This document shows, piece by piece, positions 1 to 64,000 of a stretch of 64,000 bases of DNA (positions are counted from its first letter, which is position 1; each line of letters opens with the position of its first letter). The notes below the pieces were generated by a model. The model ran no database searches and had not been told where the DNA came from. It was given only the letters and a program-made list of their open reading frames with translations. Source of the DNA: Bacteroidales bacterium. GTDB taxonomy: Bacteria > Bacteroidota > Bacteroidia > Bacteroidales > GCA-2748055. Where the stretch lies: positions 27,799 through 91,798 of the forward strand of contig JAOZQY010000002.1 of assembly GCA_029931975.1 (NCBI GenBank). Reading direction: 5' to 3'. Both the position numbers and the translations under genes were made by a program.

Positions 1-1
1 C

Positions 2-133
2 CGTTTTATGACCCTGAAAACAGGGGACCTGATTTATACCGGCACACCAGCGGGAGTGGGCCCGGTGGCTATCAACGACCGGCTTGAAGCCTACCTGGAG
101 GGAGAAAAACTGATGGATTTTCCCGTAAAATAA
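2..133 (+). CDS. fumarylacetoacetate hydrolase (FAH) family protein, C-terminal fragment (5' end outside window)
   Basis: Frame open from the window edge: ...MTLKTGDLIYTGTPAGVGPVAINDRLEAYLEGEKLMDFPVK*. The TGTPxGVG C-terminal signature is typical of the FAH fold. The stop overlaps the next start (TAATG). Confidence 0.6.
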   Translation, partial: RFMTLKTGDLIYTGTPAGVGPVAINDRLEAYLEGEKLMDFPVK

Positions 134-834
134 TGTCTGAAGCTACTTACAAGGTTCACCGGATTGGATTGGTGAATGTCTCTGTCTATCTAATCTACAG
201 GCCGGGTGAAGCGATCCTGGTGGACAGTGGAAACAGGGGGTCGGAGGTGAAAATTCTGGAGGCCCTGGAAAAACTTGGACTGGAGCCGAAAATGCTTAAA
301 CTGCTCATCCTTACCCATGCACATTATGATCATGCGGGTTCGGCCAGGAAACTGAAGGAGCTCACAGGATGCAGGATTATGATCCATCGAAGCGAGGCTC
401 ATCGATTCAGAAAGGGGTGGACCCCCATTCCCTCAGGAACCCGCTGGAAGGCAAAACTGATTGTGGCACTTGGCAGAATTGTTGGCCGGAGAATTATGAA
501 GTATCCGGGTACAGAACCAGACCTTGTGGCCGATGAATTATTTAATCTTAAATCCTTTAGTTTCCCCGGACAGGTGATTCACACCCCAGGGCATACCTTC
601 GGATCGATGATTGTTCTTATGGACGGGGGAGAGCTGATTTCGGGTGATACCTTTTTTGGACTGGAAAATAAACTTCACTTCCCGCCCTTTGCCGAGGATC
701 AGAAGGCCTTGCTCAGAAGTTGGGGAGCTATCAGGGAGATGCAGGCAAAAACCATTTACCCGGCTCATGGACGCTATTTTCCATTTGAAAGCTTCCTGGC
801 TGAATATGATTCTGCGCTGGAAAGATATAGTTAG
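133..834 (+). CDS. MBL-fold metallo-hydrolase
   Basis: 233-aa ORF with the HxHxDH motif (LILTHAHYDHAGS) and a downstream HTPGHT motif. Confidence 0.85.
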   Translation: MSEATYKVHRIGLVNVSVYLIYRPGEAILVDSGNRGSEVKILEALEKLGLEPKMLKLLILTHAHYDHAGSARKLKELTGCRIMIHRSEAHRFRKGWTPIPSGTRWKAKLIVALGRIVGRRIMKYPGTEPDLVADELFNLKSFSFPGQVIHTPGHTFGSMIVLMDGGELISGDTFFGLENKLHFPPFAEDQKALLRSWGAIREMQAKTIYPAHGRYFPFESFLAEYDSALERYS

Positions 835-2106
835 TTATTGGAGGAAGTCCTCCAGGGTAGCGTATACCTCCTTCTGCTGCTCTTCAGGCATATTGTTGAT
901 CCGGGTCCGGTGCGATCCTCCCACTTTGATAAATATCTTTGAGTTGCTGTTTCCGGTGGAGCTGACAGCAGTGGCGGACCAGGTATCGTACTCGCCATAG
1001 ATGAAGATATAGTTCTCGGCCTCTTCCTCAATATAATGTTGTATCTCATGGGATAGTTCATCGTTAAATGAGATCTCAACATTCTCAGGAATAGTGAAGG
1101 TGAATACAGGATTGTCCACATGTTTCAGGTATTTTCCGAAAGCATCCAGTTCATAGCCATAGTAACCCATTTCGGTCATGGCCTGGTAGAAAAAGGGTCT
1201 GAATTCAGTTATAAACTGATCCGAAAAGTAGTCGAATCCGGCCACACGGTTCATATGTTCAACCACGTCCTCAGGCCTGGTGGCCTTTCCTGGAATCTTC
1301 TTTGCCGGAACATAACCCCATTGCCAGAATGCAAATGAGTACTCCAGCACACAATACTCAAAAGCCTTTTCCGGTCCGCCGGCAAGTTCGTAGGTATAGC
1401 CCTTATTCTCCGACAGGTTCAGGAAAGCATCCTGGTACTTTTCCTGGTGTTTCAGGGCCATAAGCTGAAACTTCTCCACCTTTCTGCGTTCCCTGGGACT
1501 ACCCACATTGTCCAGAAAGGTATAGATGCGTTCATCCTCCAGCCCGAAATTCAGCGGAGCCACATAGGGGACCCTGACATCCACATCTGCGGGATAGTAG
1601 TAGCTGTGATAGATGACTGTTTGTCCCCCTTTACTGATCCCCGTTGAGATCCATTGTTCGGGATAGAACTCTTTAAACATAGTAACAATCCTGTGGTGAT
1701 CCGATGCGGCCTGCCAGGTATCCAGGTAGTTCCAGTTCAGACTGTCGGGAACGCTTCTGCCAAAGAAGCGGTGCTCCACCATCACCTGATTGCACTGAAG
1801 CTTAGCGGTGATTTCGGAGGTATAATAGTATTTTGCATCATAGCCTGCAGTAATCAAAACCACAGGTAAGGAAGGATCCACATGAGAAATATAAAGCCGT
1901 TGTGAGAATGTTTCTCCGTCTGGATTACGGTGATCAATGGGTTGCTCGATCATTACCTCAAGGATACGTTCAAAGGTGGATTCATTTTGAACGGACCTTA
2001 TCTCTTTCACCTCTTTCCTTGATAAGAATTCATCCAGGCTAACAACAGCGAGTGCCTGAAACACACCTAAGGTCAGCAGGACCACTGAAATAAATATCTT
2101 CTTCAT
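835..2106 (-). CDS. secreted alpha/beta-hydrolase serine peptidase (S28/S37-like)
   Basis: 423-aa ORF with an N-terminal signal peptide (MKKIFISVVLLTLGVFQALA) and a GxSxGG nucleophile elbow (TGISKGGQ). The family assignment is from memory of S28/S37 layout. Confidence 0.6.
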   Translation of the reverse strand: MKKIFISVVLLTLGVFQALAVVSLDEFLSRKEVKEIRSVQNESTFERILEVMIEQPIDHRNPDGETFSQRLYISHVDPSLPVVLITAGYDAKYYYTSEITAKLQCNQVMVEHRFFGRSVPDSLNWNYLDTWQAASDHHRIVTMFKEFYPEQWISTGISKGGQTVIYHSYYYPADVDVRVPYVAPLNFGLEDERIYTFLDNVGSPRERRKVEKFQLMALKHQEKYQDAFLNLSENKGYTYELAGGPEKAFEYCVLEYSFAFWQWGYVPAKKIPGKATRPEDVVEHMNRVAGFDYFSDQFITEFRPFFYQAMTEMGYYGYELDAFGKYLKHVDNPVFTFTIPENVEISFNDELSHEIQHYIEEEAENYIFIYGEYDTWSATAVSSTGNSNSKIFIKVGGSHRTRINNMPEEQQKEVYATLEDFLQ

Positions 2107-2140
2107 TTGCAGATTAAAAAACGCTGTAATTTTAATGTTG

Positions 2141-2148
2141 CAAAAGTA
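2141..2148 (-). promoter_or_regulatory. Bacteroidota-type -7 promoter box (TAnnTTTG)
   Basis: The minus strand reads TACTTTTG, 35 nt upstream of the ATG at 2106. Confidence 0.4.
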
Positions 2149-2164
2149 GTTAAAAATTTATAAA

Positions 2165-2886
2165 TCAGCGATTCAGCCTGTATATCGGATAGCGCATATA
2201 GCTGGCTTCCGACCAGGGGGATCTTTCGTAGATAAATCTCAGCTGAGCATAGCTGTTAATCAGGGTAATGGTATAGGGATAGTCTGCAGCGTTGGAGGTA
2301 TGGGTATCCACAAGAATATCCGGTTCCCATTGTCTTAGCAGGGCAACCAGTGATTGGGTGTTTTTTGAATCCAGTTTAATAAAATCCCTGTTCAGGTCCA
2401 GGTTTCGCGCATTGCCCCTGAATCCATATTCCACAGGTCCGTTCTGGTTGGCCCGGTGGAAGGACCCGCGCATGAGGGCGCCACCCACATTAAATATCGG
2501 AACAATGGCAATCACAGTGTTGTCCAGGTAAGCTGAACAGCTGTCTTCTCCTGATAATAGATCGTTGGCCAGTTTCGGGCTTGCATCCACACCACATGGT
2601 TCTCCCGGGTGAATCCCGTTGTTAATAAACAGGATATTTTTACCCGATTCCCGAATCTGTTCTGGTGAGAGATGACGCCCACGGTCGATCACAAAAAGGT
2701 GAAGCGGCCTGCCTGCGTCGGTCGGACCTACCTCCAACAAGCGGGCATCCTCATACTGCTCATCCAGCCACTGATACATATTAATGGCCTCCTGCCAGGT
2801 GACGTTTCATTGTTCTGGTAGTTCAGTTTCACCTGTGCTTCAAGGGCTGCAGTGCAGCAAACAGCAAGTAGAAATCCTGCTGCCAT
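2165..2886 (-). pseudogene. M14 zinc carboxypeptidase, frameshifted
   Basis: The catalytic ORF 2165-2779 carries the HxxE zinc motif (NNGIHPGEPCG) and DTHTSNAADYPY. Its natural N-terminus, a signal peptide (MAAGFLLAVCCTAALEAQVKLNYQNNE), lies in another frame (ORF 2728-2952). The frames swap near 2800-2810 next to an AAA/TTT run. Confidence 0.55.
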
Positions 2887-2902
2887 ATTTTGAAGAAGAG
2901 AC

Positions 2903-3733
2903 TTATAATCGTGCCTGAGCCAGTTCATAATCCAATTTTTTAAAATAGTCACTTACTATGCTGTCTTCCTGTTCCCGGGACGACTGATCCGCGTGCCCTG
3001 TGCGAATATAGTTAATCACCCCCAGGTGTCCGGAAAAAATCGTTTTCGCATCTGAAGTCACAGCTATCTGGCGCCTGTATTGTTCAAAAAAGAGGCAAAG
3101 CTCTTCATACTCCCTGCGGTACTTCTCAATGATGGAAGGACAAAGTTTACAGCCGGCGGAAAGATTCTTAAAGCGGGTGGCAGCATTCACAAGAATCCGC
3201 TCTCCCAGCTCTTCCAGGGGGATGCCCCGTTGGAGATAGATCTCAGCATAGCGGTAGATACCAATGGTGCCCAGGGCTTCCAGGTCATCTGCCACGGAAA
3301 GGATCCCAAGGATTTCAGGAGGGTTTTCCCGGCTGAATGAGGCATAGATCTGCAGGTTTTTCTGGTCATGTAGTTCAATGGCTCTTAGTATCTCCTGGAA
3401 ACGTTCGGGCAGATTTTTATTCCATTTACTGAACCAGGTATGGCACAGATCGCTACCCAGCTTCCCATGATCTTCACGGCTTGAATAAACCATTCCCAGA
3501 TCGTGAAAAAATGTGGCAATAAGCACTCCCTCCACCAGAGGGTAGCTGCAATCGGGGTTAAAGGTGGAAAGCTCCCTGAGTATTGTTTTACCGAGATTCC
3601 ACACTCGCATATGATGGCTATGATCGTGGGAGGGAAGGGTGCTGTTTTGAAAAAGTTGAGCCGCATTGGAGTACAGTATATCCAACCAGGCTGTTTCGGC
3701 CCGGTCGATCCATATTTCAATTTCAGCATTCAC
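2903..3733 (-). CDS. HD domain-containing phosphohydrolase
   Basis: 276-aa ORF with HDHSHHMRVW and FFHDLGM motifs. It apparently uses a GTG start. Confidence 0.75.
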   Translation of the reverse strand: MNAEIEIWIDRAETAWLDILYSNAAQLFQNSTLPSHDHSHHMRVWNLGKTILRELSTFNPDCSYPLVEGVLIATFFHDLGMVYSSREDHGKLGSDLCHTWFSKWNKNLPERFQEILRAIELHDQKNLQIYASFSRENPPEILGILSVADDLEALGTIGIYRYAEIYLQRGIPLEELGERILVNAATRFKNLSAGCKLCPSIIEKYRREYEELCLFFEQYRRQIAVTSDAKTIFSGHLGVINYIRTGHADQSSREQEDSIVSDYFKKLDYELAQARL

Positions 3734-3739
3734 CCTGTA

Positions 3740-5170
3740 TCAGGACACACGGGTTAGTTTTAACATGTTGGTTTTCCCTCTCTCCATGATTGGGATACTG
3801 CCCACATGCACCACCAGGTCTCCCTTCTTCAACAGGTTCAGGCTCACCAGGAATTCTTCAGTATAGATAACATAGTCGTTAATATTCTGACACTCGCCAA
3901 AGAAATAGGTACGCACACCCCATACCAGGGAGAGGTCGTTTATCAGATCCTCGTTCATGGTAAAAGTAAAAATGGGGGCCTTGGGCCGGTGTGAACTCAT
4001 TCTAATGGCAGTAAACCCGGAGTGGGTCAGAGTGATGATGGCTGCAGCATTGACCTGTTCGGCTAGTTTAACCGCATTCAGGCAAATGGCATCAGCCAGG
4101 TAGTTTTTTGCTCCCGGTGCAGACTGATGCTCCTTGTAATAGATATACTCTTGAGTCTCGGTCGAGTCGATAATCTGTTGCATATTCCGGATGGTCTCCA
4201 CTGGATATTTCCCTACAGAGGTCTCACCACTCAGCATTACCGAGTCGGTTCCGTCCAGTACTGCATTGGCCACATCATTGGCTTCAGCCCTGGTGGGAGT
4301 GGGATTGGTAATCATACTTTCCATCATTTGCGTGGCCACAATCACCGGCTTTGATTTCCGAAGGCACCTTTTAATAATATCTTTTTGTATCAGTGGTACC
4401 TTATGAAAGTCAACTTCAACCCCCAGGTCGCCCCGGGCTACCATCACAGCATCCGATGCGGATATAATTTCATCAATCTCTTCCAGTGCTTCCGGTTTTT
4501 CAATTTTTGCAATAACTCTGGCTTCGCTGGGATGAGCGTCAATGATTTTCCTCAGATCCAGGATATCTTTTTCTTTTCTTACAAATGAAAGGGCGATCCA
4601 GTCCACCTGGTGGTCCAGCACGAACTTTGCATCTTTGATGTCTTTTTCGGTCAGACTGGGCTGTGAGATTTTTGTGTGTGGCAGGTTCACTCCTTTCTTG
4701 CTGGAAAGCGGGCCGCCGGCAATGACCTTTGTTTTAACCGTGTCGGTTCCGTTGGTGCCGGTCACTTCAAAGATCAGCTTGCCATCGTCCACCAGGATTC
4801 TTTCACCCATACTAACGTCGGCCGGAAGCCTGTTATAACTGAGATAGGCTTTTTCTGAGGTGCCGGTACAAGGCCTGGTCACAAAAGAGAACTCCTGTCC
4901 GTCTTCCAGTTGTACCTTGTCGTTCTTCATCATTCCTATGCGTAACTTTGGTCCCTGGAGATCGCCCAGGATGGCCACATGTGATCCCAGCTCTTCGTTG
5001 AGCTCCTTAATATAGGTGATAGTTTTTAAATGCTCTTCATGCGTATCGTGCGAACAGTTGATCCGAAAGACATCCACACCTTCGTTTATCATCTTTTCCA
5101 GGATCTCTTTGTTTCGGGTAACGGGTCCGATTGTAGCTATAATTTTTGTGTGTGATCTTTCTTGTCGCAT
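3740..5170 (-). CDS. pyk: pyruvate kinase
   Basis: 476-aa ORF with HTKIIATIGP, GPKLRIG and MVARGDLGVEV motifs and a full-length PK layout. Confidence 0.95.
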   Translation of the reverse strand: MRQERSHTKIIATIGPVTRNKEILEKMINEGVDVFRINCSHDTHEEHLKTITYIKELNEELGSHVAILGDLQGPKLRIGMMKNDKVQLEDGQEFSFVTRPCTGTSEKAYLSYNRLPADVSMGERILVDDGKLIFEVTGTNGTDTVKTKVIAGGPLSSKKGVNLPHTKISQPSLTEKDIKDAKFVLDHQVDWIALSFVRKEKDILDLRKIIDAHPSEARVIAKIEKPEALEEIDEIISASDAVMVARGDLGVEVDFHKVPLIQKDIIKRCLRKSKPVIVATQMMESMITNPTPTRAEANDVANAVLDGTDSVMLSGETSVGKYPVETIRNMQQIIDSTETQEYIYYKEHQSAPGAKNYLADAICLNAVKLAEQVNAAAIITLTHSGFTAIRMSSHRPKAPIFTFTMNEDLINDLSLVWGVRTYFFGECQNINDYVIYTEEFLVSLNLLKKGDLVVHVGSIPIMERGKTNMLKLTRVS

Positions 5171-5192
5171 CTTTCTTTAAATTTTATGGTAG

Positions 5193-5200
5193 CAAAGGTA
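5193..5200 (-). promoter_or_regulatory. Bacteroidota-type -7 promoter box (TAnnTTTG)
   Basis: The minus strand reads TACCTTTG, 23 nt upstream of the pyk ATG (5170). Confidence 0.4.
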
Positions 5201-5315
5201 TTCTTAATGGAATGATTCCGAAAATTATCGTGCTTGTTTTACGATTTTTTAAATACTTAAGGTTTACTGAAACAATACAGGTTTATTTGGTTACCTCTAA
5301 TATTTCTGACAAAAA

Positions 5316-5930
5316 ATGAAGTTTAAAATGAAATACTCAAGACTGATGATTGCCGCAATGGTATTCTCACTGGCAGGTCTGCTAACGGGATGTTACTCCG
5401 ATAAGGTCGACAATGTGGATGAGTATGACCTTGCCGGCACCATGTATGATGAAGACACTGATTTTTCAGCTTATCTTACCTTTCACGTTCTGGATACTGT
5501 GATGCATATTACCGAAGACAGAGAGGATGATCCCAACCTGAACAGGGATCATGATGAGTATATCCTGGGGGAGATCAGGTAGAATATGCTGGATATGGGT
5601 TATACCGAACTGGTGAATCCCGATTCACTGAATATGGCCGATCTGGAGCTCCTTGTGCAGGTGATGACCACTGATTTTTATACCTACTACACCTACTGGT
5701 ATGATTACTGGGGCTGGTATGGTGGTTGGAATTGGTATTATCCGGGCTACCCCTGGTACCCGAGCTACCCCTGGTGTCCAGGAGGCGGGTATTATAATTC
5801 ATACAGCACAGGAACCCTGATAATTGAGATGCTTGATACAGATATGCCTGTTGTAGAGGGTGCACGTCCGGGAGTTGTCTGGAGTGGGTATGGGTTTCTC
5901 CTGGAGTACTTTTGTGGAGAAGGAGTCTGA
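5316..5930 (+). pseudogene. DUF4136-like lipoprotein interrupted by an in-frame TAG
   Basis: ORFs 5316-5582 and 5586-5930 are in the same frame, separated only by TAG (5580-5582) and one codon. The N-terminal part has a lipobox (LAGLLTGC). The join (..YILGEIR*NMLDMGYTELV..ADLELLVQV) reads as one continuous domain. Confidence 0.6.
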
Positions 5931-5992
5931 CAGTGATTATCAGGGGGGAAATATTCTACTGCATGGTACCCAGATCAGGTAGAACCCTAAGT

Positions 5993-6826
5993 TTAAAGAG
6001 CTATCACACCACAAGAAGCAGTATCAGTACCCGAAACCGTTACGCTTACTGAGCTGGTTTCACCATCAGATGTAGTAACTACAACTGTATAATCTCCTGC
6101 AGCTATTCCAACAAAAGTAAATGCACCATCAGATTCACTATGGGTATGAATTGTTTCTCCATCTACTTCGATAGCTATTCTCGCGTATTGTTGATAATCA
6201 CCATCAACAGTAACAGCCCCTGTAATTTCACCTGTTCTGTCGTAATCACATACTCTAACCACAGGTGTAAACCCACATGAGTGTATCGAGCTTATTCCTC
6301 CTAGAATCCAATCTGACAAAAGTAATCCTCCCATTCCTAAAAAGCTAAAAGATGAGGCTAAATCTACATCTAAAAGAACTTCTGAAGCTTCTCCTTCTTC
6401 GACAATAAGTGCAGGAACAATAGCGATATCCCTTATAACATGTGCGTCAACAGATGCTGTATGAGATGTTCCATCAGAATAAGTCACAGAAGCTTCTCCT
6501 ACAGTAACCCTACAATGTGTATAGGTTCCTGCTTCAATTGTTGAGACTTCAACTTCAGCTGTTACACCATTGGTTAAATCAACTAAATTATAAGAAGCAG
6601 ATCCTTCATAGAGCACAACATAGTCACTTGTTGCTGTTTTTACTTCTACTTTTGTTACACCTACGTTAGCTTCTGTAACAAAACTAAAGGGAAATGGTCC
6701 ATCAGTAATTGATGTTTTAACTTCTCCTTGTCCTTCCGGAATACCGCTGTCATCATCTTTTTCACAGGATACAAATGCAGTTACCAACATTGTCAATATG
6801 ATAATTTTTTTAAATATGTTTTTCAT
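5993..6826 (-). CDS. DUF4382 domain lipoprotein with C-terminal carboxypeptidase-regulatory-like domain
   Basis: 277-aa ORF with a lipobox (LVTAFVSC). It shows the DUF4382-like pattern (ITDGP...NLVDLTNG...IEAGTYT...LLDVDLASSF) and a Thr/Ser/Val-rich beta C-terminus. Confidence 0.7.
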   Translation of the reverse strand: MKNIFKKIIILTMLVTAFVSCEKDDDSGIPEGQGEVKTSITDGPFPFSFVTEANVGVTKVEVKTATSDYVVLYEGSASYNLVDLTNGVTAEVEVSTIEAGTYTHCRVTVGEASVTYSDGTSHTASVDAHVIRDIAIVPALIVEEGEASEVLLDVDLASSFSFLGMGGLLLSDWILGGISSIHSCGFTPVVRVCDYDRTGEITGAVTVDGDYQQYARIAIEVDGETIHTHSESDGAFTFVGIAAGDYTVVVTTSDGETSSVSVTVSGTDTASCGVIAL

Positions 6827-7024
6827 GATAAATGGTTTTACATTAATGAGTAAAACAGATAATGAATCTTACTGCTGTCCGGTTAGGATTTTATAAAAGA
6901 TATATAATACAGTAATACACTGCATGATACATCGGTCAGAAAATTCTACGATTTGAAATCATAATTTCGCTCTTTCTGTTTATTTGAGCGAAAACGCATA
7001 TAAGAAAACTAACTATTTTTTAAT

Positions 7025-7564
7025 CTAATTCGCTGCTCCAAGAAGAATTTCATCGATCATCTTTTTAAACATTTCCTTGGTTGCTTCAGGAGTTTGTGCA
7101 ATACCGTTGCTCATGGTGGGTTTCCCCTTCTGAGGAACAAAAAGAAAGGCTGGAATGCTCTGAATCCCAAAAACTGATGCCAGTTCCTGTTCTTTCTGGG
7201 TATCTATTTTATAGAAATGTATCTTTCCTTCGTACTCTTTGGCAAGTTCTTCAAGAACAGGTGCTGCCTGGCGGCACGGGCCACACCAGTCTGCGTAAAA
7301 ATCGATCAGAGCAGGCAGATCACCTTCATAAACCCATTCGGTCTGGTTCTTTTCATAATTCATTACCTTCTCGAGAAAATCCTGCTTGGTTAGCAGAACC
7401 GGCTTTCCGGATCCCCTGGGCTGGTCATTTTCGGCCTTCACAACAACTGCTGTATTTACAGATGGTGAATCCTGTCCGGGATTATCCAGTGAACTGGCTG
7501 AACCATTGGTGCAGGAGAGGGTTAGAAAAGCTGCTGCTGTTATGCTAATAAATACCTTTTTCAT
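7025..7564 (-). CDS. thioredoxin-family lipoprotein
   Basis: 179-aa ORF with a lipobox (FLTLSC) and the WCGPC active site. Confidence 0.85.
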   Translation of the reverse strand: MKKVFISITAAAFLTLSCTNGSASSLDNPGQDSPSVNTAVVVKAENDQPRGSGKPVLLTKQDFLEKVMNYEKNQTEWVYEGDLPALIDFYADWCGPCRQAAPVLEELAKEYEGKIHFYKIDTQKEQELASVFGIQSIPAFLFVPQKGKPTMSNGIAQTPEATKEMFKKMIDEILLGAAN

Positions 7565-7603
7565 GATATATCTTGTTTTCTGGTTAAAGAACCAGGATGA
7601 ACA

Positions 7604-7966
7604 CTATTCACTTACACTTAGAACCTCTGTGATGGCCTGCTTGAATGTCTCCTTGGGCAGGGATCCCATGGCCATTTGAGGCTGACCCTCCTTGGGTACG
7701 AAAAGCAGGGAGGGGATGCTCTGTATTCCAAATACTGAGGCGAGTTCGCGCTGCTCTTCGGTATTGACTTTGTAAATATTGATTTTATCGCCATACTCTT
7801 CCTGCAGTTCTTCAAGGATGGGGGCGACCACCTTACATGGTGCACACCAGTCGGCATAAAAGTCTATAATGGCAGGAGTATCTCCTTCGAATTTCCAATC
7901 TTTGCTGGCTTCGTAGTTAAATATTTTCGTTTTAAAAGTCTCGTTTGTTAAATGTTCCAGTTTCAT
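7604..7966 (-). CDS. thioredoxin
   Basis: 120-aa ORF with the WCAPC active site. It is a paralogue of the C-terminal half of the upstream gene. Confidence 0.85.
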   Translation of the reverse strand: MKLEHLTNETFKTKIFNYEASKDWKFEGDTPAIIDFYADWCAPCKVVAPILEELQEEYGDKINIYKVNTEEQRELASVFGIQSIPSLLFVPKEGQPQMAMGSLPKETFKQAITEVLSVSE

Positions 7967-7995
7967 TTCGTACGTTTTAATTTTTATTTCTGTCG

Positions 7996-8003
7996 CAAAA
8001 GTA
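7996..8003 (-). promoter_or_regulatory. Bacteroidota-type -7 promoter box (TAnnTTTG)
   Basis: The minus strand reads TACTTTTG, 30 nt upstream of the thioredoxin ATG (7966). Confidence 0.4.
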
Positions 8004-8041
8004 GAGGGAAACTTACACTCCTACTGTAACATTAGTCACAC

Positions 8042-8710
8042 TCACTCATTTCCAGTAAACGACATGGTATGATTCAAGTAGCCGACCAATGGGAATAGAC
8101 CTTTGAAATCGGCCACGACACTTTCGCTGAAATTACTTTTTCCAAGGGCTGAATCGCTGTAGTGCCTGGACCAGATATAGTGTTTGTATTTCAGCTCTTC
8201 CAGATGGATATAATCTTTTGGAAAACCGGCAGGGCCTTTTTTCAACATGTCCTCTTTTCCACCACGCTCGTATTGCTTACTAATCTCTGGTGTATGGATC
8301 AGTTCCAGATAAGGCTCAGGATTGAACAAGATCTCCTGCCTGATCAGTTTGAGTTGTTCCCCGGGGGGCATCCAGACTCCTGCAGCCATAAAACTCTTTC
8401 CAGGCTCCAGGTGAAAATAATAGCCGGCATCGCTCGACTTTCGCCCCCCTTTGGCCATCCAGCAACCGAAATGTGTTTTATATGGCAGTTTGTCTTTGGA
8501 AAAGCGGACATCCTTATAGATTCTGAAGATGGTATCTTTTGCCTCCAGGTTTCCCACTGAGAGATCGAATTTGGAAATCCCATTCAATAGTTCGCCGGCA
8601 AAACCACGGAAAATATCCAATGATTCCCTGTACCGTTCTTTGTTGCCTTTGAACCAATTGCGGTTGTTATTTTCAGTGAGTTCTTTGATAAAGTCAAGTA
8701 CGCTAAGCAT
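8042..8710 (-). CDS. DUF2461 (TIGR02453-like) family protein
   Basis: Pattern FLxELxxNNNRxWF...IFRIYKDVRFSKDKxPYKTHF. I place the start at the ATG at 8710, because the longer track ORF begins with TTG. Confidence 0.8.
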   Translation of the reverse strand: MLSVLDFIKELTENNNRNWFKGNKERYRESLDIFRGFAGELLNGISKFDLSVGNLEAKDTIFRIYKDVRFSKDKLPYKTHFGCWMAKGGRKSSDAGYYFHLEPGKSFMAAGVWMPPGEQLKLIRQEILFNPEPYLELIHTPEISKQYERGGKEDMLKKGPAGFPKDYIHLEELKYKHYIWSRHYSDSALGKSNFSESVVADFKGLFPLVGYLNHTMSFTGNE

Positions 8711-8844
8711 GGTAATGAAGTTTATTTGTAAAAACATCGCACTGAGGAGAAAGTTCAAAGAGTCTGGACTTCTATCCCATGCCTTTAATCAGTTTTATTA
8801 TCTTTAGAATAGATAGTATTTATAATTACATAATAGCAGACCAT

Positions 8845-11163
8845 ATGGACATACCCGGGGAACTCAAATCCCCATCGGAACAGTTCCGGGCCGCGTCGGA
8901 TAGTTTTGGTCTCTACTGGTGGCACTGGGAGCATGCCAGCAAGAAGATCAGACTTAGTGAAGGAATGGCTAAGATACTGGGACTTACCTCCAGTCCGGAC
9001 GGGTATTTTACTGAGGAGATTTACCGGAATATTCATCCCGAAGATGCGGAGCGGAATAGAATGCTGTTGCACCGGCTCTACACGGGAGAGGATGAGCTCT
9101 ATGAAGTTGAGTATCGTATAAAAGGCAAAAGTGGGAAGTGGCAGTGGTACTATAACCGTGGGACCGTTCTAAAGAAGACTGAAAAGGGTGAGCCAGCCGT
9201 TATCGGCGGAATATCCATAGATATCTCAAGCACCTTTACCAAGTTACTGTCCATGGTAGAGGAAAAAGATAAGTTTGAATTTATTTTCAGGCATTCAACC
9301 GAGGCCATCATCGTTATTGAATTACTTGATGGTAAGGCCGGAAAGGTACTCGATGCCAATAAGGCGGCCATGGAATTGTTTAAAAAGGGCCCGGAGGTTT
9401 TCGGCTTACCTTTGCCAGATAATATCCTTCAGGATAAGCTGATCGGCAAGGGTGGTGTTCTTATGAAAGATATTTTTGAAAAGGGATTTGGAAGGATTGA
9501 ACTAAAAGTAAAGCTTGACGACGGGGAAGAGCTATGGCTGGAGTTCACCTTGCACGCATTTACCAAAACTGGTGAAAACCTGATGATAGCCATTGCAACA
9601 GACAAAACTGCAGGAAAGAAGGCCGAAGTTGCTCTCCGCGAGACAGAAAAGCTTTACCGAACCCTGTTTGAGGCTGCCAACGACAGGATCGGACTTTTTA
9701 CAATCGATGGAGAGGTACTGTTGTTGAATTCGGCGTTTTATGAGGCAGTCGGCTATACCAGGGAAGAATTTATGGCCTTGGAGCAGAATGCCCTGACCCA
9801 TCCGGATGATCTTAAAAGACTGGAGGAGGAAGGAGCAGAATTATATGAAAAGGGCTATTCCTCTCATGAATACCGGGTTAGACATAAAAAGGGTCATTAT
9901 CTGGATATGTCTTCAAAGCTTGTTCTGATTAAAGGGGAGGAAGGAAAGCAGGACCTGGTTCTTTTCATTATGCGTGATATATCAGAGAGAAAGAAAACCA
10001 TAAATGAACTGAAAGAAGCCAAAGAAAGGGCGGAAGAGAGTGATAAGCTGAAAACGGCATTCCTGGCTAATATGTCTCATGAGATCAGGACCCCCATGAA
10101 TTCCATTATAGGCTTCTCTAACCTGCTGAATCAAACCGGGCTGGAGGAGAAGCACCGGGAGCTTTATGTGCATCGGATTATAAGTAATTCGGATTGTTTG
10201 CTGACACTGATCTCCGACATCATCGATCTGGCGAAAATTGAGAGCGGTCAGCTCACTATTATTTATGGAAGGTTAATGATTTCGGAACTGCTTGAGGACA
10301 TGAAGCAATATGCCCGGGACGAGGCCATACGGCTTCAGAAAGATGGGATTGAGATCGTCATATCATTGGATAAAAATGATTGTGAAATTGAGACCGATGT
10401 GATTCGTATTACTCAGGTTATGAAAAACCTGATCAACAATGCAATCAAGTTCACTGAAGAGGGCAAGGTTGAGATTGGGTGCAGCAAAGGGGAGGCGGAC
10501 CGGTCGGTTCGTTTCTATATTAAGGATACCGGGATAGGGATCTCCCCGGAACATTCTGATTTGATTTTTGAGCAGTTCAGACAGATCGATGGCTCCAATA
10601 CCCGTAAGCATGGTGGAACCGGGCTTGGCCTGGCTATCTGCAGGAATCTGGTGAAACTGATGGGTGGCACCATATGGGTGGAGTCGGAGCCCGGAGAAGG
10701 GTCCAGTTTCCAGGTGGAGCTTCCACTCAGGGCAGAGGATGTACAACAAGAATTGCTTCCCAGGATCAGGAAAGTGAAGGAAGGAGAAAGATGCAGGCAG
10801 GAGATTTCTATTCTTGCGGTAGATGATGAACAGGATACCCTGGAACTTTACCAGGCTTTGCTTACCCAGATGGGCCATAAGGTCACAATTGCTGCCAATG
10901 GATATGAGGCACTCAGGATTCTGGAATATAATCTCCTTCCCGATCTGGTGCTGATGGACATTCAAATGCCGGTCATGAGTGGGATAGATACATTGAAAAT
11001 TATCCGGAGTCGTTATGTGGAATTGAAGGTAGTTGCACAGTCCGCACATGCGTTAACGGGCGACCGGCACCGCTTTCTGAGCGAGGGATTTGACGCCTAT
11101 CTTCCCAAGCCTTTTACACCAGCCGAGCTGGATGATGTTATCGTGGAACTTTTAGGTAAATAG
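8845..11163 (+). CDS. PAS-domain hybrid sensor histidine kinase / response regulator
   Basis: Multiple PAS-like segments, H-box SHEIRTPMN, N/G boxes (NNAIKFT, DTGIGI, GGTGLGLAI) and a C-terminal receiver (ILAVDDEQD...LMDIQMP...KP). The start is set to the ATG at 8845. Confidence 0.9.
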   Translation: MDIPGELKSPSEQFRAASDSFGLYWWHWEHASKKIRLSEGMAKILGLTSSPDGYFTEEIYRNIHPEDAERNRMLLHRLYTGEDELYEVEYRIKGKSGKWQWYYNRGTVLKKTEKGEPAVIGGISIDISSTFTKLLSMVEEKDKFEFIFRHSTEAIIVIELLDGKAGKVLDANKAAMELFKKGPEVFGLPLPDNILQDKLIGKGGVLMKDIFEKGFGRIELKVKLDDGEELWLEFTLHAFTKTGENLMIAIATDKTAGKKAEVALRETEKLYRTLFEAANDRIGLFTIDGEVLLLNSAFYEAVGYTREEFMALEQNALTHPDDLKRLEEEGAELYEKGYSSHEYRVRHKKGHYLDMSSKLVLIKGEEGKQDLVLFIMRDISERKKTINELKEAKERAEESDKLKTAFLANMSHEIRTPMNSIIGFSNLLNQTGLEEKHRELYVHRIISNSDCLLTLISDIIDLAKIESGQLTIIYGRLMISELLEDMKQYARDEAIRLQKDGIEIVISLDKNDCEIETDVIRITQVMKNLINNAIKFTEEGKVEIGCSKGEADRSVRFYIKDTGIGISPEHSDLIFEQFRQIDGSNTRKHGGTGLGLAICRNLVKLMGGTIWVESEPGEGSSFQVELPLRAEDVQQELLPRIRKVKEGERCRQEISILAVDDEQDTLELYQALLTQMGHKVTIAANGYEALRILEYNLLPDLVLMDIQMPVMSGIDTLKIIRSRYVELKVVAQSAHALTGDRHRFLSEGFDAYLPKPFTPAELDDVIVELLGK

Positions 11164-11248
11164 TCTGATCCCTGACAAATTTCTCCCTTTTCAAATAATT
11201 GTTATTTTTACCACTTCTGAAAAATAACATTGAATTAACCCCTTTTAC

Positions 11249-12994
11249 ATGCAAAAAGTCAACGAATTTCTTCTTTTCCTGAATGGCTACCTGGGCGGAC
11301 ACCAGTGGTTTGTTTATTTTTTGCTGGGAACGGGTGTTTTCTTTACCCTTTATCTGGGTTTGCCACAGATCCGCTATTTCAGGCATGCCATCAGGATTGT
11401 AAAAGGGAAGTATGACCATCCGGGAGATATTGGTGATACCTCACACTTCCAGGCACTGACCACCGCTCTTTCAGGAACCGTGGGTACGGGAAATATTGCA
11501 GGTGTGGCGCTGGCCATTCATCTGGGTGGACCGGCAGCTTTGTTCTGGATGTTGATTACTGCGCTGTTGGGTATGACCACCAAATTTGTGGAGGTCACCA
11601 TTTCACATAAGTACAGGGATATCCTTCCTGATGGATCTATTTCAGGCGGACCCATGTACTATATGAAGAAACGGATGAACATAAGCACCAGAAATGGAAA
11701 AATCATTAAAACCGGAGCAATCCTGGGAGGCTTTTTTGCATTTGCAACCATTCTCTCCTCCTTTGGAACAGGGAGCCTGCCGCAGATCAACAGCATTTCC
11801 GAGTCGATGTTTACCTCTTTCGGGATCAACCATACCCTTACCGGGGGAGTGCTGGCCGTGCTTCTCGGACTGGTCATTATCGGGGGTATCAAGCGGATTG
11901 CCAGGGTAACTTCTACGCTGGTTCCCGTGATGGCCCTGATCTATGTGGTGGGAGCCATCCTGGTGATTGCCACCAACTATCAAAATATTCTTCCATCACT
12001 GGGTTCTATTTTTACCGATGCCTTTACAGGAAGTGCAGCGGTGGGTGGATTCCTGGGAGCAGGATTTGCCTTTACCTTCAATAAGGGGGTTAACAGGGGA
12101 CTCTTCTCCAATGAGGCGGGTCAGGGTTCTGCGCCTATTGCACACAGTGCAGCCAAGGCTCAGGAACCAGTTTCGGAAGGAATGGTGGCCATCCTTGAAC
12201 CCTTCATTGACACCATTATAATCTGTACCATCACTGGGCTGGTGCTGCTTTCATCCGGAGTATGGAACGAGAAGATTGATAACCGCTTCCAACAGGCAGA
12301 CCTGCAGATTGTGGAAGGAAACTACCAGGAAGCCAATGAGAATGACCGGATCCAGATGGCCAGGGTTTTCAATAAGGACACTACACTTGCTCTCTTTACA
12401 GGTGCACTGCAGGTGGAAGAGGGAACGGTTATTACCGAAAACATTACCATCATTCATGCTGAGTCATTTGCTGAGGATGTGGTAGTAACACAGGGGAAGA
12501 AGAAGTACACCGGTCCCATCCCGGTATCTGAGGGAGTGGTGAAGTTCAGTGAATTGGACGAAGAGGGCCAGTCTGTCTATTTTTCCGGTCGCTCCCTGAT
12601 TCATAGTGCAGCCCTGACAACCGAAGCTTTTAAGCGAAGTTGGATGGGCGACTGGGGACAATACATTGTCTCCATTGGTTTGCTGTTGTTTGCTTTTTCC
12701 ACAGCTATTTCGTGGTCCTACTACGGGGGACGGGCGGTGACCTATTTGTTTGGTACCAAATACGTGATTGTATACCGACTGATCTATGTGCTTGGATTCT
12801 TCCTGGCTTCATTCACCGATACCACCATTGTCTGGAACCTAAGCTATATCACCATAGCCATTATGACTATTCCCAACCTGTTCGGTCTGCTGGTTCTGAG
12901 GAAAGATATCAAAGGCACTATTGGTACTTACTGGAAGGACTTTCACAAGGAGTGGCCACAGGAGAAACTTCCCATGGGAACAAAGAGCGATTAA
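11249..12994 (+). CDS. alanine/glycine:cation symporter (AGCS) family transporter
   Basis: 581-aa polytopic ORF with [21 protein letters not shown] and [15 protein letters not shown] motifs. Confidence 0.9.
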
Positions 12995-14394
12995 ACAGCT
13001 TCCAGCAGTGCTACATTTTCCACATGGTGGGTATGCGGAAACATATCCACCGGCTGGATCTTTACAAGCCTGTAGGACCTGCCCAGCAGTTCCACATCCC
13101 TGGCCTGAGTGGCCGGGTTACATGAGACATATACAATACGTGGCGGTGCAATCCTCAGGATTTGTTCCACCACTTTCGTGTGCATGCCGGCACGGGGCGG
13201 ATCGGTAATGATCACATCAGGTTTGCCATTTTCAGCAATGAAGCTATCCGTGAAAATATCCTTCATATCGCCGGCGAAGAAGCTGGTATTCCCGATTCCA
13301 TTGATCTCCGAGTTTATCTTTGCATCTTCGATGGATTCGGGTACCGATTCAATTCCCACAACCGACTTTGCCTTAGCGGCCATAAAATTGGCAATGGTTC
13401 CGGTTCCGGTATAGAGGTCGTAGAGCACCTCATCTCCCTTCAGTCCTGAAAATTCCCGGGTCACCTGGTAGAGTTTGAGTGCCTGGAATGAATTGGTCTG
13501 GAAGAATGATTTGGGTCCGATTTTGAATTTAAGATCCTCAAGCTCTTCGAAAATATGATCCCTGCCCGACCAGGTAATAATATCCTGATCATAGAGGGTT
13601 TCGTTTTTCTTTGGATTGATCACATACATCAGGCTGGTCAGATCGGGAAACTTCTCTTTGATGGCATCCAGCATCTCGTAAACTTCCGGAACATCGAACT
13701 GAACCGATAGAATAACCATCACCTCTCCCAGTGTGGTGGTCCGAATAATCAAATTACGGAGCAGTCCCTCGTTACTGCGGTGATCATAGAAAGTAAGCTT
13801 CTTCTCCAAGGCAATTTCCCTGAGGAAATTTTTCACCTCATTGGTGGGTGCTCCCTGCAAATGACAGGTCTGAATATCAACCACCTTATCAAACCTCCCC
13901 GGAACATGCAGTCCTAAAGCATTGGTATGTTCAAGAGTTTTATCCGAATCCGCCTCATGATCGAGCAACCAGCGCCGGTTGGAAAAAGTATATTCCAGTT
14001 TGTTCCTGTACTCTGTGATAGGATCGGAGCCCAGGATAGACATCGATTCGGGAATCTCCAATCCGGCAATATGCCGGAAGGCGTCCACCACCTGCTGCTC
14101 CTTATAAAACAACTGGCGATCGTAGGGGAGGTGTTGCCATTTGCATCCGCCACATACCCCAAAGTGCTCACAAAAGGGATCGGTTCGCTGTTCGGAGTAG
14201 CTGTGATATTTTACCACGCGGGCCTCCATATATCTTCCCTTTTTCCTGAATACCTGGAGATCCACAACATCGCCGGGAACGGCATCCTTTACAAAGACTA
14301 CGATACCTTCAACCCTGGCAATGGATTTGCCTTCAGCACCGATATTCTCAATGCTCACCTCTTCAAAGAGGGGTAAATTTTTTCTTCTGCCCAC
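12991..14394 (-). CDS. rlmD: 23S rRNA (uracil-C5)-methyltransferase RlmD/RumA
   Basis: 467-aa ORF with an N-terminal TRAM-like segment, a Fe-S Cys cluster ([14 protein letters not shown]), the SAM-MTase motif DPPRAG and a late Cys (SCNP). It uses a GTG start. Confidence 0.9.
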
Positions 14395-14410
14395 AATTCT
14401 AACTTTGAGA

Positions 14411-14418
14411 CAAAAGTA
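14411..14418 (-). promoter_or_regulatory. Bacteroidota-type -7 promoter box (TAnnTTTG)
   Basis: The minus strand reads TACTTTTG, 17 nt upstream of the rlmD start (14394). Confidence 0.35.
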
Positions 14419-14584
14419 TTACTCCTGCATCACTTCTGCAATGATCTTTTCCACATCTGCTGTTGCAGCCCGAGAGTCAACCTTGCAAGGGTTCCAATTA
14501 GAATTACAGAAAGCATAGGTTTTATTTTTTTTCCAGATATGCGTTTGTACTGGCTATTTATTCAATTGAGTCACCGAATTATTC

Positions 14585-14592
14585 TATTTTTG
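14585..14592 (+). promoter_or_regulatory. Bacteroidota-type -7 promoter box (TAnnTTTG)
   Basis: TATTTTTG lies 9 nt upstream of the ABC-F ATG (14601), implying a very short leader. Confidence 0.35.
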
Positions 14593-14600
14593 CCGGCAGA

Positions 14601-16601
14601 ATGATATCAATAGACAATGTAAGCATACGTTTCGGGGCCTATGTGCTTTTCGACAAGATAAGTTTCCAGGTGAATCAGGGCGATCGCATCGGACTGGTGG
14701 GACGTAACGGGGCAGGCAAGACCACTATTCTGAACCTGATTGACGGACAACAGGATCCGGATGAAGGACGGGTAGTGCACAGTGCAGGGAACGAAGTGGG
14801 TTATCTGCCTCAGCAGATGAAACATCGCAAAGGGAAATCGCTCTACAGGGAAGCACTGAATGCTTTTGCTTCGGTCATAGCTCTGAAAAAACGAATCGAA
14901 ACCATTACAACAGAGCTGGAAGAGCGGGATGATTATGAATCAAAAGCTTACCTGGAATTGATCCAGGAACTCTCCAATGCCAACGAACAGTTTGAGATGG
15001 AGGGGGGGCACAGCATCCATGCCGATGTGGAGCAGACACTATTGGGCCTGGGGTTTAAACTTACAGATATGGAACGTCCGGTTCATGAATTTAGCGGCGG
15101 CTGGCGCATGCGCGTTGAACTGGCCAAGATTCTTTTGCGCAGACCGGACTATATTTTACTGGATGAGCCCACCAATCACCTGGATATTGAATCCATCCAA
15201 TGGCTTGAAAATTTCCTGTCGACTTACAATGGTGGTATTTTGATTATATCGCACGACCGTGCTTTTCTTGATAATGTAACTAACCGGACCATAGAACTCT
15301 CACTGGGAAAGACATACGATTACAAGGTCTCCTATTCTAAATATATCGTACTGAAAGAGGAGCGAATTGCAGTGCAAAATGCCTCCTATGAAAACCAGCA
15401 AAAGCTGATCCAGGATACAGAAAATTTCATCAATCGTTTCAGGTATAAAGCCACCAAGGCTGTACAGGTACAGTCACGTATTAAACAGCTGGATAAACTG
15501 GATCGTATTGAAGTGGAGAAGGAAGATAATATGGGGATGAACCTGAAATTTCCCCCTTCCAAACGTTCGGGAACCATCGTGGTGGAAGCAATTGGTCTGA
15601 AGAAGCATTTTGGAGAGATCAAGGTCTTGAATGAGATTGATATGGTGATTGAACGAGGCGAAAAAGTGGCCTTTGTGGGGAAAAATGGTGAAGGAAAAAC
15701 CACCCTGTCGAGGATCCTGGTCGGCGAACTTGATTTTACCGGACAATTGAAAATGGGGCATAATGTGGAACTGGGATATTTTGCCCAGAACCAGGATGAG
15801 ATACTGGATGGAAACCTTACTGTACTGGAGACAGTTGACCATGCAGCCGTGGGTGATATCAGGACAAAAATTCGTGATATTCTTGGAGCTTTTCTCTTCA
15901 GCGGAGAGGATGTGGATAAGAAAGTAAGGGTGCTATCGGGTGGAGAGCGCTCCCGGTTGGCCATGGCCAGGATGCTGCTGCAGCCTTTCAATCTTCTGAT
16001 TCTTGATGAGCCCACCAACCACCTGGACATGCGATCAAAAGATATCCTGAAAAAAGCATTGCTGGCCTTTGATGGTACACTTATTGTGGTTTCCCATGAC
16101 AGGGATTTTCTGGATGGGCTGGTGGATAAGGTTTTTGAGTTCAGGGATCAGAAAGTGAAAGAGCATCTGGGGGGGATATACGAATTTCTTCAACGCAGAA
16201 AGTTAAGCACCCTTCAGGAGATCGAAAGGAAGGAGAAACCGGCGAAATTTGCAACTGTTTCTGCCCGTCCTGTTGCAGTTTCCTCAAAGGGGGATAATGC
16301 AAAACCTGCAAAGGAGACAGAGCAGGAGAAACAAACCAACAAGGAACAGTACGCGGAGAAGAAAGTACAGGAGAAGAAGATCAGGAAGGTAGCCAATCGT
16401 GTAAAAGCGCTGGAGCATGAGATCGGGCAGATTGAGGAGGAGCTTTCAAAAATGGATGAGATGTTGATGAATCCCGACAATATTGATGGAATGCATGTGT
16501 ATGAAGCCTACGAACAGCTTAAAAACAAGCATGACGAAGCACTCTCGTCCTGGGAAAAGCAGACAGAGTTGCTTGAGAAAGTGTCGTCAAAGAGAAAATA
16601 G
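14601..16601 (+). CDS. ABC-F family ATPase (no transmembrane domain)
   Basis: Two Walker A motifs (GRNGAGKTT, GKNGEGKTT), two signature motifs (FSGGWRMR, LSGGERSR) and a Lys/Glu-rich coiled-coil C-terminus. Confidence 0.9.
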   Translation: MISIDNVSIRFGAYVLFDKISFQVNQGDRIGLVGRNGAGKTTILNLIDGQQDPDEGRVVHSAGNEVGYLPQQMKHRKGKSLYREALNAFASVIALKKRIETITTELEERDDYESKAYLELIQELSNANEQFEMEGGHSIHADVEQTLLGLGFKLTDMERPVHEFSGGWRMRVELAKILLRRPDYILLDEPTNHLDIESIQWLENFLSTYNGGILIISHDRAFLDNVTNRTIELSLGKTYDYKVSYSKYIVLKEERIAVQNASYENQQKLIQDTENFINRFRYKATKAVQVQSRIKQLDKLDRIEVEKEDNMGMNLKFPPSKRSGTIVVEAIGLKKHFGEIKVLNEIDMVIERGEKVAFVGKNGEGKTTLSRILVGELDFTGQLKMGHNVELGYFAQNQDEILDGNLTVLETVDHAAVGDIRTKIRDILGAFLFSGEDVDKKVRVLSGGERSRLAMARMLLQPFNLLILDEPTNHLDMRSKDILKKALLAFDGTLIVVSHDRDFLDGLVDKVFEFRDQKVKEHLGGIYEFLQRRKLSTLQEIERKEKPAKFATVSARPVAVSSKGDNAKPAKETEQEKQTNKEQYAEKKVQEKKIRKVANRVKALEHEIGQIEEELSKMDEMLMNPDNIDGMHVYEAYEQLKNKHDEALSSWEKQTELLEKVSSKRK

Positions 16602-16615
16602 TTAATTTTAGGAAC

Positions 16616-17914
16616 ATGGGAAGAAAGGGTATACTGATATGTTGCTGTATCTTAGCCGGTTTGGCTGCTGGATGTGCTTCTTCAAAAAAAGCCAGCACTG
16701 AAGATGTTCAGGGACATATGGCTTCCCTGTATAATCCCAGCAGACTTTCATTGCACCCCGATTTCTCTGTGTATCATGAGAACAGTAACTATTCTGTATT
16801 GTATATCAGAGCCTATCCCTCCGAGTTAAGGTTTAACTCGGCCAATGAAGATTCCGAATACAGGGCCCTGCTACGGGTTAAATACGAACTGATAAAGCTG
16901 GAGGAAACTGGAGACGAGGGCGATCATCTGGTCGATTCGGCATCGGTGGTCTATAAGTTGAGAGAGCGGGAAGAAAAGAGTCCGGCCTTTTTTGCATCCC
17001 TTTCCATACCAGTCAGACAGGGCCTGCGTTATATGCTTAAGGTGGAGACAAAAGATCTGAACCGGGGCAGCATAGGAATCAAGTACATATATCTGGATAA
17101 GACCGATCCCAATGGAGCCCAGAATTTCAAGGTAATCTCTTCCTATTCTGGCTATCCCAAATTCATGCGCTTTTTTCTTCCCGGAGAAAAGTTTCATATT
17201 CAGTACAGGAATCCGAATGTAGATTCTATCTATGTGGACTATTTCAGTCTGAACAATGAATTGCCCCGTCCACCCATTACAGCCACCTCCGATTATACCA
17301 TGAATTATAACCCCGACACAAGCTATGTCTTTCCCATGGTGGATACAGTGGATTATAACCTTCGTATGGAAGGCATGTATCTTGTGAAGGTGGATAAGGA
17401 ACAGCATCAGGGACTTACCCTCTTCAATTTTGGAGGTGCCTTTCCAGAGGTAAAGTCTCCAAAGGAGCTAATGGAGCCCCTGTTCTATCTGGCCACGCTT
17501 TCCGAGTACAGGAATCTGAGAACAGAGTCGAACCGGAAACTGGCAGTAGATAATTTCTGGTTGAAAATAGGCAACAACGTGGATAAGTCCAGGGAGCTGA
17601 TCCGGATATACTATAATCGGGTTGTATACTCAAACCTGTACTTTTCCTCCAACAAGGAAGGTTGGAAAACAGATCAGGGCATGATCTTCATCTTGTTCGG
17701 GCCACCTAGCAGGATACAGATGACAGGTAAGGGAGAAAGCTGGTTCTATTTTGAAAATCGTAGAAGTAAGGTTGTGGAGTTCAAGTTTGAACGTGGGCAG
17801 GATGCTTTTTCAGATCAGAATATGATGTGGCAAAAAACCACCGATTCTCAGATGTTTCGGAACGAAGCGATTCGTTCCTGGCGGAATGGAAAGGTATATT
17901 CGATGGGTAACTGA
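16616..17914 (+). CDS. GWxTD domain-containing lipoprotein
   Basis: Lipobox (LAAGC) and a C-terminal EGWKTDQGMIFILFGPP motif. Confidence 0.8.
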   Translation: MGRKGILICCCILAGLAAGCASSKKASTEDVQGHMASLYNPSRLSLHPDFSVYHENSNYSVLYIRAYPSELRFNSANEDSEYRALLRVKYELIKLEETGDEGDHLVDSASVVYKLREREEKSPAFFASLSIPVRQGLRYMLKVETKDLNRGSIGIKYIYLDKTDPNGAQNFKVISSYSGYPKFMRFFLPGEKFHIQYRNPNVDSIYVDYFSLNNELPRPPITATSDYTMNYNPDTSYVFPMVDTVDYNLRMEGMYLVKVDKEQHQGLTLFNFGGAFPEVKSPKELMEPLFYLATLSEYRNLRTESNRKLAVDNFWLKIGNNVDKSRELIRIYYNRVVYSNLYFSSNKEGWKTDQGMIFILFGPPSRIQMTGKGESWFYFENRRSKVVEFKFERGQDAFSDQNMMWQKTTDSQMFRNEAIRSWRNGKVYSMGN

Positions 17915-18654
17915 TGGCAAAAAGCGGCAATTTTATTTTCGGTGTACATGCAGTTCTGGAGGCTGTTAATGCAGGTAAGGACCTGGATAAGGTTCTTGTA
18001 AGAAGAGGCACTGGCTCAGAGGGGCTAAAGAAGTTGCTGAGAGCTTTAGGCAAGATGGAGATTCCTGTGCAACTGGTGCCGGTTGAAAAGCTGAACAGGA
18101 TCACCGGTAAGAATCATCAGGGGGTAATTGCTTTCCTGTCGGAGATATCCTATGTGGATATTACAACATTGCTGCCATCAATTTTTGAGAAAGGACAGGA
18201 ACCCTTGATCCTTTTGCTTGACGGCGTATCGGATGTGCGCAATTTTGGGGCCATAGCACGCAGTGCAGAATGTGCAGGGGTACATGCCATTGTTATACCC
18301 GCATCGGGGAGTGCCGCCATTAACGCCGATGCGATTAAAACATCGGCCGGGGCACTTCACAGGATTCCTGTATGCCGGCATCGGGACCTGCTTACTGTGA
18401 TGAGGTTTTTGCAGGACAGTGGGTTAAGAATTTTTGCTGCCAGCGAAAAAGCTTCCCAATCGATGCATACTACCGATATGACCGGTCCTGCCGGGTTGAT
18501 CATGGGAAGTGAAGATACCGGCATCTCACAGCAATTGCTAAGATATGCAGATACATTGGTATCCATCCCTATGAAGGGAACCATTGCCTCGCTGAATGTG
18601 TCGGTTGCGTCCGGGGTAGTGTTGTTTGAAATGCTACGACAGAGAGAAGCCTGA
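17914..18654 (+). CDS. rlmB: 23S rRNA 2'-O-methyltransferase, SpoU/TrmH family (RlmB-like)
   Basis: 246-aa ORF with a SpoU substrate-binding N-terminus plus NFGAIARSA, LIMGSEDTGIS and SLNVSVA motifs. The start overlaps the upstream stop (TGATG). Confidence 0.85.
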   Translation: MAKSGNFIFGVHAVLEAVNAGKDLDKVLVRRGTGSEGLKKLLRALGKMEIPVQLVPVEKLNRITGKNHQGVIAFLSEISYVDITTLLPSIFEKGQEPLILLLDGVSDVRNFGAIARSAECAGVHAIVIPASGSAAINADAIKTSAGALHRIPVCRHRDLLTVMRFLQDSGLRIFAASEKASQSMHTTDMTGPAGLIMGSEDTGISQQLLRYADTLVSIPMKGTIASLNVSVASGVVLFEMLRQREA

Positions 18655-18664
18655 TACCGAAAAT

Positions 18665-19129
18665 TTATTCCAGCGGAAGTTGCCGGTTGAAACTTTCCTC
18701 CAGGGAGATAAATGTTTCGGTCCTTGATATACCCTTGATAGCCTGCACCTTATCCACAAGTAGAAGTTTCAGACCCTCGTTATTCCTTGTATATATTTTG
18801 ATAAAAATGGAATAGCCACCTGTGATATAATGACACTGGGTGATTTCAGGTATTTGCTTCAGTTGCTCCACAACATCAGGATAAAGGCTGGCACTGTCCA
18901 GGAAGATACCCACATAGGCGCAGGTATTAAACCCGATTTTTTTCGGATTGATACTAAATTCTGAACCGGTGATTACCCCCATTTTGGAAAGGCGCTGGAT
19001 CCGCTGATGGATGGCGGCGCCGGACACCTTGCACTCTCTGGCAACTTCCAGGTAGGGGATTCGTGCATTTTTTGTAATCAGAGAGAGGATCTTTCGATCG
19101 AGTTCGTCAATATGGTGCGTATCTTCCAT
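18665..19129 (-). CDS. Lrp/AsnC family transcriptional regulator
   Basis: HTH segment LDRKILSLITKNARIPYLEVARECKVSGAAIHQRIQRL plus a RAM-type C-terminal domain. The ATG at 19129 is preferred over the TTG at 19165. Confidence 0.85.
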   Translation of the reverse strand: MEDTHHIDELDRKILSLITKNARIPYLEVARECKVSGAAIHQRIQRLSKMGVITGSEFSINPKKIGFNTCAYVGIFLDSASLYPDVVEQLKQIPEITQCHYITGGYSIFIKIYTRNNEGLKLLLVDKVQAIKGISRTETFISLEESFNRQLPLE

Positions 19130-19246
19130 AAGTCTGCCTGTTAATAATCTGTTGTGTTTACTCAAATGTAATTACAATTTGAAAGAAATTAGCATGAAAC
19201 AGTGTGATTTTAAACATATACTCACCCCAAACTCTTACAAATGAAA

Positions 19247-20524
19247 CTATTCGGAAAGTTTCTGAAAATCGTTGCCGGTGGGGTTCTGGAATACGTGAAG
19301 ATCAAACTCTGGTAAAATGGCCAGAATGTGGTCGAAGATATCGGCCTGGATCGTTTCATAATTGGCCCATGCCTGGTCCTTGCTGAAGACATAGATTTCT
19401 ATGGGTAGACCTTTTTCAGTGGGCTGCAGGTGCCTGATCAGGAAGGTCATATCCTGGTGGATTTTGGGATGATTATGCAAATACTCTTCCAGGTATTTCC
19501 GGAAAGTCCCCAGGTTTGTCATTTTCCGGCCGTTGGTTACAGTTCCATCTTCCAACTGAAGCGACTTATTGAAATCGCTAATTTCTTTCTCCTTGTTTTC
19601 TATATAATCCTTCAGGAGGTGAAAATTCCTGAACTTTTCAATTTGCCTGGCGTCCAGGAAAGAGACACTATTCATGTCAATATTGATGGAGCGTTTGATC
19701 CGTCGTCCACCCGATTCTTCCATTCCCTTCCAGTTATTAAAGGACTGTGATACCAGTGCATATGTAGGTACGGTAGCAATGGTCTTATCCCAGTTTTGCA
19801 CTTTTACCGTGGTGAGGTTGATATCGATTACATCTCCATCGGCGTTGTACTGGGGCATGGAGATCCAGTCTCCCACGTTAACCATTTTATTGGCGGCAAG
19901 CTGAATACTGGCCACGAAACCCAGAATGGTATCTTTGAAAACCAGGATCAGGACAGCTGCCATGGTTCCCAGGGCTGCCAGCAGGGTTTTTGGAGGTTCT
20001 CCCGAGAATATGGAGATTATAATAATTACCGCAGTGAAATAGAAGATAATTTTAACCACTTGCACAAATCCCTTGATGTTTCTGCCTTTGGCTATCGGCA
20101 GCCGCATGTAGATTTCATGAAGAGCATTGAGTACCGCGTCTATGATCAGCACGATAACCAGGATCATATAGGTTAGGGTCAGGTGCTCCAGGAAAGCCAC
20201 AGTTTTCGGGAGATCGAATATATATTGAAGCGATCCGAAAACAATCAGTGCCGGAGCCAGGTGCGCGAGGCGGTTGAACACCTTGCGCTCCACAAAAATA
20301 TCATCCCAGTCGTTCTTAGTTTTCCTTACAATCCGGGCAATTGAAGCAATAATGATTCTTTTGACGATAAAGTCGGCCAGGAATGCCAGACCAATCGTAA
20401 TAACAATAATTGTTGCGTTTTCCAGGAATACAACCGTTTCGTCAGATAGTCCGGTTCCTGTAAGCAGCTCATTGTACCATAGTATCCATCTTTCAATCAT
20501 TGGAGATAGTTTTATATATAGCAT
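19247..20524 (-). CDS. mechanosensitive ion channel (MscS) family protein
   Basis: Several N-terminal TM helices, then the MscS beta-domain pattern (VGDWISM...GDVIDINLTTVKVQNWDKTIATVPT). Confidence 0.85.
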   Translation of the reverse strand: MLYIKLSPMIERWILWYNELLTGTGLSDETVVFLENATIIVITIGLAFLADFIVKRIIIASIARIVRKTKNDWDDIFVERKVFNRLAHLAPALIVFGSLQYIFDLPKTVAFLEHLTLTYMILVIVLIIDAVLNALHEIYMRLPIAKGRNIKGFVQVVKIIFYFTAVIIIISIFSGEPPKTLLAALGTMAAVLILVFKDTILGFVASIQLAANKMVNVGDWISMPQYNADGDVIDINLTTVKVQNWDKTIATVPTYALVSQSFNNWKGMEESGGRRIKRSINIDMNSVSFLDARQIEKFRNFHLLKDYIENKEKEISDFNKSLQLEDGTVTNGRKMTNLGTFRKYLEEYLHNHPKIHQDMTFLIRHLQPTEKGLPIEIYVFSKDQAWANYETIQADIFDHILAILPEFDLHVFQNPTGNDFQKLSE

Positions 20525-20593
20525 ACTAAAATATCAATATTAAGTCAGGAATAGCACTTATATTGTAATGATTATTTCTAAAATTCTCACTTG

Positions 20594-21877
20594 ATGAAAA
20601 AATTAGTCTCTGTTTGCTTTGCACTTATTATATCCATGTTCTTTCAGACTGCCCAGGCCCAGAAGTTTGATGAGTATTTCGAAACAGGTGTAATGCGGGT
20701 CGATCTGGTATTTTCCGGGACCGCAGAGGAGACCTCCTATGCTCTTTCGGGTGTGAAGAAAGAGCAGTTCTACAGTGGTCCAAAATCCAACATGATCGAT
20801 CCTTTTGATTATGGCGATCATAAATTTGTGGTGAAAGATTCTGCCAGTGGTAAGACAATTTTCAGCCATACCTACTGTACCCTATTTCGCGAGTGGCAGA
20901 CCACAGAAGAGTCTCAAACTATAAGGAGGGCTTATCCACATGTAATCCGCTTTCCCTGGCCCATCGCCAGCGTAGTGGTTGAGATTCATGATCGGAACAA
21001 GCAGGGGGCATTTCAGAAGAGCTGGTCGGCCACCCTCAATCCTCAGTCGATCTTTTCGGATCCGGGGAATCCCTATCACTTTGAAACAGTCGAACTTGAG
21101 ATCAACGGAACAGCAGAGGAGAAGGTTGATCTTCTTTTCCTTGCCGAGGGTTATACCGCCGAGGAGATGGATAAATTCATTGAGGATGCAAAGCGGTCGG
21201 CCGGGTATATCTTTTCGGAGGAACCATTCAAGAGTAAGAGGAGTATGTTCAATATCAGGGCTGTGAAATCCACCAGTCAGGATTCTGGCACGGATATTCC
21301 CGGTGAGGCGATCTGGAAAAACACTGTAGTGAATTCCAGCTTCTATACCTTTGGAATTGAACGCTATATGACCACTATGGATTACAAATCGGTTTGTGAT
21401 GTGGCTGCATCAGCCCATTACGATCAGATCTATATACTGGTGAACACAGATAAGTATGGAGGTGGAGGCATCTACAATCATTATAGCATCTCGGCAGCGG
21501 GTAATGAGGCCTCCCGCGCTGTGGTTATTCATGAATTCGGACATGCCTTTGGGGGGCTAGCCGATGAATATTACAATTCAGCCGTAGCCTATAATGATTA
21601 CTTCCCCCTGGAGGTGGAACCCTGGAACCCCAATCTCACCACCCTGGTAGATTTTGATTCCAAATGGAAAAATATGGTATCGGAGGGAACGCCCGTTCCA
21701 ACACCTTCGGAAGAGGCTTATAAGGAGATAGTTGGAGTCTATGAAGGGGGTGGTTATGTGGCCAGGGGAGTGTACAGGCCCATGATTGATTGTCGGATGC
21801 ATACCAATGATGCTGCCTTTTGCCCGGTATGTTCTGAAGCGCTGAAGAAGATGATTGCAACTATCACCGGACTTTAG
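20594..21877 (+). CDS. M64 family metallopeptidase (IgA-peptidase-like)
   Basis: Signal peptide, zinc motif HEFGHAFGGLADEY and a C-terminal CPVC. Confidence 0.85.
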   Translation: MKKLVSVCFALIISMFFQTAQAQKFDEYFETGVMRVDLVFSGTAEETSYALSGVKKEQFYSGPKSNMIDPFDYGDHKFVVKDSASGKTIFSHTYCTLFREWQTTEESQTIRRAYPHVIRFPWPIASVVVEIHDRNKQGAFQKSWSATLNPQSIFSDPGNPYHFETVELEINGTAEEKVDLLFLAEGYTAEEMDKFIEDAKRSAGYIFSEEPFKSKRSMFNIRAVKSTSQDSGTDIPGEAIWKNTVVNSSFYTFGIERYMTTMDYKSVCDVAASAHYDQIYILVNTDKYGGGGIYNHYSISAAGNEASRAVVIHEFGHAFGGLADEYYNSAVAYNDYFPLEVEPWNPNLTTLVDFDSKWKNMVSEGTPVPTPSEEAYKEIVGVYEGGGYVARGVYRPMIDCRMHTNDAAFCPVCSEALKKMIATITGL

Positions 21878-21927
21878 ATTCTTTCTATTTTTATTGACTG
21901 GGCTTATCGGACGTTTGACTTAATACT

Positions 21928-21935
21928 TATATTTG
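21928..21935 (+). promoter_or_regulatory. Bacteroidota-type -7 promoter box (TAnnTTTG)
   Basis: TATATTTG lies 28 nt upstream of the sigma-factor start (21964). Confidence 0.4.
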
Positions 21936-21963
21936 TCGTTTATCAAAATGCAATCCTCTAATA

Positions 21964-22542
21964 GTGAAAAGGCTGTCGGATGAAGAAATAGTAGCCGGAC
22001 TCAGAAAACGGGATAACCGCGTTCTGAATTATATCTATAAGAATTCCTTTACCCCGGTTAAGCAGCTAATCTTACATAATACAGGCTCTGAAACAGATGC
22101 GGAAGACATCTTTCAGGAGGCTTTAATTGTGATATTTAAGAAGTTAAGAGCGGAAGGGGATTTCGAACTCAATGCGGCATTTTCCACCTATATCTATTCC
22201 ATAGCCCGCCTGCTCTGGCTGAAACATCTCAGGAAGATAAAGAAGATTGATATTGATCCGCTTAACCGGGATATGGAGGAACGGATTGAATTCGAAGAGC
22301 CCTCACCGGTGGATGATAAGGACTTGCGACTGGCTATCTATCAGCGCACTTTACTGAAGATCCCGGAAGATTGTCAGAAGATACTGCAGCTTACCGCACA
22401 GGATCTTAGCTCCCTGGAGATTGCTGAACAACTGGGTTTTCGAAGTGAAGGATATGTGCGAAAGCGCCGTCATTTTTGTAAAGAATACCTGATTAACAAG
22501 ATAAAAGAGGATCACGATTACCAGGCCATGTTTCTCGATTAA
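21964..22542 (+). CDS. RNA polymerase sigma-70 family (ECF-like) sigma factor
   Basis: 192-aa ORF with region 2 (DAEDIFQEALIVIF...YIYSIARLLW) and a region 4 HTH (LSSLEIAEQLGFRSEGYVRKRRHFC). It uses a GTG start. Confidence 0.8.
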   Translation: MKRLSDEEIVAGLRKRDNRVLNYIYKNSFTPVKQLILHNTGSETDAEDIFQEALIVIFKKLRAEGDFELNAAFSTYIYSIARLLWLKHLRKIKKIDIDPLNRDMEERIEFEEPSPVDDKDLRLAIYQRTLLKIPEDCQKILQLTAQDLSSLEIAEQLGFRSEGYVRKRRHFCKEYLINKIKEDHDYQAMFLD

Positions 22543-22569
22543 GAGCCCCTGTGACTGTGTTCAGAAAGT

Positions 22570-22603
22570 AAAAGGCTGATTCGCCACGGCGGATCAGCCT
22601 TTT
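22570..22603. terminator. bidirectional intrinsic terminator hairpin
   Basis: AAAAGGCTGATTCGCC-ac-GGCGGATCAGCCTTTT forms a 16-bp stem with one G.U position. A/T runs flank both sides. It sits between the convergent sigma and peroxiredoxin genes. Confidence 0.65.
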
Positions 22604-22647
22604 ACATTTGTACCAAATCTTTACCTGGCACTTTCAGGATAGCATTC

Positions 22648-23358
22648 CTATTTCAGAACAGCCTTCCAGACTTTTTCTTCGCTAACTTTCTTTGTACAGA
22701 AGAACCAGTCTACACATTCAACACCTTCCTCTTTTCCTTCCATGCGGTTTTCGGCTGTTCCACATGAACCTGCGGGAGGAACGATCACATCATCACCCGG
22801 GCGCCAGTCGGCGGGAGTGGCACAATCAAAAGCATCCGCTGTTTGCATGGCAATCAACGCTCTGTAGAGTTCATCGAAGTTCCGCCCCAGACTGAGTGGG
22901 TAGTATATGATTGCCCTGATCACTCCTTCGGGATCTACAAAGAATACAGCCCTGACCGCCTTGGTGGTATCTTCATTGGGTTGAATCATGCCATACTTTC
23001 TGGCAATATCCATGGTGATGTCCTCGATCAGGGGAAAGTTTACTTCCACATCCTTCATCCCATTGAATTCCATAGTCTCTTTGATTCTCCTGAGCCATGC
23101 AATGTGGCTGTAAAGTCCATCTACGGAGAGACCTACCAGTTTACAGTTGGCCTTATTGAATTTCTCCTCCTGACTGGCAAAAGTCATGAACTCGGTAGTG
23201 CAAACCGGAGTAAAGTCGGCTGGGTGACTGAACAGAATGGTCCAACTACCTTTATATTCAGAGGGGTAATTAATAACTCCCTGGGTGGTTTTAGCTTTAA
23301 ACTCAGGTGCTTTGTCGCCAATACGTGGCATGATTGTTACTTGAACTTGTTCTTCCAT
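22648..23358 (-). CDS. peroxiredoxin (Prx6/1-Cys-like with Cys-containing C-terminal extension)
   Basis: 236-aa ORF with the peroxidatic motif HPADFTPVCTTE. The C-terminal tail has extra Cys residues (GSCGTAEN...VECVDWFFC). Confidence 0.9.
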   Translation of the reverse strand: MEEQVQVTIMPRIGDKAPEFKAKTTQGVINYPSEYKGSWTILFSHPADFTPVCTTEFMTFASQEEKFNKANCKLVGLSVDGLYSHIAWLRRIKETMEFNGMKDVEVNFPLIEDITMDIARKYGMIQPNEDTTKAVRAVFFVDPEGVIRAIIYYPLSLGRNFDELYRALIAMQTADAFDCATPADWRPGDDVIVPPAGSCGTAENRMEGKEEGVECVDWFFCTKKVSEEKVWKAVLK

Positions 23359-23372
23359 CTTAATATTTGGTT

Positions 23373-23392
23373 TTAGAATGATTAAATTCTTA
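23373..23392. promoter_or_regulatory. putative Fur-family operator half-sites upstream of peroxiredoxin
   Basis: TTAGAAT-gattaa-ATTCTTA is an inverted repeat using the same 7-mer as the sites at 23837-23869. It lies 15-35 nt upstream of the prx ATG (23358). Confidence 0.35.
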
Positions 23393-23397
23393 TTTGA

Positions 23398-23829
23398 TTA
23401 TTTATTGTCTTCGTTAAAATTTCCTTTTATCTGAAGGATAATGTCTTCTATCTTAAAATTGTGCAGGTCTTTTTTGTGAAAGTATGCCTTGAGCATCTGA
23501 TCCAGTTCTTCATCGAAATAGTCCATAATGCGTTCCGTTTCGGTACAGTAGATATGGTGATGCCTGAGCATGACCCCATCGTAACGCATGGCGTCTTTGT
23601 CTGTTTTAACCCGTTGGACCAGCTTGTTTTTCACCATCACATCCAGTATCTTATAAACTGTCCCTGTGGCGATTCCGGGATATTTTTTACTGATATGGTC
23701 AAAAACCATGTCGGCAGTAGGATGATTTCCCAGAGTATAGACAGCTTCCAGAACGGCATGGCGCTGGGGAGTTACCTTCAGACCTGCGTCCCTTAATTTC
23801 TGGTTGATCTGTTCGCTACTTATCTTCAT
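23398..23829 (-). CDS. Fur family transcriptional repressor (PerR-like by context)
   Basis: 143-aa ORF with a winged-helix N-terminus (GLKVTPQRHAVLEAV...HPTADMVFDHI) and a His-rich site (LRHHHIYC). It lies directly upstream of, and co-oriented with, the peroxiredoxin gene. Confidence 0.85.
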   Translation of the reverse strand: MKISSEQINQKLRDAGLKVTPQRHAVLEAVYTLGNHPTADMVFDHISKKYPGIATGTVYKILDVMVKNKLVQRVKTDKDAMRYDGVMLRHHHIYCTETERIMDYFDEELDQMLKAYFHKKDLHNFKIEDIILQIKGNFNEDNK

Positions 23830-23836
23830 TGTAATA

Positions 23837-23869
23837 ATTCTTAAATAAGAATGATTCTTACATAAGAAC
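23837..23869. promoter_or_regulatory. tandem 7-2-7 palindromic operator (putative autoregulatory Fur/PerR box)
   Basis: ATTCTTAaaTAAGAAT (perfect, 23837-23852) is followed one base later by ATTCTTAcaTAAGAAc (23854-23869). The pair lies 8-40 nt upstream of the fur-family ATG (23829). Confidence 0.5.
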
Positions 23870-24090
23870 GAATGAGATTAAAAAATGTTCAGACGATTTT
23901 GAAAATAAGTTTATTAATCTTCGATTTCTATGGTTGATTGACGCTCCCTGTTAACTATCTGGCGGGTCACATCGGACCGGTAGTAGTGTCTGGAAACATC
24001 CAGGCTCTGACGTTCTTCCTGGACCCGGTTGAAGTCGATGGTGCCGGTAAATAGTCCACAGAATTATCGCAGGATTGTTATTGTTAGTGC

Positions 24091-26961
24091 TTAGTTTTTG
24101 TTAGGACTGGATCGTCGATATTGAAAAAACACCAGTATACCAATGAACACAGTGATGACAAGCATCCAATATGCTAATCCTGATTTCCGGTAAATGGGAC
24201 TTCCATCTCCCAGGACCACAAAACCTGACCAGAAATATGGATTGGAGGTAAGGTCGTCGGCTGTTTCCAGATAATCGATTTTAGCAAGGCGCATAGCCTC
24301 CTGCTTGCTTTTCCCTTTTTTCAGGTATTTATAAAAGGAAGTCATCAATTCCGAACTTGATTTATCAGCCACCTGCCATAGAGTCATAACAATAGAAGGA
24401 CAACCAGCGTAGATAAAACCCCTGGCCAGACTCATCATTCCTTCCCCCTTTTGCATTTTTCCGAATCCACTGTTGCAAGAGCTCAAAACAGCCATCCTGG
24501 CATTCAGCTTAAGATTATAAATCTCATAAGCATAGAGCTTATTATCCTGATAGATAGTATCGCCTGATTTAATGATGTAGTTGTCATCGGATTCAACATT
24601 TGTAAAGGCAAGGAGTGAGTAAAGAGGATTGTCATCTTTCATAATGGTATGCATGGCCAGGTGCAGAACATTGTAATCGGATGCGTTTTTTTTGAAGTTA
24701 GACTCATTGGCATTTTCATTAATGAAGACCTTTGAAGGAACAGTTTCATTGATACTTTGCACCTCTTTAATGGTTCCCACAAGAGGGAAGAGGTAATCTG
24801 ATTTTTCAAGCACCTGGCGAAACTTGGCGGTATCCATGTTGTATAATGAATTCTCATACATCGGAGCAAAAGCAAGCACTTTATCCTCGGTAGATTTGGT
24901 TTTGTATCGCTTACTGAACAATAAAGTTGATGAGTGAGAATATCCCACGGAAAATTCCTTTATCAGGTAGGGCAGATTCAGGTAATTGATGTACTCAGGT
25001 CCGGCCTCCTGAGTGATCAAACCCTCGAAAGGGATATATGTAATGGCTCCATCGGGAACAATGGTAAAGTTTTTCCTGTCGGTGTATTGCAGACAGGGTT
25101 CAATTAATATTTTATAAAACTTATGCCCCAGGGTTACGAACTTCCGGTAGTTTTCATGAACCCCGCTACTGAAATTCTGATCATGAAGCAACATATAGTA
25201 TTCCAGGCACTCATTCGCAAACTCCGGGCTGATCTCCTGTGAGAATACATCAACTCCCTTTTTGTCAATCACATACGTTATTAGCAGCGTATCAGACAGC
25301 ACATATTCAATCAGGGCATCACGATAAGCCAGCTTATCCTGAACCTCAGCAAGAGAGACAAACTTGGGATTGTATTTTAATTCGTAATACTTCGAATAAT
25401 TTTGCTCAATCTCCTGTTTCAGATCGTTGTAATCATCTTTCAGGTGAAACAATGTTTCCTTATATGACTCAAGCTTTGAACTATCAGGATCAGTTTCCAG
25501 CTGCTCTTCGTAAAGAACCCCTTCATAGGCTTGAATCTCACCCATTAATCTGCTCTCTTTGTTCTTTATGTTTTCCGGAAGATCCGAAAACTGCATGGCC
25601 TCTATAGCTTTAATTTCGCTGTACAATGCAAAGGATTTGCTGGTTTCAGTGAAGGCAAATGATTGCTCCAGGTACTTGTTTTCACCGGTCAAATCGAATA
25701 GCATCTTCCCTACATAGACGGCCTCGTTATATACTTCAAGAATCTGCGAAGTGGCAAAGAGTTTGCTGTCCTCATTGCTCATGGCCAGTTTCATATAGTT
25801 CAGCGTCTCAATGGCCTCCTGATAGGCTTCATAGCATAAAACCAGATCCTCGAATGCATTAGATTTATTGAACTGCTCAAAGAGCACCCTGCTTTTCAGG
25901 ACATAGAGGTCAGGCAGAGCAGTAGATAACATATTCGTTTTTGTCTTAATAGATTTGTCGGTTATTAATTCGTCCAGGAATTTATTCAGTTTCTCAATAC
26001 TACTATTTACAATCCATAGGGATTTCTCAAGATTCCCAGTTCTAAGTTGTATACTGGCAGTGCGATAGGCTATATCGGAGCGGTAAACAATCTTGGTTCT
26101 GGTAGCATAAGGACCTAATGACTCAATTAATAAATATGCATTGTCACATTCCATCATGGCTTGTTCATACTCCTCATAGAGCATATGAAAACCAATGATA
26201 TTATAATAGTAATTTAATACATCCCGGGTATAATCAATTATAACAGGGTTGTTCTCAAGAAGTTTGCGGGCTTTTTCAAAATAGAGTATTGCAAGATCAT
26301 ATTTACCGACCTGTGAATAGGAGGTGGCATTTGTATTATAAATCCTAAATTCAATTAGCGGACTTACCTTCAATTTGTTTATATCAATCATGGATAGCTT
26401 TTGCTCAGCCAGCTCATATTCTTGGAGTTCCAATAGAAGTTTGATATAATTTGAGTAGACAAATGCAAAATCACTGTGGTTTTGATAGCCATTCCTGATT
26501 AAAAAATCAAGTGCATATTCGTAATATTCTTTCGTTCGGTAGAGATCATTTTGCACCTTATAGATATTCCCCTTATTATGATAGAGGCTTCCAAAAAGTT
26601 TGTTTTTTGGATCGGTCTCATTAAGAATTTTTTCAGCTTCATTTAATTTCAATAAAGCTTCACTGTTATTATAAATGTTTCGGTATAATGAAGCAAGTGA
26701 GACTAGGTTAATGGCTACCCGTTCATTAATTACATAAGTGCTTGAATTATAGGCCAAATCGATCGCTTTTTTATAATAGAATTCGGCCGAATCCAGGTTG
26801 ATATTGATTTGGAAGTATTCAAAAGCCTTCTGACCATAATTGTAAATCTGCTCTTGGATTTCGGGATCTTCCTTTAAGATCCCCTGTGCATAACCAGCCG
26901 AATAGATAAACAGGGCCAGGATAAGAATATAAATGCAGCGGAGATTGTGAGTTTGTTTCAT
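24091..26961 (-). CDS. TPR-repeat CHAT-domain (caspase-like) protease, membrane-anchored
   Basis: Signal peptide, a long TPR-like helical repeat region, and a C-terminal CHAT domain with an intact His/Cys dyad (VLHLAMHT ... AVLSSCNSG). A terminal TM helix follows (WMLVITVFIGILVFF). The gene is visibly AT-rich. The ATG at 26961 is preferred. Confidence 0.85.
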   Translation of the reverse strand: MKQTHNLRCIYILILALFIYSAGYAQGILKEDPEIQEQIYNYGQKAFEYFQININLDSAEFYYKKAIDLAYNSSTYVINERVAINLVSLASLYRNIYNNSEALLKLNEAEKILNETDPKNKLFGSLYHNKGNIYKVQNDLYRTKEYYEYALDFLIRNGYQNHSDFAFVYSNYIKLLLELQEYELAEQKLSMIDINKLKVSPLIEFRIYNTNATSYSQVGKYDLAILYFEKARKLLENNPVIIDYTRDVLNYYYNIIGFHMLYEEYEQAMMECDNAYLLIESLGPYATRTKIVYRSDIAYRTASIQLRTGNLEKSLWIVNSSIEKLNKFLDELITDKSIKTKTNMLSTALPDLYVLKSRVLFEQFNKSNAFEDLVLCYEAYQEAIETLNYMKLAMSNEDSKLFATSQILEVYNEAVYVGKMLFDLTGENKYLEQSFAFTETSKSFALYSEIKAIEAMQFSDLPENIKNKESRLMGEIQAYEGVLYEEQLETDPDSSKLESYKETLFHLKDDYNDLKQEIEQNYSKYYELKYNPKFVSLAEVQDKLAYRDALIEYVLSDTLLITYVIDKKGVDVFSQEISPEFANECLEYYMLLHDQNFSSGVHENYRKFVTLGHKFYKILIEPCLQYTDRKNFTIVPDGAITYIPFEGLITQEAGPEYINYLNLPYLIKEFSVGYSHSSTLLFSKRYKTKSTEDKVLAFAPMYENSLYNMDTAKFRQVLEKSDYLFPLVGTIKEVQSINETVPSKVFINENANESNFKKNASDYNVLHLAMHTIMKDDNPLYSLLAFTNVESDDNYIIKSGDTIYQDNKLYAYEIYNLKLNARMAVLSSCNSGFGKMQKGEGMMSLARGFIYAGCPSIVMTLWQVADKSSSELMTSFYKYLKKGKSKQEAMRLAKIDYLETADDLTSNPYFWSGFVVLGDGSPIYRKSGLAYWMLVITVFIGILVFFQYRRSSPNKN

Positions 26962-27187
26962 TGGAGGAATCAAAGTTTAAATGAAAGAAATTATGGCATA
27001 GAATGCAAGTATTTTGGTAAAATGATTATTTTTCTCAGCAATTAATTCCCATATAATCAGCAATATGCAGCTTTTGGGTATTATTTTTTAAAAAAAGTTC
27101 ATTTTTCTGGGTAACGTTTGGCGCTTTTCTGGAATTAACTATTGAAAACAAAAAACAAACAGTAGTTGAACCCCTAATTGAAAAGCC

Positions 27188-27307
27188 ATGAAAACTGTAG
27201 ATTTTAAATCATTCGCAAAAGATGCTATCCAGGAGAACGAACTGAATTATTTAAAAGGTGGAAAAGGTGATCCCGTTGAAGATCTCGTCTATCCTCCAAA
27301 AAAATAA
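27188..27307 (+). CDS. 39-aa GG-leader (bacteriocin-type signal) peptide
   Basis: This ORF is not in the track (<60 aa): MKTVDFKSFAKDAIQENELNYLKGG|KGDPVEDLVYPPKK*. The leader matches the Bacteroidota double-glycine pattern (..L...EL..lKGG). The evidence is that pattern alone. Confidence 0.45.
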   Translation: MKTVDFKSFAKDAIQENELNYLKGGKGDPVEDLVYPPKK

Positions 27308-27592
27308 TTTGGTATTCCAGTAGAATTTGAATTTGACATTTCGACGGTCGTAGAGCCGCAAGACATATTTCACCGTGAAGTTGATGGGGAAGATTGAATT
27401 TCTGCCACAACAGATCGGAAGGAGAATCCGGAAACGGAGATTTCTGCAATGACGCACATTTGTTTGTGCACACACTCTGGAAGGTATGCAAACGTGCATA
27501 CTTGTACCAGGGAGAACGGGTCCCGAAATATATGGTCATAAATGACTGTATGTGGATCTTGAATCCTTGAAACCAAATTAATAATTCATGAT

Positions 27593-28348
27593 ATGAAACG
27601 AGACAGGCACATTTTACAAAAGTACCTGGACAATGATCTCTCAGAGACGGAGTTGGCCAGGTTCGAGCAGGAGCTCAATGCCAGTCCGGAGTTGTTGGTG
27701 GATCTGGACCTCTATAAAGAGGTTGATGATGCCATAGCCGATACGGAAGTATTGGATTTCCGGGCCCAGTTGACAGACTTGCGAGAAGAGACACGTAGAT
27801 CGGACACCGGTAGAAGGGTTTTTCGGTTTTCCCGGCCATGGCATTATGCAGCATCGGCAGCACTTGCACTGTTGGTGGCCATAGGTCTGGCCACAGTACT
27901 TGGACGACCGTTATCTAATAATGATCTGTTTTCCAAGTATATGAAGCCTTACGAGCTGGTTCTTACCAATCGTTCGGTAGATAATGAAGTTACCCAACTC
28001 TGGATGAACAAGGCCCAGGAGCATTTTCTCAAAGGAGATTTTGAATCGGCCATTGATTGTTTTGATGAAGTGCTTGAAATCAATGCAAATAAGATGGAAG
28101 CTGATTTCTATAAAGGGGTTTCTCATATGGAGATTGAGCAGCATCAGCAAGCAAGCGAGTCCTTTACCAGGGTAATTCAACACGACGACAACCTGTATAT
28201 CCAGAAGGCCGAGTGGTTCCTGGCAGGATGTCTGCTGGCCATGGACGAAACAGACCGTGCCAGAAGGCAGTTGGCAAGCATTGCGTCATCGTCCAATCAT
28301 TTTTACAGAGCTGATGCCGCTAAGATCCTTAAAAGGATGAAACGCTAG
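27593..28348 (+). CDS. anti-sigma-factor-like single-pass membrane protein with TPR repeats
   Basis: The N-terminus (LQKYLDNDLSETELARFEQELNASPELLVDLDLYKEV) is typical of Bacteroidota anti-sigma N-domains. It has one TM helix (AASAALALLVAIGLATVL) and an extracytoplasmic TPR region. Confidence 0.6.
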   Translation: MKRDRHILQKYLDNDLSETELARFEQELNASPELLVDLDLYKEVDDAIADTEVLDFRAQLTDLREETRRSDTGRRVFRFSRPWHYAASAALALLVAIGLATVLGRPLSNNDLFSKYMKPYELVLTNRSVDNEVTQLWMNKAQEHFLKGDFESAIDCFDEVLEINANKMEADFYKGVSHMEIEQHQQASESFTRVIQHDDNLYIQKAEWFLAGCLLAMDETDRARRQLASIASSSNHFYRADAAKILKRMKR

Positions 28349-28417
28349 TGCTTCAATACCTCCTCGGCGTTGAGGATTGGTAGTTATTTAATTGAAATAT
28401 TGCTGAATTAGAGGGTG

Positions 28418-29284
28418 ATGGGAGAAAAGCTTGAGTATAAAGAGCTTCTGGAATATACCAGGCAACTTGAACAGAAAGTTGCCGGGCTGGAGGATACGCT
28501 GAAACAGTTTCAGTCCGAAGGTACCAGGGTGAAGACCAGGTTTTTATCCAATATCTCACATGATATAAGGACTCCCATGAATGCCATCATAGGCTTTTCA
28601 CACCTCCTCGGAGAAGATGAGGTGGATGGCAATCACATGGAAGCATACATCGATCATATTACCCGGAACAGCAATTCGCTCTTAAACATGATGGACAACC
28701 TGATTGATCTTACCCTGATCGAAACAGGAAACCTTCAACTGAACGAGGATGAAGTAAATATCTACGATTTATTGAAGGACCTATATAATCAATATAACCT
28801 GGATAGATACAGGGCAAACAGGGAAAGGGTGGCCTTGCTTTTAAATATCAGAGAAGCATTTAAGAAAGCGAGAATCATTGCTGATAAGCAGCGCCTGTCG
28901 AGAGCTTTAAGTTGCCTCCTTGAAAATTCCCTGGTCCAGACAAAAAAGGGAGTCGTAGAATTTGGCGCATCGTTCGCCGATAAAAATACACTGGTTTTCA
29001 CCATTAAGGACAGCAGTAGCATGTTGTTACAGGAGGGAGTCAGGAAGATCTTTGAAACAACTGAAAAAGGAGAGGACTGGGACAATACCTCCGACACAAT
29101 CGGGCTTGGCTACAAGCTGGCCAGCGGACTGGTAAAGGCTATGGGTGGCTACATCATGGTTTCTGACAGCTCATTTAAAGGTATTACTATTGAGTTTTCA
29201 ATTCCAGTGAAACAGGTTTTCCCGAAGCATTATTACTCCGGGGAAGTAAACAGGATTGAAGTTGTAGGTCCGCAGGAAGAATGA
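28418..29284 (+). CDS. soluble histidine-kinase-like protein with degenerate ATP-binding boxes
   Basis: Coiled-coil N-terminus and an intact H-box (SHDIRTPMNAI). The G1 box reads KDSSSML (no DxGxG) and the G2 box reads DTIGLGY. Confidence 0.75.
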   Translation: MGEKLEYKELLEYTRQLEQKVAGLEDTLKQFQSEGTRVKTRFLSNISHDIRTPMNAIIGFSHLLGEDEVDGNHMEAYIDHITRNSNSLLNMMDNLIDLTLIETGNLQLNEDEVNIYDLLKDLYNQYNLDRYRANRERVALLLNIREAFKKARIIADKQRLSRALSCLLENSLVQTKKGVVEFGASFADKNTLVFTIKDSSSMLLQEGVRKIFETTEKGEDWDNTSDTIGLGYKLASGLVKAMGGYIMVSDSSFKGITIEFSIPVKQVFPKHYYSGEVNRIEVVGPQEE

Positions 29285-29347
29285 TCCTGTACTGGTTTGA
29301 TGCCTCTGCCAACTTTTAATTAGGGGTTGGTTTTTGTTTTCAAGTTT

Positions 29348-29761
29348 TCAAAATGGCAGATCATCAAATCCGGAATCATTTTCGGGTGGATTTGAGGGGA
29401 AAGGAGCATCCTGGCTTTGTTCACTATTCTGTATTGGAGTTTCACTCGCAGGAATACCAGTCTCGTTCGAAAGTTTCTCGATACGCCAGGCTTCAAGGTT
29501 GGTGAAATAGGATATTTGGCCATCTTTTTCCCACTTCCTACCTCTAAGGTTAAAAGAGACTTTAACAGTATCGTCGATGTTGACCTGATCCAGCATGGAG
29601 CATTTATCCTGTGTGGATTGGAACTTAATGAAGTCAACAAACTCATAGCCTGTGGCGCTGCTGGATTTAACCTCCAGGACAAATTCGCGTTTCTGGAATC
29701 GGTCCGAGACCTTTTGTGTTTCGTATTTTTCAGCCAGTCGGCCCTTAATCTCGAAGCTCAT
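29348..29761 (-). CDS. DUF3127 domain-containing protein
   Basis: 137-aa ORF with MSFEIKGRLAEKYETQKVSDRFQKREFVLE... and an acidic tail ending DDLPF, a pattern I recognise as DUF3127 (OB-fold-like). Confidence 0.7.
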   Translation of the reverse strand: MSFEIKGRLAEKYETQKVSDRFQKREFVLEVKSSSATGYEFVDFIKFQSTQDKCSMLDQVNIDDTVKVSFNLRGRKWEKDGQISYFTNLEAWRIEKLSNETGIPASETPIQNSEQSQDAPFPSNPPENDSGFDDLPF

Positions 29762-29841
29762 ATTTGATTTCTTTTTCGGTTAGAAGACAAATTTAAAGAT
29801 AGTATATTGAAGAAAGCCACAATTAGATCTTTATGATCAAC

Positions 29842-29879
29842 AAAAAGGCTGTCTCCGCCACTACGGAAACAGCCTTTTT
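29842..29879 (-). terminator. intrinsic terminator hairpin downstream of the FKBP gene
   Basis: AAAAAGGCTGTCTCCG-ccacta-CGGAAACAGCCTTTTT forms a stem with one mismatch, with T-runs on both strands. Confidence 0.6.
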
Positions 29880-29895
29880 CATTTAGTCTTGTGTA

Positions 29896-30615
29896 CTATT
29901 TTATGTCCAGTAACTCGACTGTGAAAATCAGTGTTGAATTAGCCGGAATGGGGCCTGCGTCCCTTGGTCCATATCCAAGGTTGGAAGGAATATAGAATTT
30001 ATAAGTAGAACCAACTGGCATCAGCTGAAGACCTTCGGTCCATCCTTTAATCACACCATTTAAGGGAAATGAGATGGTATCTTTAGTTTCGTAGTTGCCG
30101 TCAAATACAGTTCCGTCAATAAGTGTACCTTCATAGAATACAGATACAGTTGATTCTTCTGCAGGCAAGGGGCCGTCACCCTTTGTGATTACTTCATATT
30201 GTAATCCGGACTCGGTTGTAATTACACCTTCTTTTTTTCCATTCTCTTCAAGAAAGGCAATGCCCTCTTCCATGGCATGCATGGATTCTTCTTCCGCCTT
30301 CTGAGCTTCTACTTCGGAGAGAGCCATGCTGAGATCGCGGAATACAGCCTGGGCACTCATTGGATCAAAGGAAGATGAGTCTTCTAATACCTGTAAAAGA
30401 CCTGAGGCAAGGAGGCCGGCATCAACTTCCCAGGGAGCTTCACCCACACTGTAACCCCAGTTCAGTCCGAGGAAGTAATTAAGAGAATCGGTCTGATTTT
30501 TCATGGTGATTTGATTTTCTGACTTAACACCATTGGAACCAGTTCCAATAAAATATCCTACAGCCATAGCTGCGACTGCCACTACAATAAGTGTAATAAT
30601 CTGTTTGTTATTCAT
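29896..30615 (-). CDS. FKBP-type peptidyl-prolyl cis-trans isomerase (FkpA-like)
   Basis: N-terminal anchor/signal, an FKBP_N-like helical part, and an FKBP core (VSVFYEGTLIDGTVFD...GYGPRDAGPIPANSTLIFTVELLDI). The ATG at 30615 is preferred. Confidence 0.9.
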   Translation of the reverse strand: MNNKQIITLIVVAVAAMAVGYFIGTGSNGVKSENQITMKNQTDSLNYFLGLNWGYSVGEAPWEVDAGLLASGLLQVLEDSSSFDPMSAQAVFRDLSMALSEVEAQKAEEESMHAMEEGIAFLEENGKKEGVITTESGLQYEVITKGDGPLPAEESTVSVFYEGTLIDGTVFDGNYETKDTISFPLNGVIKGWTEGLQLMPVGSTYKFYIPSNLGYGPRDAGPIPANSTLIFTVELLDIK

Positions 30616-30677
30616 GTGAAGTTCTAGTTTAGAAAATAATGAGTGCGAAGATAAAAGAAATATTATACACCACACAA

Positions 30678-31337
30678 TTATCTTTTAATTGCTCTGATCA
30701 TCTCTCGTTTTCCGGGAGGCCCGACAACTTTATCTACATCAAAACCACAGGATGTTAGCGTTCTTCGAACAATTCCCTTTGAGGAATATGTGACCAGTAT
30801 AGCTCCGGAATCACTCACACGGCCAATAGCGTCGAAAACATCGCTGGTCCAGAGTTCGGGTTGTTTATCGGGCGAAAAAGCATCAAAGTAAATCAGTTTA
30901 ATACCGGGAGGGGGATTCATTTGTCTGAAATCAGCATCTTCTTTAAACAATGTAAACCGGTCTGATATTTTTTCGGGACTTCCCCAAGGGCAGCTGTGCA
31001 TTTTGTTCAGAATTCCTTTGGGTGAAGGGCGAATATGCTTTTCGTAGTTTAAGAGCTTGAACTCGGAATCTGTTAAAGGATATTTTTCAACAGCATGATA
31101 GTAAATATCCAGCTTGAGGCGGATCGATTCGGCCAACGTAAGAAGCGCATTCAGACCGGTTCCAAAGCCCAATTCAAGAATCCGCACAGAAGACTGTTTC
31201 ACAGTGAGTAGCCCCTGTTTGATAAAGACATGCATTGATTCCTGGAGAGCACCATGCGAAGAATGATAAGGTTCATCCAGGCTCTTTACAAACATGGTAT
31301 GGGAACCATCTTCGGTTATCTTTAAACTTCTTTCCAT
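30678..31337 (-). CDS. mnmD: tRNA (mnm5s2U34)-methyltransferase MnmD-like SAM methyltransferase
   Basis: 219-aa ORF with TEDGSHTMF...EPYHSSHGALQES...ILELGFGTGLN, matching the MnmC C-terminal/MnmD layout. Confidence 0.75.
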   Translation of the reverse strand: MERSLKITEDGSHTMFVKSLDEPYHSSHGALQESMHVFIKQGLLTVKQSSVRILELGFGTGLNALLTLAESIRLKLDIYYHAVEKYPLTDSEFKLLNYEKHIRPSPKGILNKMHSCPWGSPEKISDRFTLFKEDADFRQMNPPPGIKLIYFDAFSPDKQPELWTSDVFDAIGRVSDSGAILVTYSSKGIVRRTLTSCGFDVDKVVGPPGKREMIRAIKR

Positions 31338-31406
31338 CTGCCAAACTTACGGAATCTTGATAAAATCTATACATCAGCATTTTAATTCATGGTATACTTG
31401 TAAGAG

Positions 31407-32618
31407 ATGAGGACGCGGTTCCATATAGAGAAACGAAAAGATGCTGCTGGTAACTTGCTTTCTGCGGATCGTCCTGTATTCATGAGTGTGACCTTTGGGG
31501 GGAATCGGGTTGTAATTGGGACAGGTCTGAAGGTTGATATGAATGGATGGGATGCAGATAATCAGAGAATTCAAGCATCTTATCCGGATTCGCAAAGTCT
31601 CAATAACTGGCTGGAGAGCATGCAGGAGATAGCTATAAAGACAATGAAGGCACTGCTCAATTCGGATAAAGATCCGAGCTCTGAAAATTTTCGCCAATTG
31701 TATCAGCATTTGAAACCAAAGTATTCATCGGGTTTTTTTGATCTTTTTTTTAAATTCATGGAGAACAATAGTTCCACATGGAGCAGCGCAACTTATCGCA
31801 AGGTCCGAAGTCTGTATAATCTTTTGCGGGAGTTCGACGATCAGTACCAAACACCCATCGCTTTCCATAAGCTGAATTCTCAGTTCTTGGATGATTTTAT
31901 CGCTTTCTGTCAGGAAAAAGGATACCAGTATTCGACTATTTATAAATCTGTAAATAACCTGGTTTGGTTCCTGAATTGGGCGACAGACGAAGGGTATAAC
32001 GTATACCGTGATTATAAACAGTTCTATAAACTAATGATTCCTCCGGAAGAAAAATCGACTTTGCCACTGTTTCTGAACTGGGATGAACTTATGCGATTGA
32101 AGGAGTATGTCACTGATAACAGAAGGATGGAGCGGGTCAGGGATCTCTTCTGTTTCATGTGCTTTTCCGGAGTTAGGTTTTCAGAATTGCAACAAATGAA
32201 GAAGGAAGATTTAAAACCGGGGGAGATACGTATTAATAAGCCCGGTGGTGGAGTGAGACTTATTCCCATGAATAAGTATGCCCATGAGATTTATCAGAAA
32301 TATGAGAATAAATACTACCTGAATAACAGTGCTTTCTCACCCATGAGCATCATTACCATGAATAAGTATCTCAGGCTTATGGGGAAGGAAACAGGGCTTA
32401 CCCGACTGGTTGCTCCCCTGAATGAAGGGGAGGGTAGCCAGCCTCTTTACAGGCGTTTGACAGCCGGGATCGCTATAAATACTTTTATTAGAAACGCCAT
32501 TGAAATGAAAATCCCTGTTGAAATAATCTCCAGGTTTACCGGGGTTCAGAATGATAGCCGGGTCCGCCGAATCAAATCGGATCTTGCTAAAGAGGAGATG
32601 AATAAGTTCAATCATTGA
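31407..32618 (+). CDS. tyrosine-recombinase (phage integrase family) homologue with degenerate catalytic residues
   Basis: 403-aa ORF with a Bacteroidota integrase layout (Arm-binding N-terminus, SAM-like core) and conserved Arg-I (FSGVRFSEL). The HxxR box reads TAGIAINTF, the LGH box reads FTGV, and no Tyr occurs in the last ~30 aa. Confidence 0.75.
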   Translation: MRTRFHIEKRKDAAGNLLSADRPVFMSVTFGGNRVVIGTGLKVDMNGWDADNQRIQASYPDSQSLNNWLESMQEIAIKTMKALLNSDKDPSSENFRQLYQHLKPKYSSGFFDLFFKFMENNSSTWSSATYRKVRSLYNLLREFDDQYQTPIAFHKLNSQFLDDFIAFCQEKGYQYSTIYKSVNNLVWFLNWATDEGYNVYRDYKQFYKLMIPPEEKSTLPLFLNWDELMRLKEYVTDNRRMERVRDLFCFMCFSGVRFSELQQMKKEDLKPGEIRINKPGGGVRLIPMNKYAHEIYQKYENKYYLNNSAFSPMSIITMNKYLRLMGKETGLTRLVAPLNEGEGSQPLYRRLTAGIAINTFIRNAIEMKIPVEIISRFTGVQNDSRVRRIKSDLAKEEMNKFNH

Positions 32619-33360
32619 CCGGTAGGTACTCTTCAAATATCTTATCCATGGATTTGAATATGTTGAAGGGACCCTTTCCATGCAGGTTTTCCACCTGTTT
32701 GAGGAGATGGGCGATGTTTTCCCGTCGGGTACGGTCCTCATGCGGGCAGCTTTTTTCAACTTTTACCAGTGCGTTCAAGCCGGCATACTCTTCCAGCATC
32801 CTTTCGTCCAGGTCCATCAAGGGACGGATCAGTTGAATACGCCCCTCAAACATACTCAGAGAGTAGGGTAGGGAGCTTATGGAGCCGTGGTAGATCATAT
32901 TTAGAAGAAGTGTTTCAACGGCATCATTTCGGTGATGTCCCAGTGCCAGTTTATTACAGTTCAATTCCCTGGTCAGAGTGAATAACTCTTTTCTGCGATG
33001 CCATGAACAGATGAAACAGGGGGCTTTTGAAGGTTCTTTTCCAAGGTCCGGTTCGATGCTGCGGTAATAAAGTGGGATATCCAACTTTTGGCAGAATGAA
33101 GTCAGGCAATCCCGGTCAATTTCATAGCCAATGCCTGTCGCTTCAATATGTGCTGCTGAAAGTTTGAAGTGGAATGGGATAGCAGCCTGCCTTTCAGCCA
33201 GGGCTTCCAGCATAATCATGGAGTCCTTTCCACCCGACAGGCCAACAAGTATATGATCACCTTCGCCGATCAGGGTATGATCGCGCATGGTGGTACCCAT
33301 CTTGCGACAGATTTTTTTGAAAAGTTTTTCAGATTGAAGCTGTTCAGGTGCTTTTCCCAT
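32608..33360 (-). CDS. PP-loop ATPase, TtcA-family tRNA thiolation protein
   Basis: PP-loop SGGKDS, the CFICSWHRR Cys motif and a late Cys (KSCPHED). The ATG at 33360 is preferred, which avoids overlap with the upstream gene. Confidence 0.8.
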   Translation of the reverse strand: MGKAPEQLQSEKLFKKICRKMGTTMRDHTLIGEGDHILVGLSGGKDSMIMLEALAERQAAIPFHFKLSAAHIEATGIGYEIDRDCLTSFCQKLDIPLYYRSIEPDLGKEPSKAPCFICSWHRRKELFTLTRELNCNKLALGHHRNDAVETLLLNMIYHGSISSLPYSLSMFEGRIQLIRPLMDLDERMLEEYAGLNALVKVEKSCPHEDRTRRENIAHLLKQVENLHGKGPFNIFKSMDKIFEEYLPVND

Positions 33361-33383
33361 TCTGTTCGGTACTTGGTGCAAAC

Positions 33384-33992
33384 TTACAGAAAAGAGAGTT
33401 GTCCGAAATAATGTGGCGTATGAAAATCGGGTGAGGGAGCAAGTACCGGTTGCCACGATAGGAAATGGGGCTGTTTCAGCTTATCTCCGCATTTGTAAAA
33501 ATTAGCATGTGCATCCAAACCTGAAAGGGTCTCAATGCTTGAGTAGTGAAGGACCCTGACAGGAATAACAACCTTCATGTTCCAGAGGGTGTATTGGTCC
33601 AGGGTCTTTATGGGATCACGACCCAGCGACGGTACAGTTTCTACAAGCGAAAGCACACTGGAAGAGAGATGGTATCGCTGGTGGCGATCCATACCGTATG
33701 CACCAAGCACTGTTCCAATGGCATTGATTTCAAAATTATAGTAGTTATCATCTCCATTAAGAGCAAGGAAAAACTCCACACAGCTGTCTTCCCAGACAGA
33801 GGAATTGTATTTGGTATGCACAGCCCGAACCTGGGGCTCCTCAACTTTGAAAAAAAGAAAGATGGAGTTTCCATCATGCCGGATGGAGAATCCTGCTTTT
33901 ACTTCAGGGGCCTCTACCCAGTTCTGGTTCGAAATGGAATGCTCGGCCGTCTCAGGCAGCGAAGCAATGCGGGTGATTCTGTCAACAATCAT
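33384..33992 (-). CDS. carbohydrate-binding family 9-like protein (no signal peptide seen)
   Basis: 202-aa ORF with the pattern FSIRHDGNSIFLFFKVEE...WEDSCVEFFL...YYNFEINAIG, reminiscent of CBM9/DOMON-like sugar-binding domains. This is a by-eye assignment. Confidence 0.45.
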   Translation of the reverse strand: MIVDRITRIASLPETAEHSISNQNWVEAPEVKAGFSIRHDGNSIFLFFKVEEPQVRAVHTKYNSSVWEDSCVEFFLALNGDDNYYNFEINAIGTVLGAYGMDRHQRYHLSSSVLSLVETVPSLGRDPIKTLDQYTLWNMKVVIPVRVLHYSSIETLSGLDAHANFYKCGDKLKQPHFLSWQPVLAPSPDFHTPHYFGQLSFL

Positions 33993-33997
33993 AAGAG

Positions 33998-35086
33998 TCA
34001 GGACAGTTTTCGAATGATCTGCCTGAGCTCTTTCATTTTCGCCTCGCCGTCCTGTGTAAGTTTGAACTGCGCCCTGGCCCTTATCAGGTTGTGCTCCGGA
34101 TGTTTGACCTTATAGTAGGTATCTCCATCCAGGTAGTCGATCAGGAAACGAACGGCCTGCATATAGGGGAAAAGTAGCCCTGCATAGAGCAGAGATTCCT
34201 TTTCGGTATCCGAAAGGGTATCTCTTGAGGAGTCCAGGAAACCGGAGGCGAAGGCTTCAAAGAGTTCCAGATCCATACTGACCCTGTCAAGGTTGGGATC
34301 ATCCTCTTCTCCGGTATTGGTCAGGGTTCTGATGCCATCTCCAAAATCGGAAGTGACATAACCGGGCTGAATGGTATCCAGGTCGATGACACACAGGCCT
34401 TTCCTGTTAAGATCAAATAATACATTACTAATCTTAGTGTCGTTATGGGTAACTCTGAGTGGAATCGCCCTTTTTTCTCCGAGCTCATGTATGGTAAGCA
34501 TCATTTTTGAGCGTGTTTCCACATATTCGACCTCCTTTTTCACCTCTTTCAGGCGGTCTGCCACATCCTTGCTAATACTTTCCTTCAGCTGTGTAAGTCT
34601 CCATTTCATATTATGGAAATCGGGTATAACGCATCCCACTTTCCCTGCAGGGAGGTCATTCAGCATCACGGTAAATGCACCGAAGGTCTTCGCTCCTTCA
34701 TAGGCAATGGCAGGATCGGTAGTGCTTTCGAATACAAGGTGGTCCTCAATAAAACGAAGCACCCTCCAGAAATTACCTTCCGTGTCCTTGAAATAGCTTT
34801 GCCCATCTGTGGTGGGAATGATTGTCAGGCAGCGCCTTTTTACCTCACCGGGAGTTTCCCTTTCTATTTTGGCCCTGACATGATCTGTGACGATCGACAT
34901 GTTATTCATCAGGAGAGGAACATCCTTGAAAACATTGTGATTGACTCTTTGCAGGAGGTAATCGGGTGCTCCTTTAACAGCATTCACCAGTCGGTAACTG
35001 TCATTAATAAAACCCCCACTATGGACTTCCACCTTGCCCGGGGAACCTTCGGTAGCAAACCGAGCGGCAATTGAATCTATCGTCAT
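33998..35086 (-). CDS. aminoglycoside-phosphotransferase-fold sugar anomeric kinase (NahK/AmgK-like)
   Basis: 362-aa ORF with the catalytic loop VTHNDTKISNVLFD and DLDT, matching what I remember of N-acetylhexosamine 1-kinase. Confidence 0.65.
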   Translation of the reverse strand: MTIDSIAARFATEGSPGKVEVHSGGFINDSYRLVNAVKGAPDYLLQRVNHNVFKDVPLLMNNMSIVTDHVRAKIERETPGEVKRRCLTIIPTTDGQSYFKDTEGNFWRVLRFIEDHLVFESTTDPAIAYEGAKTFGAFTVMLNDLPAGKVGCVIPDFHNMKWRLTQLKESISKDVADRLKEVKKEVEYVETRSKMMLTIHELGEKRAIPLRVTHNDTKISNVLFDLNRKGLCVIDLDTIQPGYVTSDFGDGIRTLTNTGEEDDPNLDRVSMDLELFEAFASGFLDSSRDTLSDTEKESLLYAGLLFPYMQAVRFLIDYLDGDTYYKVKHPEHNLIRARAQFKLTQDGEAKMKELRQIIRKLS

Positions 35087-35089
35087 CCC

Positions 35090-35938
35090 TTAGTTCATTT
35101 GTGAGATGCAGAGTGCTGCAGCACCATAAAGCCCTGCATTATCCAGTTCAGCTCGTACCAGGTCCGTTTTGTTGCTGATCATAGGAACCAAGAATTTGTC
35201 TACTTCTTTACGAAGTGGTTTTTCCAGCAGGTCCCAGGAATTGGATACCGAACCGCCTATCACGAAGGCTTCAGGAGCCAGAATATACATCACACTTCTG
35301 ATGAGCTCTCCAATGTTTTGTGCCAGCTCGTCAAATACGGCCAGGGATTCCTGATCTCCTTTTTTGGCTTTTTTGTACAGCTCAATGCCGGTGGTGTAGT
35401 ACTTGTTCTTAAAAAGAGCGGCACTACATATATCCTCCACGATGCCTCCGTGAAAGGGAATACATCCCAGCTCACCGGCTCCACCCATCAGTCCGGTATG
35501 GATCTTCCGGTCAAGGATGATACCGCCCCCCAGTCCTGTTCCAAGGGTAATGCCAACCAGGTTCTTATACTTTTTACCAGCACCGTAATAGGTTTCCCCA
35601 AGGGCAAAACAGTTGGCATCATTGCTCTGAAAAGTGGGCAGATTAAATCGCTTTTCGACCACCGGTTTAATGGAAAAACCGTTAAATGATTTAATGTTGT
35701 TGATCTGAAGGATCTCTCCTGTTTCTGCATTCATAAAACCGGGCATGCCGATCCCGATCCCTACCACCTCTTTGGTCATGACCTTCTCAATGGCCTCGAA
35801 AAGAGATTCCATGATTTCCATAGCCGGCCGGTCTGATCCCGTGGGGACCTCAGCGCGCTTAATCAATTTACTTGCAGAAAATCTTGCGGCTACAATGGAC
35901 GTACCGCCAATATCAACCCCTATGTATAACTTGCTCAT
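35090..35938 (-). CDS. ROK family sugar kinase
   Basis: ATP-binding N-terminus GVDIGGTSI, plus GTGLGGGII and GGAGELGCIPF motifs. Confidence 0.85.
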   Translation of the reverse strand: MSKLYIGVDIGGTSIVAARFSASKLIKRAEVPTGSDRPAMEIMESLFEAIEKVMTKEVVGIGIGMPGFMNAETGEILQINNIKSFNGFSIKPVVEKRFNLPTFQSNDANCFALGETYYGAGKKYKNLVGITLGTGLGGGIILDRKIHTGLMGGAGELGCIPFHGGIVEDICSAALFKNKYYTTGIELYKKAKKGDQESLAVFDELAQNIGELIRSVMYILAPEAFVIGGSVSNSWDLLEKPLRKEVDKFLVPMISNKTDLVRAELDNAGLYGAAALCISQMN

Positions 35939-37185
35939 TATGATTTAGTTCTGATTTTATGTCCTGAAATAGCAAAATATAGGATAAACAGATAGCATGG
36001 TACCATGACCCAGTAGGCAGACTGGTAATTAGCAACCACTGCCTGTTCGGTGGTCTTGATAGCATCCACAATGGTTCCGAAAATAAGTGGAATCACTGCA
36101 CCACCCACAATGGCCATCACCAGGAAGGAGGCACCAACCTTGGTGAATTTTCCCAGGTCTTTCATGGCCAGAGGCCAGATGGCCGGCCACATCAGCGAGT
36201 TTGAGAAACTTGCAAACAGAAGGGCATAGAAGGCATATTGAGCGGGCAGGTAAATCAGGAGCAGGGAAGAGAACACACCCAGGATGGCAAAAGAAATCAG
36301 CGCTTTTTGCTGAGACACAAATCTTGGTATGGCAATGACACCAAAAATATAACCGGCTACAAGTCCCAGGGTGACGAATCTGGAATAGTTTTCCAGGTTG
36401 GGGGCATCTCCAAAGGTTGCTCTTGCAAAGTCAATAATGGATGCCATGGGAAGGGTCTCGATTCCGACGTAAAGGAAGAGGGTGAATACACCAAGCAAAA
36501 GGTGTGGAAATTGCCAGATACTGGTTTTTGTTGCTGCATATGAAGAAACCGCTGATTCATCGTCTTCATCTTCTCCCTCTGCTTTCACTTCTGGCAGGGG
36601 AGCAAAATAGACAAAGATGCCCAGTACAATCATAATGCCGGTAACAATATAGAAGGGCATGATGATGTCATCAACATCCACTTTGGCAAGATCGATAAAG
36701 AGTCCAAGGAAGAGGGGAGCGATCCACCAGGCCATTTTGTTCATGATACCCATCAGGCTCATGCGAACCGCGGCAGTATCTTCAGGTCCAATAATGGTAA
36801 TATAAGGATTGACAGCACCCTGCAAGAGCGTGTTTCCAATTCCACCCACAAAAAGAGCTACCAGGAAGAGCGGGAAGCTCACCGCTTTGGAGGAAGGGAC
36901 AAAGAGCCACATGCCCAGCGCCATAATAAAGAAGGCAATCATCATGGCCCTCCTGTATCCTATTTTTTTAATTACCCAACCGGTGGGACGGCCAAAAATT
37001 ACAAAGGCGGAGAATATGGCTGCAGTGACCAGATAAGATTGACTTGTAGTAAGATTGAAAGCAGATCGAAGTGCCGGGGTAAGGAATCCGCTGATTCCTA
37101 CACCAAAACCAATCATGAAGAATACAATACCGACAATCATTAATGGGCCGGCTGGTCCAATCTTAATTTTGCTAGAATTACTCAT
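35938..37185 (-). CDS. sugar MFS transporter (glucose/galactose/fucose permease type)
   Basis: 415-aa, ~12-TM ORF. Its stop overlaps the ROK start (TAATG on the minus strand). Confidence 0.8.
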   Translation of the reverse strand: MSNSSKIKIGPAGPLMIVGIVFFMIGFGVGISGFLTPALRSAFNLTTSQSYLVTAAIFSAFVIFGRPTGWVIKKIGYRRAMMIAFFIMALGMWLFVPSSKAVSFPLFLVALFVGGIGNTLLQGAVNPYITIIGPEDTAAVRMSLMGIMNKMAWWIAPLFLGLFIDLAKVDVDDIIMPFYIVTGIMIVLGIFVYFAPLPEVKAEGEDEDDESAVSSYAATKTSIWQFPHLLLGVFTLFLYVGIETLPMASIIDFARATFGDAPNLENYSRFVTLGLVAGYIFGVIAIPRFVSQQKALISFAILGVFSSLLLIYLPAQYAFYALLFASFSNSLMWPAIWPLAMKDLGKFTKVGASFLVMAIVGGAVIPLIFGTIVDAIKTTEQAVVANYQSAYWVMVPCYLFILYFAISGHKIRTKS

Positions 37186-37343
37186 TAGTGGATGTTTTGA
37201 GTTTAAGTTAGTTCATAGTGACGGGCATAAAATTAATCTTTTCTTAAATATCTCAAATTATTTAACAGCTTATCGACTTTTTGGAAAGCTAAAATGGGAT
37301 AAGTACATTTACCAATCCAATAATTCAAGTAAATAAATATTAC

Positions 37344-38252
37344 ATGCATACCACACTTTTGATTCTGGCAGCAGGAATGGGAAGCCGCTATGGTGGAATG
37401 AAACAGGTAGATGCTTTCGGACCTTCCGGAGAAACCATTACCGATTATTCCATTTATGATGCTATTCATGCAGGATTTGAACGTTTTGTTTTTGTGATCT
37501 CACCCAAAATGGAAGAAGATTTCAAAACAAACTATATCAAAAAATTTCCCTCAGATCTGAAAGTCGATTATGTGATCCAGTCACTTGATAATCTTCCTAA
37601 AGGATTTACTCTGCCTGAGGATCGCGTGAAACCATGGGGGACGGCCCATGCTGTTTTGATGGCCAGGGATGCTATTAACGAGCCCTTTGCAGTGATCAAT
37701 GCAGATGATTATTATGGCCGAAAATCCTATAAGATCATGAACCATTTTCTGACCCAGACATCTGAAGATGTGCGCGGGCACTACTGTATGGTTGGTTTCG
37801 AGTTGCAGAAAACAGTGTCAGAACATGGCTCAGTGGCGCGTGGGGTTTGTCAGGTAAATAGTCAAGGTTACCTGTCGGGCATGGTGGAAAGAACAAAGAT
37901 CTACCTGAAAGATGGCGGAATTGTATATGAAAATGAGGATGGATCGATACATCCACTGAATCCTATGGATACAGTTTCTATGAACCTCTTTGGTTTTACT
38001 CCCGATTTTTTCTCTTATGCTGAAGAGGATTTCAAGAGGTTTTTGAATGAGAGCATCGACAATCCTAAAGCTGAATATTTTATCCCCTATGTGGTCGACA
38101 AGCTGATTTCCTCAGGTAAATCAAAGATGTCGGTATTGCAGACCCCTGAATCCTGGTTCGGAGTGACTTACCAGGAGGACAAGCCCATTGTGTTGAAAGC
38201 CATAGGCAACCTGGTTAACGAAGGCATCTACCCCAAATCTCTCTGGGGCTAA
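37344..38252 (+). CDS. sugar-phosphate nucleotidyltransferase
   Basis: The N-terminal LILAAGMGSRYGGMKQ is the NTP-transferase G-rich loop. VINADDYYG is also present. Confidence 0.7.
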   Translation: MHTTLLILAAGMGSRYGGMKQVDAFGPSGETITDYSIYDAIHAGFERFVFVISPKMEEDFKTNYIKKFPSDLKVDYVIQSLDNLPKGFTLPEDRVKPWGTAHAVLMARDAINEPFAVINADDYYGRKSYKIMNHFLTQTSEDVRGHYCMVGFELQKTVSEHGSVARGVCQVNSQGYLSGMVERTKIYLKDGGIVYENEDGSIHPLNPMDTVSMNLFGFTPDFFSYAEEDFKRFLNESIDNPKAEYFIPYVVDKLISSGKSKMSVLQTPESWFGVTYQEDKPIVLKAIGNLVNEGIYPKSLWG

Positions 38253-38260
38253 GACGCTAA

Positions 38261-41419
<3,159 letters not shown>

Positions 41420-41470
41420 GAATATATGCTGTTTTGATGATCTGGTATTTATAATCCTTATCTTAGTTTC

Positions 41471-42826
41471 ATGCAAAGACGTGATTTTATTAGAACAGGA
41501 GCTGTTGTCGGAGTGGCAGCAGCCCTTCCATTCCCGATTTTTGGGAAAGCTGCCAATGAGAAGGCCCGTATTGGCTTTATTGGAGTCGGACTGAGAGGCA
41601 GGAACCATCTGAACAACCTGCTGATGCGGGATGATGTAATTGTTCCGGCCATATGCGATCTCGATCCGGATGCGCTGGCTAAGAGTCAGAGACTGATAGC
41701 TAAGCATAAGCAACAGAAGGCCGAAGAATACTCTGGAAATGCCTATGCATACCGGGATATGTTGCAACGCAGCGATATGGATGGGGTGATTATCTGTACC
41801 CCCTGGTTGTGGCACACCCGCATGAGCGTCGAAGCCATGCGTGCCGGTAAGTATGCCGGTGTGGAGGTGTCAGCTGCAAATACCCTGGAGGAGTGCTGGG
41901 ACCTGGTCAATACCTACGAGCAGACCGGCGTTCCGGTGATGATCATGGAGAATGTTTGTTACAGGCGGGATGTGATGGCTGTGATGCAGATGGTCCGCGA
42001 AGGATTGTTTGGAGATATGCTTCATGCCCGTTGTGGGTATCAGCATGATCTGCGGGGTGTGAAATTCAATGATGGAAAAACGGCCAATGGTCCGGGAGTG
42101 GAATTTGGCGAGAAGGGTATTTCTGAGTCCGCCTGGCGCACTGAACATTCGCTTCACCGGAACGGGGATGTCTATCCCACCCATGGCGTTGGCCCCATAG
42201 CAAATATGTTCAATATTAACAGGGGGAACCGCTTCTCTACGCTCACCTCCAGTGCCACCAAGGCTGTGGGCTTGAACCGCTATATTGTAAACCACCCCAA
42301 GGGTGGTCCGCATCACCCAAACGCCTCCCTGAAGTGGAAACAGGGCGATGTAATTACCAGCACCATCGAGACCTCCAATGGAGAGACGATCATTGTAACC
42401 CACGACTGCAATTCACCCCGACCTTATTCATTGGGGTTCAGGGTTCAGGGATCGGCGGGACTGACCGAGTTTGATTACCATACCAGGAGGATTTATGTGG
42501 AAGATGTGAGTCCGGCCCATGAGTGGGAGGAGATGGATGCTTATCTGGAGAAGTACGATCATCCATTATGGAAAAAATATGGAGAGTATGCGGCAGGTAG
42601 CGGGCATGGTGGAATGGATTTCTTTGTTGATAACGCATTTGTGGAGATTGTAAAAAGGAAACTGGAGGCTCCCATGGATGCTTATGATGCAGCCGCATGG
42701 AGTGCCATTACACCACTATCTGAGTTATCTATCGAAAACAATGGAGCTCCCCAGGACTTTCCTGATTTCACGAGGGGAAGATGGATGAAAAGGAAGCCGG
42801 TATTTGCGCTGGGCGACGATTTCTAG
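41471..42826 (+). CDS. Tat-exported Gfo/Idh/MocA-fold NAD-dependent glycosidase (GH109-like)
   Basis: Tat motif MQRRDFIRTGAVVGVAAA, a Rossmann segment IGFIGVGLRGRNH, and size and layout typical of GH109. Confidence 0.75.
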   Translation: MQRRDFIRTGAVVGVAAALPFPIFGKAANEKARIGFIGVGLRGRNHLNNLLMRDDVIVPAICDLDPDALAKSQRLIAKHKQQKAEEYSGNAYAYRDMLQRSDMDGVIICTPWLWHTRMSVEAMRAGKYAGVEVSAANTLEECWDLVNTYEQTGVPVMIMENVCYRRDVMAVMQMVREGLFGDMLHARCGYQHDLRGVKFNDGKTANGPGVEFGEKGISESAWRTEHSLHRNGDVYPTHGVGPIANMFNINRGNRFSTLTSSATKAVGLNRYIVNHPKGGPHHPNASLKWKQGDVITSTIETSNGETIIVTHDCNSPRPYSLGFRVQGSAGLTEFDYHTRRIYVEDVSPAHEWEEMDAYLEKYDHPLWKKYGEYAAGSGHGGMDFFVDNAFVEIVKRKLEAPMDAYDAAAWSAITPLSELSIENNGAPQDFPDFTRGRWMKRKPVFALGDDF

Positions 42827-42835
42827 TCGGCTTTG

Positions 42836-43762
42836 ATGGGGCAATCCAAACTTAAATCTGCTCTGCTGGCGATCATCTCATGTTTGCTATGGTCGACCGC
42901 ATTTGCAGGAGTAAAAATCGGACTGGAGTATGCCACACCCCTGCAATTTGCCGGGACCCGTTTTTTTATAGCGGGACTGTTGGTATTTCCCCTGGCTTAC
43001 AGGGTCAATCCCGGCTACTTCAGCATTGTCCGAAAGAACCTGAAACTGATCCTGCTCTTTGCCTTCCTGCAGACCTTCCTGCAATACACCATGTTCTATA
43101 CGGGGATAAATATGATTCCTGCTGCCGTGGCTGCTATTTTGATTGGTTCACAGCCTTTTTTTATTGCCCTGGTGGCTCATTACATGATGCCAGGTGACCG
43201 AATGAATCTTTCAAGGTTGTTGGTGATCCTGCTGGGCATTTCAGGAGTGGTGCTGGTTAGTTTTGAGAAGGATCCGCAGTCTGCCACCGGACATATTGCT
43301 GTGGCAGGCATCTTGCTTATGCTCGGAATCAACCTGCTCTCCGGCTTTTCGAATGTACTCGTGGCACGAGAAAGGGCTATGATTCCTCCACTGGTGATCA
43401 GTTCGTCGTCCATGATGATTGGAGGCCTGGCACTCTTTATTTGCTCCATTCCCATTGAGGGTATCTCTTTCGAAGCCAGGCCACCAGTCTATTTTATATC
43501 ACTGTCCTGGTTAAGCATCCTATCGGCTATTGCCATTTCCATTTGGATCACTCTTTTAAAAATGCCCGGCATCAAGGTGTCGGACCTGAATCTGTGGAAA
43601 TTTCTAATTCCCTTGTTTGGAGCCCTGGTCTCCTGGTTGCTGATACCTGCCGAGCAAGCACAGGCACTTACTATCACCGGGATGTTTATGATAAGCCTTG
43701 CTCTTGTAATTTCGGCTCTGCTTAAGCGAAAAAAACATACAATCATTCAAGAAAAAGCATAA
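42836..43762 (+). CDS. DMT superfamily (EamA) transporter
   Basis: 10-TM ORF with a duplicated EamA-like halves pattern. Confidence 0.8.
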   Translation: MGQSKLKSALLAIISCLLWSTAFAGVKIGLEYATPLQFAGTRFFIAGLLVFPLAYRVNPGYFSIVRKNLKLILLFAFLQTFLQYTMFYTGINMIPAAVAAILIGSQPFFIALVAHYMMPGDRMNLSRLLVILLGISGVVLVSFEKDPQSATGHIAVAGILLMLGINLLSGFSNVLVARERAMIPPLVISSSSMMIGGLALFICSIPIEGISFEARPPVYFISLSWLSILSAIAISIWITLLKMPGIKVSDLNLWKFLIPLFGALVSWLLIPAEQAQALTITGMFMISLALVISALLKRKKHTIIQEKA

Positions 43763-43781
43763 CTTTATCTGATCACTTGCC

Positions 43782-45827
43782 ATGAGAATTCGGACTGTCA
43801 CATATCTGTTTCTACTAGCTGTATGTACGCTACCGAATCTTTATGCTCAGGAAGAACCACTGGCTGAAAAAGGGCTGCTCGATCTGAGCGGGTATGACTT
43901 CAACACCGATGGCCCTTTGGAGATCAGGGGCGAATTTGAGTTCTACTGGAAACAGATGCTAAATCCTGCGATAGAGGGAGATACGGGGGAGATGGTTTAT
44001 TTAGACGTGCCTGGTTCCTGGATCAATCTGCGAAAAGAAAACCCCGATATAACACGCTATGGATTTGCGACCTACAGGCTGATGATTCTTTTGCCTGAAA
44101 GAATGGGAGAAGTGGCCTTTAGTGTAGAGAATGTATTTTCCGCATCTGCCTTTTTTGTAAATGGCAAAGCAATCAACTACCTGGGATTTCCCGGTGTTAA
44201 CAAGTACCAGACCGTAATGCGTACCAGTCGTCCGATGATGATTGGAACTGTGAATGCACAGGAGGTGGAATTGCTGATCAGGGTCTCCAATTTTGAGAAC
44301 AGGATAAGCGGTATAGCGGGTGGACTTACCATTGGAAAGGTTGACCAGATGCAGGATATACGGCAAAAGGAACTTTTCAGGGGACATTTTTTGATTGGGG
44401 CATTCCTGATTATCGGCATCTATTTCTTAGGGCTCTACCTGATACGAACAGAGCACTACAGGCTATACTTCTCAATCATATGCTTCCTTATGGCTCTGCG
44501 GGTAATGATGATCGTGGAGATCCCGGTGATCGAGAACCTGAATCTGAATGGACTTACCATGGCCCGTCTGGACTATCTGAATATTTACTTTTTTGCACCC
44601 TTCTTCATATTGATGATCCGGTCCATTTTTCCCATTGAATTTCCTCAGCTGGCTTACCGGATTTCCATGTGGATATCTTCCGTTTTTATTGTAGTTGTGG
44701 TGGTCTCACCCATCAGCCTGTTCTCATTCTCTTTACCCTTTTTCTTTGTCTTCTTCCTCCTGGTCAGCGGGGTCTTTCTCTATGTGATTATTCTGGCCTG
44801 GACGCGCGGGAGAAGTCATGCTCCTGCTTTTACCCTGGGTCTTTTGATCCTCTTTGCAGGTGCCTTGAATGATATGTTGGTTGAGATTGATGTGATCGAA
44901 TCAGCTCTTGTGGTACACTACACCATGTTTATTTACCTGCTGGTCTATGTTTACATTTTTGCTGATAAGTCAAATGCCCTGCAGAAGAAAGCAAAGTTGC
45001 TTGCAGAAGAGATAAGCCAGGTGAAGAATCACCTGGAGGACCTGGTGGAGGAAAGGACTACCGAATTGCAGGCGGTATCGAACGAGCTGGAAAGCCAGAA
45101 GGAAAAGCTGGAATCGACCAATCGTGATCAGGTGGAAGCCATTAATGCCAGGAACAGGTTATTTGCAATAATAGGTCACGATGTGAGGGCCCCTATTGGT
45201 TATATCATGCAGGCCCTGCAAATGCTTATAGACAATCCCGAGATCACCGAGAAAGAAAGACAGGAATTATTGAAGATGATGGCCAGTTCGTCGGAAGTCA
45301 CCTATAACCTGCTGGAGAATCTGCTTGTATGGGGGAGGTCCCAGACCGGCAAGCTAAAAGCAACGCCAGTGAGGTTTGTGTTAAAAGAGCTCATCGATGA
45401 AAGCCTGGAGCTCCTGAATATGGGTTTGAAAGAAAAGAGCCTGAAAGTTGAGGTCTTTGTAAGTGAGAGCCATATAGTGAAAGCTGACAGGGATCTGCTC
45501 TACATTGTGATCAGGAATCTGGTAAGTAATGCCATGAAATTCACTCCTGAAAAAGGGGGTATCTATATCTCCTCAAAAAAATCCAATGGGGAAGTGCAGA
45601 TTTCCATCCGCGATACAGGAATCGGCATCCCTGAATCGATGCTGAGCAAACTGCTGGATCCAAAAGGGCAGGTTTCTACCAATGGTACCAGGGGTGAGAA
45701 AGGTTCCGGACTGGGATTGCAAATATGCCAGGAGATTATTCAGGCCAACGATGGCTGGATGAAAATAGAAAGCAGTAGCGGAAAAGGTACAACAATCATT
45801 ATAGGCATCAAGGCTTCAGAAAAGTAA
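43782..45827 (+). CDS. 7TMR-DISM sensor histidine kinase
   Basis: Signal peptide plus an extracellular sugar-binding-like domain, 7 TM helices, a coiled coil, H-box GHDVRAP, then NAMKFT, DTGIGI and GSGLGLQI. Confidence 0.85.
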   Translation: MRIRTVTYLFLLAVCTLPNLYAQEEPLAEKGLLDLSGYDFNTDGPLEIRGEFEFYWKQMLNPAIEGDTGEMVYLDVPGSWINLRKENPDITRYGFATYRLMILLPERMGEVAFSVENVFSASAFFVNGKAINYLGFPGVNKYQTVMRTSRPMMIGTVNAQEVELLIRVSNFENRISGIAGGLTIGKVDQMQDIRQKELFRGHFLIGAFLIIGIYFLGLYLIRTEHYRLYFSIICFLMALRVMMIVEIPVIENLNLNGLTMARLDYLNIYFFAPFFILMIRSIFPIEFPQLAYRISMWISSVFIVVVVVSPISLFSFSLPFFFVFFLLVSGVFLYVIILAWTRGRSHAPAFTLGLLILFAGALNDMLVEIDVIESALVVHYTMFIYLLVYVYIFADKSNALQKKAKLLAEEISQVKNHLEDLVEERTTELQAVSNELESQKEKLESTNRDQVEAINARNRLFAIIGHDVRAPIGYIMQALQMLIDNPEITEKERQELLKMMASSSEVTYNLLENLLVWGRSQTGKLKATPVRFVLKELIDESLELLNMGLKEKSLKVEVFVSESHIVKADRDLLYIVIRNLVSNAMKFTPEKGGIYISSKKSNGEVQISIRDTGIGIPESMLSKLLDPKGQVSTNGTRGEKGSGLGLQICQEIIQANDGWMKIESSSGKGTTIIIGIKASEK

Positions 45828-45857
45828 GCTTGTGATTAAATTACTAAATTTATCCAC

Positions 45858-46160
45858 ATGAGAGCAATCACAATTAAATCAGTGGAGATCCTCCAAGAGG
45901 AGGTGCAACTTGAAGTCCATTACAAATTTGGAATGGAGCAGTACACTGATTATGTTTTCAAACCGGGAGGGGGCAAAATGTATTCAGCCACCATTGTCAT
46001 GGATTCCAGTGAGCATGTGATAAGCAAAGTAACTGAAGCAAGCAGTTTCTTTCCCGGACACACATTTATTCTCGACGATCTCGATATGGAGTCCAATATA
46101 TCAACATCTTACCGCTTAAAGGAAGGGGAAATCCTGGAGAAGAAATTTAATATTGGCTAA
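45858..46160 (+). CDS. hypothetical protein
   Basis: 100-aa ORF, 30 nt downstream of the kinase gene. It has no recognisable motifs. Confidence 0.4.
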   Translation: MRAITIKSVEILQEEVQLEVHYKFGMEQYTDYVFKPGGGKMYSATIVMDSSEHVISKVTEASSFFPGHTFILDDLDMESNISTSYRLKEGEILEKKFNIG

Positions 46161-46182
46161 GGTCGCCCAACTCTTTAATTTA

Positions 46183-48603
46183 TTAGTTCTTTGATCTGAT
46201 ATTTACTTTTGAGGACCTGAGTCCTTCTGCACTTGCACTTACAACCAGGTCGCCCGGCTCACTTCCTGCCTGCAATATCAGAAGCTGTTTGCCTTTCCTG
46301 ATCTCTTTTGAACTTGAACCGTATGGGGTTTGATCTGCCAGGTCGCCGTTATCGATGACCCTGATTCTCCCGTTGCCCTCCAGCTGATAGTTAACCATAT
46401 GCTTACTGTGCGGGTTGAGTTCCCCGGCACTGTCCACTACACTTGTTGTAATGTGGACAATTCGCCTGCCGTTTTCCACCAATCGTTTGTCAGGATGCAT
46501 GGCGAGTGCATAGGGAGAGTATGAGGTGCGCAGAGTGTCTGATATCTTCTGTTGTTTTCCCCTGTCGTCATCATAGTATGCATGGGCCACCAGTACACCT
46601 TTCTCATAGGGAACAGGGGCCTTTATTACTCCATCCGGAAATGACGCTCTCTTCAGGCTATGAATCAGCCGGCTGTTCAGTATGATATCTACTTGCCTGC
46701 AATTGGTAAAAACCACAACTTCCTTGCTTGTTGGATCGTCCTGGAAACTCCAGTGTTCCACCAGAGGAGGACCAACCCAACTGGTTTGCCAGCTGCTCAG
46801 TTGATTCAGCGAGTCTGCAAAAAGCGAGTCCTTTACTGTAAGTTTTACCATGGGATCGTCCCGGTACTGAGAAGCAATATACCAGGCATGGGGTTTGATA
46901 AATCCATTGGTTTCCATCAATCCATTTCTTAAACCACGATCTGGCCAGCCTGCCGATTCACCAAGATAGTCGATCCCGGCCCAGATAAACTGACCGGCCA
47001 CAAACTCATCCATGTCGTTCCAGGAGTTGTCGGAATAATCGATTACCTGGTAATCCTCTTTTCTCTGTGTGCCATATGCTTTGGTTTCGGTGGCTATAAA
47101 AACAAGCTCAGGGTGGAGTTTATGCCAGATCCTGAATGAATCGCTGCGGTAGTTGTAGGAAACTACAGGGGAAACATGCATGAGGCTCGAAGGGACTTCA
47201 AATTCGGGATTTGAAGAGCCGGGATGAAGGGCAGCGGTGACCATTCTGCTTGAATCGATCGACAGAACAAAATCCTTCATTTTACTATACCAGGCAACTC
47301 CATCGCCAGGATTGTAGAGTTGCTCCATGGTTTCATTCCCCAGACTCCAGAGGACAACCGAGGCATGATTTCTGTCGCGACGTATAAAATTAGACAGGTC
47401 ACTCTCCCAGGTTTCTTCCAGGCTCAGGTCCTCAGCGGCACCTGGCCAGGGCTGCTCCCACTTATCATACATTTCGTCGATAACCAGGAATCCCATTCTG
47501 TCGGCCAGGTCCAGTACCTCGGGGGCGTGTGGATTGTGGGCCAGCCTCAGGGCATTGACACCCAGTTCTTTCAATAGATGAAATCTTCTTTTCCAGCTTT
47601 CCAGCGGAACGGCGGCCCCAAGTTCTCCTCCATCGTGATGAAGACAAACCCCTTTCATGATAAGTTTCTCTCCGTTCAGAACAAACCCCTGGTCTGGATT
47701 GAATTCCACACTTCGAATACCATGTTCAATGGTGAGCTGATCGAGCGACTTATTCTTATCCGTCAGGTAACAGTGGACTTTGTAAAGATTGGGAGAATCG
47801 GGCGACCAAAAGCTTGGGTTCTCTATAATGAAGTTTCTTTTGGGGCGGATAAGGCCTCCCGATTCAATAAGACCTGTGCTGTTACCGTTGGCCACCAGTT
47901 TTCCACCTGGATCCACCACATCGTACCGCACTTCAAATCGTCGGCCCTTCCGGCCATTATTTTGTACTTCCAGGGAGATGTCCAGGCTGGCTTTACCCGT
48001 ACTGTCGATGCTCGATGTTACAGCCTCGCCCCAGATGGACATATGTAAGGCGCTGGTAGTGATTAGTCTCACGTGCCTGTATATTCCTCCACCCGAATAC
48101 CAGCGATCTGTCGGCAACTTGCTGCAATCAGTTCTGACGGCAATTACATTAAGAGTGTCGGTCCGGACCAACGCGGAAATATCATGATAGAAACTGGAGT
48201 ATCCATAAACTTGTTTGCCCAGGTGTTTGCCGTTGAAGTAGACATCGGCATTCCTCATAACGCCTTCAAAGAGCAGGTAAAACTGTTCTTTGTTTTCATA
48301 TTCAGAGAGGTCCAGGCTATGACGGTACCATCCAATACCTCCCGGGTAAAAGCCTCCAGCCGTTCCGGATTGATTATCTCTTTGTGCCCTTTGCTCAATC
48401 ATCCAGTCGTGGGGTAGTGAAAGATACTTCCACTCGGAATCATTAAAATCAGGGCGGAATGCGCCGGAAGGATCGCCCATGGTGAATCGCCAGTTCAGAT
48501 CAATGGTGGTGTTGACCCTGGGCTGGCTCTCCCTGGTTCGGTAAATGAACCAGGTTGCCAGGACAACCACTGTGCATAGTATGATCCAGTGGAATATTTT
48601 CAT
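46183..48603 (-). CDS. glycoside hydrolase family 2 protein, secreted/anchored
   Basis: 806-aa ORF with an N-terminal hydrophobic anchor, a sugar-binding N-domain, the acid/base motif WSLGNET and a TIM-barrel core. Confidence 0.9.
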   Translation of the reverse strand: MKIFHWIILCTVVVLATWFIYRTRESQPRVNTTIDLNWRFTMGDPSGAFRPDFNDSEWKYLSLPHDWMIEQRAQRDNQSGTAGGFYPGGIGWYRHSLDLSEYENKEQFYLLFEGVMRNADVYFNGKHLGKQVYGYSSFYHDISALVRTDTLNVIAVRTDCSKLPTDRWYSGGGIYRHVRLITTSALHMSIWGEAVTSSIDSTGKASLDISLEVQNNGRKGRRFEVRYDVVDPGGKLVANGNSTGLIESGGLIRPKRNFIIENPSFWSPDSPNLYKVHCYLTDKNKSLDQLTIEHGIRSVEFNPDQGFVLNGEKLIMKGVCLHHDGGELGAAVPLESWKRRFHLLKELGVNALRLAHNPHAPEVLDLADRMGFLVIDEMYDKWEQPWPGAAEDLSLEETWESDLSNFIRRDRNHASVVLWSLGNETMEQLYNPGDGVAWYSKMKDFVLSIDSSRMVTAALHPGSSNPEFEVPSSLMHVSPVVSYNYRSDSFRIWHKLHPELVFIATETKAYGTQRKEDYQVIDYSDNSWNDMDEFVAGQFIWAGIDYLGESAGWPDRGLRNGLMETNGFIKPHAWYIASQYRDDPMVKLTVKDSLFADSLNQLSSWQTSWVGPPLVEHWSFQDDPTSKEVVVFTNCRQVDIILNSRLIHSLKRASFPDGVIKAPVPYEKGVLVAHAYYDDDRGKQQKISDTLRTSYSPYALAMHPDKRLVENGRRIVHITTSVVDSAGELNPHSKHMVNYQLEGNGRIRVIDNGDLADQTPYGSSSKEIRKGKQLLILQAGSEPGDLVVSASAEGLRSSKVNIRSKN

Positions 48604-49265
48604 TTGTGGCTATTTGACTGAATCAGTTGCTCAAATCGGTTAATAAACTTGTGTATTGTATCGAAATGTCCTGCCTTCAATCTTCGGTTTACAGCAGGCT
48701 GTGAAATTCCCAGAAGCTTACTGATTTCCATCTGGTTCTTCCCGGTCAGGTTCAAAAACATTGCCTCTGCCTGTTCATCTGACCAGTCATGAATAAGTAT
48801 ATCCATAAAACTACAGGTCAGAGTGAACTCATCGTTCAGTTCCTTAAAGGACGATATGATGGAAATTCGCTGGTTTCGTTTCATTTCCCCGATACCTTCT
48901 GAAGCTTTCCGGAAGGCTGTTCCGTCCGATTCCCTCAAATGTTCCTGACCAAACTCCACGGGCCCGATTGCTTCACATACTCTGAGTTCTAAACGCTCCG
49001 TAAGCTCTTTGTAGGACAGGAAGCGGAAGGCACTGAAAAGCATTATGAGCGATCGCATGGAGTGCCCGGGAGAAGCAGAAAGTGCAAGAAACTCATCCAT
49101 CCTGATGATCTCGTACTTGAGCCTGGCTTCTTCAGGGACCAGTCGGTTCACAGCCTGGAATGAGGCCCTGATAATGTCAGGAATCTTACTGAACTGTTCA
49201 TCCGAGATCCTTGCACCAGGGGCAAGTTCTCCTGCAATAACAGCATAATGTGCCTTATTTATCAT
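48600..49265 (-). CDS. SatD-like protein with C-terminal sigma-70 region-4-type HTH
   Basis: 221-aa ORF. Its layout matches my recollection of the SatD family (YAVIAGE...; MDEFLAL; DGTAFRKASEGI; C-terminal EISKLLGISQPAVNRRLK). The stop overlaps the GH2 start by 4 nt (ATGA). Confidence 0.5.
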   Translation of the reverse strand: MINKAHYAVIAGELAPGARISDEQFSKIPDIIRASFQAVNRLVPEEARLKYEIIRMDEFLALSASPGHSMRSLIMLFSAFRFLSYKELTERLELRVCEAIGPVEFGQEHLRESDGTAFRKASEGIGEMKRNQRISIISSFKELNDEFTLTCSFMDILIHDWSDEQAEAMFLNLTGKNQMEISKLLGISQPAVNRRLKAGHFDTIHKFINRFEQLIQSNSHK

Positions 49266-49522
49266 TCCGGGTTAAATAAAATATTTCTGGGTGATTCGGG
49301 TTTTATTAATTAAAAATATTAAGATCCAAAATTATAATAATATACGCTTATAATCTACGCGGGTTACATAAATGTTGCATAATGCACTGGAAGGGCTGAT
49401 TTTTCGGACATGTGCAGATGTTTGAAAAACAGTTGGTTAATATAATATTTTCGGAAAGATTAGAATCATTCTGAATAAGTTCCGAAGGGCTTGAAACACC
49501 GTATATTCAGCATGATTAGTGT

Positions 49523-49530
49523 TATTTTTG
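49523..49530 (+). promoter_or_regulatory. Bacteroidota-type -7 promoter box (TAnnTTTG) ahead of the propeller/Fe-S operon
   Basis: TATTTTTG lies in a ~300-nt AT-rich intergenic region, 15-39 nt upstream of the candidate starts 49545/49569. Confidence 0.4.
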
Positions 49531-49568
49531 ACCAGACATGAAGAATGATATACCTAAACGCGAAGAGG

Positions 49569-50774
49569 ATGAAACAAATATTTGGCCTTATACTTATATC
49601 TGTACTGCTTTGCGATGGAACGGCTCAGGACCCTACCAGTTGGAGAGGCCCCACCCGGGATGGAATCTACCCGGAAACAGGCTTGTTGAAGCAGTGGCCG
49701 GCCGGTGGCCCGCAGATGCTCTGGGCCTATGAAGATCTTGGACAGGGACACTCCTCTGCCATTGTCGATCAGGGCTTTGTATATACAACAGGTATGATCA
49801 ATGATATGGGTTATCTTTTTAAATTCGATTTGGAAGGAAAGCTGGTATACAAAAAGGAATATGGTCCTGAATTCACTGAAAGTTTCTATGGTACCAGGGG
49901 AACACCTACCATTGTGGGTGATAAGATTTACCTCTTGAGCGGCACCGGGAAATTGCATTGTATCTATAATGAGTCGGGCGATATACTCTGGACCAAGGAT
50001 CTGTTTAAGGATTTTGATGGCAAGATTATCCGATGGGGAATGAATGAAACTCCTGTGATCGATGGAGATATTATCTACATTACCCCGGGTGGTAAAAAGT
50101 TTAATATTGTTGCACTGAACCGTCATTCGGGCGATCTGATCTGGAGTTCCCCGGGGATGGGAGAACTGACAGCTTATTCGACCCCCCTGTTGTTTGTACA
50201 TAATGGCAGGAAGATGCTGGCTACCCATTTTGAATCGCACCTGGTGGGTTTTGATGCCACCACAGGTGAAATGCTCTGGAACCAGCACCAGCCCAACGAG
50301 TGGTCCGTTCATCCCAATACACCCATCTATCACCAGGGAGGATTATTCTATCTGAGTGGATACGGACAGGGTGGAGGCATGCTGGAAATTGCGCCTGATG
50401 GCAACTCGGTCAACATAAAATGGACCCATAAGCTTATGGATAGTCGTATGGGCGGTGCCGTTCTGGTGGATGGATACATCTATGGATCCGGCGATAGCCG
50501 GGTGTGGACCTGTTTTGACTGGGAAACCGGAGAAGAGATGTACACTTCTAAGGAAATTGGTTTTGGCGTTTTGATTGCTGCGGATGGAATGCTCTACTGT
50601 TACAGTCAAAAGGGCGAGTTGGCCCTGGTAAAGCCTGATCCTTCAGCGTTTACCGTGATCAGCAAAACCAAGGTGGCTCTTGGATCAGAGCAGCACTGGG
50701 CACATCCGGTCATTTATGACGGTGTCCTCTATGTCAGACATGGCAAAGCGCTGATCGCTTATAAAGTAAAGTAG
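49569..50774 (+). CDS. secreted PQQ-like (BamB-like) beta-propeller repeat protein
   Basis: Signal peptide MKQIFGLILISVLLCDGTAQ, the N-terminal motif WRGPTRDGIYPETGLLKQWPAGGPQMLW, and repeated propeller-blade patterns to the end (WAHPVIYDGVLYVRHGKALIAYKV). An alternative start is at 49545. Confidence 0.8.
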   Translation: MKQIFGLILISVLLCDGTAQDPTSWRGPTRDGIYPETGLLKQWPAGGPQMLWAYEDLGQGHSSAIVDQGFVYTTGMINDMGYLFKFDLEGKLVYKKEYGPEFTESFYGTRGTPTIVGDKIYLLSGTGKLHCIYNESGDILWTKDLFKDFDGKIIRWGMNETPVIDGDIIYITPGGKKFNIVALNRHSGDLIWSSPGMGELTAYSTPLLFVHNGRKMLATHFESHLVGFDATTGEMLWNQHQPNEWSVHPNTPIYHQGGLFYLSGYGQGGGMLEIAPDGNSVNIKWTHKLMDSRMGGAVLVDGYIYGSGDSRVWTCFDWETGEEMYTSKEIGFGVLIAADGMLYCYSQKGELALVKPDPSAFTVISKTKVALGSEQHWAHPVIYDGVLYVRHGKALIAYKVK

Positions 50775-50813
50775 CGTCTCCACCCGGCGGTTTGTATTCA
50801 AAAACTTTAATTG

Positions 50814-51439
50814 ATGAAACATAGCTGTTTATCATTGCTTTTTATGATCCTGCTGACAGGAACAGGCCTGCAGGCTCAGGACGGACAATGGCGTGGACCG
50901 CAGAGGGATGGTAAATATCCTGATACAGGATTGCTGAAAAGCTGGCCCGAAGGGGGACCGGAACTTCTTTTGAGAAAAGATGGGCTGGGCAATGGATATT
51001 CTTCGCCCCTGGTTGTGGATGAGAAGATCTATATTATGGGCGGACTGGGAACGGTTGTCTGCATGGATACCGGTTCGGGAGAGATTCTCTGGCAGAGGAA
51101 TACCCACCAGGAATTTGAGGGTGAATTTCATCGCTGGGGCATGACAGAATCCCTGTTACTGACCGATAATGCAGTGATATCCACTCCAATCGATCACAAT
51201 GGATCAAAGTTAATTCTGATCACCTCCAGCGAGAACCTGATGGGTGTGGATCCTGAGTGCGGGGAGGTATACTGGAAGGTAGATCTCCTGAAGTATCTTG
51301 GCGAAAGAGGTCATCGGATCAATACCAATACACCCTGGAAAGCAGGTCGGGACCCTACTGGGCCCATATGACCATTTATAAAAAGAAATTATTTGTGAGG
51401 CATGGGGAAGTTCTTTACATCTTCGAAATAGGGGAATAG
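50814..51439 (+). pseudogene. decayed paralogue of the preceding beta-propeller gene
   Basis: It has the same signal and N-motif (WRGPQRDGKYPDTGLLKSWPEGGPELLL). The body is about half length with blades missing. The conserved C-terminus (WAHMTIYKKKLFVRHGEVLYIFEI) is in a different frame (ORF 51257-51439). Confidence 0.6.
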
Positions 51440-51483
51440 GGAAATAGTTAATAGTTAGTGGCTTGAGATTGAACAGGATAAAT

Positions 51484-52890
51484 ATGGTGACCATATTGCT
51501 GGTACTGGCGGGAGTGATCTCCCTGGGCTGGTGGCTGGCCACGGACCCGGTGAGTGATTTTGTCACTACCCAGCCCGGCCTTGACAATCGTGGTGAAGGC
51601 GGAGTGGTGGCCGATATCGATATCGGGGCCGTTGGAGAGACCCTGGCCAGCCTGGAGACGGAACTTACAGAAACCTGGCCCAGGTTTCGGGGCGAGCATT
51701 TCGATAACATCAGCTCTTCCACGATTCCCCTGATAGATAAGTTTCCTGAAGAGGGACCTGATATAAAGTGGTCGGTGTCCCTGGGTGAAGGACATGCCGG
51801 TGCCGCGATCTACAAGGGAGTGGTTTACGTATTGGATTATGACGAGGAGCAGCGGGCCGATCTCTTAAGGGCTTATGCCCTGGAGAGCGGTGAGAAGCTG
51901 TGGGTGCGTGGCTATAAGATCAACCTGAAGCGGAACCACGGCATGTCGCGCACAGTACCGGCGGTCACCGAAGAGCATATCCTGACCATTGGTCCCCGCA
52001 GTCACGTGATGTGTGTGAATCGTACCGACGGGACCTTTAACTGGGGATTGAATGTGGAGAAGGAGTACGGGTCAGAAATACCACTCTGGTATACCGGTCA
52101 GTGCCCCTTGATTCATGATGGCAAAGCGATTATTGCTGCCTGTGGCACTGCCCTGATGGTGGCCCTGGATATGGAAACCGGAGAGGTGCTCTGGGAAACT
52201 CCCAATCCACATGCCTGGCTCATGTCGCACTCCTCGGTGATGCCCTTTAAGTTTGGGGGAAGGATGATGTATGTGTACAGTGCCTATGGGGGTGTTTGCG
52301 GGGTGGCAGCAGATGGTCCCGATGCAGGAGCAATCCTCTGGGAAAGCACAGCCTGGAACCACCAGGTGATTGCCCCATCGCCGGTCTGTATGCCCGATGG
52401 TAAGATTTACCTTACTGCCGGCTATGGGGCCGGAGCCATGGTGCTACAGTTATCCGCTTCCGGTGGAAGTTACAGTGTTGAGGTACTGAATGAGTATACA
52501 CCTAAAGAGGGACTTGCCTGTGAACAGCAGACGCCGGTGGAGTTTAAGGGACACCTGCTGGGAATTCTTCCCAAGGATGCGGGTCCACTCCGTAACCAGC
52601 TGGTTTGCGTTCATCCCGATAATTTTAACCAGGTAGTGTGGTCTAGCGGACAGGACAAGCGTTTTGGACTGGGGCCCTATATGATTGCCGATAATAAACT
52701 CTTTATTCTTAGTGATGATGCTACACTCACCATTGCCCGGCCGGGTATCAGGGAGTACATTGAACTGGATAGTTACAGGGTGCTGGAGGGACACGATGCA
52801 TGGGGACCTCTGGCCATTGCAGACGGGTACTTGGTGATGCGCGATTCCAAAACAATGGTCTGTCTCGATATAGCTGCAGACCGAAAGTAA
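51484..52890 (+). CDS. membrane-anchored PQQ-like beta-propeller repeat protein
   Basis: N-terminal TM helix (VTILLVLAGVISLGWWLA), then WPRFRGEHFDN... and propeller repeats. The track ORF starts at TTG 51463; the first in-frame ATG is at 51484. Confidence 0.8.
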   Translation: MVTILLVLAGVISLGWWLATDPVSDFVTTQPGLDNRGEGGVVADIDIGAVGETLASLETELTETWPRFRGEHFDNISSSTIPLIDKFPEEGPDIKWSVSLGEGHAGAAIYKGVVYVLDYDEEQRADLLRAYALESGEKLWVRGYKINLKRNHGMSRTVPAVTEEHILTIGPRSHVMCVNRTDGTFNWGLNVEKEYGSEIPLWYTGQCPLIHDGKAIIAACGTALMVALDMETGEVLWETPNPHAWLMSHSSVMPFKFGGRMMYVYSAYGGVCGVAADGPDAGAILWESTAWNHQVIAPSPVCMPDGKIYLTAGYGAGAMVLQLSASGGSYSVEVLNEYTPKEGLACEQQTPVEFKGHLLGILPKDAGPLRNQLVCVHPDNFNQVVWSSGQDKRFGLGPYMIADNKLFILSDDATLTIARPGIREYIELDSYRVLEGHDAWGPLAIADGYLVMRDSKTMVCLDIAADRK

Positions 52891-52909
52891 GAACGGAAAA
52901 AAACAGCAT

Positions 52910-53884
52910 ATGAAAAAGCGAAGTTTGACAATCGTGGTGCTGGTGATCATAGTGATTATCCTGGGAGTTATTATTGTGGATTTTTTGGGTAACCGTCCCG
53001 ATCGCAGGGGGGAGAATCCCTATGTGTTGGAGGTGAAGCAATACAGGGAAGTGGACCCTGAACTGATATCCCACAGAGAGATCCGGAATTTTTCTCTGGG
53101 ATTGATGATTGCAAGCGATATGAGTTATTACAATCAGACTCTCTATATTTCGGGGAATTCAACACTGGCAGTAATCTCCCTGAATGGATCACAATCCACC
53201 CTGCACGAGATTCCACCCGGCGCCACCAGCCTGGAGGTGGATGATGAAAATATTTTTGTGGGTTTTGGCAGCCATGTGGCCAAATATAATCATGAAGGAG
53301 AGCTTTTGCAGCAGTGGGCTGATCTGGGGGAGCGTACCGTGATTACCAACCTGGCCATAAAAGGAGATAAGATTTTCGTAGCAGATGCAGGTAACAGGCG
53401 CATTGTGATCTTCAACAGGGAAGGTGAATTGTTGGGCCAGTTTGAAGGGAAGGTCGAATCGGATGATGCACATGGATTTATTGTACCCAGTGCTAATTTC
53501 GATCTGGCAGTAAACTGTTTTGGCGAGTTATGGGTGGTCAATCCGGGCAAACATGCCCTGGAAAACTATAGCGACGATGGCCGTTTGCGTGGTTTCTGGG
53601 AGAGACGTTCCTTCGAAATAGACGGTTTCCTGGGCTGTTGCAACCCGGCCAGGATCACCACCATGGCCGATGGATCCTTTGTAACGTGTGAGAAGGGGAT
53701 GGTACGGATCAAGATTTACGATCAGTCGGGAAAACTTAAGAGCGTGGTGGCTCCTCCCGATCTTTTCAATGGAGAAGAAGGGAAGGCTCTGGAAGTATGC
53801 GCCGATGAGAACGATGTGATCTATGCATTGGATTTTGAGAAAGATATGATCAGGGTTTTTGAACCCATAGCAAAGGAACAATGA
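52910..53884 (+). CDS. membrane-anchored NHL-repeat beta-propeller protein
   Basis: N-terminal TM helix (LTIVVLVIIVIILGVIIV) and NHL repeats (e.g. FVADAGNRRIVIFNREGELLGQF; VRIKIYDQSGKL). An unusual CCNP motif is present (GFLGCCNPARI). Confidence 0.8.
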   Translation: MKKRSLTIVVLVIIVIILGVIIVDFLGNRPDRRGENPYVLEVKQYREVDPELISHREIRNFSLGLMIASDMSYYNQTLYISGNSTLAVISLNGSQSTLHEIPPGATSLEVDDENIFVGFGSHVAKYNHEGELLQQWADLGERTVITNLAIKGDKIFVADAGNRRIVIFNREGELLGQFEGKVESDDAHGFIVPSANFDLAVNCFGELWVVNPGKHALENYSDDGRLRGFWERRSFEIDGFLGCCNPARITTMADGSFVTCEKGMVRIKIYDQSGKLKSVVAPPDLFNGEEGKALEVCADENDVIYALDFEKDMIRVFEPIAKEQ

Positions 53885-54078
53885 ACAGGCGGAATTTTAT
53901 AGATAAAACAGGCCGGGGATTTCTTCTCGGGGCGATCGCACTGCTTAGCGGGGTGCTGGTAGTACGTCGGCAAGTGGTTCAGGATGCTTCCTGTACAGCT
54001 AACTTCCAGTGTAAGAACTGCGGGAAACTGTCTGATTGTCAGCTTTCTGAGGCTGAAACAGAACGAACAGATGGATAA
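53881..54078 (+). CDS. 65-aa Tat-motif / hydrophobic-anchor microprotein with a Cx5Cx2Cx5C cluster
   Basis: MNRRNFIDKTGRGFLLGAIALLSGVLVV...SCTANFQCKNCGKLSDC. The start overlaps the NHL gene stop (ATGA) and the end overlaps the next start by 8 nt, which supports translation. Confidence 0.5.
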   Translation: MNRRNFIDKTGRGFLLGAIALLSGVLVVRRQVVQDASCTANFQCKNCGKLSDCQLSEAETERTDG

Positions 54079-54661
54079 ACAGAATAAGAGCAAGGATAAG
54101 GGTGTCAAAAGAAGAGACTTCATCAATACGGGTGTAAGACTTGCCCTTGGTGTGTCTGTGGTGGGGACCGCTGCTTTCACCCTGAAGCGCTCATCCACGG
54201 GAAAGGATTATGTCTGGCAGATCGATCCATTCAAATGTACACAGTGCGGACGTTGTGCTACCGAGTGTGTTAAGGCAGAATCGGCAGTAAAATGTGTACA
54301 TGCCTATGCCCTGTGTGGTTACTGCGATCTTTGCGGTGGCTATTTCAAGCCGGGGGCCAAGCTGGAGACCGGTGCGGAGAATCAGCTCTGTCCGACCGGT
54401 GCTATCCAGCGAAAATTTATTGAGGAACCCTATTTTGAATATGTCATCGACGAGGCGCTCTGTATTGGTTGTGCTAAATGCGTAAAGGGATGTTCAGCCT
54501 TTGGAAACGGTTCCCTGCACCTTCAGATCAGGCATGATCTCTGTCTTAACTGCAACCAGTGCTCCATCGCCTCGGTTTGTCCCTCCGATGCCATCAGTCG
54601 TGTTCCGGCCGATGAACCCTATAAAATTAAAGGTGATTTCATCATTGAGAAGGAAGTTTGA
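54071..54661 (+). CDS. Tat-exported poly-[4Fe-4S] ferredoxin (NapG/NosG/MauM-like)
   Basis: Tat motif KRRDFINTGVRLALGVSVVG. Four Cys-cluster motifs are present: CTQCGRCATEC, CGYCDLCGG...LCPTGAI, CIGCAKCVKGC and CLNCNQCSIASVCP. Confidence 0.8.
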   Translation: MDKQNKSKDKGVKRRDFINTGVRLALGVSVVGTAAFTLKRSSTGKDYVWQIDPFKCTQCGRCATECVKAESAVKCVHAYALCGYCDLCGGYFKPGAKLETGAENQLCPTGAIQRKFIEEPYFEYVIDEALCIGCAKCVKGCSAFGNGSLHLQIRHDLCLNCNQCSIASVCPSDAISRVPADEPYKIKGDFIIEKEV

Positions 54662-54662
54662 T

Positions 54663-55952
54663 ATGATAAAATGGATACCCCGCATTGTACTGATTCTAAT
54701 CCTGTTGACATTGCTTACCGGTAGTTTCCTGCATGCACAGCAACGTTTCCCTAAGCCTGAGTTTGATACCGGTTATGTGCAGCCCGATCCCAGCACGCCC
54801 GAACCCAGAGCCATGGCCATGGAGTATTTTGATGTGTTGGTTCTGCTGGTAGTGCTTTCCCTGGCGTCCTGGCTGGCCATTAAAAAGCGTTCGCGCCGTG
54901 GTCTGCTCTGGCTCTCTGTTTTCTCGCTGATCTATTTTGGGTTCTATCGCGATGGCTGCATCTGCTCCGTCGGAGCCATTCAGAATGTGGCACTCTCCAT
55001 TTTCGATCCGGGATATGCCATCTCCATAACAGCCCTGCTCTTTTTTGTCCTTCCGCTACTCTTTGCACTCTTTTTCGGGCGCGTCTTTTGTGCTTCGGCA
55101 TGTCCCCTTGGAGCCATCCAGGATCTGCTGGTGATTCACCCCATCTCCATACCCAGCTGGATTCGAAAAACCCTGGGTTTTATTCCGCTTATTTACCTTG
55201 CGCTTTCGGTACTCTTTGCTGCCACGGGCAGTGACTTTATCATCTGTCGCTACGATCCCTTTATAGGGATCTTCCGGATGGACGGTCCCTTCCTGATGAT
55301 TTTCCTGGGTATGACCTTTCTCTTCCTGGGCATGTTTTATGCCAGGCCCTACTGCCGGATCTTCTGTCCCTACGGTGTTCTGCTGGGATGGATGTCAAAA
55401 TTTTCGAAATGGCACATGAGCATCACCCCCTCGGAGTGCATCAAGTGCAAACTGTGCGAGGACTCCTGTCCATTCGACGCCATTGAGGTGCCCATTGAAC
55501 AGAGTTACAGGGACCCGGAGGTCTCCCGAAAGAACCTGAGGAGATTTATTTTCTATATCGCTATGATTCCCCTGCTTACGCTGGCAGGTGGATGGACAGG
55601 GGCAAAATCGAATGTTTTTTTGAGCCGTGTTCATCCCGATGTCTACCTGGCCGAGCTGATGATCAGTAATCCCGAGTTAAGAGAAGATGAGGAGAACCTG
55701 GATATTCAGGCCTTCCTGGAAGCGGGGCTTACCTTTGAGCAGTTGATTGAGAAGGCCGCTGTGATACGCGAGAAATTCAGGAAAGGGGGCATGGCTATGG
55801 GTGGATTCATCGGTCTGGCACTGGGTATCACCCTGATGAACCAAGTGGTGTTCCGGCGCAGGGAAGATTACAAGCCCCATAAGGGAGATTGTTTCTCCTG
55901 TGGAAGGTGTATGGACTATTGTCCTGTGGGAAAAATAGTGAATAGTGCCTAG
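54663..55952 (+). CDS. integral-membrane polyferredoxin (NapH/NosH/MauN-like)
   Basis: Multiple TM helices, two CX3CP motifs (FCASACPLGAIQD; YCRIFCPYGVLL), and two ferredoxin motifs (CIKCKLCEDSCP; CFSCGRCMDYCP). The start is 1 nt after the preceding stop. Confidence 0.8.
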   Translation: MIKWIPRIVLILILLTLLTGSFLHAQQRFPKPEFDTGYVQPDPSTPEPRAMAMEYFDVLVLLVVLSLASWLAIKKRSRRGLLWLSVFSLIYFGFYRDGCICSVGAIQNVALSIFDPGYAISITALLFFVLPLLFALFFGRVFCASACPLGAIQDLLVIHPISIPSWIRKTLGFIPLIYLALSVLFAATGSDFIICRYDPFIGIFRMDGPFLMIFLGMTFLFLGMFYARPYCRIFCPYGVLLGWMSKFSKWHMSITPSECIKCKLCEDSCPFDAIEVPIEQSYRDPEVSRKNLRRFIFYIAMIPLLTLAGGWTGAKSNVFLSRVHPDVYLAELMISNPELREDEENLDIQAFLEAGLTFEQLIEKAAVIREKFRKGGMAMGGFIGLALGITLMNQVVFRRREDYKPHKGDCFSCGRCMDYCPVGKIVNSA

Positions 55953-57825
55953 GGTAAAAGTTGATGGAAAAGAAATGAAAATAACAGGTAATATGGATCA
56001 GGATCAGAAAATTGTACTGACCCGCAGGGTTGTACTGATCTCCGGAACATTCAGCGCAGTGGTGGCCCTGCTGCTGATACTGAATTTCTGGCACATGAAA
56101 CACAATGAGCCGCTGGAGAGTAAAACCATCGAGGCACTGGTGGAACGACTGGCCAGCGAGCCGGACAATGAGGAGCTAAAAGAGGAAATCCGCAGCTTTG
56201 ACCTGCTGGCACGCAAGGCCTATTTTACGAGCCAATGGCAGGTGAAGAGCGGTACCTGGCTACTGCTTATTGGTGGTATCGTGCTGGCTGTTTCCCTGAA
56301 AATCTATACCGATTTAAGGAGCCGGATTGAGGAACCCGAAAAGGTGACTGAAGACTTGCTGAGGGCAAGGGCCAATTCACAGTACTGGTTGATGATGGCA
56401 GGAGGATTGATCCTCGGATTGTCACTGGTGGCGGGTTTCCTGACCAACGATTACCTGGAGGCTTACCAGGAGATGGGTGTGGCGACTGAGTCCGAACAGC
56501 AGGAGGGTGATGTGGAAATGATCGAATTGTTCACCGGGCAACCGGATACAACAGGTGATGCAGGTCTTGAGGTGAGTGAAACGAAAAACAGTGAAGTTGT
56601 CAGTGAGACAGGTACAGGCCAAGCTCCTGTCGAAGAGTCGCTTGCTACTGCGACAGAGATTCGTTTTAATCGCGAAGATTTTAAAAAGAACCAGGCTACC
56701 TTCCGTGGTTACATGGGACAGGGTGTTTCCTATCATAAGAATATCCCGGAGAATTGGAACGGTTCCACCGGCGAGGGCATCAAATGGAAAGTAGCTTCTT
56801 CCAGGCCGGGATACAGCTCACCGGTGATCTGGGGAGATAAGCTTTTTATCTCGGGCGGAGATACGCAGGCCAGGGTGGTGGCATGCTACAACAGGCATAA
56901 CGGACAACTACTCTGGGAGAAGGAGGTATCCGGGATACAGGGATCTCCGGCAGCGCCGCCCCGGGTCACCGACGATACGGGACTGGCGGCTCCAACCATG
57001 TCGGTTGATGGTAACAGGGTATATGCCATATTTGCCACTGGCGACGTGGTGGCCTTTGATATGAATGGCAAACAGGTGTGGGGTCGCAATCTTGGAGTTC
57101 CCAATAACCATTATGGGCACTCATCATCGCTCCAGGTCTGGGACAACAAGGTGATTGTTCAGTACGATACCAATTCGTCGGGAAGAATGCTGGCCCTTAA
57201 TACATCAACGGGTGAGACCATCTGGGATGTGGAGCGACCGGTGCACATTTCATGGGCATCTCCGGTTCTGATCGATGTGGAAGGAAAGATCCAGGTGGTT
57301 ACCACGGCAGATCCCTATGTATCGGGACATGATCTGGAAACTGGTGCTGAAATCTGGAAGGTGGAGGCCATGATGGGTGAAGTTGGTGCCTCTGTTGCCT
57401 ATGGGAACGGACTGGTATTTGCCACCAACGAGTATGCCCGGCTGGTAGCTATGGAGCCTAAAGCGGGTGCGGAGTTTACCTGGGAGGACGATGAGTACCT
57501 TGCCGAGGCATCCAGTCCGGTTGCATACAATGGCCTGCTCTATACAGCCACCAGTTACGGGGTGCTGGTCTGTTACGATGCTCTTACAGGAGAGAAGAAA
57601 TTTGAAAAAGAATTTAACAATGGCTTCTATTCTTCACCCATGATAGCAGATGGAAAGCTCTATATCGTCGATATGCGCGGTGTGACTCATATCCTGAAGG
57701 CCGATGCCAGCGGAACCATTATTGCCGAGCCGGAGATGGGTGAAGGGGGGTATGCCGTACCTGCTTTTGCAGATGGATTAATTTACCTGAGGGGGGAATC
57801 GAACTTGTATTGTATTGGGAAATAG
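55945..57825 (+). CDS. three-TM-anchored PQQ-like beta-propeller repeat protein with acidic linker
   Basis: About three N-terminal TM helices and an acidic Glu/Thr-rich linker. Then FRGYMGQGVSYHKNIPENW...IKWKV and propeller repeats to the end. The GTG start at 55945 overlaps the upstream gene by 8 nt; an alternative ATG is at 55975. Confidence 0.8.
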   Translation: MPRVKVDGKEMKITGNMDQDQKIVLTRRVVLISGTFSAVVALLLILNFWHMKHNEPLESKTIEALVERLASEPDNEELKEEIRSFDLLARKAYFTSQWQVKSGTWLLLIGGIVLAVSLKIYTDLRSRIEEPEKVTEDLLRARANSQYWLMMAGGLILGLSLVAGFLTNDYLEAYQEMGVATESEQQEGDVEMIELFTGQPDTTGDAGLEVSETKNSEVVSETGTGQAPVEESLATATEIRFNREDFKKNQATFRGYMGQGVSYHKNIPENWNGSTGEGIKWKVASSRPGYSSPVIWGDKLFISGGDTQARVVACYNRHNGQLLWEKEVSGIQGSPAAPPRVTDDTGLAAPTMSVDGNRVYAIFATGDVVAFDMNGKQVWGRNLGVPNNHYGHSSSLQVWDNKVIVQYDTNSSGRMLALNTSTGETIWDVERPVHISWASPVLIDVEGKIQVVTTADPYVSGHDLETGAEIWKVEAMMGEVGASVAYGNGLVFATNEYARLVAMEPKAGAEFTWEDDEYLAEASSPVAYNGLLYTATSYGVLVCYDALTGEKKFEKEFNNGFYSSPMIADGKLYIVDMRGVTHILKADASGTIIAEPEMGEGGYAVPAFADGLIYLRGESNLYCIGK

Positions 57826-60167
57826 TGGAAGTTGAGATAAAAGATATAAATGCGATAGTGCAGGAGCTGGGAGTAGCACAGCATGCTGTGATTCCAGTAC
57901 TGCAGGCCATCCAGGAGAAGTACAACTATCTGCCTGAGGAGGCGTTGCGCAGGGTATGTGAGATTTCCGAAATCACACCGGCTCAGATTGTGGGTGTGGC
58001 CAGCTTCTACTCGCAATTCAGGTTTACACCGGCCGGTCAGCATATAATAAAGGTGTGTGTGGGAACCGCCTGTCATGTTAAAGGAGCCGGACTGGTATAT
58101 GACGCCATGAAACGGGAACTGGAACTGGGTGAGGGTAAGGATACCACTGCTTCGGGGAAGTATACCATTGAGAAGGTTAACTGCCTGGGATGTTGCACCC
58201 TGGCACCGGTGGTTCAGATCGACCATGTTACCTACGGACATGTAAACACCTCCCAGGTGGCCAAAGTTCTGACCGATTTTGAGACTCTGAAGGGCGACTC
58301 GGGAAAGAAAAAATACAGATTGGCTGATGGCAGTGAGGTGAAAGGTGAGATACGGATCGGACTGGGCTCCTGTTGTGTGGCAAGTGGAAGTGATGAGATC
58401 AGGGATGCGGTAAAGGATACCATCGACCGGAAGGGACTAAATGTAAAACTGAAGCATGTGGGCTGTGTGGGCATGTGTCATCAGGTTCCACTGGTGGAGA
58501 TTGTTCCGGCCAACGGGGAGTCCACCCTTTATTCAAAGGTAAAGGCGGCCGATGTGGATCAGATCGTACAAGAGCACTTTCAACCCGAAGGGTTCCTGAA
58601 AAGAATCTCCCATAAACTGCTGAATATGGCCGATACTATCAGGGACGATAGTCGCTGGATGGGAGTGGACCGCTATTCTCTGGATGTGCGGGAGAAACAT
58701 GTATCCCTCTTCCTGGATAAGCAGATTCCCATGGCCACCGAGTTTCGTGGAATCATCAATCCCATCGATGTGGAGGAGTATAAGAGTCGGAATGGATTTA
58801 AAGGACTCTCCCGGGTACTGAAAGAGATGAAACCTGCCGAGGTGGTCGGGGAGATTATCGATAGTGGCATACGTGGCCGCGGTGGTGGTGGCTTTCCTTC
58901 CGGAATCAAATGGAAGATGGTGGCCCGGCAGCCTGGTCCCACAAAATACGTAATCTGTAATGGCGATGAGGGCGACCCGGGTGCCTTTATGGACCGGATG
59001 CTTCTTGAGTCTTACCCCTACCGGATTATTGAAGGGATGGTTGCAGCAGGCTATGCCATTGGTGCCTCTGAAGGCATCCTGTATATCAGGGCAGAATATC
59101 CCCTGGCGGTGACACGTGTATTGCAGGCACTGGATATCTGCAGGGAGCAGGGTTATCTTGGAAAAAATATTATGGGTAGCGGTTTTGACTTCGATCTAAG
59201 TGTTTACCAGGGTGCAGGAGCCTTTGTCTGTGGGGAGGAGACCGCATTGATGGAATCCATTGAGGGGAAACGTGGTTTCCCCAGGATCAGGCCACCCTAT
59301 CCTGCAGTGAAAGGCCTGTGGGGAGCTCCCACACTGATAAACAATACAGAGACCTTTGCCCAGATTTCCTATATAATGAAGAACGGTGCCTCCGCCTTTA
59401 ACAGGGTAGGAACCAAGTTGTCGCGGGGAACCAAGGTTTTTGCACTGGCCGGAAAGGTGGCCCGTGGCGGACTCATCGAGGTGCCCATGGGAATGACCAT
59501 TCGCGAGGTGGTGGAAGAGATCGGAGGCGGTGTGGCCAATGGCCGGAAATTTAAAGCGGTACAGATCGGCGGACCTTCCGGAGGTTGTGTGCCGTCGTGG
59601 AAGTCAGATACACCTATTGATTTTGAATCGCTTAAGGAGGTTGGAGCCATGATGGGCAGCGGGGGACTGGTGGTGCTGGATGATACGGACTGCATGGTGG
59701 ATATTGCCCGCTACTTTCTCACCTTCACCCAGAACGAATCCTGTGGCAAATGCAGCTTCGGACGCATTGGCACCAAGCGGATGCTGGAGATCCTGGAAAA
59801 GCTTACCACCGGGAAAGGGACCGAAAAAGATCTGGAGAACCTGGAGGAGCTGGCGCATTGGACCAAGAAGGGAAGCCTGTGTGCCTTATGCGGAACGGCA
59901 CCCAATCCCATTCTCTCCACCCTGGAATATTTCAGGGACGAGTATGAGGCCCATATCAGGGGGGAGTGTCCGGCCGGAAAGTGCAAGCACCTGATCAAGT
60001 ATGAAATTACGGATGATTGTATCGGCTGCACCCTTTGCGCTCAGGACTGCCCGGTGGATGCTATCGCCTTCAAACCTCATGAGAAGCATGAGGTGGACAA
60101 TGAATTGTGTATTCAATGTGATGGTTGCAGGCAGGTATGTCCCGAAAATGCGGTAATAGTTAGATAG
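57825..60167 (+). CDS. fused NuoE-like [2Fe-2S] / second thioredoxin-like [2Fe-2S] / NuoF-like FMN-NADH flavoprotein / 2x[4Fe-4S] ferredoxin (HydB/HndC-type)
   Basis: NuoE Cys pattern (CVGTAC...CLGCC) and a second 2Fe-2S domain (GSCCVASG...GCVGMCHQ). NuoF motifs are GIRGRGGGGFPSGIKW, CNGDEGDPGAFMDR, GAGAFVCGEETAL and ESCGKC. The C-terminus carries CIGCTLCAQDCP and CIQCDGCRQVCP. GTG 57825 overlaps the upstream TAG; the track gives TTG 57810. Confidence 0.9.
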   Translation: MEVEIKDINAIVQELGVAQHAVIPVLQAIQEKYNYLPEEALRRVCEISEITPAQIVGVASFYSQFRFTPAGQHIIKVCVGTACHVKGAGLVYDAMKRELELGEGKDTTASGKYTIEKVNCLGCCTLAPVVQIDHVTYGHVNTSQVAKVLTDFETLKGDSGKKKYRLADGSEVKGEIRIGLGSCCVASGSDEIRDAVKDTIDRKGLNVKLKHVGCVGMCHQVPLVEIVPANGESTLYSKVKAADVDQIVQEHFQPEGFLKRISHKLLNMADTIRDDSRWMGVDRYSLDVREKHVSLFLDKQIPMATEFRGIINPIDVEEYKSRNGFKGLSRVLKEMKPAEVVGEIIDSGIRGRGGGGFPSGIKWKMVARQPGPTKYVICNGDEGDPGAFMDRMLLESYPYRIIEGMVAAGYAIGASEGILYIRAEYPLAVTRVLQALDICREQGYLGKNIMGSGFDFDLSVYQGAGAFVCGEETALMESIEGKRGFPRIRPPYPAVKGLWGAPTLINNTETFAQISYIMKNGASAFNRVGTKLSRGTKVFALAGKVARGGLIEVPMGMTIREVVEEIGGGVANGRKFKAVQIGGPSGGCVPSWKSDTPIDFESLKEVGAMMGSGGLVVLDDTDCMVDIARYFLTFTQNESCGKCSFGRIGTKRMLEILEKLTTGKGTEKDLENLEELAHWTKKGSLCALCGTAPNPILSTLEYFRDEYEAHIRGECPAGKCKHLIKYEITDDCIGCTLCAQDCPVDAIAFKPHEKHEVDNELCIQCDGCRQVCPENAVIVR

Positions 60168-60174
60168 GGAAATA

Positions 60175-61740
60175 GTGGTTAAAATAAAGATCGATAACAG
60201 GGAAATAGTGGCAGCCGAAGGCAGCGTGCTGATGGAGGTGATCAGGGACATGGGCATCGAGGTGCCTTCCATGTGTTACCTGAAGGAAGTCGAAAGTTTC
60301 ACCTCCTGCATGCTATGTGTAGTGAAGGATCGAAAGAGCGGGAAAATCCTGCCTTCCTGTTCGCTTGAGGCAGTGGAGGGCATGGATATTATCTCCATGG
60401 ACGACGAGGTGAGGGAGGCACGAAAAAGTGCCCTTGAACTGCTGCTGAGCGAACATGTGGGCGATTGCGAGGCCCCCTGCCAGCTTACCTGTCCGGCCCA
60501 TATGGATATTCCCCTGATGAACCGTCTGCTGGCTGAAGGAAAGTTCCATGAGGCTCTGGTGGTGGTGAAAAAAGATATTGCTCTTCCATCGGTTCTTGGC
60601 AGAATTTGTCCGGCCCCCTGCGAGGGAGCCTGTCGGCGAAAGTCCATCGATCAGGCGGTCTCCATCTGTCTGCTAAAACGCTTTGCAGGGGATCATGACC
60701 TGGAGGCTGATATGTCATGGATGCCCATTCCGGCAAGCAGTAGTGGAAAGAAGGTAAGTGTGATTGGTGCTGGACCGGCCGGACTGGCTGCAGCGTACCA
60801 GCTGGAACTGATGGGGCATCACTGCCTTGTCATCGACCGTAATAAAATTGCGGGTGGCAGCCTTAGAAAAGAGGTCTCCCCGGAGGAACTTCCTCCGGTG
60901 GTTCTAAAGCGGGAAATTGAGCATATTGCAGCACTTGGTGTGGAATTCAGGCTTGGATCGGAGGTGGATGCCAAACAGTTCCTGGAACTTCAGAAGAGCA
61001 GCGATGCCATTGTGGTGGCCACAGGAAAAGGAGAAAGCGGAGTTGGAGCCTGGGGATTGCCCATGCATCCCAAGGGTGTGGAAGTCCATGGGAAGACATA
61101 CCGGGTGGGCGACACAGCCGTTTTTGTGGTGGGTAGCGCCCTGAAACCGTCCAAACTGGCCATCCGGGCATTGGGACAGGGCAAGGAAGCTGCATTCAGT
61201 GTGGATCAGTTTCTGAAAGGGCAAGCGGTTACAGGGGAACCCAGGCTTTTTAATTCCCGGTTTGGCAAACTGGATCGGGCCGAGTATGCTGAATATCTAA
61301 AAGAATCGAAGGAAGGGGAACGCCTGGAACCGGCACAAAAAGGTGAGGGCCTGACTGCGGAACAGGTAATGGAGGAGGCTGCACGATGCCTGCATTGCGA
61401 TTGCCGCGATTTGAAAAACTGCAGGCTCAGGCTCTATTCAGATGCCTATGGTGCCGATCAGAAGCGATTCAAATCTGAAGTTCGTCAGCTCTGCACCAAA
61501 CAGGTGCAACACAAGGAGGTGATTTACGAGCCTTCCAAGTGTATCAAGTGCGGGATCTGTGTCAGGCTCACCGAAAAATATAAAGAGGATTTTGGTTTCA
61601 CCTTTATTGGCAGGGGCTTTGATGTGGTAGTTGGAGTGCCTTTTAATGAGAGCACGGCCGAGGGTCTTAAGAAAGTGGCCCTGGAGGTAGCCGATGCATG
61701 TCCCACCGGTGCCATCAGTCGAAAAATTGAAAGCTTGTAA
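60175..61740 (+). CDS. NuoG/HydA-type [2Fe-2S] domain fused to a GltD-like Fe-S/FAD domain and C-terminal NuoG-like [4Fe-4S] motifs
   Basis: The N-terminus KIKIDNREIVAAEGSVLMEV...PSMCY...CMLCVV is Fer2-like. A GltD N-domain follows (CEAPCQLTCPAHMDIP...GRICPAPCEGACRR), then an FAD GxGxxG (VIGAGPAGLAAAYQL). The C-terminus carries CLHCDCRDLKNC and CIKCGICV...CPTGAI. It uses a GTG start. Confidence 0.8.
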   Translation: MVKIKIDNREIVAAEGSVLMEVIRDMGIEVPSMCYLKEVESFTSCMLCVVKDRKSGKILPSCSLEAVEGMDIISMDDEVREARKSALELLLSEHVGDCEAPCQLTCPAHMDIPLMNRLLAEGKFHEALVVVKKDIALPSVLGRICPAPCEGACRRKSIDQAVSICLLKRFAGDHDLEADMSWMPIPASSSGKKVSVIGAGPAGLAAAYQLELMGHHCLVIDRNKIAGGSLRKEVSPEELPPVVLKREIEHIAALGVEFRLGSEVDAKQFLELQKSSDAIVVATGKGESGVGAWGLPMHPKGVEVHGKTYRVGDTAVFVVGSALKPSKLAIRALGQGKEAAFSVDQFLKGQAVTGEPRLFNSRFGKLDRAEYAEYLKESKEGERLEPAQKGEGLTAEQVMEEAARCLHCDCRDLKNCRLRLYSDAYGADQKRFKSEVRQLCTKQVQHKEVIYEPSKCIKCGICVRLTEKYKEDFGFTFIGRGFDVVVGVPFNESTAEGLKKVALEVADACPTGAISRKIESL

Positions 61741-61742
61741 CT

Positions 61743-62876
61743 ATGTCCATAAAAAAAACATTCATCCGGCTTGTACTGGCCTCTGTGATTATTCCAGGAG
61801 CGTGGACCAGTACCCGGGCCCAGTCAGGCAGCTGCTGGGGAAACTTCAGGGGCGATGCGAAACTAAGCGGGGTGAGCCAGTCGAAGCTTCCCTCAAAGCC
61901 TACTATGTTATGGAATTTCAATGCCCAGGATGGAATCAAGGCCTCACCGGTAGTGTGTGACGGAGTGCTTGTGGTGGGCACCCTGGAAGGAATCCTCTAT
62001 GGAATTAATACCGATGGAACCCTGAAGTGGAAGATCGATACCGAATACAGCATTGAGGCCCCGGCCATGATTGTGGACGGGGTGGTCTATGTGGGGAACC
62101 TGGATGGTACGCTCTATGCCGTCGATCTGCAAAGCGGTGCCGTCCGATGGACCTACCAGACCGAGAATATGATTATGGGATCACCTTCCTTTTATAGGAA
62201 AGGAACGCAAAAAGTGATCCTGGTGGGCAGCTATGACTATTACCTGCACGGGATTGATCCGGCTACAGGGAAGGGGCTTTGGAAGTACGAGACCGATAAC
62301 TTCATTAATGGTTCCTGTGCGCTCTATAGCGGAATGGCAGTTTTCGGAGGATGCGACGGCTTTATCCATATGGTGGATGTGTTGACGGGGAAGGTTAAAA
62401 GCAGTATGTCAATTTCCACCTATGTGGCCAGTTCGGCCTGTATAGACCGCGACTATGCCTATGTCGGGGATTACGATGGACGGTTCCTGGCTGTGGACCT
62501 TTTGGGTGAAAAGGTAAAATGGGTATTTGAGAACAAGGAGGCCAACCTGCCCTTTATCGGATCGCCGGCCATTTACGGGGATCATGTATTTATCGGAAAC
62601 CGTGATAAATTCGTTTATTGTCTGAACAAAAAGGATGGAAAGCTGGTCTGGAAGTATAACACCGGCGGGAGGGTCGATGCCTCGCCTGTAGTTGTGGGAA
62701 ACAGCTTACTGGTTGCCAGTATGCGGGGCGACCTGTTTCTCCTGAACCGGAAGAACGGGAAGCTGTTGTGGACCTATGAACTGGGGACCGCTGTTTATGC
62801 CAATGGGGCCGTTTTGGATAACAGGATTTATATAGCAGGCGATGACGGCCGGGTTTATTGTTTTGGAAAGAAGTAG
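61743..62876 (+). CDS. secreted PQQ-like (BamB-like) beta-propeller repeat protein
   Basis: Signal peptide (LVLASVIIPGAWTSTRAQ), WGNFRGDAKLSG, and very regular blade repeats (GxLYAVDxxxGxxxWxY). The start is 2 nt after the preceding stop. Confidence 0.85.
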   Translation: MSIKKTFIRLVLASVIIPGAWTSTRAQSGSCWGNFRGDAKLSGVSQSKLPSKPTMLWNFNAQDGIKASPVVCDGVLVVGTLEGILYGINTDGTLKWKIDTEYSIEAPAMIVDGVVYVGNLDGTLYAVDLQSGAVRWTYQTENMIMGSPSFYRKGTQKVILVGSYDYYLHGIDPATGKGLWKYETDNFINGSCALYSGMAVFGGCDGFIHMVDVLTGKVKSSMSISTYVASSACIDRDYAYVGDYDGRFLAVDLLGEKVKWVFENKEANLPFIGSPAIYGDHVFIGNRDKFVYCLNKKDGKLVWKYNTGGRVDASPVVVGNSLLVASMRGDLFLLNRKNGKLLWTYELGTAVYANGAVLDNRIYIAGDDGRVYCFGKK

Positions 62877-62897
62877 AAAGGATATGGAATGAATATA

Positions 62898-64000
62898 ATG
62901 CACATCATCCCCGGTTCCGGGGGGAGTTTTTATTGCGGGAACTGTCTGCGCGACTCCAAATACGTTGAGGCACTACGAAAATCTGATCATAAGGTGGTGA
63001 AGCTGCCCATGTACCTGCCTCTGTTTGCCGATGAGCACGATCTGAGCAGGGAGGTTCCGGTCTTTTACGGGGCCATCAGTATTTACCTGAAGCAGCTCTT
63101 TCCCATCTTCAGAAAAGCCCCGGGATGGGTCGACCGTGCCCTTAACTCCAGGCCCATGCTGAAACTGGCTTCCAAATTTGCGGGTTCTACCCGTGCCAGG
63201 GGACTGGAAGAAATGACCGTTTCTATGTTGCTGGGAGAAGAGGGGCAGCAGCAGGATGAACTGCAGAAGATGGTCGACTGGATCGTGGAGAATTGTGCTC
63301 CCGATGTGATCCACCTATCCAATGCCCTCTTGCTTGGACTGGCTCAGCAACTGGGTGAACGCATGCATGTTCCCGTGATCTGTTCATTGCAGGACGAAGA
63401 TGTGTGGGTCGATGTAATGAAGCCTTCAGCAGCAGAGAGTGTATGGAAACTGATGTCCAACAAGGCAGACCATGTGGCAAAATTTATTTCTGTGAGCGAT
63501 TTCTATGCCGGGGTGATGAAGAAGAAAATGTCACTGCCGGCAGAGAAGGTGGACTCCGTACATGTCGGGGTGGACCCGGCCGACTATAACTTCAAAGCGG
63601 TATCGGAGAAGAAGCGAAACATAGGCTTTGTATCCCGCATGTGTTTTGAAAACGGCCTGGATATCCTGGTGGATGCCTTTTTCCTTTTGAAGCAGAAGGA
63701 GGAATATGCTGATGTGAACCTGGTACTCACTGGAGGATCCACCGGCGATGATAAAAAATATCTGTCTGATATACGGGCTCAGATCAGGGAACATGGCTTA
63801 CAGGATCAGGTAGAGTTTCATGACGATTTTGAGGAGCAGGGGCTCAGGGACTATTTCGAAAAGGTAGCTGTGGTATCAGTGCCGGTCCGCAATGGAGAGG
63901 CATTTGGCATTTACCTGCTGGAGTGCATGGCCTCGGGAATTCCCGTGGTACAGCCTGCTCTGGGTGCGTTCCCCGAGATTATTGAATTCGCCGGAGGAGG
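62898..64000 (+). CDS. glycosyltransferase family 4 (GT-B), 3' end outside window
   Basis: This ORF is not in the track because it has no stop in the window. I translated it by eye: MHIIPGSGGSFYCGNCLRD...VHVGVDPADY...GFVSRMCFENGLDILVDAF...EAFGIYLLECMASGIPVV, which has the GT4 EX7E-type region. It begins 21 nt after the last propeller gene. Confidence 0.8.
   Translation, partial: MHIIPGSGGSFYCGNCLRDSKYVEALRKSDHKVVKLPMYLPLFADEHDLSREVPVFYGAISIYLKQLFPIFRKAPGWVDRALNSRPMLKLASKFAGSTRARGLEEMTVSMLLGEEGQQQDELQKMVDWIVENCAPDVIHLSNALLLGLAQQLGERMHVPVICSLQDEDVWVDVMKPSAAESVWKLMSNKADHVAKFISVSDFYAGVMKKKMSLPAEKVDSVHVGVDPADYNFKAVSEKKRNIGFVSRMCFENGLDILVDAFFLLKQKEEYADVNLVLTGGSTGDDKKYLSDIRAQIREHGLQDQVEFHDDFEEQGLRDYFEKVAVVSVPVRNGEAFGIYLLECMASGIPVVQPALGAFPEIIEFAGG

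Follow-up and report, generated by a model that had tools for sequence, protein, structure and literature searches.

Gene Content of the Locus

The window analyzed here is a 64,000-nt stretch of contig JAOZQY010000002.1 from a Bacteroidales bacterium. An earlier note, made from the sequence alone, had placed an operon at positions 49523-62876. All eleven plus-strand ORFs (G1 to G11) were found where it had put them (49545-62876), with the domains it had described. The proposed operon end at 62876 was not borne out: a GT4 glycosyltransferase gene begins at 62889 and runs off the window. Because the window ends, the first reading missed the GT4 and type-VII ABC transporter partners. The features are as follows.

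49266..49544, no strand: divergent AT-rich intergenic region with Bacteroidetes-type -7 boxes (TAnnTTTG)
49545..50774, plus strand: G1, secreted PQQ_2/BamB-like beta-propeller with a signal peptide (PQQ_2 E=2e-19)
50811..51371, plus strand: G2, truncated second G1-type propeller of 186 aa, a paralogue remnant
51463..52890, plus strand: G3, N-terminally TM-anchored 8-bladed PQQ-like propeller (probable start 51484)
52910..53884, plus strand: G4, TM-anchored NHL-repeat propeller
53881..54078, plus strand: G5, 65 aa, Tat-type signal/anchor followed by a C-x5-C-x2-C-x5-C knuckle
54071..54661, plus strand: G6, Tat-exported ferredoxin with four Cys groups (16 Cys) and one spare Cys (Pfam, NCBIfam)
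54663..55952, plus strand: G7, polytopic NapH/NosR-superfamily Fe-S membrane protein (two Fer4_5 CX3CP and two 4Fe-4S motifs)
55945..57825, plus strand: G8, 3-TM anchor, acidic linker and 8-bladed PQQ_2 propeller (PQQ_2 E=1e-28; TM segments)
57825..60167, plus strand: G9, cytoplasmic BfuC(NuoE)-BfuB(NuoF) fusion (Pfam)
60175..61740, plus strand: G10, truncated BfuA, NfnA/StnC-like (Fer2_4, Fer4_20, FAD Rossmann fold, Fer4)
61743..62876, plus strand: G11, secreted BamB-like propeller (TIGR03300 136 bits, below the cut-off of 285)
62889..64000, plus strand: GT4 glycosyltransferase, cut by the window end (profile match, related loci)

From the NHL gene onward the junctions read as previously described (ATGA, 8-nt overlap, 1 nt, 8-nt overlap, TAGTG, 7 nt, 2 nt), the second 8-nt overlap (G7/G8) holding if G8 starts at GTG; an alternative ATG start for G8 lies at 55993. 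Some starts are likelier downstream of the longest-ORF start: M9 (49569) rather than 49545 for G1, which gives 401 aa, the length also called in locus L089; M8 (51484) rather than 51463 for G3; and, judging from orthologues, GTG at 57825 rather than TTG at 57810 for G9.

Conservation, Arrangements, and Natural Fusions

At least 577 species genomes carry this same gene set, as do at least 591 metagenome contigs; the carriers are Bacteroidia, Planctomycetota, and further lineages, with GC contents from 0.35 to 0.74. One cultured carrier is Draconibacterium orientale DSM 25947 (locus L039). A set of 80 species-representative loci was compared: of those long enough to show a given gene, 88-100% carry it, with strand and order preserved. 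This conservation is far beyond chance. Linkage across phyla is seen in the Planctomycetota loci L084, L086, and L090 and in 80 metagenome loci (GC 0.35-0.74). Two arrangements, A and B, contain the same 13 families in permuted order, and no family recurring beyond these 13 was found. The searchable literature returned no published description of the cluster, a real and widely conserved bacterial system that is apparently undescribed.

G3-G4-(G5)-G6-G7-G8 form an invariant core, to which the Bfu module (G9-G10) is a usual, not a universal, addition; it is missing in some variants (L087, L091, L094, L114, L116, L118, and L119). The Planctomycetota and high-GC variants lack G1, G2, and G11, although G1-type and G11-type propellers recur outside Bacteroidia. 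The six propellers counted earlier are thus unequal: G3, G4, and G8 are universal, the G1 and G11 types are not, and G2 is a remnant.

Natural fusions tie the parts of the cluster together physically. G7 is fused to G8 in P0126, P0144, P0154, P0278, and others (Planctomycetota and other lineages), to G5 and G6 in P0306, and to NuoE in P0320; G5 is fused to G6 in L087 and L091, and to G6 and G7 in L088. The G7::G8 fusions mark G8 as the physical partner of G7. Cross-phylum synteny, block permutations with unchanged membership, and these fusions uphold the view of one conserved functional unit. In Bacteroidia, Planctomycetota, and other lineages, propeller, NapH-like, and NuoEF/GltD-like genes co-occur, which supports the linkage that the earlier note had drawn from a NuoEF-type module through a NapH-like membrane protein and Tat ferredoxin to exported propellers.

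The Cytoplasmic Bfu-Type Module

G9 (51/52 species loci, 17/20 metagenome loci) contains an N-terminal 2Fe-2S domain, NuoE, the NuoF FMN/NADH site, a 4Fe-4S cluster, and a C-terminal 2x[4Fe-4S] domain, and its residues 175-783 align end to end with NfnB (9n5u_B, E=2e-207), StnB (8oh5_B), and HydB. G10 retains the 2Fe-2S N-terminal domain, the GltD-type Fe-S clusters, the FAD Rossmann fold, and C-terminal Cys4 and 4Fe-4S motifs; its flavin binding is uncertain because the FAD 'GD' motif is not conserved. The structure matches make G10 an NfnA/StnC (BfuA) homologue and G9 a BfuC-BfuB fusion, contrary to the earlier statement that no NfnB-like partner was present. When G10 is aligned with 9bov_A, residues 1-289 correspond to chain positions 3-291 and residues 276-514 to 426-671, with ~135 aa gone. 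Bfu transhydrogenases have a GltD-like BfuA with an NADPH-binding subdomain and an FDH-like domain, whereas G10 has neither; the novelty of G9-G10 is a BfuA stripped of both. The deletion is common to L001, L084, L086, and L088 (two phyla). The propeller-less locus L085, with a NapH-like::NuoE fusion, NuoF, and a full-length GltD-like protein, retains the subdomain.

Since the closest PDB structures are those of the Nfn-Bfu and Stn transhydrogenases, we considered whether G9-G10 is a self-contained enzyme of the Nfn/Stn type lying beside envelope genes by coincidence. That reading is near refuted. The NADPH-binding subdomain, which defines the transhydrogenase reaction, has been lost in every propeller-linked BfuA, so that G9-G10 is not a transhydrogenase; moreover G9-G10 directly follows G8 in at least three arrangements across phyla, a NapH-like::NuoE fusion exists, and at the junctions the genes overlap by 1 nt or are at most 7 nt apart. 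The claim that the system is NAD(P)H-driven holds in part: NADH is the usual donor, not an obligatory one, because some variants are without the Bfu module.

The Membrane Protein and Periplasmic Ferredoxins

Conservation in G5 is limited to the four Cys and the signal, whose Tat motif is RR or RK; an uncalled orthologue lies at 8167 in L086. We regard G5 as a detachable N-terminal module of the periplasmic ferredoxin. G6, found in 63/63 species loci and 20/20 long metagenome loci, has 17 invariant Cys (four clusters and one spare) and an invariant RR in its Tat motif. G7 has a signal peptide and a periplasmic QQRFPKPEF peptide; in the predicted topology both CX3CP and both 4Fe-4S motifs are on the cytoplasmic side, and three further invariant Cys (GCIC, ICRYDPF) fall in periplasmic loops. 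Hydrophobicity and N-terminal sequences agree with the bipartite topology proposed before. The pair had been called NapG-like and NapH-like. Its architecture does resemble NapGH, but neither protein is a family member: G6 gave no match to the NapG/MauM families at E<=0.01, and G7 scored 38 bits against NapH/MauN TIGR02163, for which the cut-off is 213.

Quinol dehydrogenase is the classical role of NapH-type proteins, which makes a quinone step at G7 possible. The complex might then be a membrane-bound NAD(P)H:quinone oxidoreductase: G7 would serve as its quinone-reactive anchor, a role proposed for NapH, with quinone being reduced by the Bfu module and the quinol pool supplying G6 and the propellers, as it supplies NapG. 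NapH is indeed regarded as a menaquinol dehydrogenase (PMC5928378), L085 joins its NapH-like::NuoE, NuoF, and full-length GltD-like proteins with no periplasmic partners, and core-only variants need another donor, for which quinol is the obvious one. We nevertheless consider this improbable: G7 is far under the NapH family threshold, its periplasmic loops contain Cys that are specific to its own family, no quinone site is identifiable from its sequence, and the reading offers no explanation for why loss of the NADPH domain is conserved. As a precedent for G7 as an electron conduit, the reading we prefer, NapH docks cytoplasmic NapF and periplasmic NapG (PMC5928378).

Propellers and the GT4/ABC Partners

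By Pfam and NCBIfam, G1, G2, G3, G8, and G11 are PQQ_2/BamB-like propellers and G4 has NHL repeats. G1 is present in 56/59 Bacteroidia loci and in none of the Planctomycetota loci; arrangement B places it after G10. G2 had been described as a decayed paralogue, and this is confirmed: its match in a 422-aa orthologue from L004 covers residues 30-267 (50% identity), its orthologues are ~415-422 aa long, and the independent assembly L089 carries a similarly truncated copy of 185 aa. G11 occurs in 41/46 loci and adjoins the GT4-ABC genes in arrangements A, B, and C.

G3 (61/62 loci) is the most conserved periplasmic component: 146/475 positions are at least 95% conserved among 66 Bacteroidia sequences, and across phyla 77 are invariant, among them HGMSRT, WYxGQCPL, TPNPxxWxMxHxS, GYxAG, and QxTP. 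These residues are polar, as would be expected of an active site, which makes G3 a candidate for the catalytic or cofactor-binding subunit. Foldseek with the AF2 model of G3 (pLDDT 85) gave distant matches only, to BamB, tetrathionate hydrolase, and PQQ-ADH (TM ~0.55, 13-17% identity), and no informative relatives of G3, G4, or G8 were found. G4 (63/65 species loci, 20/20 long metagenome loci) has a vicinal Cys-Cys (GCCNP; C243, C244) that is invariant across phyla. G8 is present in 58/58 species loci and 20/20 long metagenome loci.

In related loci the GT4 gene is followed by genes for a LolD-like ABC ATPase and a duplicated FtsX permease of ~1035-1100 aa. The permeases of Bacteroidia and L087/L091 are collinear homologues, with 31% identity over the first 312 aa. 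The GT4 protein and the LolD/FtsX-type (type-VII) ABC transporter belong to the system.

Such partners invite a biosynthetic or maintenance role, modeled on NosR/NosGH for NosZ and on MauMN for methylamine dehydrogenase: the electrons would serve in the assembly, activation, or repair of a periplasmic propeller enzyme, or in the chemical modification of an envelope glycoconjugate that GT4 makes and the type-VII ABC transporter handles. The GT4/ABC block accompanies the core in distant lineages even in permuted order, and the electron-input module is variable while the periplasmic and ABC parts are constant. Among the known partners of NapH/NosR-family proteins are the propeller enzymes NosZ and MauB, and an ABC system is encoded in nos clusters as well. 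However, the Planctomycetota loci L084, L086, and L090 have the core and Bfu module with no GT4/ABC transporter nearby, a dedicated high-capacity NADH/ferredoxin module with ~15 Fe-S clusters seems excessive for occasional repair, and neither G3 nor G8 has a conserved metal-site His cluster. We see in this role an unlikely but serious alternative.

Proposed Direction of Electron Flow

The reading we favor, with a probability of about 0.55, is that of a multi-subunit envelope redox machine in three modules: a cytoplasmic input, a membrane conduit, and a periplasmic end. G9 and G10 would form a Bfu-type flavin/Fe-S enzyme that oxidizes NADH at the NuoF-type FMN and probably ferredoxin alongside it at the C-terminal 2x[4Fe-4S] domain of G9. 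With the third-substrate NADP(H) site deleted, electrons would pass instead to G7, entering at its cytoplasmic 4Fe-4S/CX3CP face and crossing the membrane to the polyferredoxin G6 with its Cys4 module G5. The predicted cytoplasmic orientation of these motifs and the Tat signal of G6 support such a topology. G6 would then deliver low-potential electrons to the membrane-anchored propellers G8 (bound to G7), G3, and G4. Reduction of a periplasmic or envelope substrate may take place in G3, G4, or both, given the dense invariant polar residues of G3 and the invariant vicinal Cys-Cys of G4.

The opposite direction is energetically attractive because outward electron export dissipates membrane potential. 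The same wiring run in reverse would have the periplasmic end oxidize a low-potential donor and the Bfu core bifurcate electrons to NAD+ and ferredoxin, making the cluster a pmf-generating uptake system. Characterized Bfu enzymes take a mid-potential donor as their third substrate and bifurcate its electrons to NAD and ferredoxin (PMC9304861, PMC11829005); G9 keeps the complete BfuBC core, including the ferredoxin-side C-terminal clusters, and inward flow would presumably build membrane potential. On the other hand, the products contain no domain of a hydrogenase, a formate dehydrogenase, or any other known low-potential oxidase. The earlier note had likewise listed no CxxCH haem-c motif, and none was found anywhere in the products; nor is a haem, molybdopterin, or hydrogenase partner present among them. 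Periplasmic donors below NADH in potential are few, and variants without the Bfu module exist. We therefore judge the reverse direction rather unlikely. In the outward conduit that we favor, the ABC transporter, GT4, and the soluble G11 and G1 would be conserved accessory partners that probably supply, extract, or modify the substrate.

The Upstream Intergenic Region

TAnnTTTG -7 boxes lie at 49523-49530 (plus strand) and 49327-49334 (minus strand). The window contains 50 copies of this motif, where chance alone would give 39, and therefore it is the position alone that is suggestive. The minus-strand genes upstream encode a GH2 beta-galactosidase and a 221-aa protein, which are conserved partners in close relatives only.

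Gene content and extent of the operon

Eleven consecutive open reading frames (G1 to G11, numbered in gene order) lie on the plus strand at 49545-62876 of the window. Their positions and profile HMM matches bear out the list of domains that had been given from the sequence alone:

G1, G2, G3, G8 and G11, plus strand: PQQ_2/BamB-like propellers (profile HMMs)
G4, plus strand: NHL-repeat protein (profile HMMs)
G5, plus strand: 65-aa peptide, MNRRNF...C-x5-C-x2-C-x5-C
G6, plus strand: Tat-signal ferredoxin with 17 invariant Cys
G7, plus strand: two Fer4_5 (CX3CP) domains and two 4Fe-4S motifs
G9, plus strand: NuoE, 2Fe-2S domain, NuoF and 2x[4Fe-4S] domain
G10, plus strand: Fer2_4, Fer4_20, FAD Rossmann fold and terminal 4Fe-4S motif

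The tight junctions between these genes described in the earlier note were also found; the 8-nt overlap of G7 and G8 needs a GTG start for G8, which has an alternative ATG start at 55993. The true start of G9 is probably the GTG at 57825, which yields a TAGTG overlap and agrees with the N-termini of orthologues. Gene calls of 401 aa and 468 aa in a second assembly place the probable true starts of G1 and G3 at 49569 and 51484, respectively. A hydrophobicity scan and the N-termini agree with the bipartite topology proposed before: a signal or an anchor is found on each propeller and on G6, but on neither G9 nor G10. A sigma-70 and terminator scan gave background level only and was uninformative for a Bacteroidetes operon.

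G2 (50811-51462 region) is a truncated 186-aa propeller gene of the G1 type, 91 nt from G3; its orthologues in relatives are about 420 aa. The same truncation occurs in the independent Logan assembly L089, so the deletion in this lineage is real and no assembly error.

The operon had been thought to end at 62876. This boundary did not hold: a GT4 glycosyltransferase gene starts at 62889, continues the unit and runs past the end of the window. In nearly all related loci GT4 is followed by a LolD-like ABC ATPase and then by a duplicated FtsX permease of ~1035-1100 aa. The pairing of a LolD/MacB/FtsE-type ATPase with an FtsX-domain permease (Pfam FtsX and MacB_PCD) places the transporter in type VII (MacB/LolCDE/FtsEX). 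The ATPase scores 222-229 bits against the LolD model TIGR02211, below the equivalog cut-off of 308, and is thus a family member, not LolD itself. The GT4 protein (window 62889-64000) has an N-terminal GGSFYCGNCLRD motif with a CxxC pair.

Conservation and gene arrangements

Relatives of the membrane protein G7 were found in at least 577 genomes when GTDB was scanned with a G7 alignment at one genome per species. The best 80 of these loci are all from Bacteroidia except one bin labelled Chlorobiota, and include the cultured carriers Draconibacterium orientale DSM 25947, D. sediminis and Maribellus mangrovi. Among 1.84 billion cluster representatives, 3343 clusters are related to G7 (408 below E=1e-30), and several of these are ~1000-aa proteins with G7 fused to G8. 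At least 591 relatives were recovered when metagenomes were scanned with the fusion alignment; 80 metagenome loci with GC 0.35 to 0.74 were analyzed, and families were counted in the 20 loci of at least 20 kb. In the tblastn matrix a gene was counted if it lay on the same strand and on the expected side of G7, and the denominator is the number of loci long enough.

Table. Occurrence of the gene families (family; tblastn matrix; metagenome loci of at least 20 kb)
G1 or G1-type; present 56/59, expected side in 55; 14/20
G3; 61/62; 18/20
G4; 63/65; 20/20
G5; 58/66; -
G6; 63/63; 20/20
G7; -; 20/20
G8; 58/58; 20/20
G9; 51/52; 17/20
G10; 45/46; 16/20
G11 or G11-type; 41/46; 13/20
GT4; -; 13/20
ABC ATPase; -; 16/20

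The linkage of propeller, NapGH-like and NuoEF/GltD-like genes, proposed earlier as a check, is conserved in Bacteroidia, Planctomycetota and the metagenome loci, and a coincidental adjacency of the modules can be effectively excluded. In two related assemblies (L002, 13097-18474; L003, 13393-18480) the NuoEF, GltD-like and G11 genes are broken into many short ORFs. Possible causes are assembly errors of the frameshift type or a decay of the operon's distal half.

Two gene orders are permutations of the same 13 families: arrangement A, that of the window (G1 G3 G4 G5 G6 G7 G8 G9 G10 G11 GT4 ATPase permease), and arrangement B (G11 GT4 ATPase permease G3 G4 G5 G6 G7 G8 G9 G10 G1). Arrangement C resembles A without G9-G10 and is found in a metagenome clade (L114, L116, L118 and L119; GC 0.41-0.44) that keeps G1, G3, G4, G6, G7, G8, G11, GT4 and the ABC transporter, with no G9/G10 between G8 and G11. 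Family membership in the three arrangements defines three sub-modules: G3-G4-(G5)-G6-G7-G8 is invariant, G9-G10 is usual and always sits directly after G8, and G11-GT4-ABC is frequent. Six exported propellers had been assigned to the system; G3, G4 and G8 are indeed invariant in its core, but not all six are core members.

Apart from a 221-aa Cys-rich membrane protein in six loci, no further recurrent neighbor family was found. This protein (~221 aa) is encoded 3' of the G1-type gene in L127 (18862-19524) and in five other arrangement-B loci, carries the motifs CPYCKYW...CPCGYG and HGCKGCPQKDLCPW, and may be a clade-specific accessory component.

Gene fusions link the modules in other lineages. 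The Planctomycetota loci L084, L086 and L090 encode G3, an NHL protein, a ferredoxin, G7::G8 or G6::G7, the NuoEF fusion and a truncated GltD-like gene; a G5-like ORF is present though uncalled in L086. The G4-type NHL protein of L086 (8380-9402) starts with a Tat-like motif (DRREFLNAAG...) and not a plain TM anchor, which hints at export in a folded or cofactor-loaded form. In the high-GC loci L087 and L091 the ABC ATPase, FtsX permease, G3, NHL, G5::G6 and G7::G8 form a tight operon, and NuoEF is missing from its vicinity; the permease of these loci is homologous to, and collinear with, the downstream permease of Bacteroidia. L088 carries a triple fusion, G5::G6::G7.

The cytoplasmic flavoprotein module

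G9 has Pfam matches to 2Fe-2S_thioredx (two stretches), Complex1_51K, SLBB, NADH_4Fe-4S and Fer4_21. Its residues 175-783 align over the full length with NfnB (9n5u_B, E=2e-207), StnB (8oh5_B) and HydB, and residues 1-160 are NuoE/HydC-like and match NuoE/HoxE models. Flavin-based bifurcating (Bfu) enzymes (PMC9304861, PMC11829005) have a core of two subunits. BfuB carries a thioredoxin-like/2Fe-2S domain at its N-terminus, an FMN/NADH domain of the NuoF type, a 4Fe-4S cluster (B1) and, at the C-terminus, a 2x[4Fe-4S] domain; BfuC is a NuoE-type 2Fe-2S protein. All of these parts are found in G9, and the alignments identify it as a BfuC-BfuB fusion with the complete bifurcating-core architecture.

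G10 has the NuoG-like N-terminal 2Fe-2S/4Fe-4S domain of BfuA (Fer2_4 and Fer4_Nqo3 matches), and its best matches are 9bov_A, NfnA (9n5u_A) and StnC (8oh5_C). Residues 1-289 align to 9bov_A residues 3-291, and also to NfnA and StnC. A gap of ~135 residues follows (9bov_A 291-426), corresponding to the NADPH-binding Rossmann subdomain, and the alignment ends near chain residue 671-702, leaving G10 without the FDH/NuoG-like C-terminal domain. G10 is 521 aa long, compared with 963-1178 aa in the transhydrogenase subunits. In a multiple alignment the NADPH-subdomain deletion is common to orthologues of Bacteroidia, other Bacteroidota and Planctomycetota, and the insert occurs only in the propeller-less locus L085. 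The FAD 'GD' motif is not conserved in G10 orthologues, so that it is uncertain whether G10 still holds a flavin. No recorded protein matched G10 in a look-up by exact sequence.

The earlier note stated that no NfnB-like partner is present here. By homology this was incorrect, G9 and G10 being of Nfn/Stn type, but by function it stands: the alignments identify G9-G10 as an enzyme of the Nfn/Stn type whose NADP(H) site has been lost. A self-contained transhydrogenase was rejected because the NADPH domain is missing from G10. The Phycisphaerae locus L085 (2625-8176) encodes a NapH-like::NuoE fusion (P0320), NuoF-Fd and a GltD-like protein of full length (643 aa) in which the NADPH domain is retained, with no Tat ferredoxin and no propellers at the locus; this variant may be an Nfn/Stn-type enzyme tethered to the membrane and possibly represents the module's ancestral form.

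Relatives within the Bfu family (defined in PMC9304861) are NfnABC of Caldicellulosiruptor (PMC11829005) and StnABC of Sporomusa (PMC10482914), with E-values of 1e-78 to 2e-207 between their subunits and G9/G10. As in these enzymes, G9 has the full BfuC and BfuB domain set including the NuoE 2Fe-2S and FMN-NADH sites, and G10 has the BfuA N-terminal 2Fe-2S/4Fe-4S domain, the GltD/NfnL-type Fe-S pair and the FAD Rossmann fold. Unlike in NfnABC and StnABC, BfuC and BfuB are fused, BfuA is without the NADPH-binding subdomain (~135 aa) and the FDH-like domain, and a NapH-like membrane protein is the genetic partner of the module, in one variant through fusion. The loss of the NADPH subdomain and this coupling suggest that the third substrate is a transmembrane Fe-S chain and not NADP(H). 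If this is true, a third substrate outside the cytoplasm would be a first among Bfu-type enzymes.

Membrane-bound complexes Mbh-Bfu and Nuo-Bfu have been predicted, and WOR-Bfu is described as a 'plug on a polyferredoxin wire' (PMC9304861; PMC12318220); the membrane-bound predictions in the Bfu family paper are of the Mbh and Nuo types only (PMC9304861). As in those systems, the BfuBC core would be tied to a membrane complex or a four-cluster ferredoxin chain. G6 is weakly similar to a polyferredoxin subunit in PDB 9mqx (chain E, E=7e-5), other chains of which are matched by G9 and G10. The complexes named above rely on ion-pumping modules of the complex-I/Mbh type or on a cytoplasmic tungsten enzyme, whereas here a NapH-type conduit leads to periplasmic propellers.

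The putative membrane conduit

Members of the NapH/NosR/RdhC membrane-module superfamily have two CX3CP motifs, and NapH and NosR also have two cytoplasmic 4Fe-4S motifs (PMC5928378). G7 belongs to this superfamily, with two Fer4_5 matches; its invariant motifs are the CX3CP motifs FCASACP and YCRIFCP together with CIKCKLCEDSCP and CFSCGRCMDYCP, and by the positive-inside rule the CX3CP and 4Fe-4S motifs are predicted to face the cytoplasm. G7 also has features of its own: a predicted cleaved signal followed by the invariant periplasmic peptide QQRFPKPEF, two additional TM helices, which separate the Fe-S motifs, and three invariant Cys (GCIC, ICRYDPF) in predicted periplasmic loops. Canonical NapH is not known to have this cleaved signal and N-peptide, the two extra helices or the three extra Cys.

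G6 has a Tat RR motif, four Cys groups and one spare invariant Cys, an architecture that resembles NapG, and no NapG/MauM model was among its NCBIfam matches at E<=0.01. In other lineages the Cys4 knuckle of G5 belongs to G6 itself, as its N-terminal module. G7 and G6 might share an interfacial cluster. True NapGH identity was not supported, the scores being below the family cut-offs: G7 scores 38.4 bits against the NapH/MauN model TIGR02163 (cut-off 213.05) and 34.9 bits against the NapH equivalog NF007013 (cut-off 234). PDB sequence searches with G6 and G7 gave generic ferredoxin matches only and no solved NapH-like membrane module.

G6 and G7 share with NapGH, NosGH and MauMN (and with NosR and RdhC) the pairing of a polytopic protein with two CX3CP and two 4Fe-4S motifs and a Tat four-cluster ferredoxin. 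Several clients of such pairs, for example NosZ and the MADH heavy chain, are beta-propeller proteins. A NosR/MauMN-like role in maturation or envelope modification is a rival explanation. Unlike in those systems, there is no nitrate reductase, N2O reductase or MADH in this cluster. NapH docks the cytoplasmic NapF and the periplasmic NapG (PMC5928378). A second rival is a quinone-coupled NapGH-like scheme with the Bfu module acting as a quinone reductase. The donor here, unlike in NapGH, NosGH and MauMN, would be a Bfu flavoenzyme, not (only) quinol.

The periplasmic propellers

In G3, 146 positions are at least 95% conserved in Bacteroidia and 77 are invariant across phyla. Many of the conserved residues are polar (H159, R163, T164, Y210, Q213, C214, N248, H256, S258, Q355, T357, R460 and D461), and G4 has an invariant vicinal Cys-Cys. 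The AF2 model of G3 (pLDDT 85) is an 8-bladed PQQ-like propeller, the fold of BamB, TetH (6L8A) and PQQ alcohol dehydrogenases. Foldseek matched these three, its only structural relatives and all of them distant, about equally (E 1e-13 to 1e-17, TM about 0.5-0.57, 12-18% identity), and the fold therefore cannot tell a scaffold from an enzyme. TetH demonstrates that such propellers can act as cofactor-free periplasmic enzymes. The single-sequence AF2 model of G4 has a pLDDT of 52.6.

No characterised enzyme was matched when G3, G4 and G8 were searched against PDB sequences and G3 also by fold; the PDB sequence searches with G3 and G4 gave generic propeller or NHL matches only. The best propeller scores are 28-136 bits against BamB TIGR03300 (cut-off 285) and 18-78 bits against PQQ-enzyme models (TIGR03075 test, cut-off 480), and the family HMM scores of G3 are 28-46 bits against cut-offs of 285-650. 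The propeller of a quinoprotein would also be expected to contain a vicinal disulfide and ligands for PQQ/Ca. True BamB identity was rejected on these scores, and tetrathionate-hydrolase-like sulfur chemistry was set aside, as it has no support beyond the shared fold. The reported absence of CxxCH from the exported proteins was confirmed by a motif scan, in which the motif was missing from all products; with no multihaem or molybdopterin domains found, such a partner was rejected as well.

Proposed electron route

The central idea of the earlier note, a NuoEF-type module wired through a NapGH-like pair to exported propellers, is supported, with corrections to the identity of the flavoproteins, the extent of the operon and the set of core propellers. 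The analysis shows directly the domain identities, the conserved co-occurrence, the physical links by fusion and the NADPH-domain loss. The best-supported scheme runs in four steps, NADH -> G9 -> G10 -> G7 -> G6/G5 -> G3/G4/G8. The BfuBC core of G9 would oxidise NADH, probably together with reduced ferredoxin, and the electrons would exit via G10, where the NADP site is gone. They would then enter G7 at its Fe-S face in the cytoplasm, traverse the membrane and pass to G6/G5, and the assembly of G3, G4 and G8 would use them to reduce a substrate. Accessory partners in handling the substrate would be GT4, G11, G1 and the type-VII ABC transporter. We infer the direction of flow, the ferredoxin coupling, the catalytic subunit and the roles of the ABC transporter and GT4; the rival with the same wiring reversed is a donor-uptake system feeding bifurcation.

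The components of the proposed outward route belong to known superfamilies, the Bfu enzymes and the NapGH/NosR-type conduits, and the terminal chemistry may be categorically new. We tentatively give a probability of about 0.3 to a new class of system: a Bfu enzyme with an extracytoplasmic third substrate, an all-Fe-S, haem-free and possibly quinone-independent conduit, a propeller reductase with a new active site (the polar pocket of G3 or the vicinal dithiol of G4) and a dedicated type-VII ABC transporter and glycosyltransferase, serving as a major NADH/ferredoxin sink in anaerobic Bacteroidota, Planctomycetota and other sediment and digester bacteria. Literature searches on combinations of component names or taxa found no description of this cluster.

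Polymer breakdown in anoxic sediments, soils and digesters is dominated by fermentative Bacteroidota and Planctomycetota, and the flow of carbon and hydrogen is shaped by how these bacteria get rid of NADH and reduced ferredoxin. Here a conserved 13-gene machine appears to set a Bfu-type NADH/ferredoxin enzyme on a membrane-crossing iron-sulfur wire in at least 577 species genomes. If confirmed, it would provide a new haem-free exit for cytoplasmic electrons, extend the Bfu family by a new kind of third substrate and probably uncover a new periplasmic enzyme chemistry on PQQ-like or NHL propellers. Because cultured carriers exist (D. orientale, D. sediminis and M. mangrovi), the question is open to direct test.

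Genomic neighborhood

The region upstream of the operon (window 36000-49265) is a glycan-utilisation neighborhood with the following features:

38300-41419: LacZ-type GH2
within 36000-49265: Gfo/Idh/MocA-type dehydrogenase and DMT-family transporter
43782-45827: sensor histidine kinase
46183-48603, minus strand: second GH2

The GH2 gene and a 221-aa unknown that adjoin the cluster are kept in close relatives only.

Follow-up and report, generated by a model that had tools for sequence, protein, structure and literature searches.

The closest described systems, NapG/NapH and MauM/MauN, each consist of a four-cluster ferredoxin exported by Tat and a polytopic partner that has two CX3CP motifs and a cytoplasmic two-cluster domain, and genuine NapGH or MauMN loci have napA/napB, mauA/mauB or nosZ nearby. 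For NapH-like proteins, a role as modular carriers of electrons through the membrane has been proposed (PMC8238504). NapH is a docking site for NapF, an Fe-S protein of the cytoplasm, and no function has ever been assigned to the CX3CP motifs (PMC5928378). NosR, NirI and RdhC/PceC have a NapH-like membrane core with two CX3CP motifs as well, in NosR together with a cytoplasmic two-cluster domain, and are proposed to transfer electrons to a periplasmic reductase. How NapH, NosR and RdhC-type proteins are supplied with electrons and carry them through the membrane is the question on which the operon described here bears. The second set of relatives are the Bfu enzymes, in which the His and Cys of the B2 site are said to tell bifurcating from non-bifurcating homologues, and whose BfuB clades 1 to 17 have no assigned function (PMC9304861).

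The window analysed is a 64,000-nucleotide stretch of DNA from a member of the Bacteroidales. A sequence-only reading had picked out two of its proteins, here called G and H, as an orphan NapG/NapH-type pair; the small protein S, the Bfu-type NuoE-NuoF fusion and the truncated NfnA-like subunit had been missed at that stage. The genes at the locus are as follows.

48600..49265, minus strand: possible regulator, 221 aa, divergent, with a C-terminal helix-turn-helix-like stretch
49545..50774, plus strand: BamB-like (PQQ_2) propeller, 409 aa, secreted or lipoprotein-like, variable accessory (Pfam PQQ_2, 70 bits)
50811..51371, plus strand: decayed remnant of a propeller paralogue, 186 aa (parent type 419 aa)
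51463..52890, plus strand: membrane-anchored propeller of the 8-blade type, 475 aa, core, one N-terminal TM (residues 8-26)
52910..53884, plus strand: membrane-anchored NHL-repeat propeller, 324 aa, core (Pfam NHL)
53881..54078, plus strand: S, uncalled small gene, 65 aa, core
54071..54661, plus strand: G, Tat-signal periplasmic ferredoxin with four 4Fe-4S motifs, 196 aa
54663..55952, plus strand: H, NapH-like polytopic Fe-S membrane protein, 429 aa
55945..57825, plus strand: three-TM anchor with a periplasmic 8-bladed BamB-like propeller (TM-propeller), 626 aa, core
57810..60167, plus strand: NuoE-NuoF fusion of the BfuC+BfuB type, 785 aa, cytoplasmic (Pfam, NCBIfam)
60175..61740, plus strand: truncated BfuA/NfnA-like Fe-S subunit, 521 aa (partial alignment to 9bov_A)
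61743..62876, plus strand: secreted propeller, 377 aa (Pfam Beta-prop_ACSF4, 227 bits; PQQ_2, 160 bits)
62889..64000, plus strand: GT4-family glycosyltransferase, frame open to the window end, 12 nt after the 377-aa propeller gene

From the NHL gene to the last propeller, neighbouring genes are spaced by -16 to +19 nt: the start of S overlaps the NHL stop (ATGA), its end overlaps the start of G, and the TM-propeller gene overlaps H by 8 nt and the NuoE-NuoF gene by 16 nt (the protein has 616 aa if the start is the ATG at 55975). The order propeller, NHL, S, G, H, TM-propeller, NuoE-NuoF, NfnA-like was found in approximately 50 loci from Bacteroidota, Chlorobiota and Saprospiraceae, and the core order recurs in Planctomycetota as well as on further metagenomic contigs. 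Anaerobic Bacteroidota and Planctomycetota of sediments, digesters and soils carry the system widely, and the cluster is present in the cultured Mariniphaga sediminis SY21 and Maribellus maritimus 5E3. As the sequence-only reading had stated, catalytic genes of the nap, nos or mau type are absent from the window, and equally from approximately 60 related loci, including the approximately 50 syntenic ones with 10 kb flanks and the Planctomycetota versions.

G had been described as having a Tat signal and four Cys clusters, and both features are borne out by comparison. The N-terminal KRRDF precedes a hydrophobic stretch, with R14, R15 and F17 retained in at least 93% of 57 orthologues; sixteen of its 17 conserved cysteines make up the four 4Fe-4S motifs (C56/59/62/66, C82/85/88/107, C131/134/137/141 and C158/161/164/170), and C75 is extra. 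Its Planctomycetota counterpart is 57% identical. S, directly upstream, consists of MNRRNFI, one TM and the pattern C38-x5-C44-x2-C47-x5-C53-x-LPEA. Relatives of S, all with the four Cys, occur in 67 related loci, and in the Planctomycetota locus L085 the gene is likewise present in this position and uncalled.

The two CX3CP motifs (C143/C147 and C231/C235) and two CxxCxxCxxxCP motifs (C259-269 and C410-420) reported earlier for H withstand comparison across 79 orthologues, in which all of these cysteines are invariant. Pfam PF12801 (Fer4_5, the NapH-type domain) matches H in two stretches (50.8 bits; cutoff 22). More than 100 protein clusters are at least 66% identical to H, and 408 clusters (50% identity clustering) match at E <= 1e-30. 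Judged from such alignments, the conservation of G and H is far above chance. An alternative start of H, a TTG, lies six codons upstream. Homologues of H are labelled variously as 'NosR/NirI regulator', 'polyferredoxin' and '4Fe-4S binding protein'. A tblastn search of 72,556 plasmids with H returned three weak unnamed matches, none annotated as NapH, whereas E. coli NapH finds approximately 30.

The AF2 model of H, built with 47 homologues, has a pLDDT of 59.5 and is inadequate for fold search or cysteine placement, and the topology therefore rests on hydropathy, alignment and gene fusions; a PDB sequence search with H gave nothing beyond generic ferredoxin matches. The predicted layout, from hydropathy and alignment, comprises a signal peptide, a conserved periplasmic N-segment and about seven TM. 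Placing the Fe-S motifs had been proposed as a check on H, and the positive-inside pattern and the alignment with NapH put both the CX3CP motifs and the ferredoxin domain in the cytoplasm. The family-specific cysteines C99-x-C101 and C195 are predicted on the periplasmic side. The additional C-terminal segment noticed at first reading is partly real: a two-TM insertion with a conserved periplasmic loop of approximately 65 aa splits the two-cluster ferredoxin domain, but the terminal CFSCGRCMDYCP is not an additional cluster, since it aligns to NapH 259-270 and completes the canonical domain as its second half.

Family placement was based on all-against-all scores and curated HMM cutoffs, with references including NapH, MauN, NapG, MauM and YccM. 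H scored 42.5 bits with TIGR02163 (NapH; cutoff 213.05) and 39.3 bits with NF007013 (cutoff 234); against E. coli NapH, Sulfuricurvum NapH and Paracoccus MauN it reached 26-48 bits, compared with 183-234 bits among these themselves. Likewise, G scored 20-28 bits against NapG/MauM, which score 167-223 bits among themselves, and at E <= 0.001 no NapG model was among its NCBIfam matches. NosR was compared by HMM alone, and H gave 30 bits with NF046105 (cutoff 1000). By these NapGH/MauMN scores and cutoffs, G and H fall outside the NapGH and MauMN clades and are not classed as NosGH members, so that the reading as an orphan NapG/NapH-type pair holds in part only.

The partners of H are most directly revealed by gene fusions. 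H and the TM-propeller are one polypeptide in P0246, P0398 and at least eight more sequences (at least 10 of the top 150 representative clusters), among them proteins of Planctomycetota, and P0246 aligns with the TM-propeller of the window over its full length (33% identity, E 1e-106). A beta-propeller as the partner of such a pair, suggested at first reading, is thereby supported. P0426 is a fusion of S, G and H with S at the N-terminus. In P0440, H is fused to NuoE, followed by genes for NuoF and a GltD-like protein; this Phycisphaerae variant has neither G nor propellers nearby. In the H-propeller fusions, the C-terminus of H runs into the propeller anchor, whose N-terminus is cytoplasmic, and in P0440 it runs into NuoE. 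The three kinds of fusion (S+G+H, H with propeller, H with NuoE) tie the parts of the system together. On one related contig (P0438), the NuoE-NuoF gene is missing beside the propeller.

The NuoE-NuoF fusion comprises 2Fe-2S domains, the FMN/NADH site, a 4Fe-4S domain and, at its C-terminus, a 2x[4Fe-4S] domain for ferredoxin docking, and thereby holds all Bfu core domains, i.e. the BfuB set and the 2Fe-2S thioredoxin-like BfuC. It aligns over its full length with NfnB, StnABC, HydB and NiFe-BfuB (E 2e-207 to 3e-188), the best of these being NfnB (9n5u_B, E 2e-207). The B2-site ligands C628, H715, C720 and C725 align to C438, H525, C531 and C536 of 7t2r_B, and the position of C476 (7t2r_B numbering) is occupied by Thr, as in most BfuB proteins. 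It should be noted that C645, C648, G651 and C691 occupy the ligand positions of cluster B1, a component of the bifurcation site proposed as B1-FMN-C1. The third of them is Gly in 18 of 50 orthologues, as in the window, and Cys in the other 32; a Gly at this position of the flavin-proximal cluster may impair or change the Bfu core.

The NfnA-like subunit is much shorter than the solved proteins (521 aa vs 963-1178 aa). It carries a 2Fe-2S cluster, a GltD-type cluster pair, an FAD-type Rossmann remnant and further clusters, and aligns only to residues 3-291 and 426-671 of 9bov_A; it lacks the entire C-terminal (formate-dehydrogenase-like) domain and, within the NADPH subdomain, approximately 134 residues. 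A single GxGxxG is present, and the FAD 'GD' is G-S or G-N in all orthologues. With the NADPH subdomain, the 'GD' and the formate-dehydrogenase-like domain lost, no soluble third-substrate site remains, and the lack of an NADPH site argues against naming the enzyme an Nfn transhydrogenase. With these two genes in the operon, and with the H-NuoE fusion, 'orphan' is not an apt description of G and H.

Among the periplasmic proteins, the 475-aa propeller occurs in every locus and is 38% identical to its Planctomycetota counterpart (E 3e-114); in PDB sequences it found just two marginal PQQ dehydrogenase matches. In the TM-propeller, 124 residues are conserved at >=93%, and the propeller domain of its AF2 model is usable (pLDDT approximately 80); a Foldseek search of the PDB with this fold placed BamB at the top, followed by tetrathionate hydrolase, and gave no clue to a cofactor. 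The propellers scored 18-78 bits with TIGR03075 (PQQ-dehydrogenase; cutoff 480) and 23-136 bits with TIGR03300 (BamB; cutoff 285), the generic PQQ_2 repeat model being the only one passed. Signatures of PQQ, haem, Mo or Cu did not turn up, and in the periplasmic proteins no recognisable catalytic cofactor site or haem motif was found. The sequence-only reading had proposed looking for conserved metal-site patterns in the propellers. The His pair of an N-H-Y-G-H motif is not kept across phyla (N-I-Y-G-Y in the Planctomycetota fusions), and this motif was rejected as a metal site; the vicinal pair Cys243-Cys244 (G-C-C-N-P) and His215 of the NHL protein, however, are kept in 67 orthologues, and the Planctomycetota protein carries both (GFCGCCNPA). 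The Cys pair with His215 is a candidate terminal redox site, and the pair is the sole cross-phylum candidate for periplasmic redox chemistry found in the propellers and the NHL protein. A PDB sequence search for solved relatives of the latter yielded generic NHL domains only.

The remaining genes are more variable. The 377-aa propeller, present in nearly all Bacteroidota loci and missing from the Planctomycetota clusters, is an accessory specific to the Bacteroidota/Chlorobiota form. The 409-aa propeller occurs in one to three copies in most Bacteroidota loci, with 23 of 409 residues conserved at >=93%. The adjacent 186-aa remnant aligns in three short blocks, with internal deletions between them, to gene 5483-6742 of locus L002, which has two intact 419-aa propeller paralogues at this position. 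The divergent 221-aa protein is kept in place (55-83% identity) in closer relatives only and had no match in Pfam or PADLOC; its position makes a link to the system possible. The GT4 gene directly follows the last propeller in 45 of 48 loci (59-88% identity), is generic GT4 by NCBIfam, and is probably co-operonic with the upstream cluster. Its identity as BshA (bacillithiol) was rejected (35-60 bits vs a cutoff of 274), as was a terminator-like hairpin at 62908-62923 as the operon end, which lies inside the conserved GT4 frame. PADLOC gave no match, and with Rfam neither the window nor the region upstream of the operon showed a riboswitch or an RNA of any other kind.

Taken together, we are inclined to regard G and H as the membrane-crossing core of a complex of several subunits, with Fe-S centres and flavin as its sole cofactors, which links a cytoplasmic Bfu-type module to periplasmic proteins. 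The NuoE-NuoF and NfnA-like genes that follow the TM-propeller, and the H-NuoE fusion, make a cytoplasmic NADH/ferredoxin module, and not the quinol pool alone, the best-supported electron partner of G and H. In the proposed path, NADH, and probably reduced ferredoxin too, would be oxidised at the NuoE-NuoF fusion, and the electrons would be carried onward by the truncated NfnA-like subunit which, having no substrate site of its own, would serve as a wire only. They would then pass into the cytoplasmic two-cluster domain of H and cross the membrane by way of the CX3CP motifs, close to the cytoplasmic face, and of the CxC and single C specific to this family, close to the periplasmic one, provided that these cysteines outside the ferredoxin motifs hold cofactors and that the proteins assemble physically. 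The four clusters of G and the four-Cys centre of S would receive them, with handover to a periplasmic site of the membrane-anchored propellers and of the NHL protein with its vicinal Cys pair. An outward direction is proposed on the reasoning that the membrane potential favours export of electrons and opposes import. The final acceptor might be a disulfide or a sulfur compound, or else an oxidant in the periplasm or outside the cell that would serve fermentation as an electron sink.

More tentatively, the system may represent a new class of Bfu enzyme with an extracytoplasmic third substrate, in which NADH and reduced ferredoxin would be confurcated and the low-potential electrons so produced would be exported through a haem-free, all-Fe-S wire that bypasses the quinone pool. 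The wire would consist of the NfnA remnant, H, and then G and S, the membrane potential would provide a further drive, and the propeller and NHL proteins would perform a periplasmic reduction of a novel kind.

It is doubtful, by comparison, that H is a quinone-reactive hub, either in an NADH/ferredoxin:menaquinone oxidoreductase together with the Bfu module, or oxidising menaquinol and passing electrons through G to the propellers, the cytoplasmic and periplasmic halves communicating through the quinone pool only. H does have the four-helix, two-CX3CP core of NapH, for which a quinol dehydrogenase is the accepted model, and in the Phycisphaerae locus, with its H-NuoE, NuoF and GltD-like proteins and neither G nor propellers nearby, H must pass electrons within the membrane or be a mere anchor. 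Quinone has also been proposed as third substrate of a Bfu enzyme (Nuo-Bfu, PMC9304861). Direct transfer is nonetheless favoured by the S+G+H and H-propeller fusions and by the periplasmic-side cysteines of H, although quinone may have some role at H. To our knowledge, no quinone site is defined for any NapH-like protein, which we count against this hub. The potential of menaquinone is -74 mV, and confurcation of NADH and ferredoxin would be wasteful for it unless coupled to an ion pump, of which H has no recognisable module.

Flow in the opposite direction appears improbable. The propeller and NHL proteins would in that case oxidise a low-potential periplasmic substrate, G and H would import the electrons, and the Bfu module would bifurcate them to NAD+ and ferredoxin, energy being conserved as a redox loop. 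Bfu enzymes can work in both directions, and bifurcation is the one taken by several, namely hydrogenase, formate dehydrogenase and Nfn (PMC9304861); uptake of electrons from oxidases has been suggested for NapH-like proteins beside PQQ alcohol dehydrogenases (PMC8238504), and the propellers lie within the broad PQQ-like fold. However, the propellers are below every PQQ-dehydrogenase cutoff and lack the cofactor signatures sought above, and no hydrogenase or formate dehydrogenase is linked. Since inward transfer opposes the membrane potential, we reason that a donor well below about -500 mV would be needed to reach the mid-potential site of the Bfu core. Finally, that G and H are a displaced NapGH, NosGH or MauMN unit serving a nitrate, nitrous-oxide or methylamine enzyme encoded elsewhere is very improbable, as their motif-level resemblance, and the name 'NosR/NirI family regulator' of some homologues, are outweighed by scores far below the family cutoffs and ranges, by the missing catalytic genes in the window and approximately 60 related loci, and by conserved partners of another kind, some of them fused to H or G.

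The complex outlined here, with G and H at its core, looks like a conserved and apparently undescribed variant built from known kinds of parts; the literature searched contains no description of a cluster with NapH-like, Bfu and propeller proteins. Conserved gene order, together with three independent fusions, points to a specific donor module in the cytoplasm and to specific partners in the periplasm. If true, this would be the first identified cytoplasmic electron donor for a NapH/NosR-type membrane protein, and the Bfu family would be extended past soluble or quinone substrates. As the system is widespread in Bacteroidota and Planctomycetota, its reaction may matter for electron disposal by fermenters. 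It is also a warning against annotating the genes of G/H clusters by neighbourhood rules.

Compared with known systems, H shares with NapH a homologous core of 181 aa (25% identity), and G and H have the paired architecture of NapG/NapH and MauM/MauN described at the outset. However, NapH and MauN have four TM and a cytoplasmic N-terminus, whereas H is predicted to have a signal peptide, a periplasmic N-segment and extra TM, together with the periplasmic-side CxC and C cysteines and the two-TM insertion within its ferredoxin domain; the catalytic genes of genuine NapGH/MauMN loci are replaced by the Bfu module and the propellers. Unlike NosR, NirI and RdhC, the H system has no periplasmic FMN-binding domain (Pfam found no FMN_bind in H) and no ApbE gene, and its periplasmic carrier is an Fe-S protein. 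The closest reference tested, with 48-74 bits, was E. coli YccM, an uncharacterised NapH-like 4Fe-4S protein encoded next to torS, which has no counterpart of the N-terminal extension of H, of its TM insertion or of its CxC and C cysteines. Rnf and Nqr are membrane complexes that join cytoplasmic NADH and ferredoxin to redox centres in or beyond the membrane, with an intramembrane Fe-S centre. The subunits of the present system are unrelated to theirs, with no flavin subunits of the RnfD, RnfG or NqrB type and no sign of ion translocation. With the Bfu enzymes HydABC and NfnABC/StnABC (9n5u, 8oh5, 7q4v, 7t2r) it shares the BfuB and BfuC domains and the B2 His and Cys, and in its third subunit there is homology to NfnA in the N-terminal 2Fe-2S and NfnL-like parts; unlike in these enzymes, BfuC and BfuB are fused, the A subunit is truncated and a NapH-like membrane protein is linked, a connection that is not among the Bfu types of PMC9304861 (including a term search of its supplement). 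For such a cytoplasmic Fe-S partner of H, the docking of NapF on NapH provides the precedent.

Both open reading frames named in the sequence-only reading were found at the coordinates it gave: G, a ferredoxin of 196 aa (54071-54661), and H, an Fe-S membrane protein of 429 aa (54663-55952). G had been correctly recognised as a Tat protein with four Cys clusters; its N-terminus shows the twin-arginine motif KRRDF and then a hydrophobic stretch, and four 4Fe-4S motifs take up 16 of its 17 Cys; at least 93% of its orthologues (n=57) retain R14, R15, F17 and every one of the 17 Cys. The two CX3CP and two CxxCxxCxxxCP motifs reported for H are likewise present and all are invariant among orthologues. 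H scores 50.8 bits against the NapH-type Pfam domain Fer4_5 (cutoff 22); over 100 database clusters are 66% or more identical to it, and an exhaustive search retrieved 408 clusters (50% identity) at E ≤ 1e-30. The pattern of G and H is thus not due to chance, and the first observation is confirmed. Of the additional C-terminal segment described for H, the added TM helices are real, as an insertion of two; CFSCGRCMDYCP is not an additional cluster, since this insertion separates the two 4Fe-4S motifs in the H alignment, and it is the second half of a standard two-cluster domain. In a relative from the Phycisphaerae, these motifs lie next to each other.

G and H belong to a tightly packed operon on the + strand, with overlaps of 4 to 16 nt at several junctions:

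49545-50774, +, propeller
50811-51371, +, decayed propeller remnant (186 aa) with several internal deletions
51463-52890, +, anchored propeller (475 aa)
52910-53884, +, anchored NHL protein
53881-54078, +, small uncalled gene S, overlapping the NHL stop and the G start
54071-54661, +, G
54663-55952, +, H
55945-57825, +, three-TM anchor with 8-bladed propeller (TM-propeller)
57810-60167, +, NuoE-NuoF fusion (NuoEF)
60175-61740, +, GltD/NfnA-like protein
61743-62876, +, propeller
62889 to the window end (64000), +, GT4 glycosyltransferase with N-terminal CGNC motif, 12 nt past the last propeller gene

In relatives such as L002, two intact paralogues of 419 aa stand in place of the remnant, after the first propeller and before the 475-aa one. 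The same GT4 gene stands behind the last propeller in 45 of 48 related loci (59-88% identity); a LolD-like ABC ATPase comes next in L002, L054, L070 and L088 and, behind it in L088, a large FtsX-type permease. A GC-rich hairpin with a T-run (62908-62923), which scored as terminator-like, lies inside the conserved GT4 coding sequence and is probably not the operon end. A divergently transcribed 221-aa protein with a helix-turn-helix-like C-terminus (48600-49265, -), which matches no Pfam family, is found upstream of the operon in the closer relatives only. The upstream flank (38300-48603) holds carbohydrate-use genes for two GH2 enzymes, an EamA transporter, a 7TMR-DISM sensor kinase and a Tat-signal oxidoreductase of GH109-like type, and just past it (35090-37185) come ROK kinase and MFS transporter genes; this neighbourhood is not kept in the related loci. 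Elsewhere, the window codes for glycoside hydrolases, sensor kinases, transporters, peptidases and the like, and for a 960-aa CHAT-domain protein (24091-26973, -), which has no relation to the G/H system.

The genome scan gave 80 loci. One comes from a Chlorobiota MAG and all others from Bacteroidota-type genomes, among them the cultured strains Mariniphaga sediminis SY21 and Maribellus maritimus 5E3 and one Saprospiraceae MAG (also Bacteroidota). Gene set and order are the same in essentially every locus long enough for judgement, with one to three copies of the N-terminal propeller paralogues depending on the locus. Prolixibacteraceae carry an SGNH/GxDLY esterase gene inserted between the NuoEF and NfnA-like genes (L044 15599-16702; L048 15996-17120), and in one genome, that of Maribellus, a His_kinase and LytTR response regulator pair lies within the cluster (L048 2285-4072). 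A prokaryotic STING-domain protein encoded upstream of the cluster in Mariniphaga sediminis (L044 2206-2856, -) is unrelated to the G/H system. The 65-aa protein S, with a Tat-like N-terminal RR or RK, one TM helix and the motif C-x5-C-x2-C-x5-C-x-LPEA with four invariant Cys, was found in 67 loci and also in Planctomycetota. Planctomycetota and other metagenomic contigs keep the core of anchored propeller, NHL protein, S, G, H, TM-propeller, NuoEF and NfnA-like subunit; between the window and the planctomycetotal locus L085, identities are 57% for G, 38% for the 475-aa anchored propeller and 32% for the NHL protein.

Judged by its alignments, the 785-aa NuoEF protein is a BfuC-BfuB fusion of the electron-bifurcating Bfu family. 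Its alignments to NfnB (9n5u_B, 2e-207), HydB and the B subunits of StnABC (8oh5) and NiFe-Bfu run from one end to the other, and it has equivalents of the B2-site ligands H525, C531, C536 and C438 (7t2r_B numbering); the B2-site His has been reported as separating bifurcating from non-bifurcating homologues (PMC9304861). At residue 651 (codon ~59760), the third Cys of the flavin-proximal B1/N3 cluster (CxxCxxC...C), part of the proposed B1-FMN-C1 bifurcation site (PMC9304861), is Gly in the window; this position is Gly in 18 and Cys in 32 of 50 orthologues and co-varies with Ser/Thr at residue 649. The 521-aa NfnA-like subunit is homologous to NfnA/StnA, with an alignment limited to residues 3-291 and 426-671 of 9bov_A, and lacks their formate-dehydrogenase-like domain. 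It has one GxGxxG, and the FAD 'GD' motif is replaced by G-S or G-N in all orthologues; in NfnABC, the region missing here is part of the NfnL-like flavin domain, the NADPH oxidation site (PMC11829005). Having lost both this region and the formate-dehydrogenase-like domain, the subunit therefore keeps its cluster chain without a soluble third-substrate site, and on the simplest reading that chain runs on into H.

On the periplasmic side, a structure search with the AF2 model of the TM-propeller, trusted for the propeller domain only, gave BamB as top and tetrathionate hydrolase as second fold match, and every propeller scores far under the cutoffs curated for PQQ dehydrogenases and for BamB. 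As to conserved Cys or His sites, suggested earlier for inspection in the propellers, the propeller His pair is conserved in the window clade and lost in Planctomycetota. In the NHL protein, His215 and the vicinal Cys pair (G-C-C-N-P) are conserved across phyla, the sole motif with redox potential to survive at that distance. No c-type haem motif was found in any operon protein.

Three independent natural fusions connect parts of the system: H with the TM-propeller, S with G and H, and H with NuoE. About ten of the best 150 representatives are chains of ~1000 aa comprising H, then anchor and propeller; one of them, P0246, aligns with the window protein along the whole length at 33% identity (E 1e-106), and Pfam detected both Fer4_5 and PQQ_2 in eight of ten such fusion proteins tested. 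P0426 (638 aa) joins S, G and H as one chain and P0412 joins G and H. In P0440, the H core with an unsplit two-cluster domain is fused to NuoE, with NuoF and a GltD-like gene coming next. This arrangement of a NapH-like core fused to NuoE is seen in a Phycisphaerae MAG (L087, 2625-8176), where the GltD-like protein has 643 aa and neither a Tat ferredoxin nor propellers are encoded nearby; this variant may be a membrane-anchored Nfn-like enzyme or one of NADH:quinone type. The fusions also settle the topology: H has its ferredoxin domain and C-terminus in the cytoplasm, on the side of NuoE, and its N-segment on the opposite side of the membrane, together with G and the Cys motif of S.

We favour one single complex spanning the cytoplasmic and periplasmic proteins, in which NADH, and probably reduced ferredoxin, would deliver electrons into the Bfu core; these would pass the NfnA remnant and then H to reach G and S, which would hand them to a site made by the propellers and the NHL protein. 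As the main rival, H might exchange electrons with menaquinone, the two halves being linked via the quinone pool, a reading to which the Phycisphaerae variant without G or propellers gives some weight. Within the single complex, outward flow is preferred as a matter of reasoning and not as a result, since the membrane potential favours electron export and loading the Bfu mid-potential site against it would demand a very low potential of any external donor; inward flow, from a putative periplasmic dehydrogenase, has the lower probability. That the pair is a displaced NapGH, NosGH or MauMN unit can practically be ruled out: no family test run, by profile cutoffs or by pairwise scores, placed G and H in NapG/NapH, MauM/MauN or NosR, and the reported absence of nap, nos and mau catalytic genes holds for the whole 64-kb window.

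H reached 42.5 bits against the NapH/MauN model (cutoff 213) and 30 bits against that of NosR (cutoff 1000). With references taken from annotated records (napGH of E. coli and, beside napA, of Sulfuricurvum; Paracoccus mauMN beside mauBEDA; E. coli yccM), true NapH/MauN from three proteobacterial classes score 183-234 bits among themselves and 26-48 bits against the H family, whose scores with YccM are somewhat higher (48-74 bits); NapG/MauM score 167-223 bits among themselves and 20-28 bits against G. NapH and H have a homologous core in common (25% identity across 181 residues). Unlike NapH, the H family has in the alignment a signal peptide, then a periplasmic N-segment that is conserved (QQRFPKPEF...PEPR) and leads into an extra TM helix; C99-x-C101 and C195 in loops predicted to be periplasmic from NapH homology and the positive-inside rule; and two TM helices with a conserved loop (~65 residues) inserted between both 4Fe-4S motifs. 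NapH-like proteins have already been seen as modular transmembrane electron carriers (PMC8238504), and the Bfu family accepts many third-substrate modules and holds many clades without assignment (PMC9304861). A Bfu module together with a NapH-like protein, a Tat ferredoxin and propellers was not found in the literature searched, and the Bfu classification with its supplement (PMC9304861) has no entry linking them. A concrete candidate for the cytoplasmic donor can now be named for a NapH-type protein, in a proposed mechanism made testable by the cultured organisms that carry the cluster.

Follow-up and report, generated by a model that had tools for sequence, protein, structure and literature searches.

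Enzymes of the Bfu type that have been characterised so far are soluble and balance NADH, ferredoxin and one soluble third substrate, while membrane-bound versions have only been predicted, with BfuA proposed to be merely an electron carrier between the core and the other subunits (Schut et al. 2022, PMC9304861). The B2, B3/B4 and B5 sites of BfuB are extra sites that are absent from non-bifurcating homologs (PMC9304861). The C-terminal BfuB domain is the site of ferredoxin reduction in Stn, and K170 of StnC is a Lys cluster ligand (PMC10482914). The Fdh-like half of the NfnABC BfuA holds the A4/A5 side branch, and the NuoG/Fdh-like C-terminal domain mediates tetramerisation and cradles BfuC (PMC11829005). 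Additionally, the association of NapH-like proteins with the extracytoplasmic beta-propeller enzymes NirS, ExaA and NosZ has precedent, and NuoF-like partners are reported there for 31 clusters of the MsrQ-like kind and no others (Méheust et al. 2021, PMC8238504). No report of a co-encoded cytoplasmic NADH-oxidising Bfu module was found for NapH-like systems in the searched literature.

The window, a 64,000-nucleotide stretch of a Bacteroidales genome, encodes two adjacent flavoproteins of this kind. The pair probably forms the cytoplasmic part, handling NADH (and ferredoxin), of a transmembrane redox complex of NapGH type that is as yet undescribed, no account of such a system having been found in the searched literature.

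The BfuC-BfuB fusion and the short BfuA

The first gene of the pair (57825..60167; all features given here lie on the forward strand) encodes a 780-aa BfuC-BfuB (NuoE-NuoF) fusion, in which a NuoE-type [2Fe-2S] domain (C1) is followed by a thioredoxin-like [2Fe-2S] domain (B5), the NuoF FMN/NADH core with B1, the His/Cys B2 (Zn) site and two [4Fe-4S] clusters (B3 and B4). The earlier note, which placed both reading frames correctly, had read this composition apart from the B2 site; the whole was borne out by end-to-end alignment, ligand conservation and the Pfam matches (2Fe-2S_thioredx in two stretches, 5e-50; Complex1_51K, 4e-42; SLBB; NADH_4Fe-4S, 2e-30; a C-terminal Fer4 dicluster). The nearest solved structures are NfnB of Thermococcus sibiricus (9n5u_B, 2e-207), the NuoF-type subunit of Sporomusa Stn (8oh5_B, 9e-206) and HydB. 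Residues 170-778 align end to end with the first two, including the glycine-rich loop and the GDEGDPGAF and CGEETAL motifs of the NuoF-type site, where NADH is predicted to be bound at FMN; the B2, B3/B4 and B5 sites all align with solved Bfu B subunits.

The ligand Cys and His residues are all conserved in 52-53 of the 53 orthologs, among them H710/C715/C720 with C588/C623 of the B2/Zn site, the eight C-terminal Cys of B3/B4 and C183/C184/C214/C218 of B5, and C78/C83/C120/C124 of C1 (NuoE domain, residues 9-152, 5e-50) are invariant. The B1 [4Fe-4S] site is built from three canonical Cys and a relocated one. The position of the third Cys in the B1/N3 motif C-x2-C-x2-C is occupied by Gly646 (codon GGA, 59760..59762), which is compensated by Cys689 (codon 59889-59891). 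G646 occurs with C689 in 22 orthologs and C646 with G689 in 31, with no exception, and this perfect covariation indicates that the B1 cluster is retained. As read from these residues, the Bfu core of the fusion protein is complete and under selection, and the C-terminal domain corresponding to the ferredoxin-reducing domain of Stn is kept. A sequence scan found no transmembrane or hydrophobic segment and no signal peptide.

The second gene (60175..61740) encodes a 521-aa protein that is a cut-down BfuA of the Sporomusa StnC/Caldicellulosiruptor NfnA type. Its N-terminal [2Fe-2S] domain is followed by a His/Cys motif, Fer4_20 with two [4Fe-4S], an FAD-binding Rossmann domain and C-terminal CxxCxC...C and CxxCxxC...CP motifs (Pfam: Fer2_4, Fer4_20, FAD Rossmann and Fer4_Nqo3); an FAD-type dinucleotide site is retained, as are cluster ligands for one [2Fe-2S] and about four [4Fe-4S]. 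The nearest solved structures by sequence are 9bov_A, 9n5u_A and 8oh5_C (9e-92 to 1e-78), and Foldseek with the AF2 model returned 9bov_A, 8oh5_C and 9n5v_A at E 1e-28 to 1e-30. The match to HydA is limited to residues 1-99, the N-terminal [2Fe-2S]/His-cluster region. These structures bear out both the HydBC/Bfu-core homology and the Stn-like GltD/NuoG subunit that had been proposed for the pair.

All Fe-S ligands, the FAD GxGxxG, D/E221 and GG are conserved in 134 diverse representatives with 35-56% identity. K168 aligns with the Lys ligand K170 of StnC and is invariant among close orthologs; in the wider family, 69 of 135 sequences have K at the equivalent position, 22 have E and 19 have H. 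The FAD subdomain (residues 230-345) is conserved far below the Fe-S parts and the GD motif reads GS in the window protein, so both the occupancy by FAD and its role are uncertain. No transmembrane segment was found by sequence scan.

The short BfuA ends at the equivalent of residue 671 of the 1178 of 9bov_A: the NuoG-type C-terminal cluster domain is present and the Fdh-like C-terminal half of StnC/NfnA is missing. A second loss is marked by a deletion scar at about residues 288-293 (61036..61053), where relatives carry an NAD(P)H-binding Rossmann subdomain of ~135-150 aa. The alignment with 9bov_A jumps there from residue 291 to 426 of the latter, a gap of ~135 aa, and the spacing between the anchors G284 and G320 is 28-41 residues, with a maximum of 58, across 135 sequences. 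Residues 285-330 of the AF2 model are without a second Rossmann strand-helix pattern, and the Foldseek alignments have gaps in about 170 of roughly 690 columns.

The ~150-aa block is limited to relatives of 660-710 aa, being present in P0231, P0245, P0220 and P0240 and missing from the window BfuA, P0250 and P0229. Since these longer relatives, with the domain intact or decayed, sit in the same operon type, the NAD(P)H domain was lost within the operon family. The series from intact through decayed to deleted provides a clean natural experiment on the re-purposing of a bifurcating enzyme. With this subdomain and the Fdh-like domain lost, nothing remains of the site at which the ancestral Nfn-Bfu/Stn enzyme handled its third substrate. 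The view that the second protein joins a 2Fe-2S domain to a GltD-like FAD domain and carries no H-cluster thus stands for the domains and the H-cluster, but the GltD-like module is incomplete.

The operon and its conservation

The genes of the operon overlap or are separated by very short junctions, which measure -1, 7 and 2 nt around the flavoprotein pair. ORF, domain match and locus comparison place the start of the cluster at an exported PQQ_2-type beta-propeller of 409 aa (49545..50774). It is followed by a truncated propeller gene of 186 aa (50811..51371), whose orthologs have about 400 aa, by a membrane-anchored beta-propeller of 475 aa (51463..52890), which is the best conserved of the operon propellers and is retained even in the minimal operon L086, and by a membrane-anchored NHL-repeat protein of 324 aa (52910..53884) with an invariant GCCNP motif and Cys260. 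An unannotated 63-aa ORF (53881..54072), overlapping both neighbours, encodes a small Cys4 protein with a Tat-like RRxFI, one transmembrane segment and the motif C-x5-C-x2-C-x5-C-x-LPEA. It is kept at the same position in about 38 loci, with a 63-aa gene likewise in L082, and an NCBIfam search found no family for it.

The NapG-like exported ferredoxin (54071..54661) has 16-17 Cys and a conserved twin-arginine leader, RRDFI; its true start is likely the ATG at 54071, whereas the mechanical ORF begins at 53984. The adjoining NapH-like polytopic membrane Fe-S protein of 429 aa (54663..55952) matches Fer4_5 twice and carries two CX3CP and two CxxCxxCxxxCP motifs; the K/R-rich loops that contain them probably face the cytoplasm. 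Against NCBIfam it matched NapH/MauN at 1e-9, and NapH with scores of 38 and 35 bits against cut-offs of 213 and 234; it has extra transmembrane segments. Its motifs, CX3CP included, and the RR leader of the NapG-like protein are conserved across relatives. A membrane-anchored PQQ_2-type beta-propeller of 626 aa with three N-terminal hydrophobic segments (55945..57825) precedes the flavoprotein pair, and an exported beta-propeller of 377 aa with a signal peptide and an invariant FGGCDG (61743..62876) follows it. The last gene, assigned by domain match and locus comparison, encodes a GT4 glycosyltransferase cut by the window end (62889..64000); in most relatives the genes after it encode a LolD-like ABC ATPase and an FtsX/MacB-type permease (about 1100 aa).

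Domain searches of the operon proteins found no hydrogenase, Fdh, H-cluster or other catalytic domain, in agreement with the earlier description of the pair as one without a cytoplasmic catalytic subunit. Neither the annotated 43.8-64 kb of the window nor the related loci contained Nap, Nos or cytochrome genes, and inspection of the propellers and the NHL protein revealed no site recognisable as redox-catalytic.

In more than 40 Bacteroidales MAGs the order is conserved as propellers, NHL protein, small Cys4 protein, NapG-like, NapH-like, membrane propeller, BfuCB, BfuA and propeller, the last usually followed by GT4 and/or the LolD-like ABC ATPase with the giant FtsX permease. NapG/NapH-like and propeller genes adjoin the pair in every Bacteroidales locus long enough to show it, and the same operon occurs in one Spirochaetales MAG and in distant relatives on every longer contig checked (L074, L079, L081, L082, L083, L085 and L086); all loci come from MAGs or metagenomes. 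BfuC is a separate gene in L086, where the BfuA-type module still has its NADPH site. The one exception is P0133 (L075), a short BfuA fused to a complete GltD-like module on a 7.8-kb contig without NapGH or propeller genes. Linkage to NapH-like genes is thus present in the other genomes examined, not absent as the earlier note had allowed for, and its reading of the pair as the electron-input module of the operon fits the evidence.

The short-BfuA family is large, with more than 130 clusters at 50% identity among the best 150 matches. Uncultured anaerobic Bacteroidales from sediments, seeps, soils and digesters carry it widely, and its members bear generic annotations such as '(2Fe-2S)-binding protein', 'FAD-dependent oxidoreductase' and 'glutamate synthase small chain'.

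Possible electron routes

In a complex of this kind, the chain of BfuA clusters would exchange electrons with the two [4Fe-4S] clusters of the NapH-like protein, both probably cytoplasmic. From there the electrons would move on to the NapG-like ferredoxin, exported by Tat, and to the small Cys4 protein, and would at last reach an extracytoplasmic complex of beta-propeller and NHL proteins, the putative site of the terminal chemistry. Precedent is given by NapH-like proteins as modular transmembrane electron-transfer units (PMC8238504) and by the prediction of membrane-bound Bfu complexes (PMC9304861). The topology is consistent with such a module, as the flavoproteins have no transmembrane segment, NapG has its RR leader, NapH its K/R-rich loops, and each propeller a signal peptide or an anchor. 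BfuA would more likely touch NapH via the surface freed by the missing Fdh-like domain than via the flavin face, because relatives with an intact NAD(P)H subdomain share the same operon. NADH, perhaps with reduced ferredoxin, is the more likely donor and the acceptor would lie outside.

Since the NapGH of characterised systems counts as a quinol dehydrogenase, the quinone pool could provide the link instead of direct wiring. The pair would then still work together with the operon proteins but reduce a diffusible carrier, which might be menaquinone (at NapH) or, at the exposed FAD, some small substrate from the cytoplasm, and the NapGH-like pair would be an ordinary quinol dehydrogenase feeding periplasmic proteins. 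The conserved CX3CP motifs and the quinone-reducing Nuo-Bfu complexes predicted by Schut et al. (PMC9304861) agree with this arrangement, and the flavin should become exposed once the NAD(P)H subdomain is lost. It is nevertheless unlikely, since relatives that still have the subdomain occur in the same operon, so that an exposed flavin is not required, and since the coupled translation of all the genes suggests a complex of fixed stoichiometry.

Less likely still is a reverse flow, in which extracytoplasmic oxidation by the propeller/NHL complex would feed BfuA through NapG and NapH, and the Bfu core would bifurcate to NAD+ and ferredoxin, as with NADPH, H2 and formate in known Bfu enzymes. 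In favour of this direction, Bfu enzymes can run either way, with a third substrate that mostly acts as a mid-potential donor (PMC9304861); the B3/B4 domain that interacts with ferredoxin shows strict conservation, and the L086 module has its NADPH site as in bifurcating Nfn. However, no plausible low-potential periplasmic donor could be recognised (no hydrogenase, Fdh or Mo/W domains), and the hosts, judged from where the MAGs were obtained and from the GH2 neighbour, seem to live by anaerobic degradation of polysaccharides, a way of life in which electron sinks are more often needed. A soluble, self-sufficient transhydrogenase of NADH, reduced ferredoxin and NADP+ with an incidental operon position, close to the stand-alone bifurcating enzyme once envisaged for the pair, would suit the complete Bfu core, the conserved FAD Rossmann motif and the Nfn-Bfu/Stn subunits as nearest solved relatives of both proteins, but it is highly improbable, because a pair without the Fdh-like half and the NAD(P)H subdomain, the latter deleted in the window BfuA and 134 diverse relatives, cannot be a Stn/NfnABC transhydrogenase, and because the NapGH/propeller linkage is kept across phyla with overlapping junctions.

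Beyond the assignment of the pair as a NapGH-linked cytoplasmic module, we tentatively suggest an undescribed multi-phylum class of membrane-spanning Bfu complexes, in which an NfnABC-derived, confurcating NADH/ferredoxin module with a progressively shed NADPH site may be hard-wired via NapH/NapG-like proteins to a beta-propeller/NHL machine, often with a giant MacB-type ABC transporter. If so, the third substrate of a Bfu core would be replaced by a NapGH-type transmembrane route, flavin-based bifurcation or confurcation would extend to extracytoplasmic chemistry, and NapH-like proteins would gain a defined cytoplasmic partner. Fermentative anaerobes could thereby release low-potential electrons to the outside of the cytoplasm, or take them up from there, without recourse to quinones, cytochromes or flavinylated proteins.

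Comparison with known systems

The Nfn-Bfu/Stn enzymes (StnABC of Sporomusa ovata, 8OH5; NfnABC of Caldicellulosiruptor, 9BOV; NfnABC of Thermococcus sibiricus, 9N5U) are the best sequence and fold matches of the pair. The NuoE/NuoF core with FMN, B1, B2/Zn, B3/B4, B5 and C1 is common to them, and the third subunit is alike in the N-terminal [2Fe-2S], the GltD/NfnL-like Fer4_20 with the Lys position, the FAD Rossmann domain and the NuoG-type cluster domain. The window pair differs in the absence of the NAD(P)H-binding subdomain and Fdh-like half, in the fusion of BfuC to BfuB, in the relocation of one B1 Cys ligand, and in lying inside a membrane/periplasmic operon instead of a three-gene soluble cluster.

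The ~660-aa PRK12814-type 'putative NADPH-dependent glutamate synthase small subunit' (NF009454), the best NCBIfam match of the short BfuA at 377 bits against a cut-off of 916, has the same layout of [2Fe-2S], Fer4_20, FAD and C-terminal clusters with no Fdh-like domain. In contrast to the window BfuA and most of its family, those proteins retain the ~150-aa NAD(P)H Rossmann block. The H-cluster domain of the A subunit of [FeFe]-hydrogenase HydABC is absent from every operon protein.

Like the NapGH/NosGH/NapH-like modules (PMC8238504), the window operon encodes two Fer4_5 (CX3CP) and two [4Fe-4S] motifs and a Tat-exported partner ferredoxin, but it is without an FMN-binding domain, ApbE, NapAB/C or NosZ. 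The predicted Mbh-Bfu and Nuo-Bfu complexes (PMC9304861) are alike in having BfuABC genes within a membrane-complex operon. Their group-4 hydrogenase or complex I membrane arm has no counterpart in the window operon, where therefore no proton-pumping module is evident, and the partner is instead a NapH/NapG-type pair with exported beta-propellers, an NHL protein and a MacB-type ABC transporter.

A Bfu core with a shortened A subunit

The pair of flavoprotein genes predicted by the earlier note is real. The first gene (57825-60167, + strand) encodes BfuCB, a 780-aa NuoE-NuoF fusion in which Pfam recognized a NuoE-type thioredoxin-like [2Fe-2S] domain, a second such domain, Complex1_51K, SLBB, NADH_4Fe-4S and a C-terminal 4Fe-4S dicluster, bearing out the NuoE, second [2Fe-2S], NuoF and ferredoxin content read from the sequence. 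Among solved structures, BfuCB was closest to the B subunits of Nfn and Stn, namely 9n5u_B (Thermococcus sibiricus NfnB, 2e-207) and 8oh5_B (the NuoF-type subunit of Sporomusa ovata Stn, 9e-206), followed by 9bov_B (Caldicellulosiruptor NfnB) and then by HydB of bifurcating hydrogenases. The end-to-end alignment with solved Bfu B subunits spans BfuCB residues 170-778.

BfuCB carries all the cofactor sites by which Schut et al. distinguish bifurcating Bfu cores from non-bifurcating NuoEF homologs (PMC9304861), and these sites are kept in 52-53 of the 53 orthologs from related loci. They comprise the C1 ligands C78/C83/C120/C124, the B5 ligands C183/C184/C214/C218, the B2 His/Cys site formed by H710/C715/C720 with C588/C623, which holds zinc in most solved structures, and all eight Cys of B3/B4. 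At B1, the third Cys of the C-x2-C-x2-C motif, a Cys in the solved homologs, is replaced by Gly646 (codon 59760-59762), and a new Cys689 (codon 59889-59891) is found three residues past the fourth B1 ligand. G646 is accompanied by C689 in 22 of the 53 orthologs and C646 by G689 in the other 31, with no exceptions. This pattern looks like a single ligand relocation in a clade at least 78% identical to the window protein, and its exceptionless covariation indicates that the cluster beside the FMN is maintained.

The second gene (60175-61740, + strand) encodes BfuA, a 521-aa protein with Fer2_4, Fer4_20, an FAD-type Rossmann motif and a Fer4_Nqo3-like C-terminus according to Pfam. Among solved structures it comes closest to large subunits in which GltD- and NuoG-like parts are fused, namely 9bov_A, 9n5u_A and 8oh5_C (9e-92 to 1e-78). 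The HMMER alignment with NfnA/StnC splits in two, BfuA residues 1-289 matching 9bov_A 3-291 and residues 276-514 matching 9bov_A 426-671, so that about 135 residues of the 9bov_A chain have no counterpart in BfuA. This unmatched stretch is the second of the two Rossmann subdomains in the GltD/NfnL fold, the one that binds NAD(P)H. BfuA also ends at the point where the Fdh/NuoG-like half of NfnA (up to residue 1178) starts. For the AlphaFold2 model of BfuA (mean pLDDT 69.8; 80-95 over most of the flavin-domain region, residues 190-350), Foldseek ranked the same three structures first at E 1e-28 to 1e-30, the 521-residue query being spread over about 690 alignment columns, which supports the absence of the subdomain. 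Direct alignment gave the same picture, as a block of about 150 columns present in BfuA relatives of 660-710 aa is missing from BfuA, a Spirochaetales homolog and another distant homolog. Among BfuA and 134 representatives of 480-600 aa, the spacing between G284 and G320 is 28-41 residues and at most 58, leaving no room for an NAD(P)H subdomain in any member of this size. The resemblance to Stn suggested earlier held for sequence and fold, in which BfuA is closest to StnC/NfnA, but not for the NAD(P)H subdomain and the Fdh-like half, both of which are absent. Lacking the subdomain, BfuA cannot bind NADPH in the way Stn or NfnABC does, and the pair is very unlikely to be an NADPH transhydrogenase; the stand-alone NADH/NADPH/ferredoxin enzyme of Stn/NfnABC type, one of the two options considered in the earlier note, is rejected because of this deletion.

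The electron-transfer parts of BfuA are retained. In the 134 representatives, which share 35-56% identity with BfuA, near-invariant ligands were found at C34, C45, C48 and C62; at H94 and C98; at C102, C106, C145, C149 and C153; and at C405, C408, C410 and C416 together with C456, C459, C462 and C509, sufficient for one [2Fe-2S] and about four [4Fe-4S] clusters. In NfnABC, electrons pass along FAD-A7-A6-A3-A2-A1 to the B1-FMN-C1 site, and A4/A5, housed in the Fdh-like domain, are a dead-end side branch (PMC11829005); we infer that BfuA is the NfnA electron wire minus the A4/A5 side branch. The flavin-proximal cluster of StnC has an unusual Lys ligand, K170 (PMC10482914), with which BfuA K168 is aligned; K168 is invariant in close orthologs, and some members of the wider family have Glu or His instead. 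Also conserved are G198, G200 and G203 of the dinucleotide motif and G227-G228, and position 221 is acidic in 130 of 135 sequences, the query included. Conservation is far lower in the flavin subdomain (residues 230-345) than in the cluster regions, and the C-terminal GD motif reads GS. FAD binding by BfuA is likely, and the role of the FAD is uncertain.

BfuA relatives of 660-710 aa (about 40% identity) contain a full Pyr_redox_2 domain, whose second Rossmann motif is intact in P0245 (GGGNEALDAA) and P0240 (GGGNTAMDAA) and degenerate in P0231 (AAGSPG) and P0220 (GSGPGA). P0231 (locus L085) is flanked by a gene resembling the 626-aa membrane-anchored propeller of the window and a BfuCB fusion on one side and by a GT4 glycosyltransferase gene on the other; P0245 (L084) has a GT4 gene next downstream; and P0240 belongs to a minimal operon (L086) with one propeller, NHL, NapG, NapH, separate NuoE-like and NuoF-like genes, and BfuA. 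Some forms in which an Nfn-like Bfu module is associated with NapGH, propeller and NHL genes thus retain an NAD(P)H site. In most lineages the subdomain subsequently decayed and was lost by deletion, and the series from intact through degenerate to deleted suggests that the system does not need NADPH. Since forms with the site occur in the same association, the pair is unlikely to need the flavin face uncovered by the deletion for its contact with the membrane module; a better candidate would be the surface freed by the absent Fdh-like domain, beside the C-terminal cluster.

Operon organization and linkage in other genomes

The pair lies in a compact + strand gene run from 49545 to the window end. 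The run opens with an exported propeller (49545-50774), a truncated propeller (50811-51371, 186 aa), a membrane-anchored propeller (51463-52890, 475 aa) and a membrane-anchored NHL protein with a conserved GCCNP motif (52910-53884), followed by a 63-aa Tat-leader/Cys4 protein that had escaped annotation (53881-54072), a ferredoxin of NapG-like type whose RRxFI leader is conserved (from ATG 54071), a NapH-like membrane protein (54663-55952) and a propeller with three hydrophobic N-terminal segments (55945-57825). Downstream of the pair are an exported propeller with an FGGCDG motif (61743-62876) and a GT4 glycosyltransferase cut by the window end, all on the + strand. The junctions of the pair with each other and with the neighbours, an overlap of 1 nt and gaps of 7 and 2 nt, agree with the 1-7 nt described previously. 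Neither flavoprotein has a hydrophobic segment. The two CX3CP and two CxxCxxCxxxCP motifs of the NapH-like protein fall in K/R-rich loops and, by a crude hydropathy test, are probably cytoplasmic.

As the earlier note had stated, no cytoplasmic catalytic subunit accompanies the pair: Pfam and NCBIfam detected no hydrogenase, formate dehydrogenase or other recognizable cytoplasmic catalytic domain in the other operon proteins. A hydrogenase or formate dehydrogenase partner was likewise rejected, as neither the operon nor its relatives contain one.

The 63-aa ORF encodes an MNRRNFI Tat-like leader resembling the NapG leader, one transmembrane segment and a C-x5-C-x2-C-x5-C-x-LPEA motif, and is conserved in the same position in about 38 related loci. 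It overlaps the NHL and NapG-like genes, and its presence implies that NapG starts at ATG 54071 rather than 53984. Orthologs of the truncated propeller, which likewise precede the 475-aa propeller, have about 400 aa; the window copy has internal gaps and lacks the C-terminal half, probably through decay of the gene or an assembly artefact. Divergent from the operon, a 221-aa protein (48600-49265, - strand) gave no Pfam or NCBIfam match; by eye, a stretch at its C-terminal end (LLGISQPAVNRRLKAGHF) resembles a helix-turn-helix. The protein may regulate the operon, and genes for a GH2 glycosidase and a 7TMR-DISM histidine kinase lie upstream of its own.

A scan of one genome per species yielded 73 loci, all from uncultured Bacteroidota, encoding a homolog of the 521-aa protein at 46-85% identity. 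The order propeller, propeller, NHL, NapG, NapH, propeller, BfuCB, BfuA, propeller, GT4 is identical in every locus of sufficient length. All eleven genes recur in unchanged order and with overlapping junctions in a Spirochaetales MAG (L076), where the set includes the ABC and FtsX genes but not GT4. In the more distant L074, L078, L079, L081, L082 and L083, the pair stands beside propeller genes, and those contigs that extend far enough also show NapGH or ABC genes. The linkage to NapH-like genes, whose absence elsewhere would have spoken against an electron-input role, is therefore present across Bacteroidota, in the Spirochaetales MAG and in distant relatives. The exception is P0133 (L075), a short BfuA fused to a complete second GltD-like module, with no NapGH or propeller genes on its 7.8-kb contig.

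Two further fusions were observed. In P0182 (L080, 1305-3908; a MAG labelled Syntrophothermus whose contig looks Bacteroidales-like), the reading frame of a short BfuA continues into the downstream propeller, with GT4 next; the fusion runs through the propeller's signal peptide and would put one domain in the cytoplasm and one outside, with a transmembrane segment between them, and this single case may be a read-through or sequencing error. P0271 (L079, 10001-12856; 951 aa, five cluster members) joins a short BfuA to a URO-D-like domain at the C-terminus (Pfam 1.7e-7), and its operon also encodes NapGH, an NHL protein and propellers, one with collagen-like repeats; the domain may hint at a tetrapyrrole or corrinoid substrate class.

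Extracytoplasmic components and proposed electron path

The propellers and the NHL protein gave only generic PQQ_2/BamB/NHL matches, with weak similarity to tetrathionate hydrolase and quinoprotein dehydrogenases, and a profile of the best conserved propeller reached at best E 1e-4 against the PDB. The 475-aa propeller is by far the best conserved extracytoplasmic component, with at least 90% conservation at 39% of positions as against about 24% in the others, and its type is the one that the minimal operon L086 retains. With its many polar residues that are invariant (RNHGMSRT, GQCP, HSS, EQQT, KDAGP, FGLGP), it is a candidate for the catalytic subunit. No identifiable match was obtained for these invariant residues, for GCCNP of the NHL protein or for FGGCDG of the last propeller.

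In most relatives, genes for a LolD-like ABC ATPase and for a giant permease of FtsX/MacB type (1018-1132 aa) lie 3' of the operon (for example, L004 14044-18055 and L076 12743-16791), following GT4 in most Bacteroidota loci, where the permease has about 1100 aa, and coming directly after the last propeller in the Spirochaetales MAG. They are missing in seven loci and in L086, and the window ends before their position. Searched against NCBIfam, GT4, the ABC ATPase and the FtsX permease matched generic families only (LolD-like, ADOP/MacB-like, EPS GT4), and the small ORF matched none. The transporter probably belongs to the system.

A functional tie of the pair to NapGH and the propellers is likely, and, in line with the electron-input role preferred in the earlier note, we lean towards the view that the two proteins form the cytoplasmic part of a transmembrane redox complex of NapGH type. 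Direct docking on NapH has an even chance of being correct, and the case for ferredoxin-coupled confurcation by the pair is just as finely balanced. In the proposed path, NADH would react at the FMN of BfuCB and ferredoxin probably at B3/B4, the conservation of which is otherwise hard to explain. The cluster chain of BfuA would join this core to the cytoplasmic clusters of the NapH-like protein, and NapG with the small Cys4 protein would carry electrons outside, to or from the propeller/NHL complex.

Relation to known systems

Earlier work describes NapH-like proteins as modular units for electron transfer across the membrane, partnered with propeller enzymes, NirS and ExaA among them (PMC8238504); those cases involve flavinylated domains, whereas the window operon is without them. 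For Bfu complexes, membrane-bound forms with different partners have been predicted (PMC9304861). Schut et al. placed Bacteroidetes members within the 'Nfn' part of BfuB clade 53 and left 17 clades unassigned, and in their supplement 'Bacteroidetes' appears in the FeFe-Bfu row only, with no relevant genera named (PMC9304861). A full-text literature search found no published description of this gene combination, though one may exist elsewhere.

The NuoE-, NuoF- and GltD/NuoG-like subunits are called StnA, StnB and StnC in the Sporomusa paper and NfnC, NfnB and NfnA (BfuC, BfuB and BfuA) in the Adams/Li papers, and source annotations of BfuA relatives read Nfn, Stn or glutamate synthase small chain, none of which should be applied to this module. 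By ancestry the pair is a member of the Bfu family closest to Nfn-Bfu/Stn, from which it differs in that BfuA lacks two defining features, the NADP(H) subdomain and the Fdh-like domain, and the whole system may represent a new kind of transmembrane redox machine.
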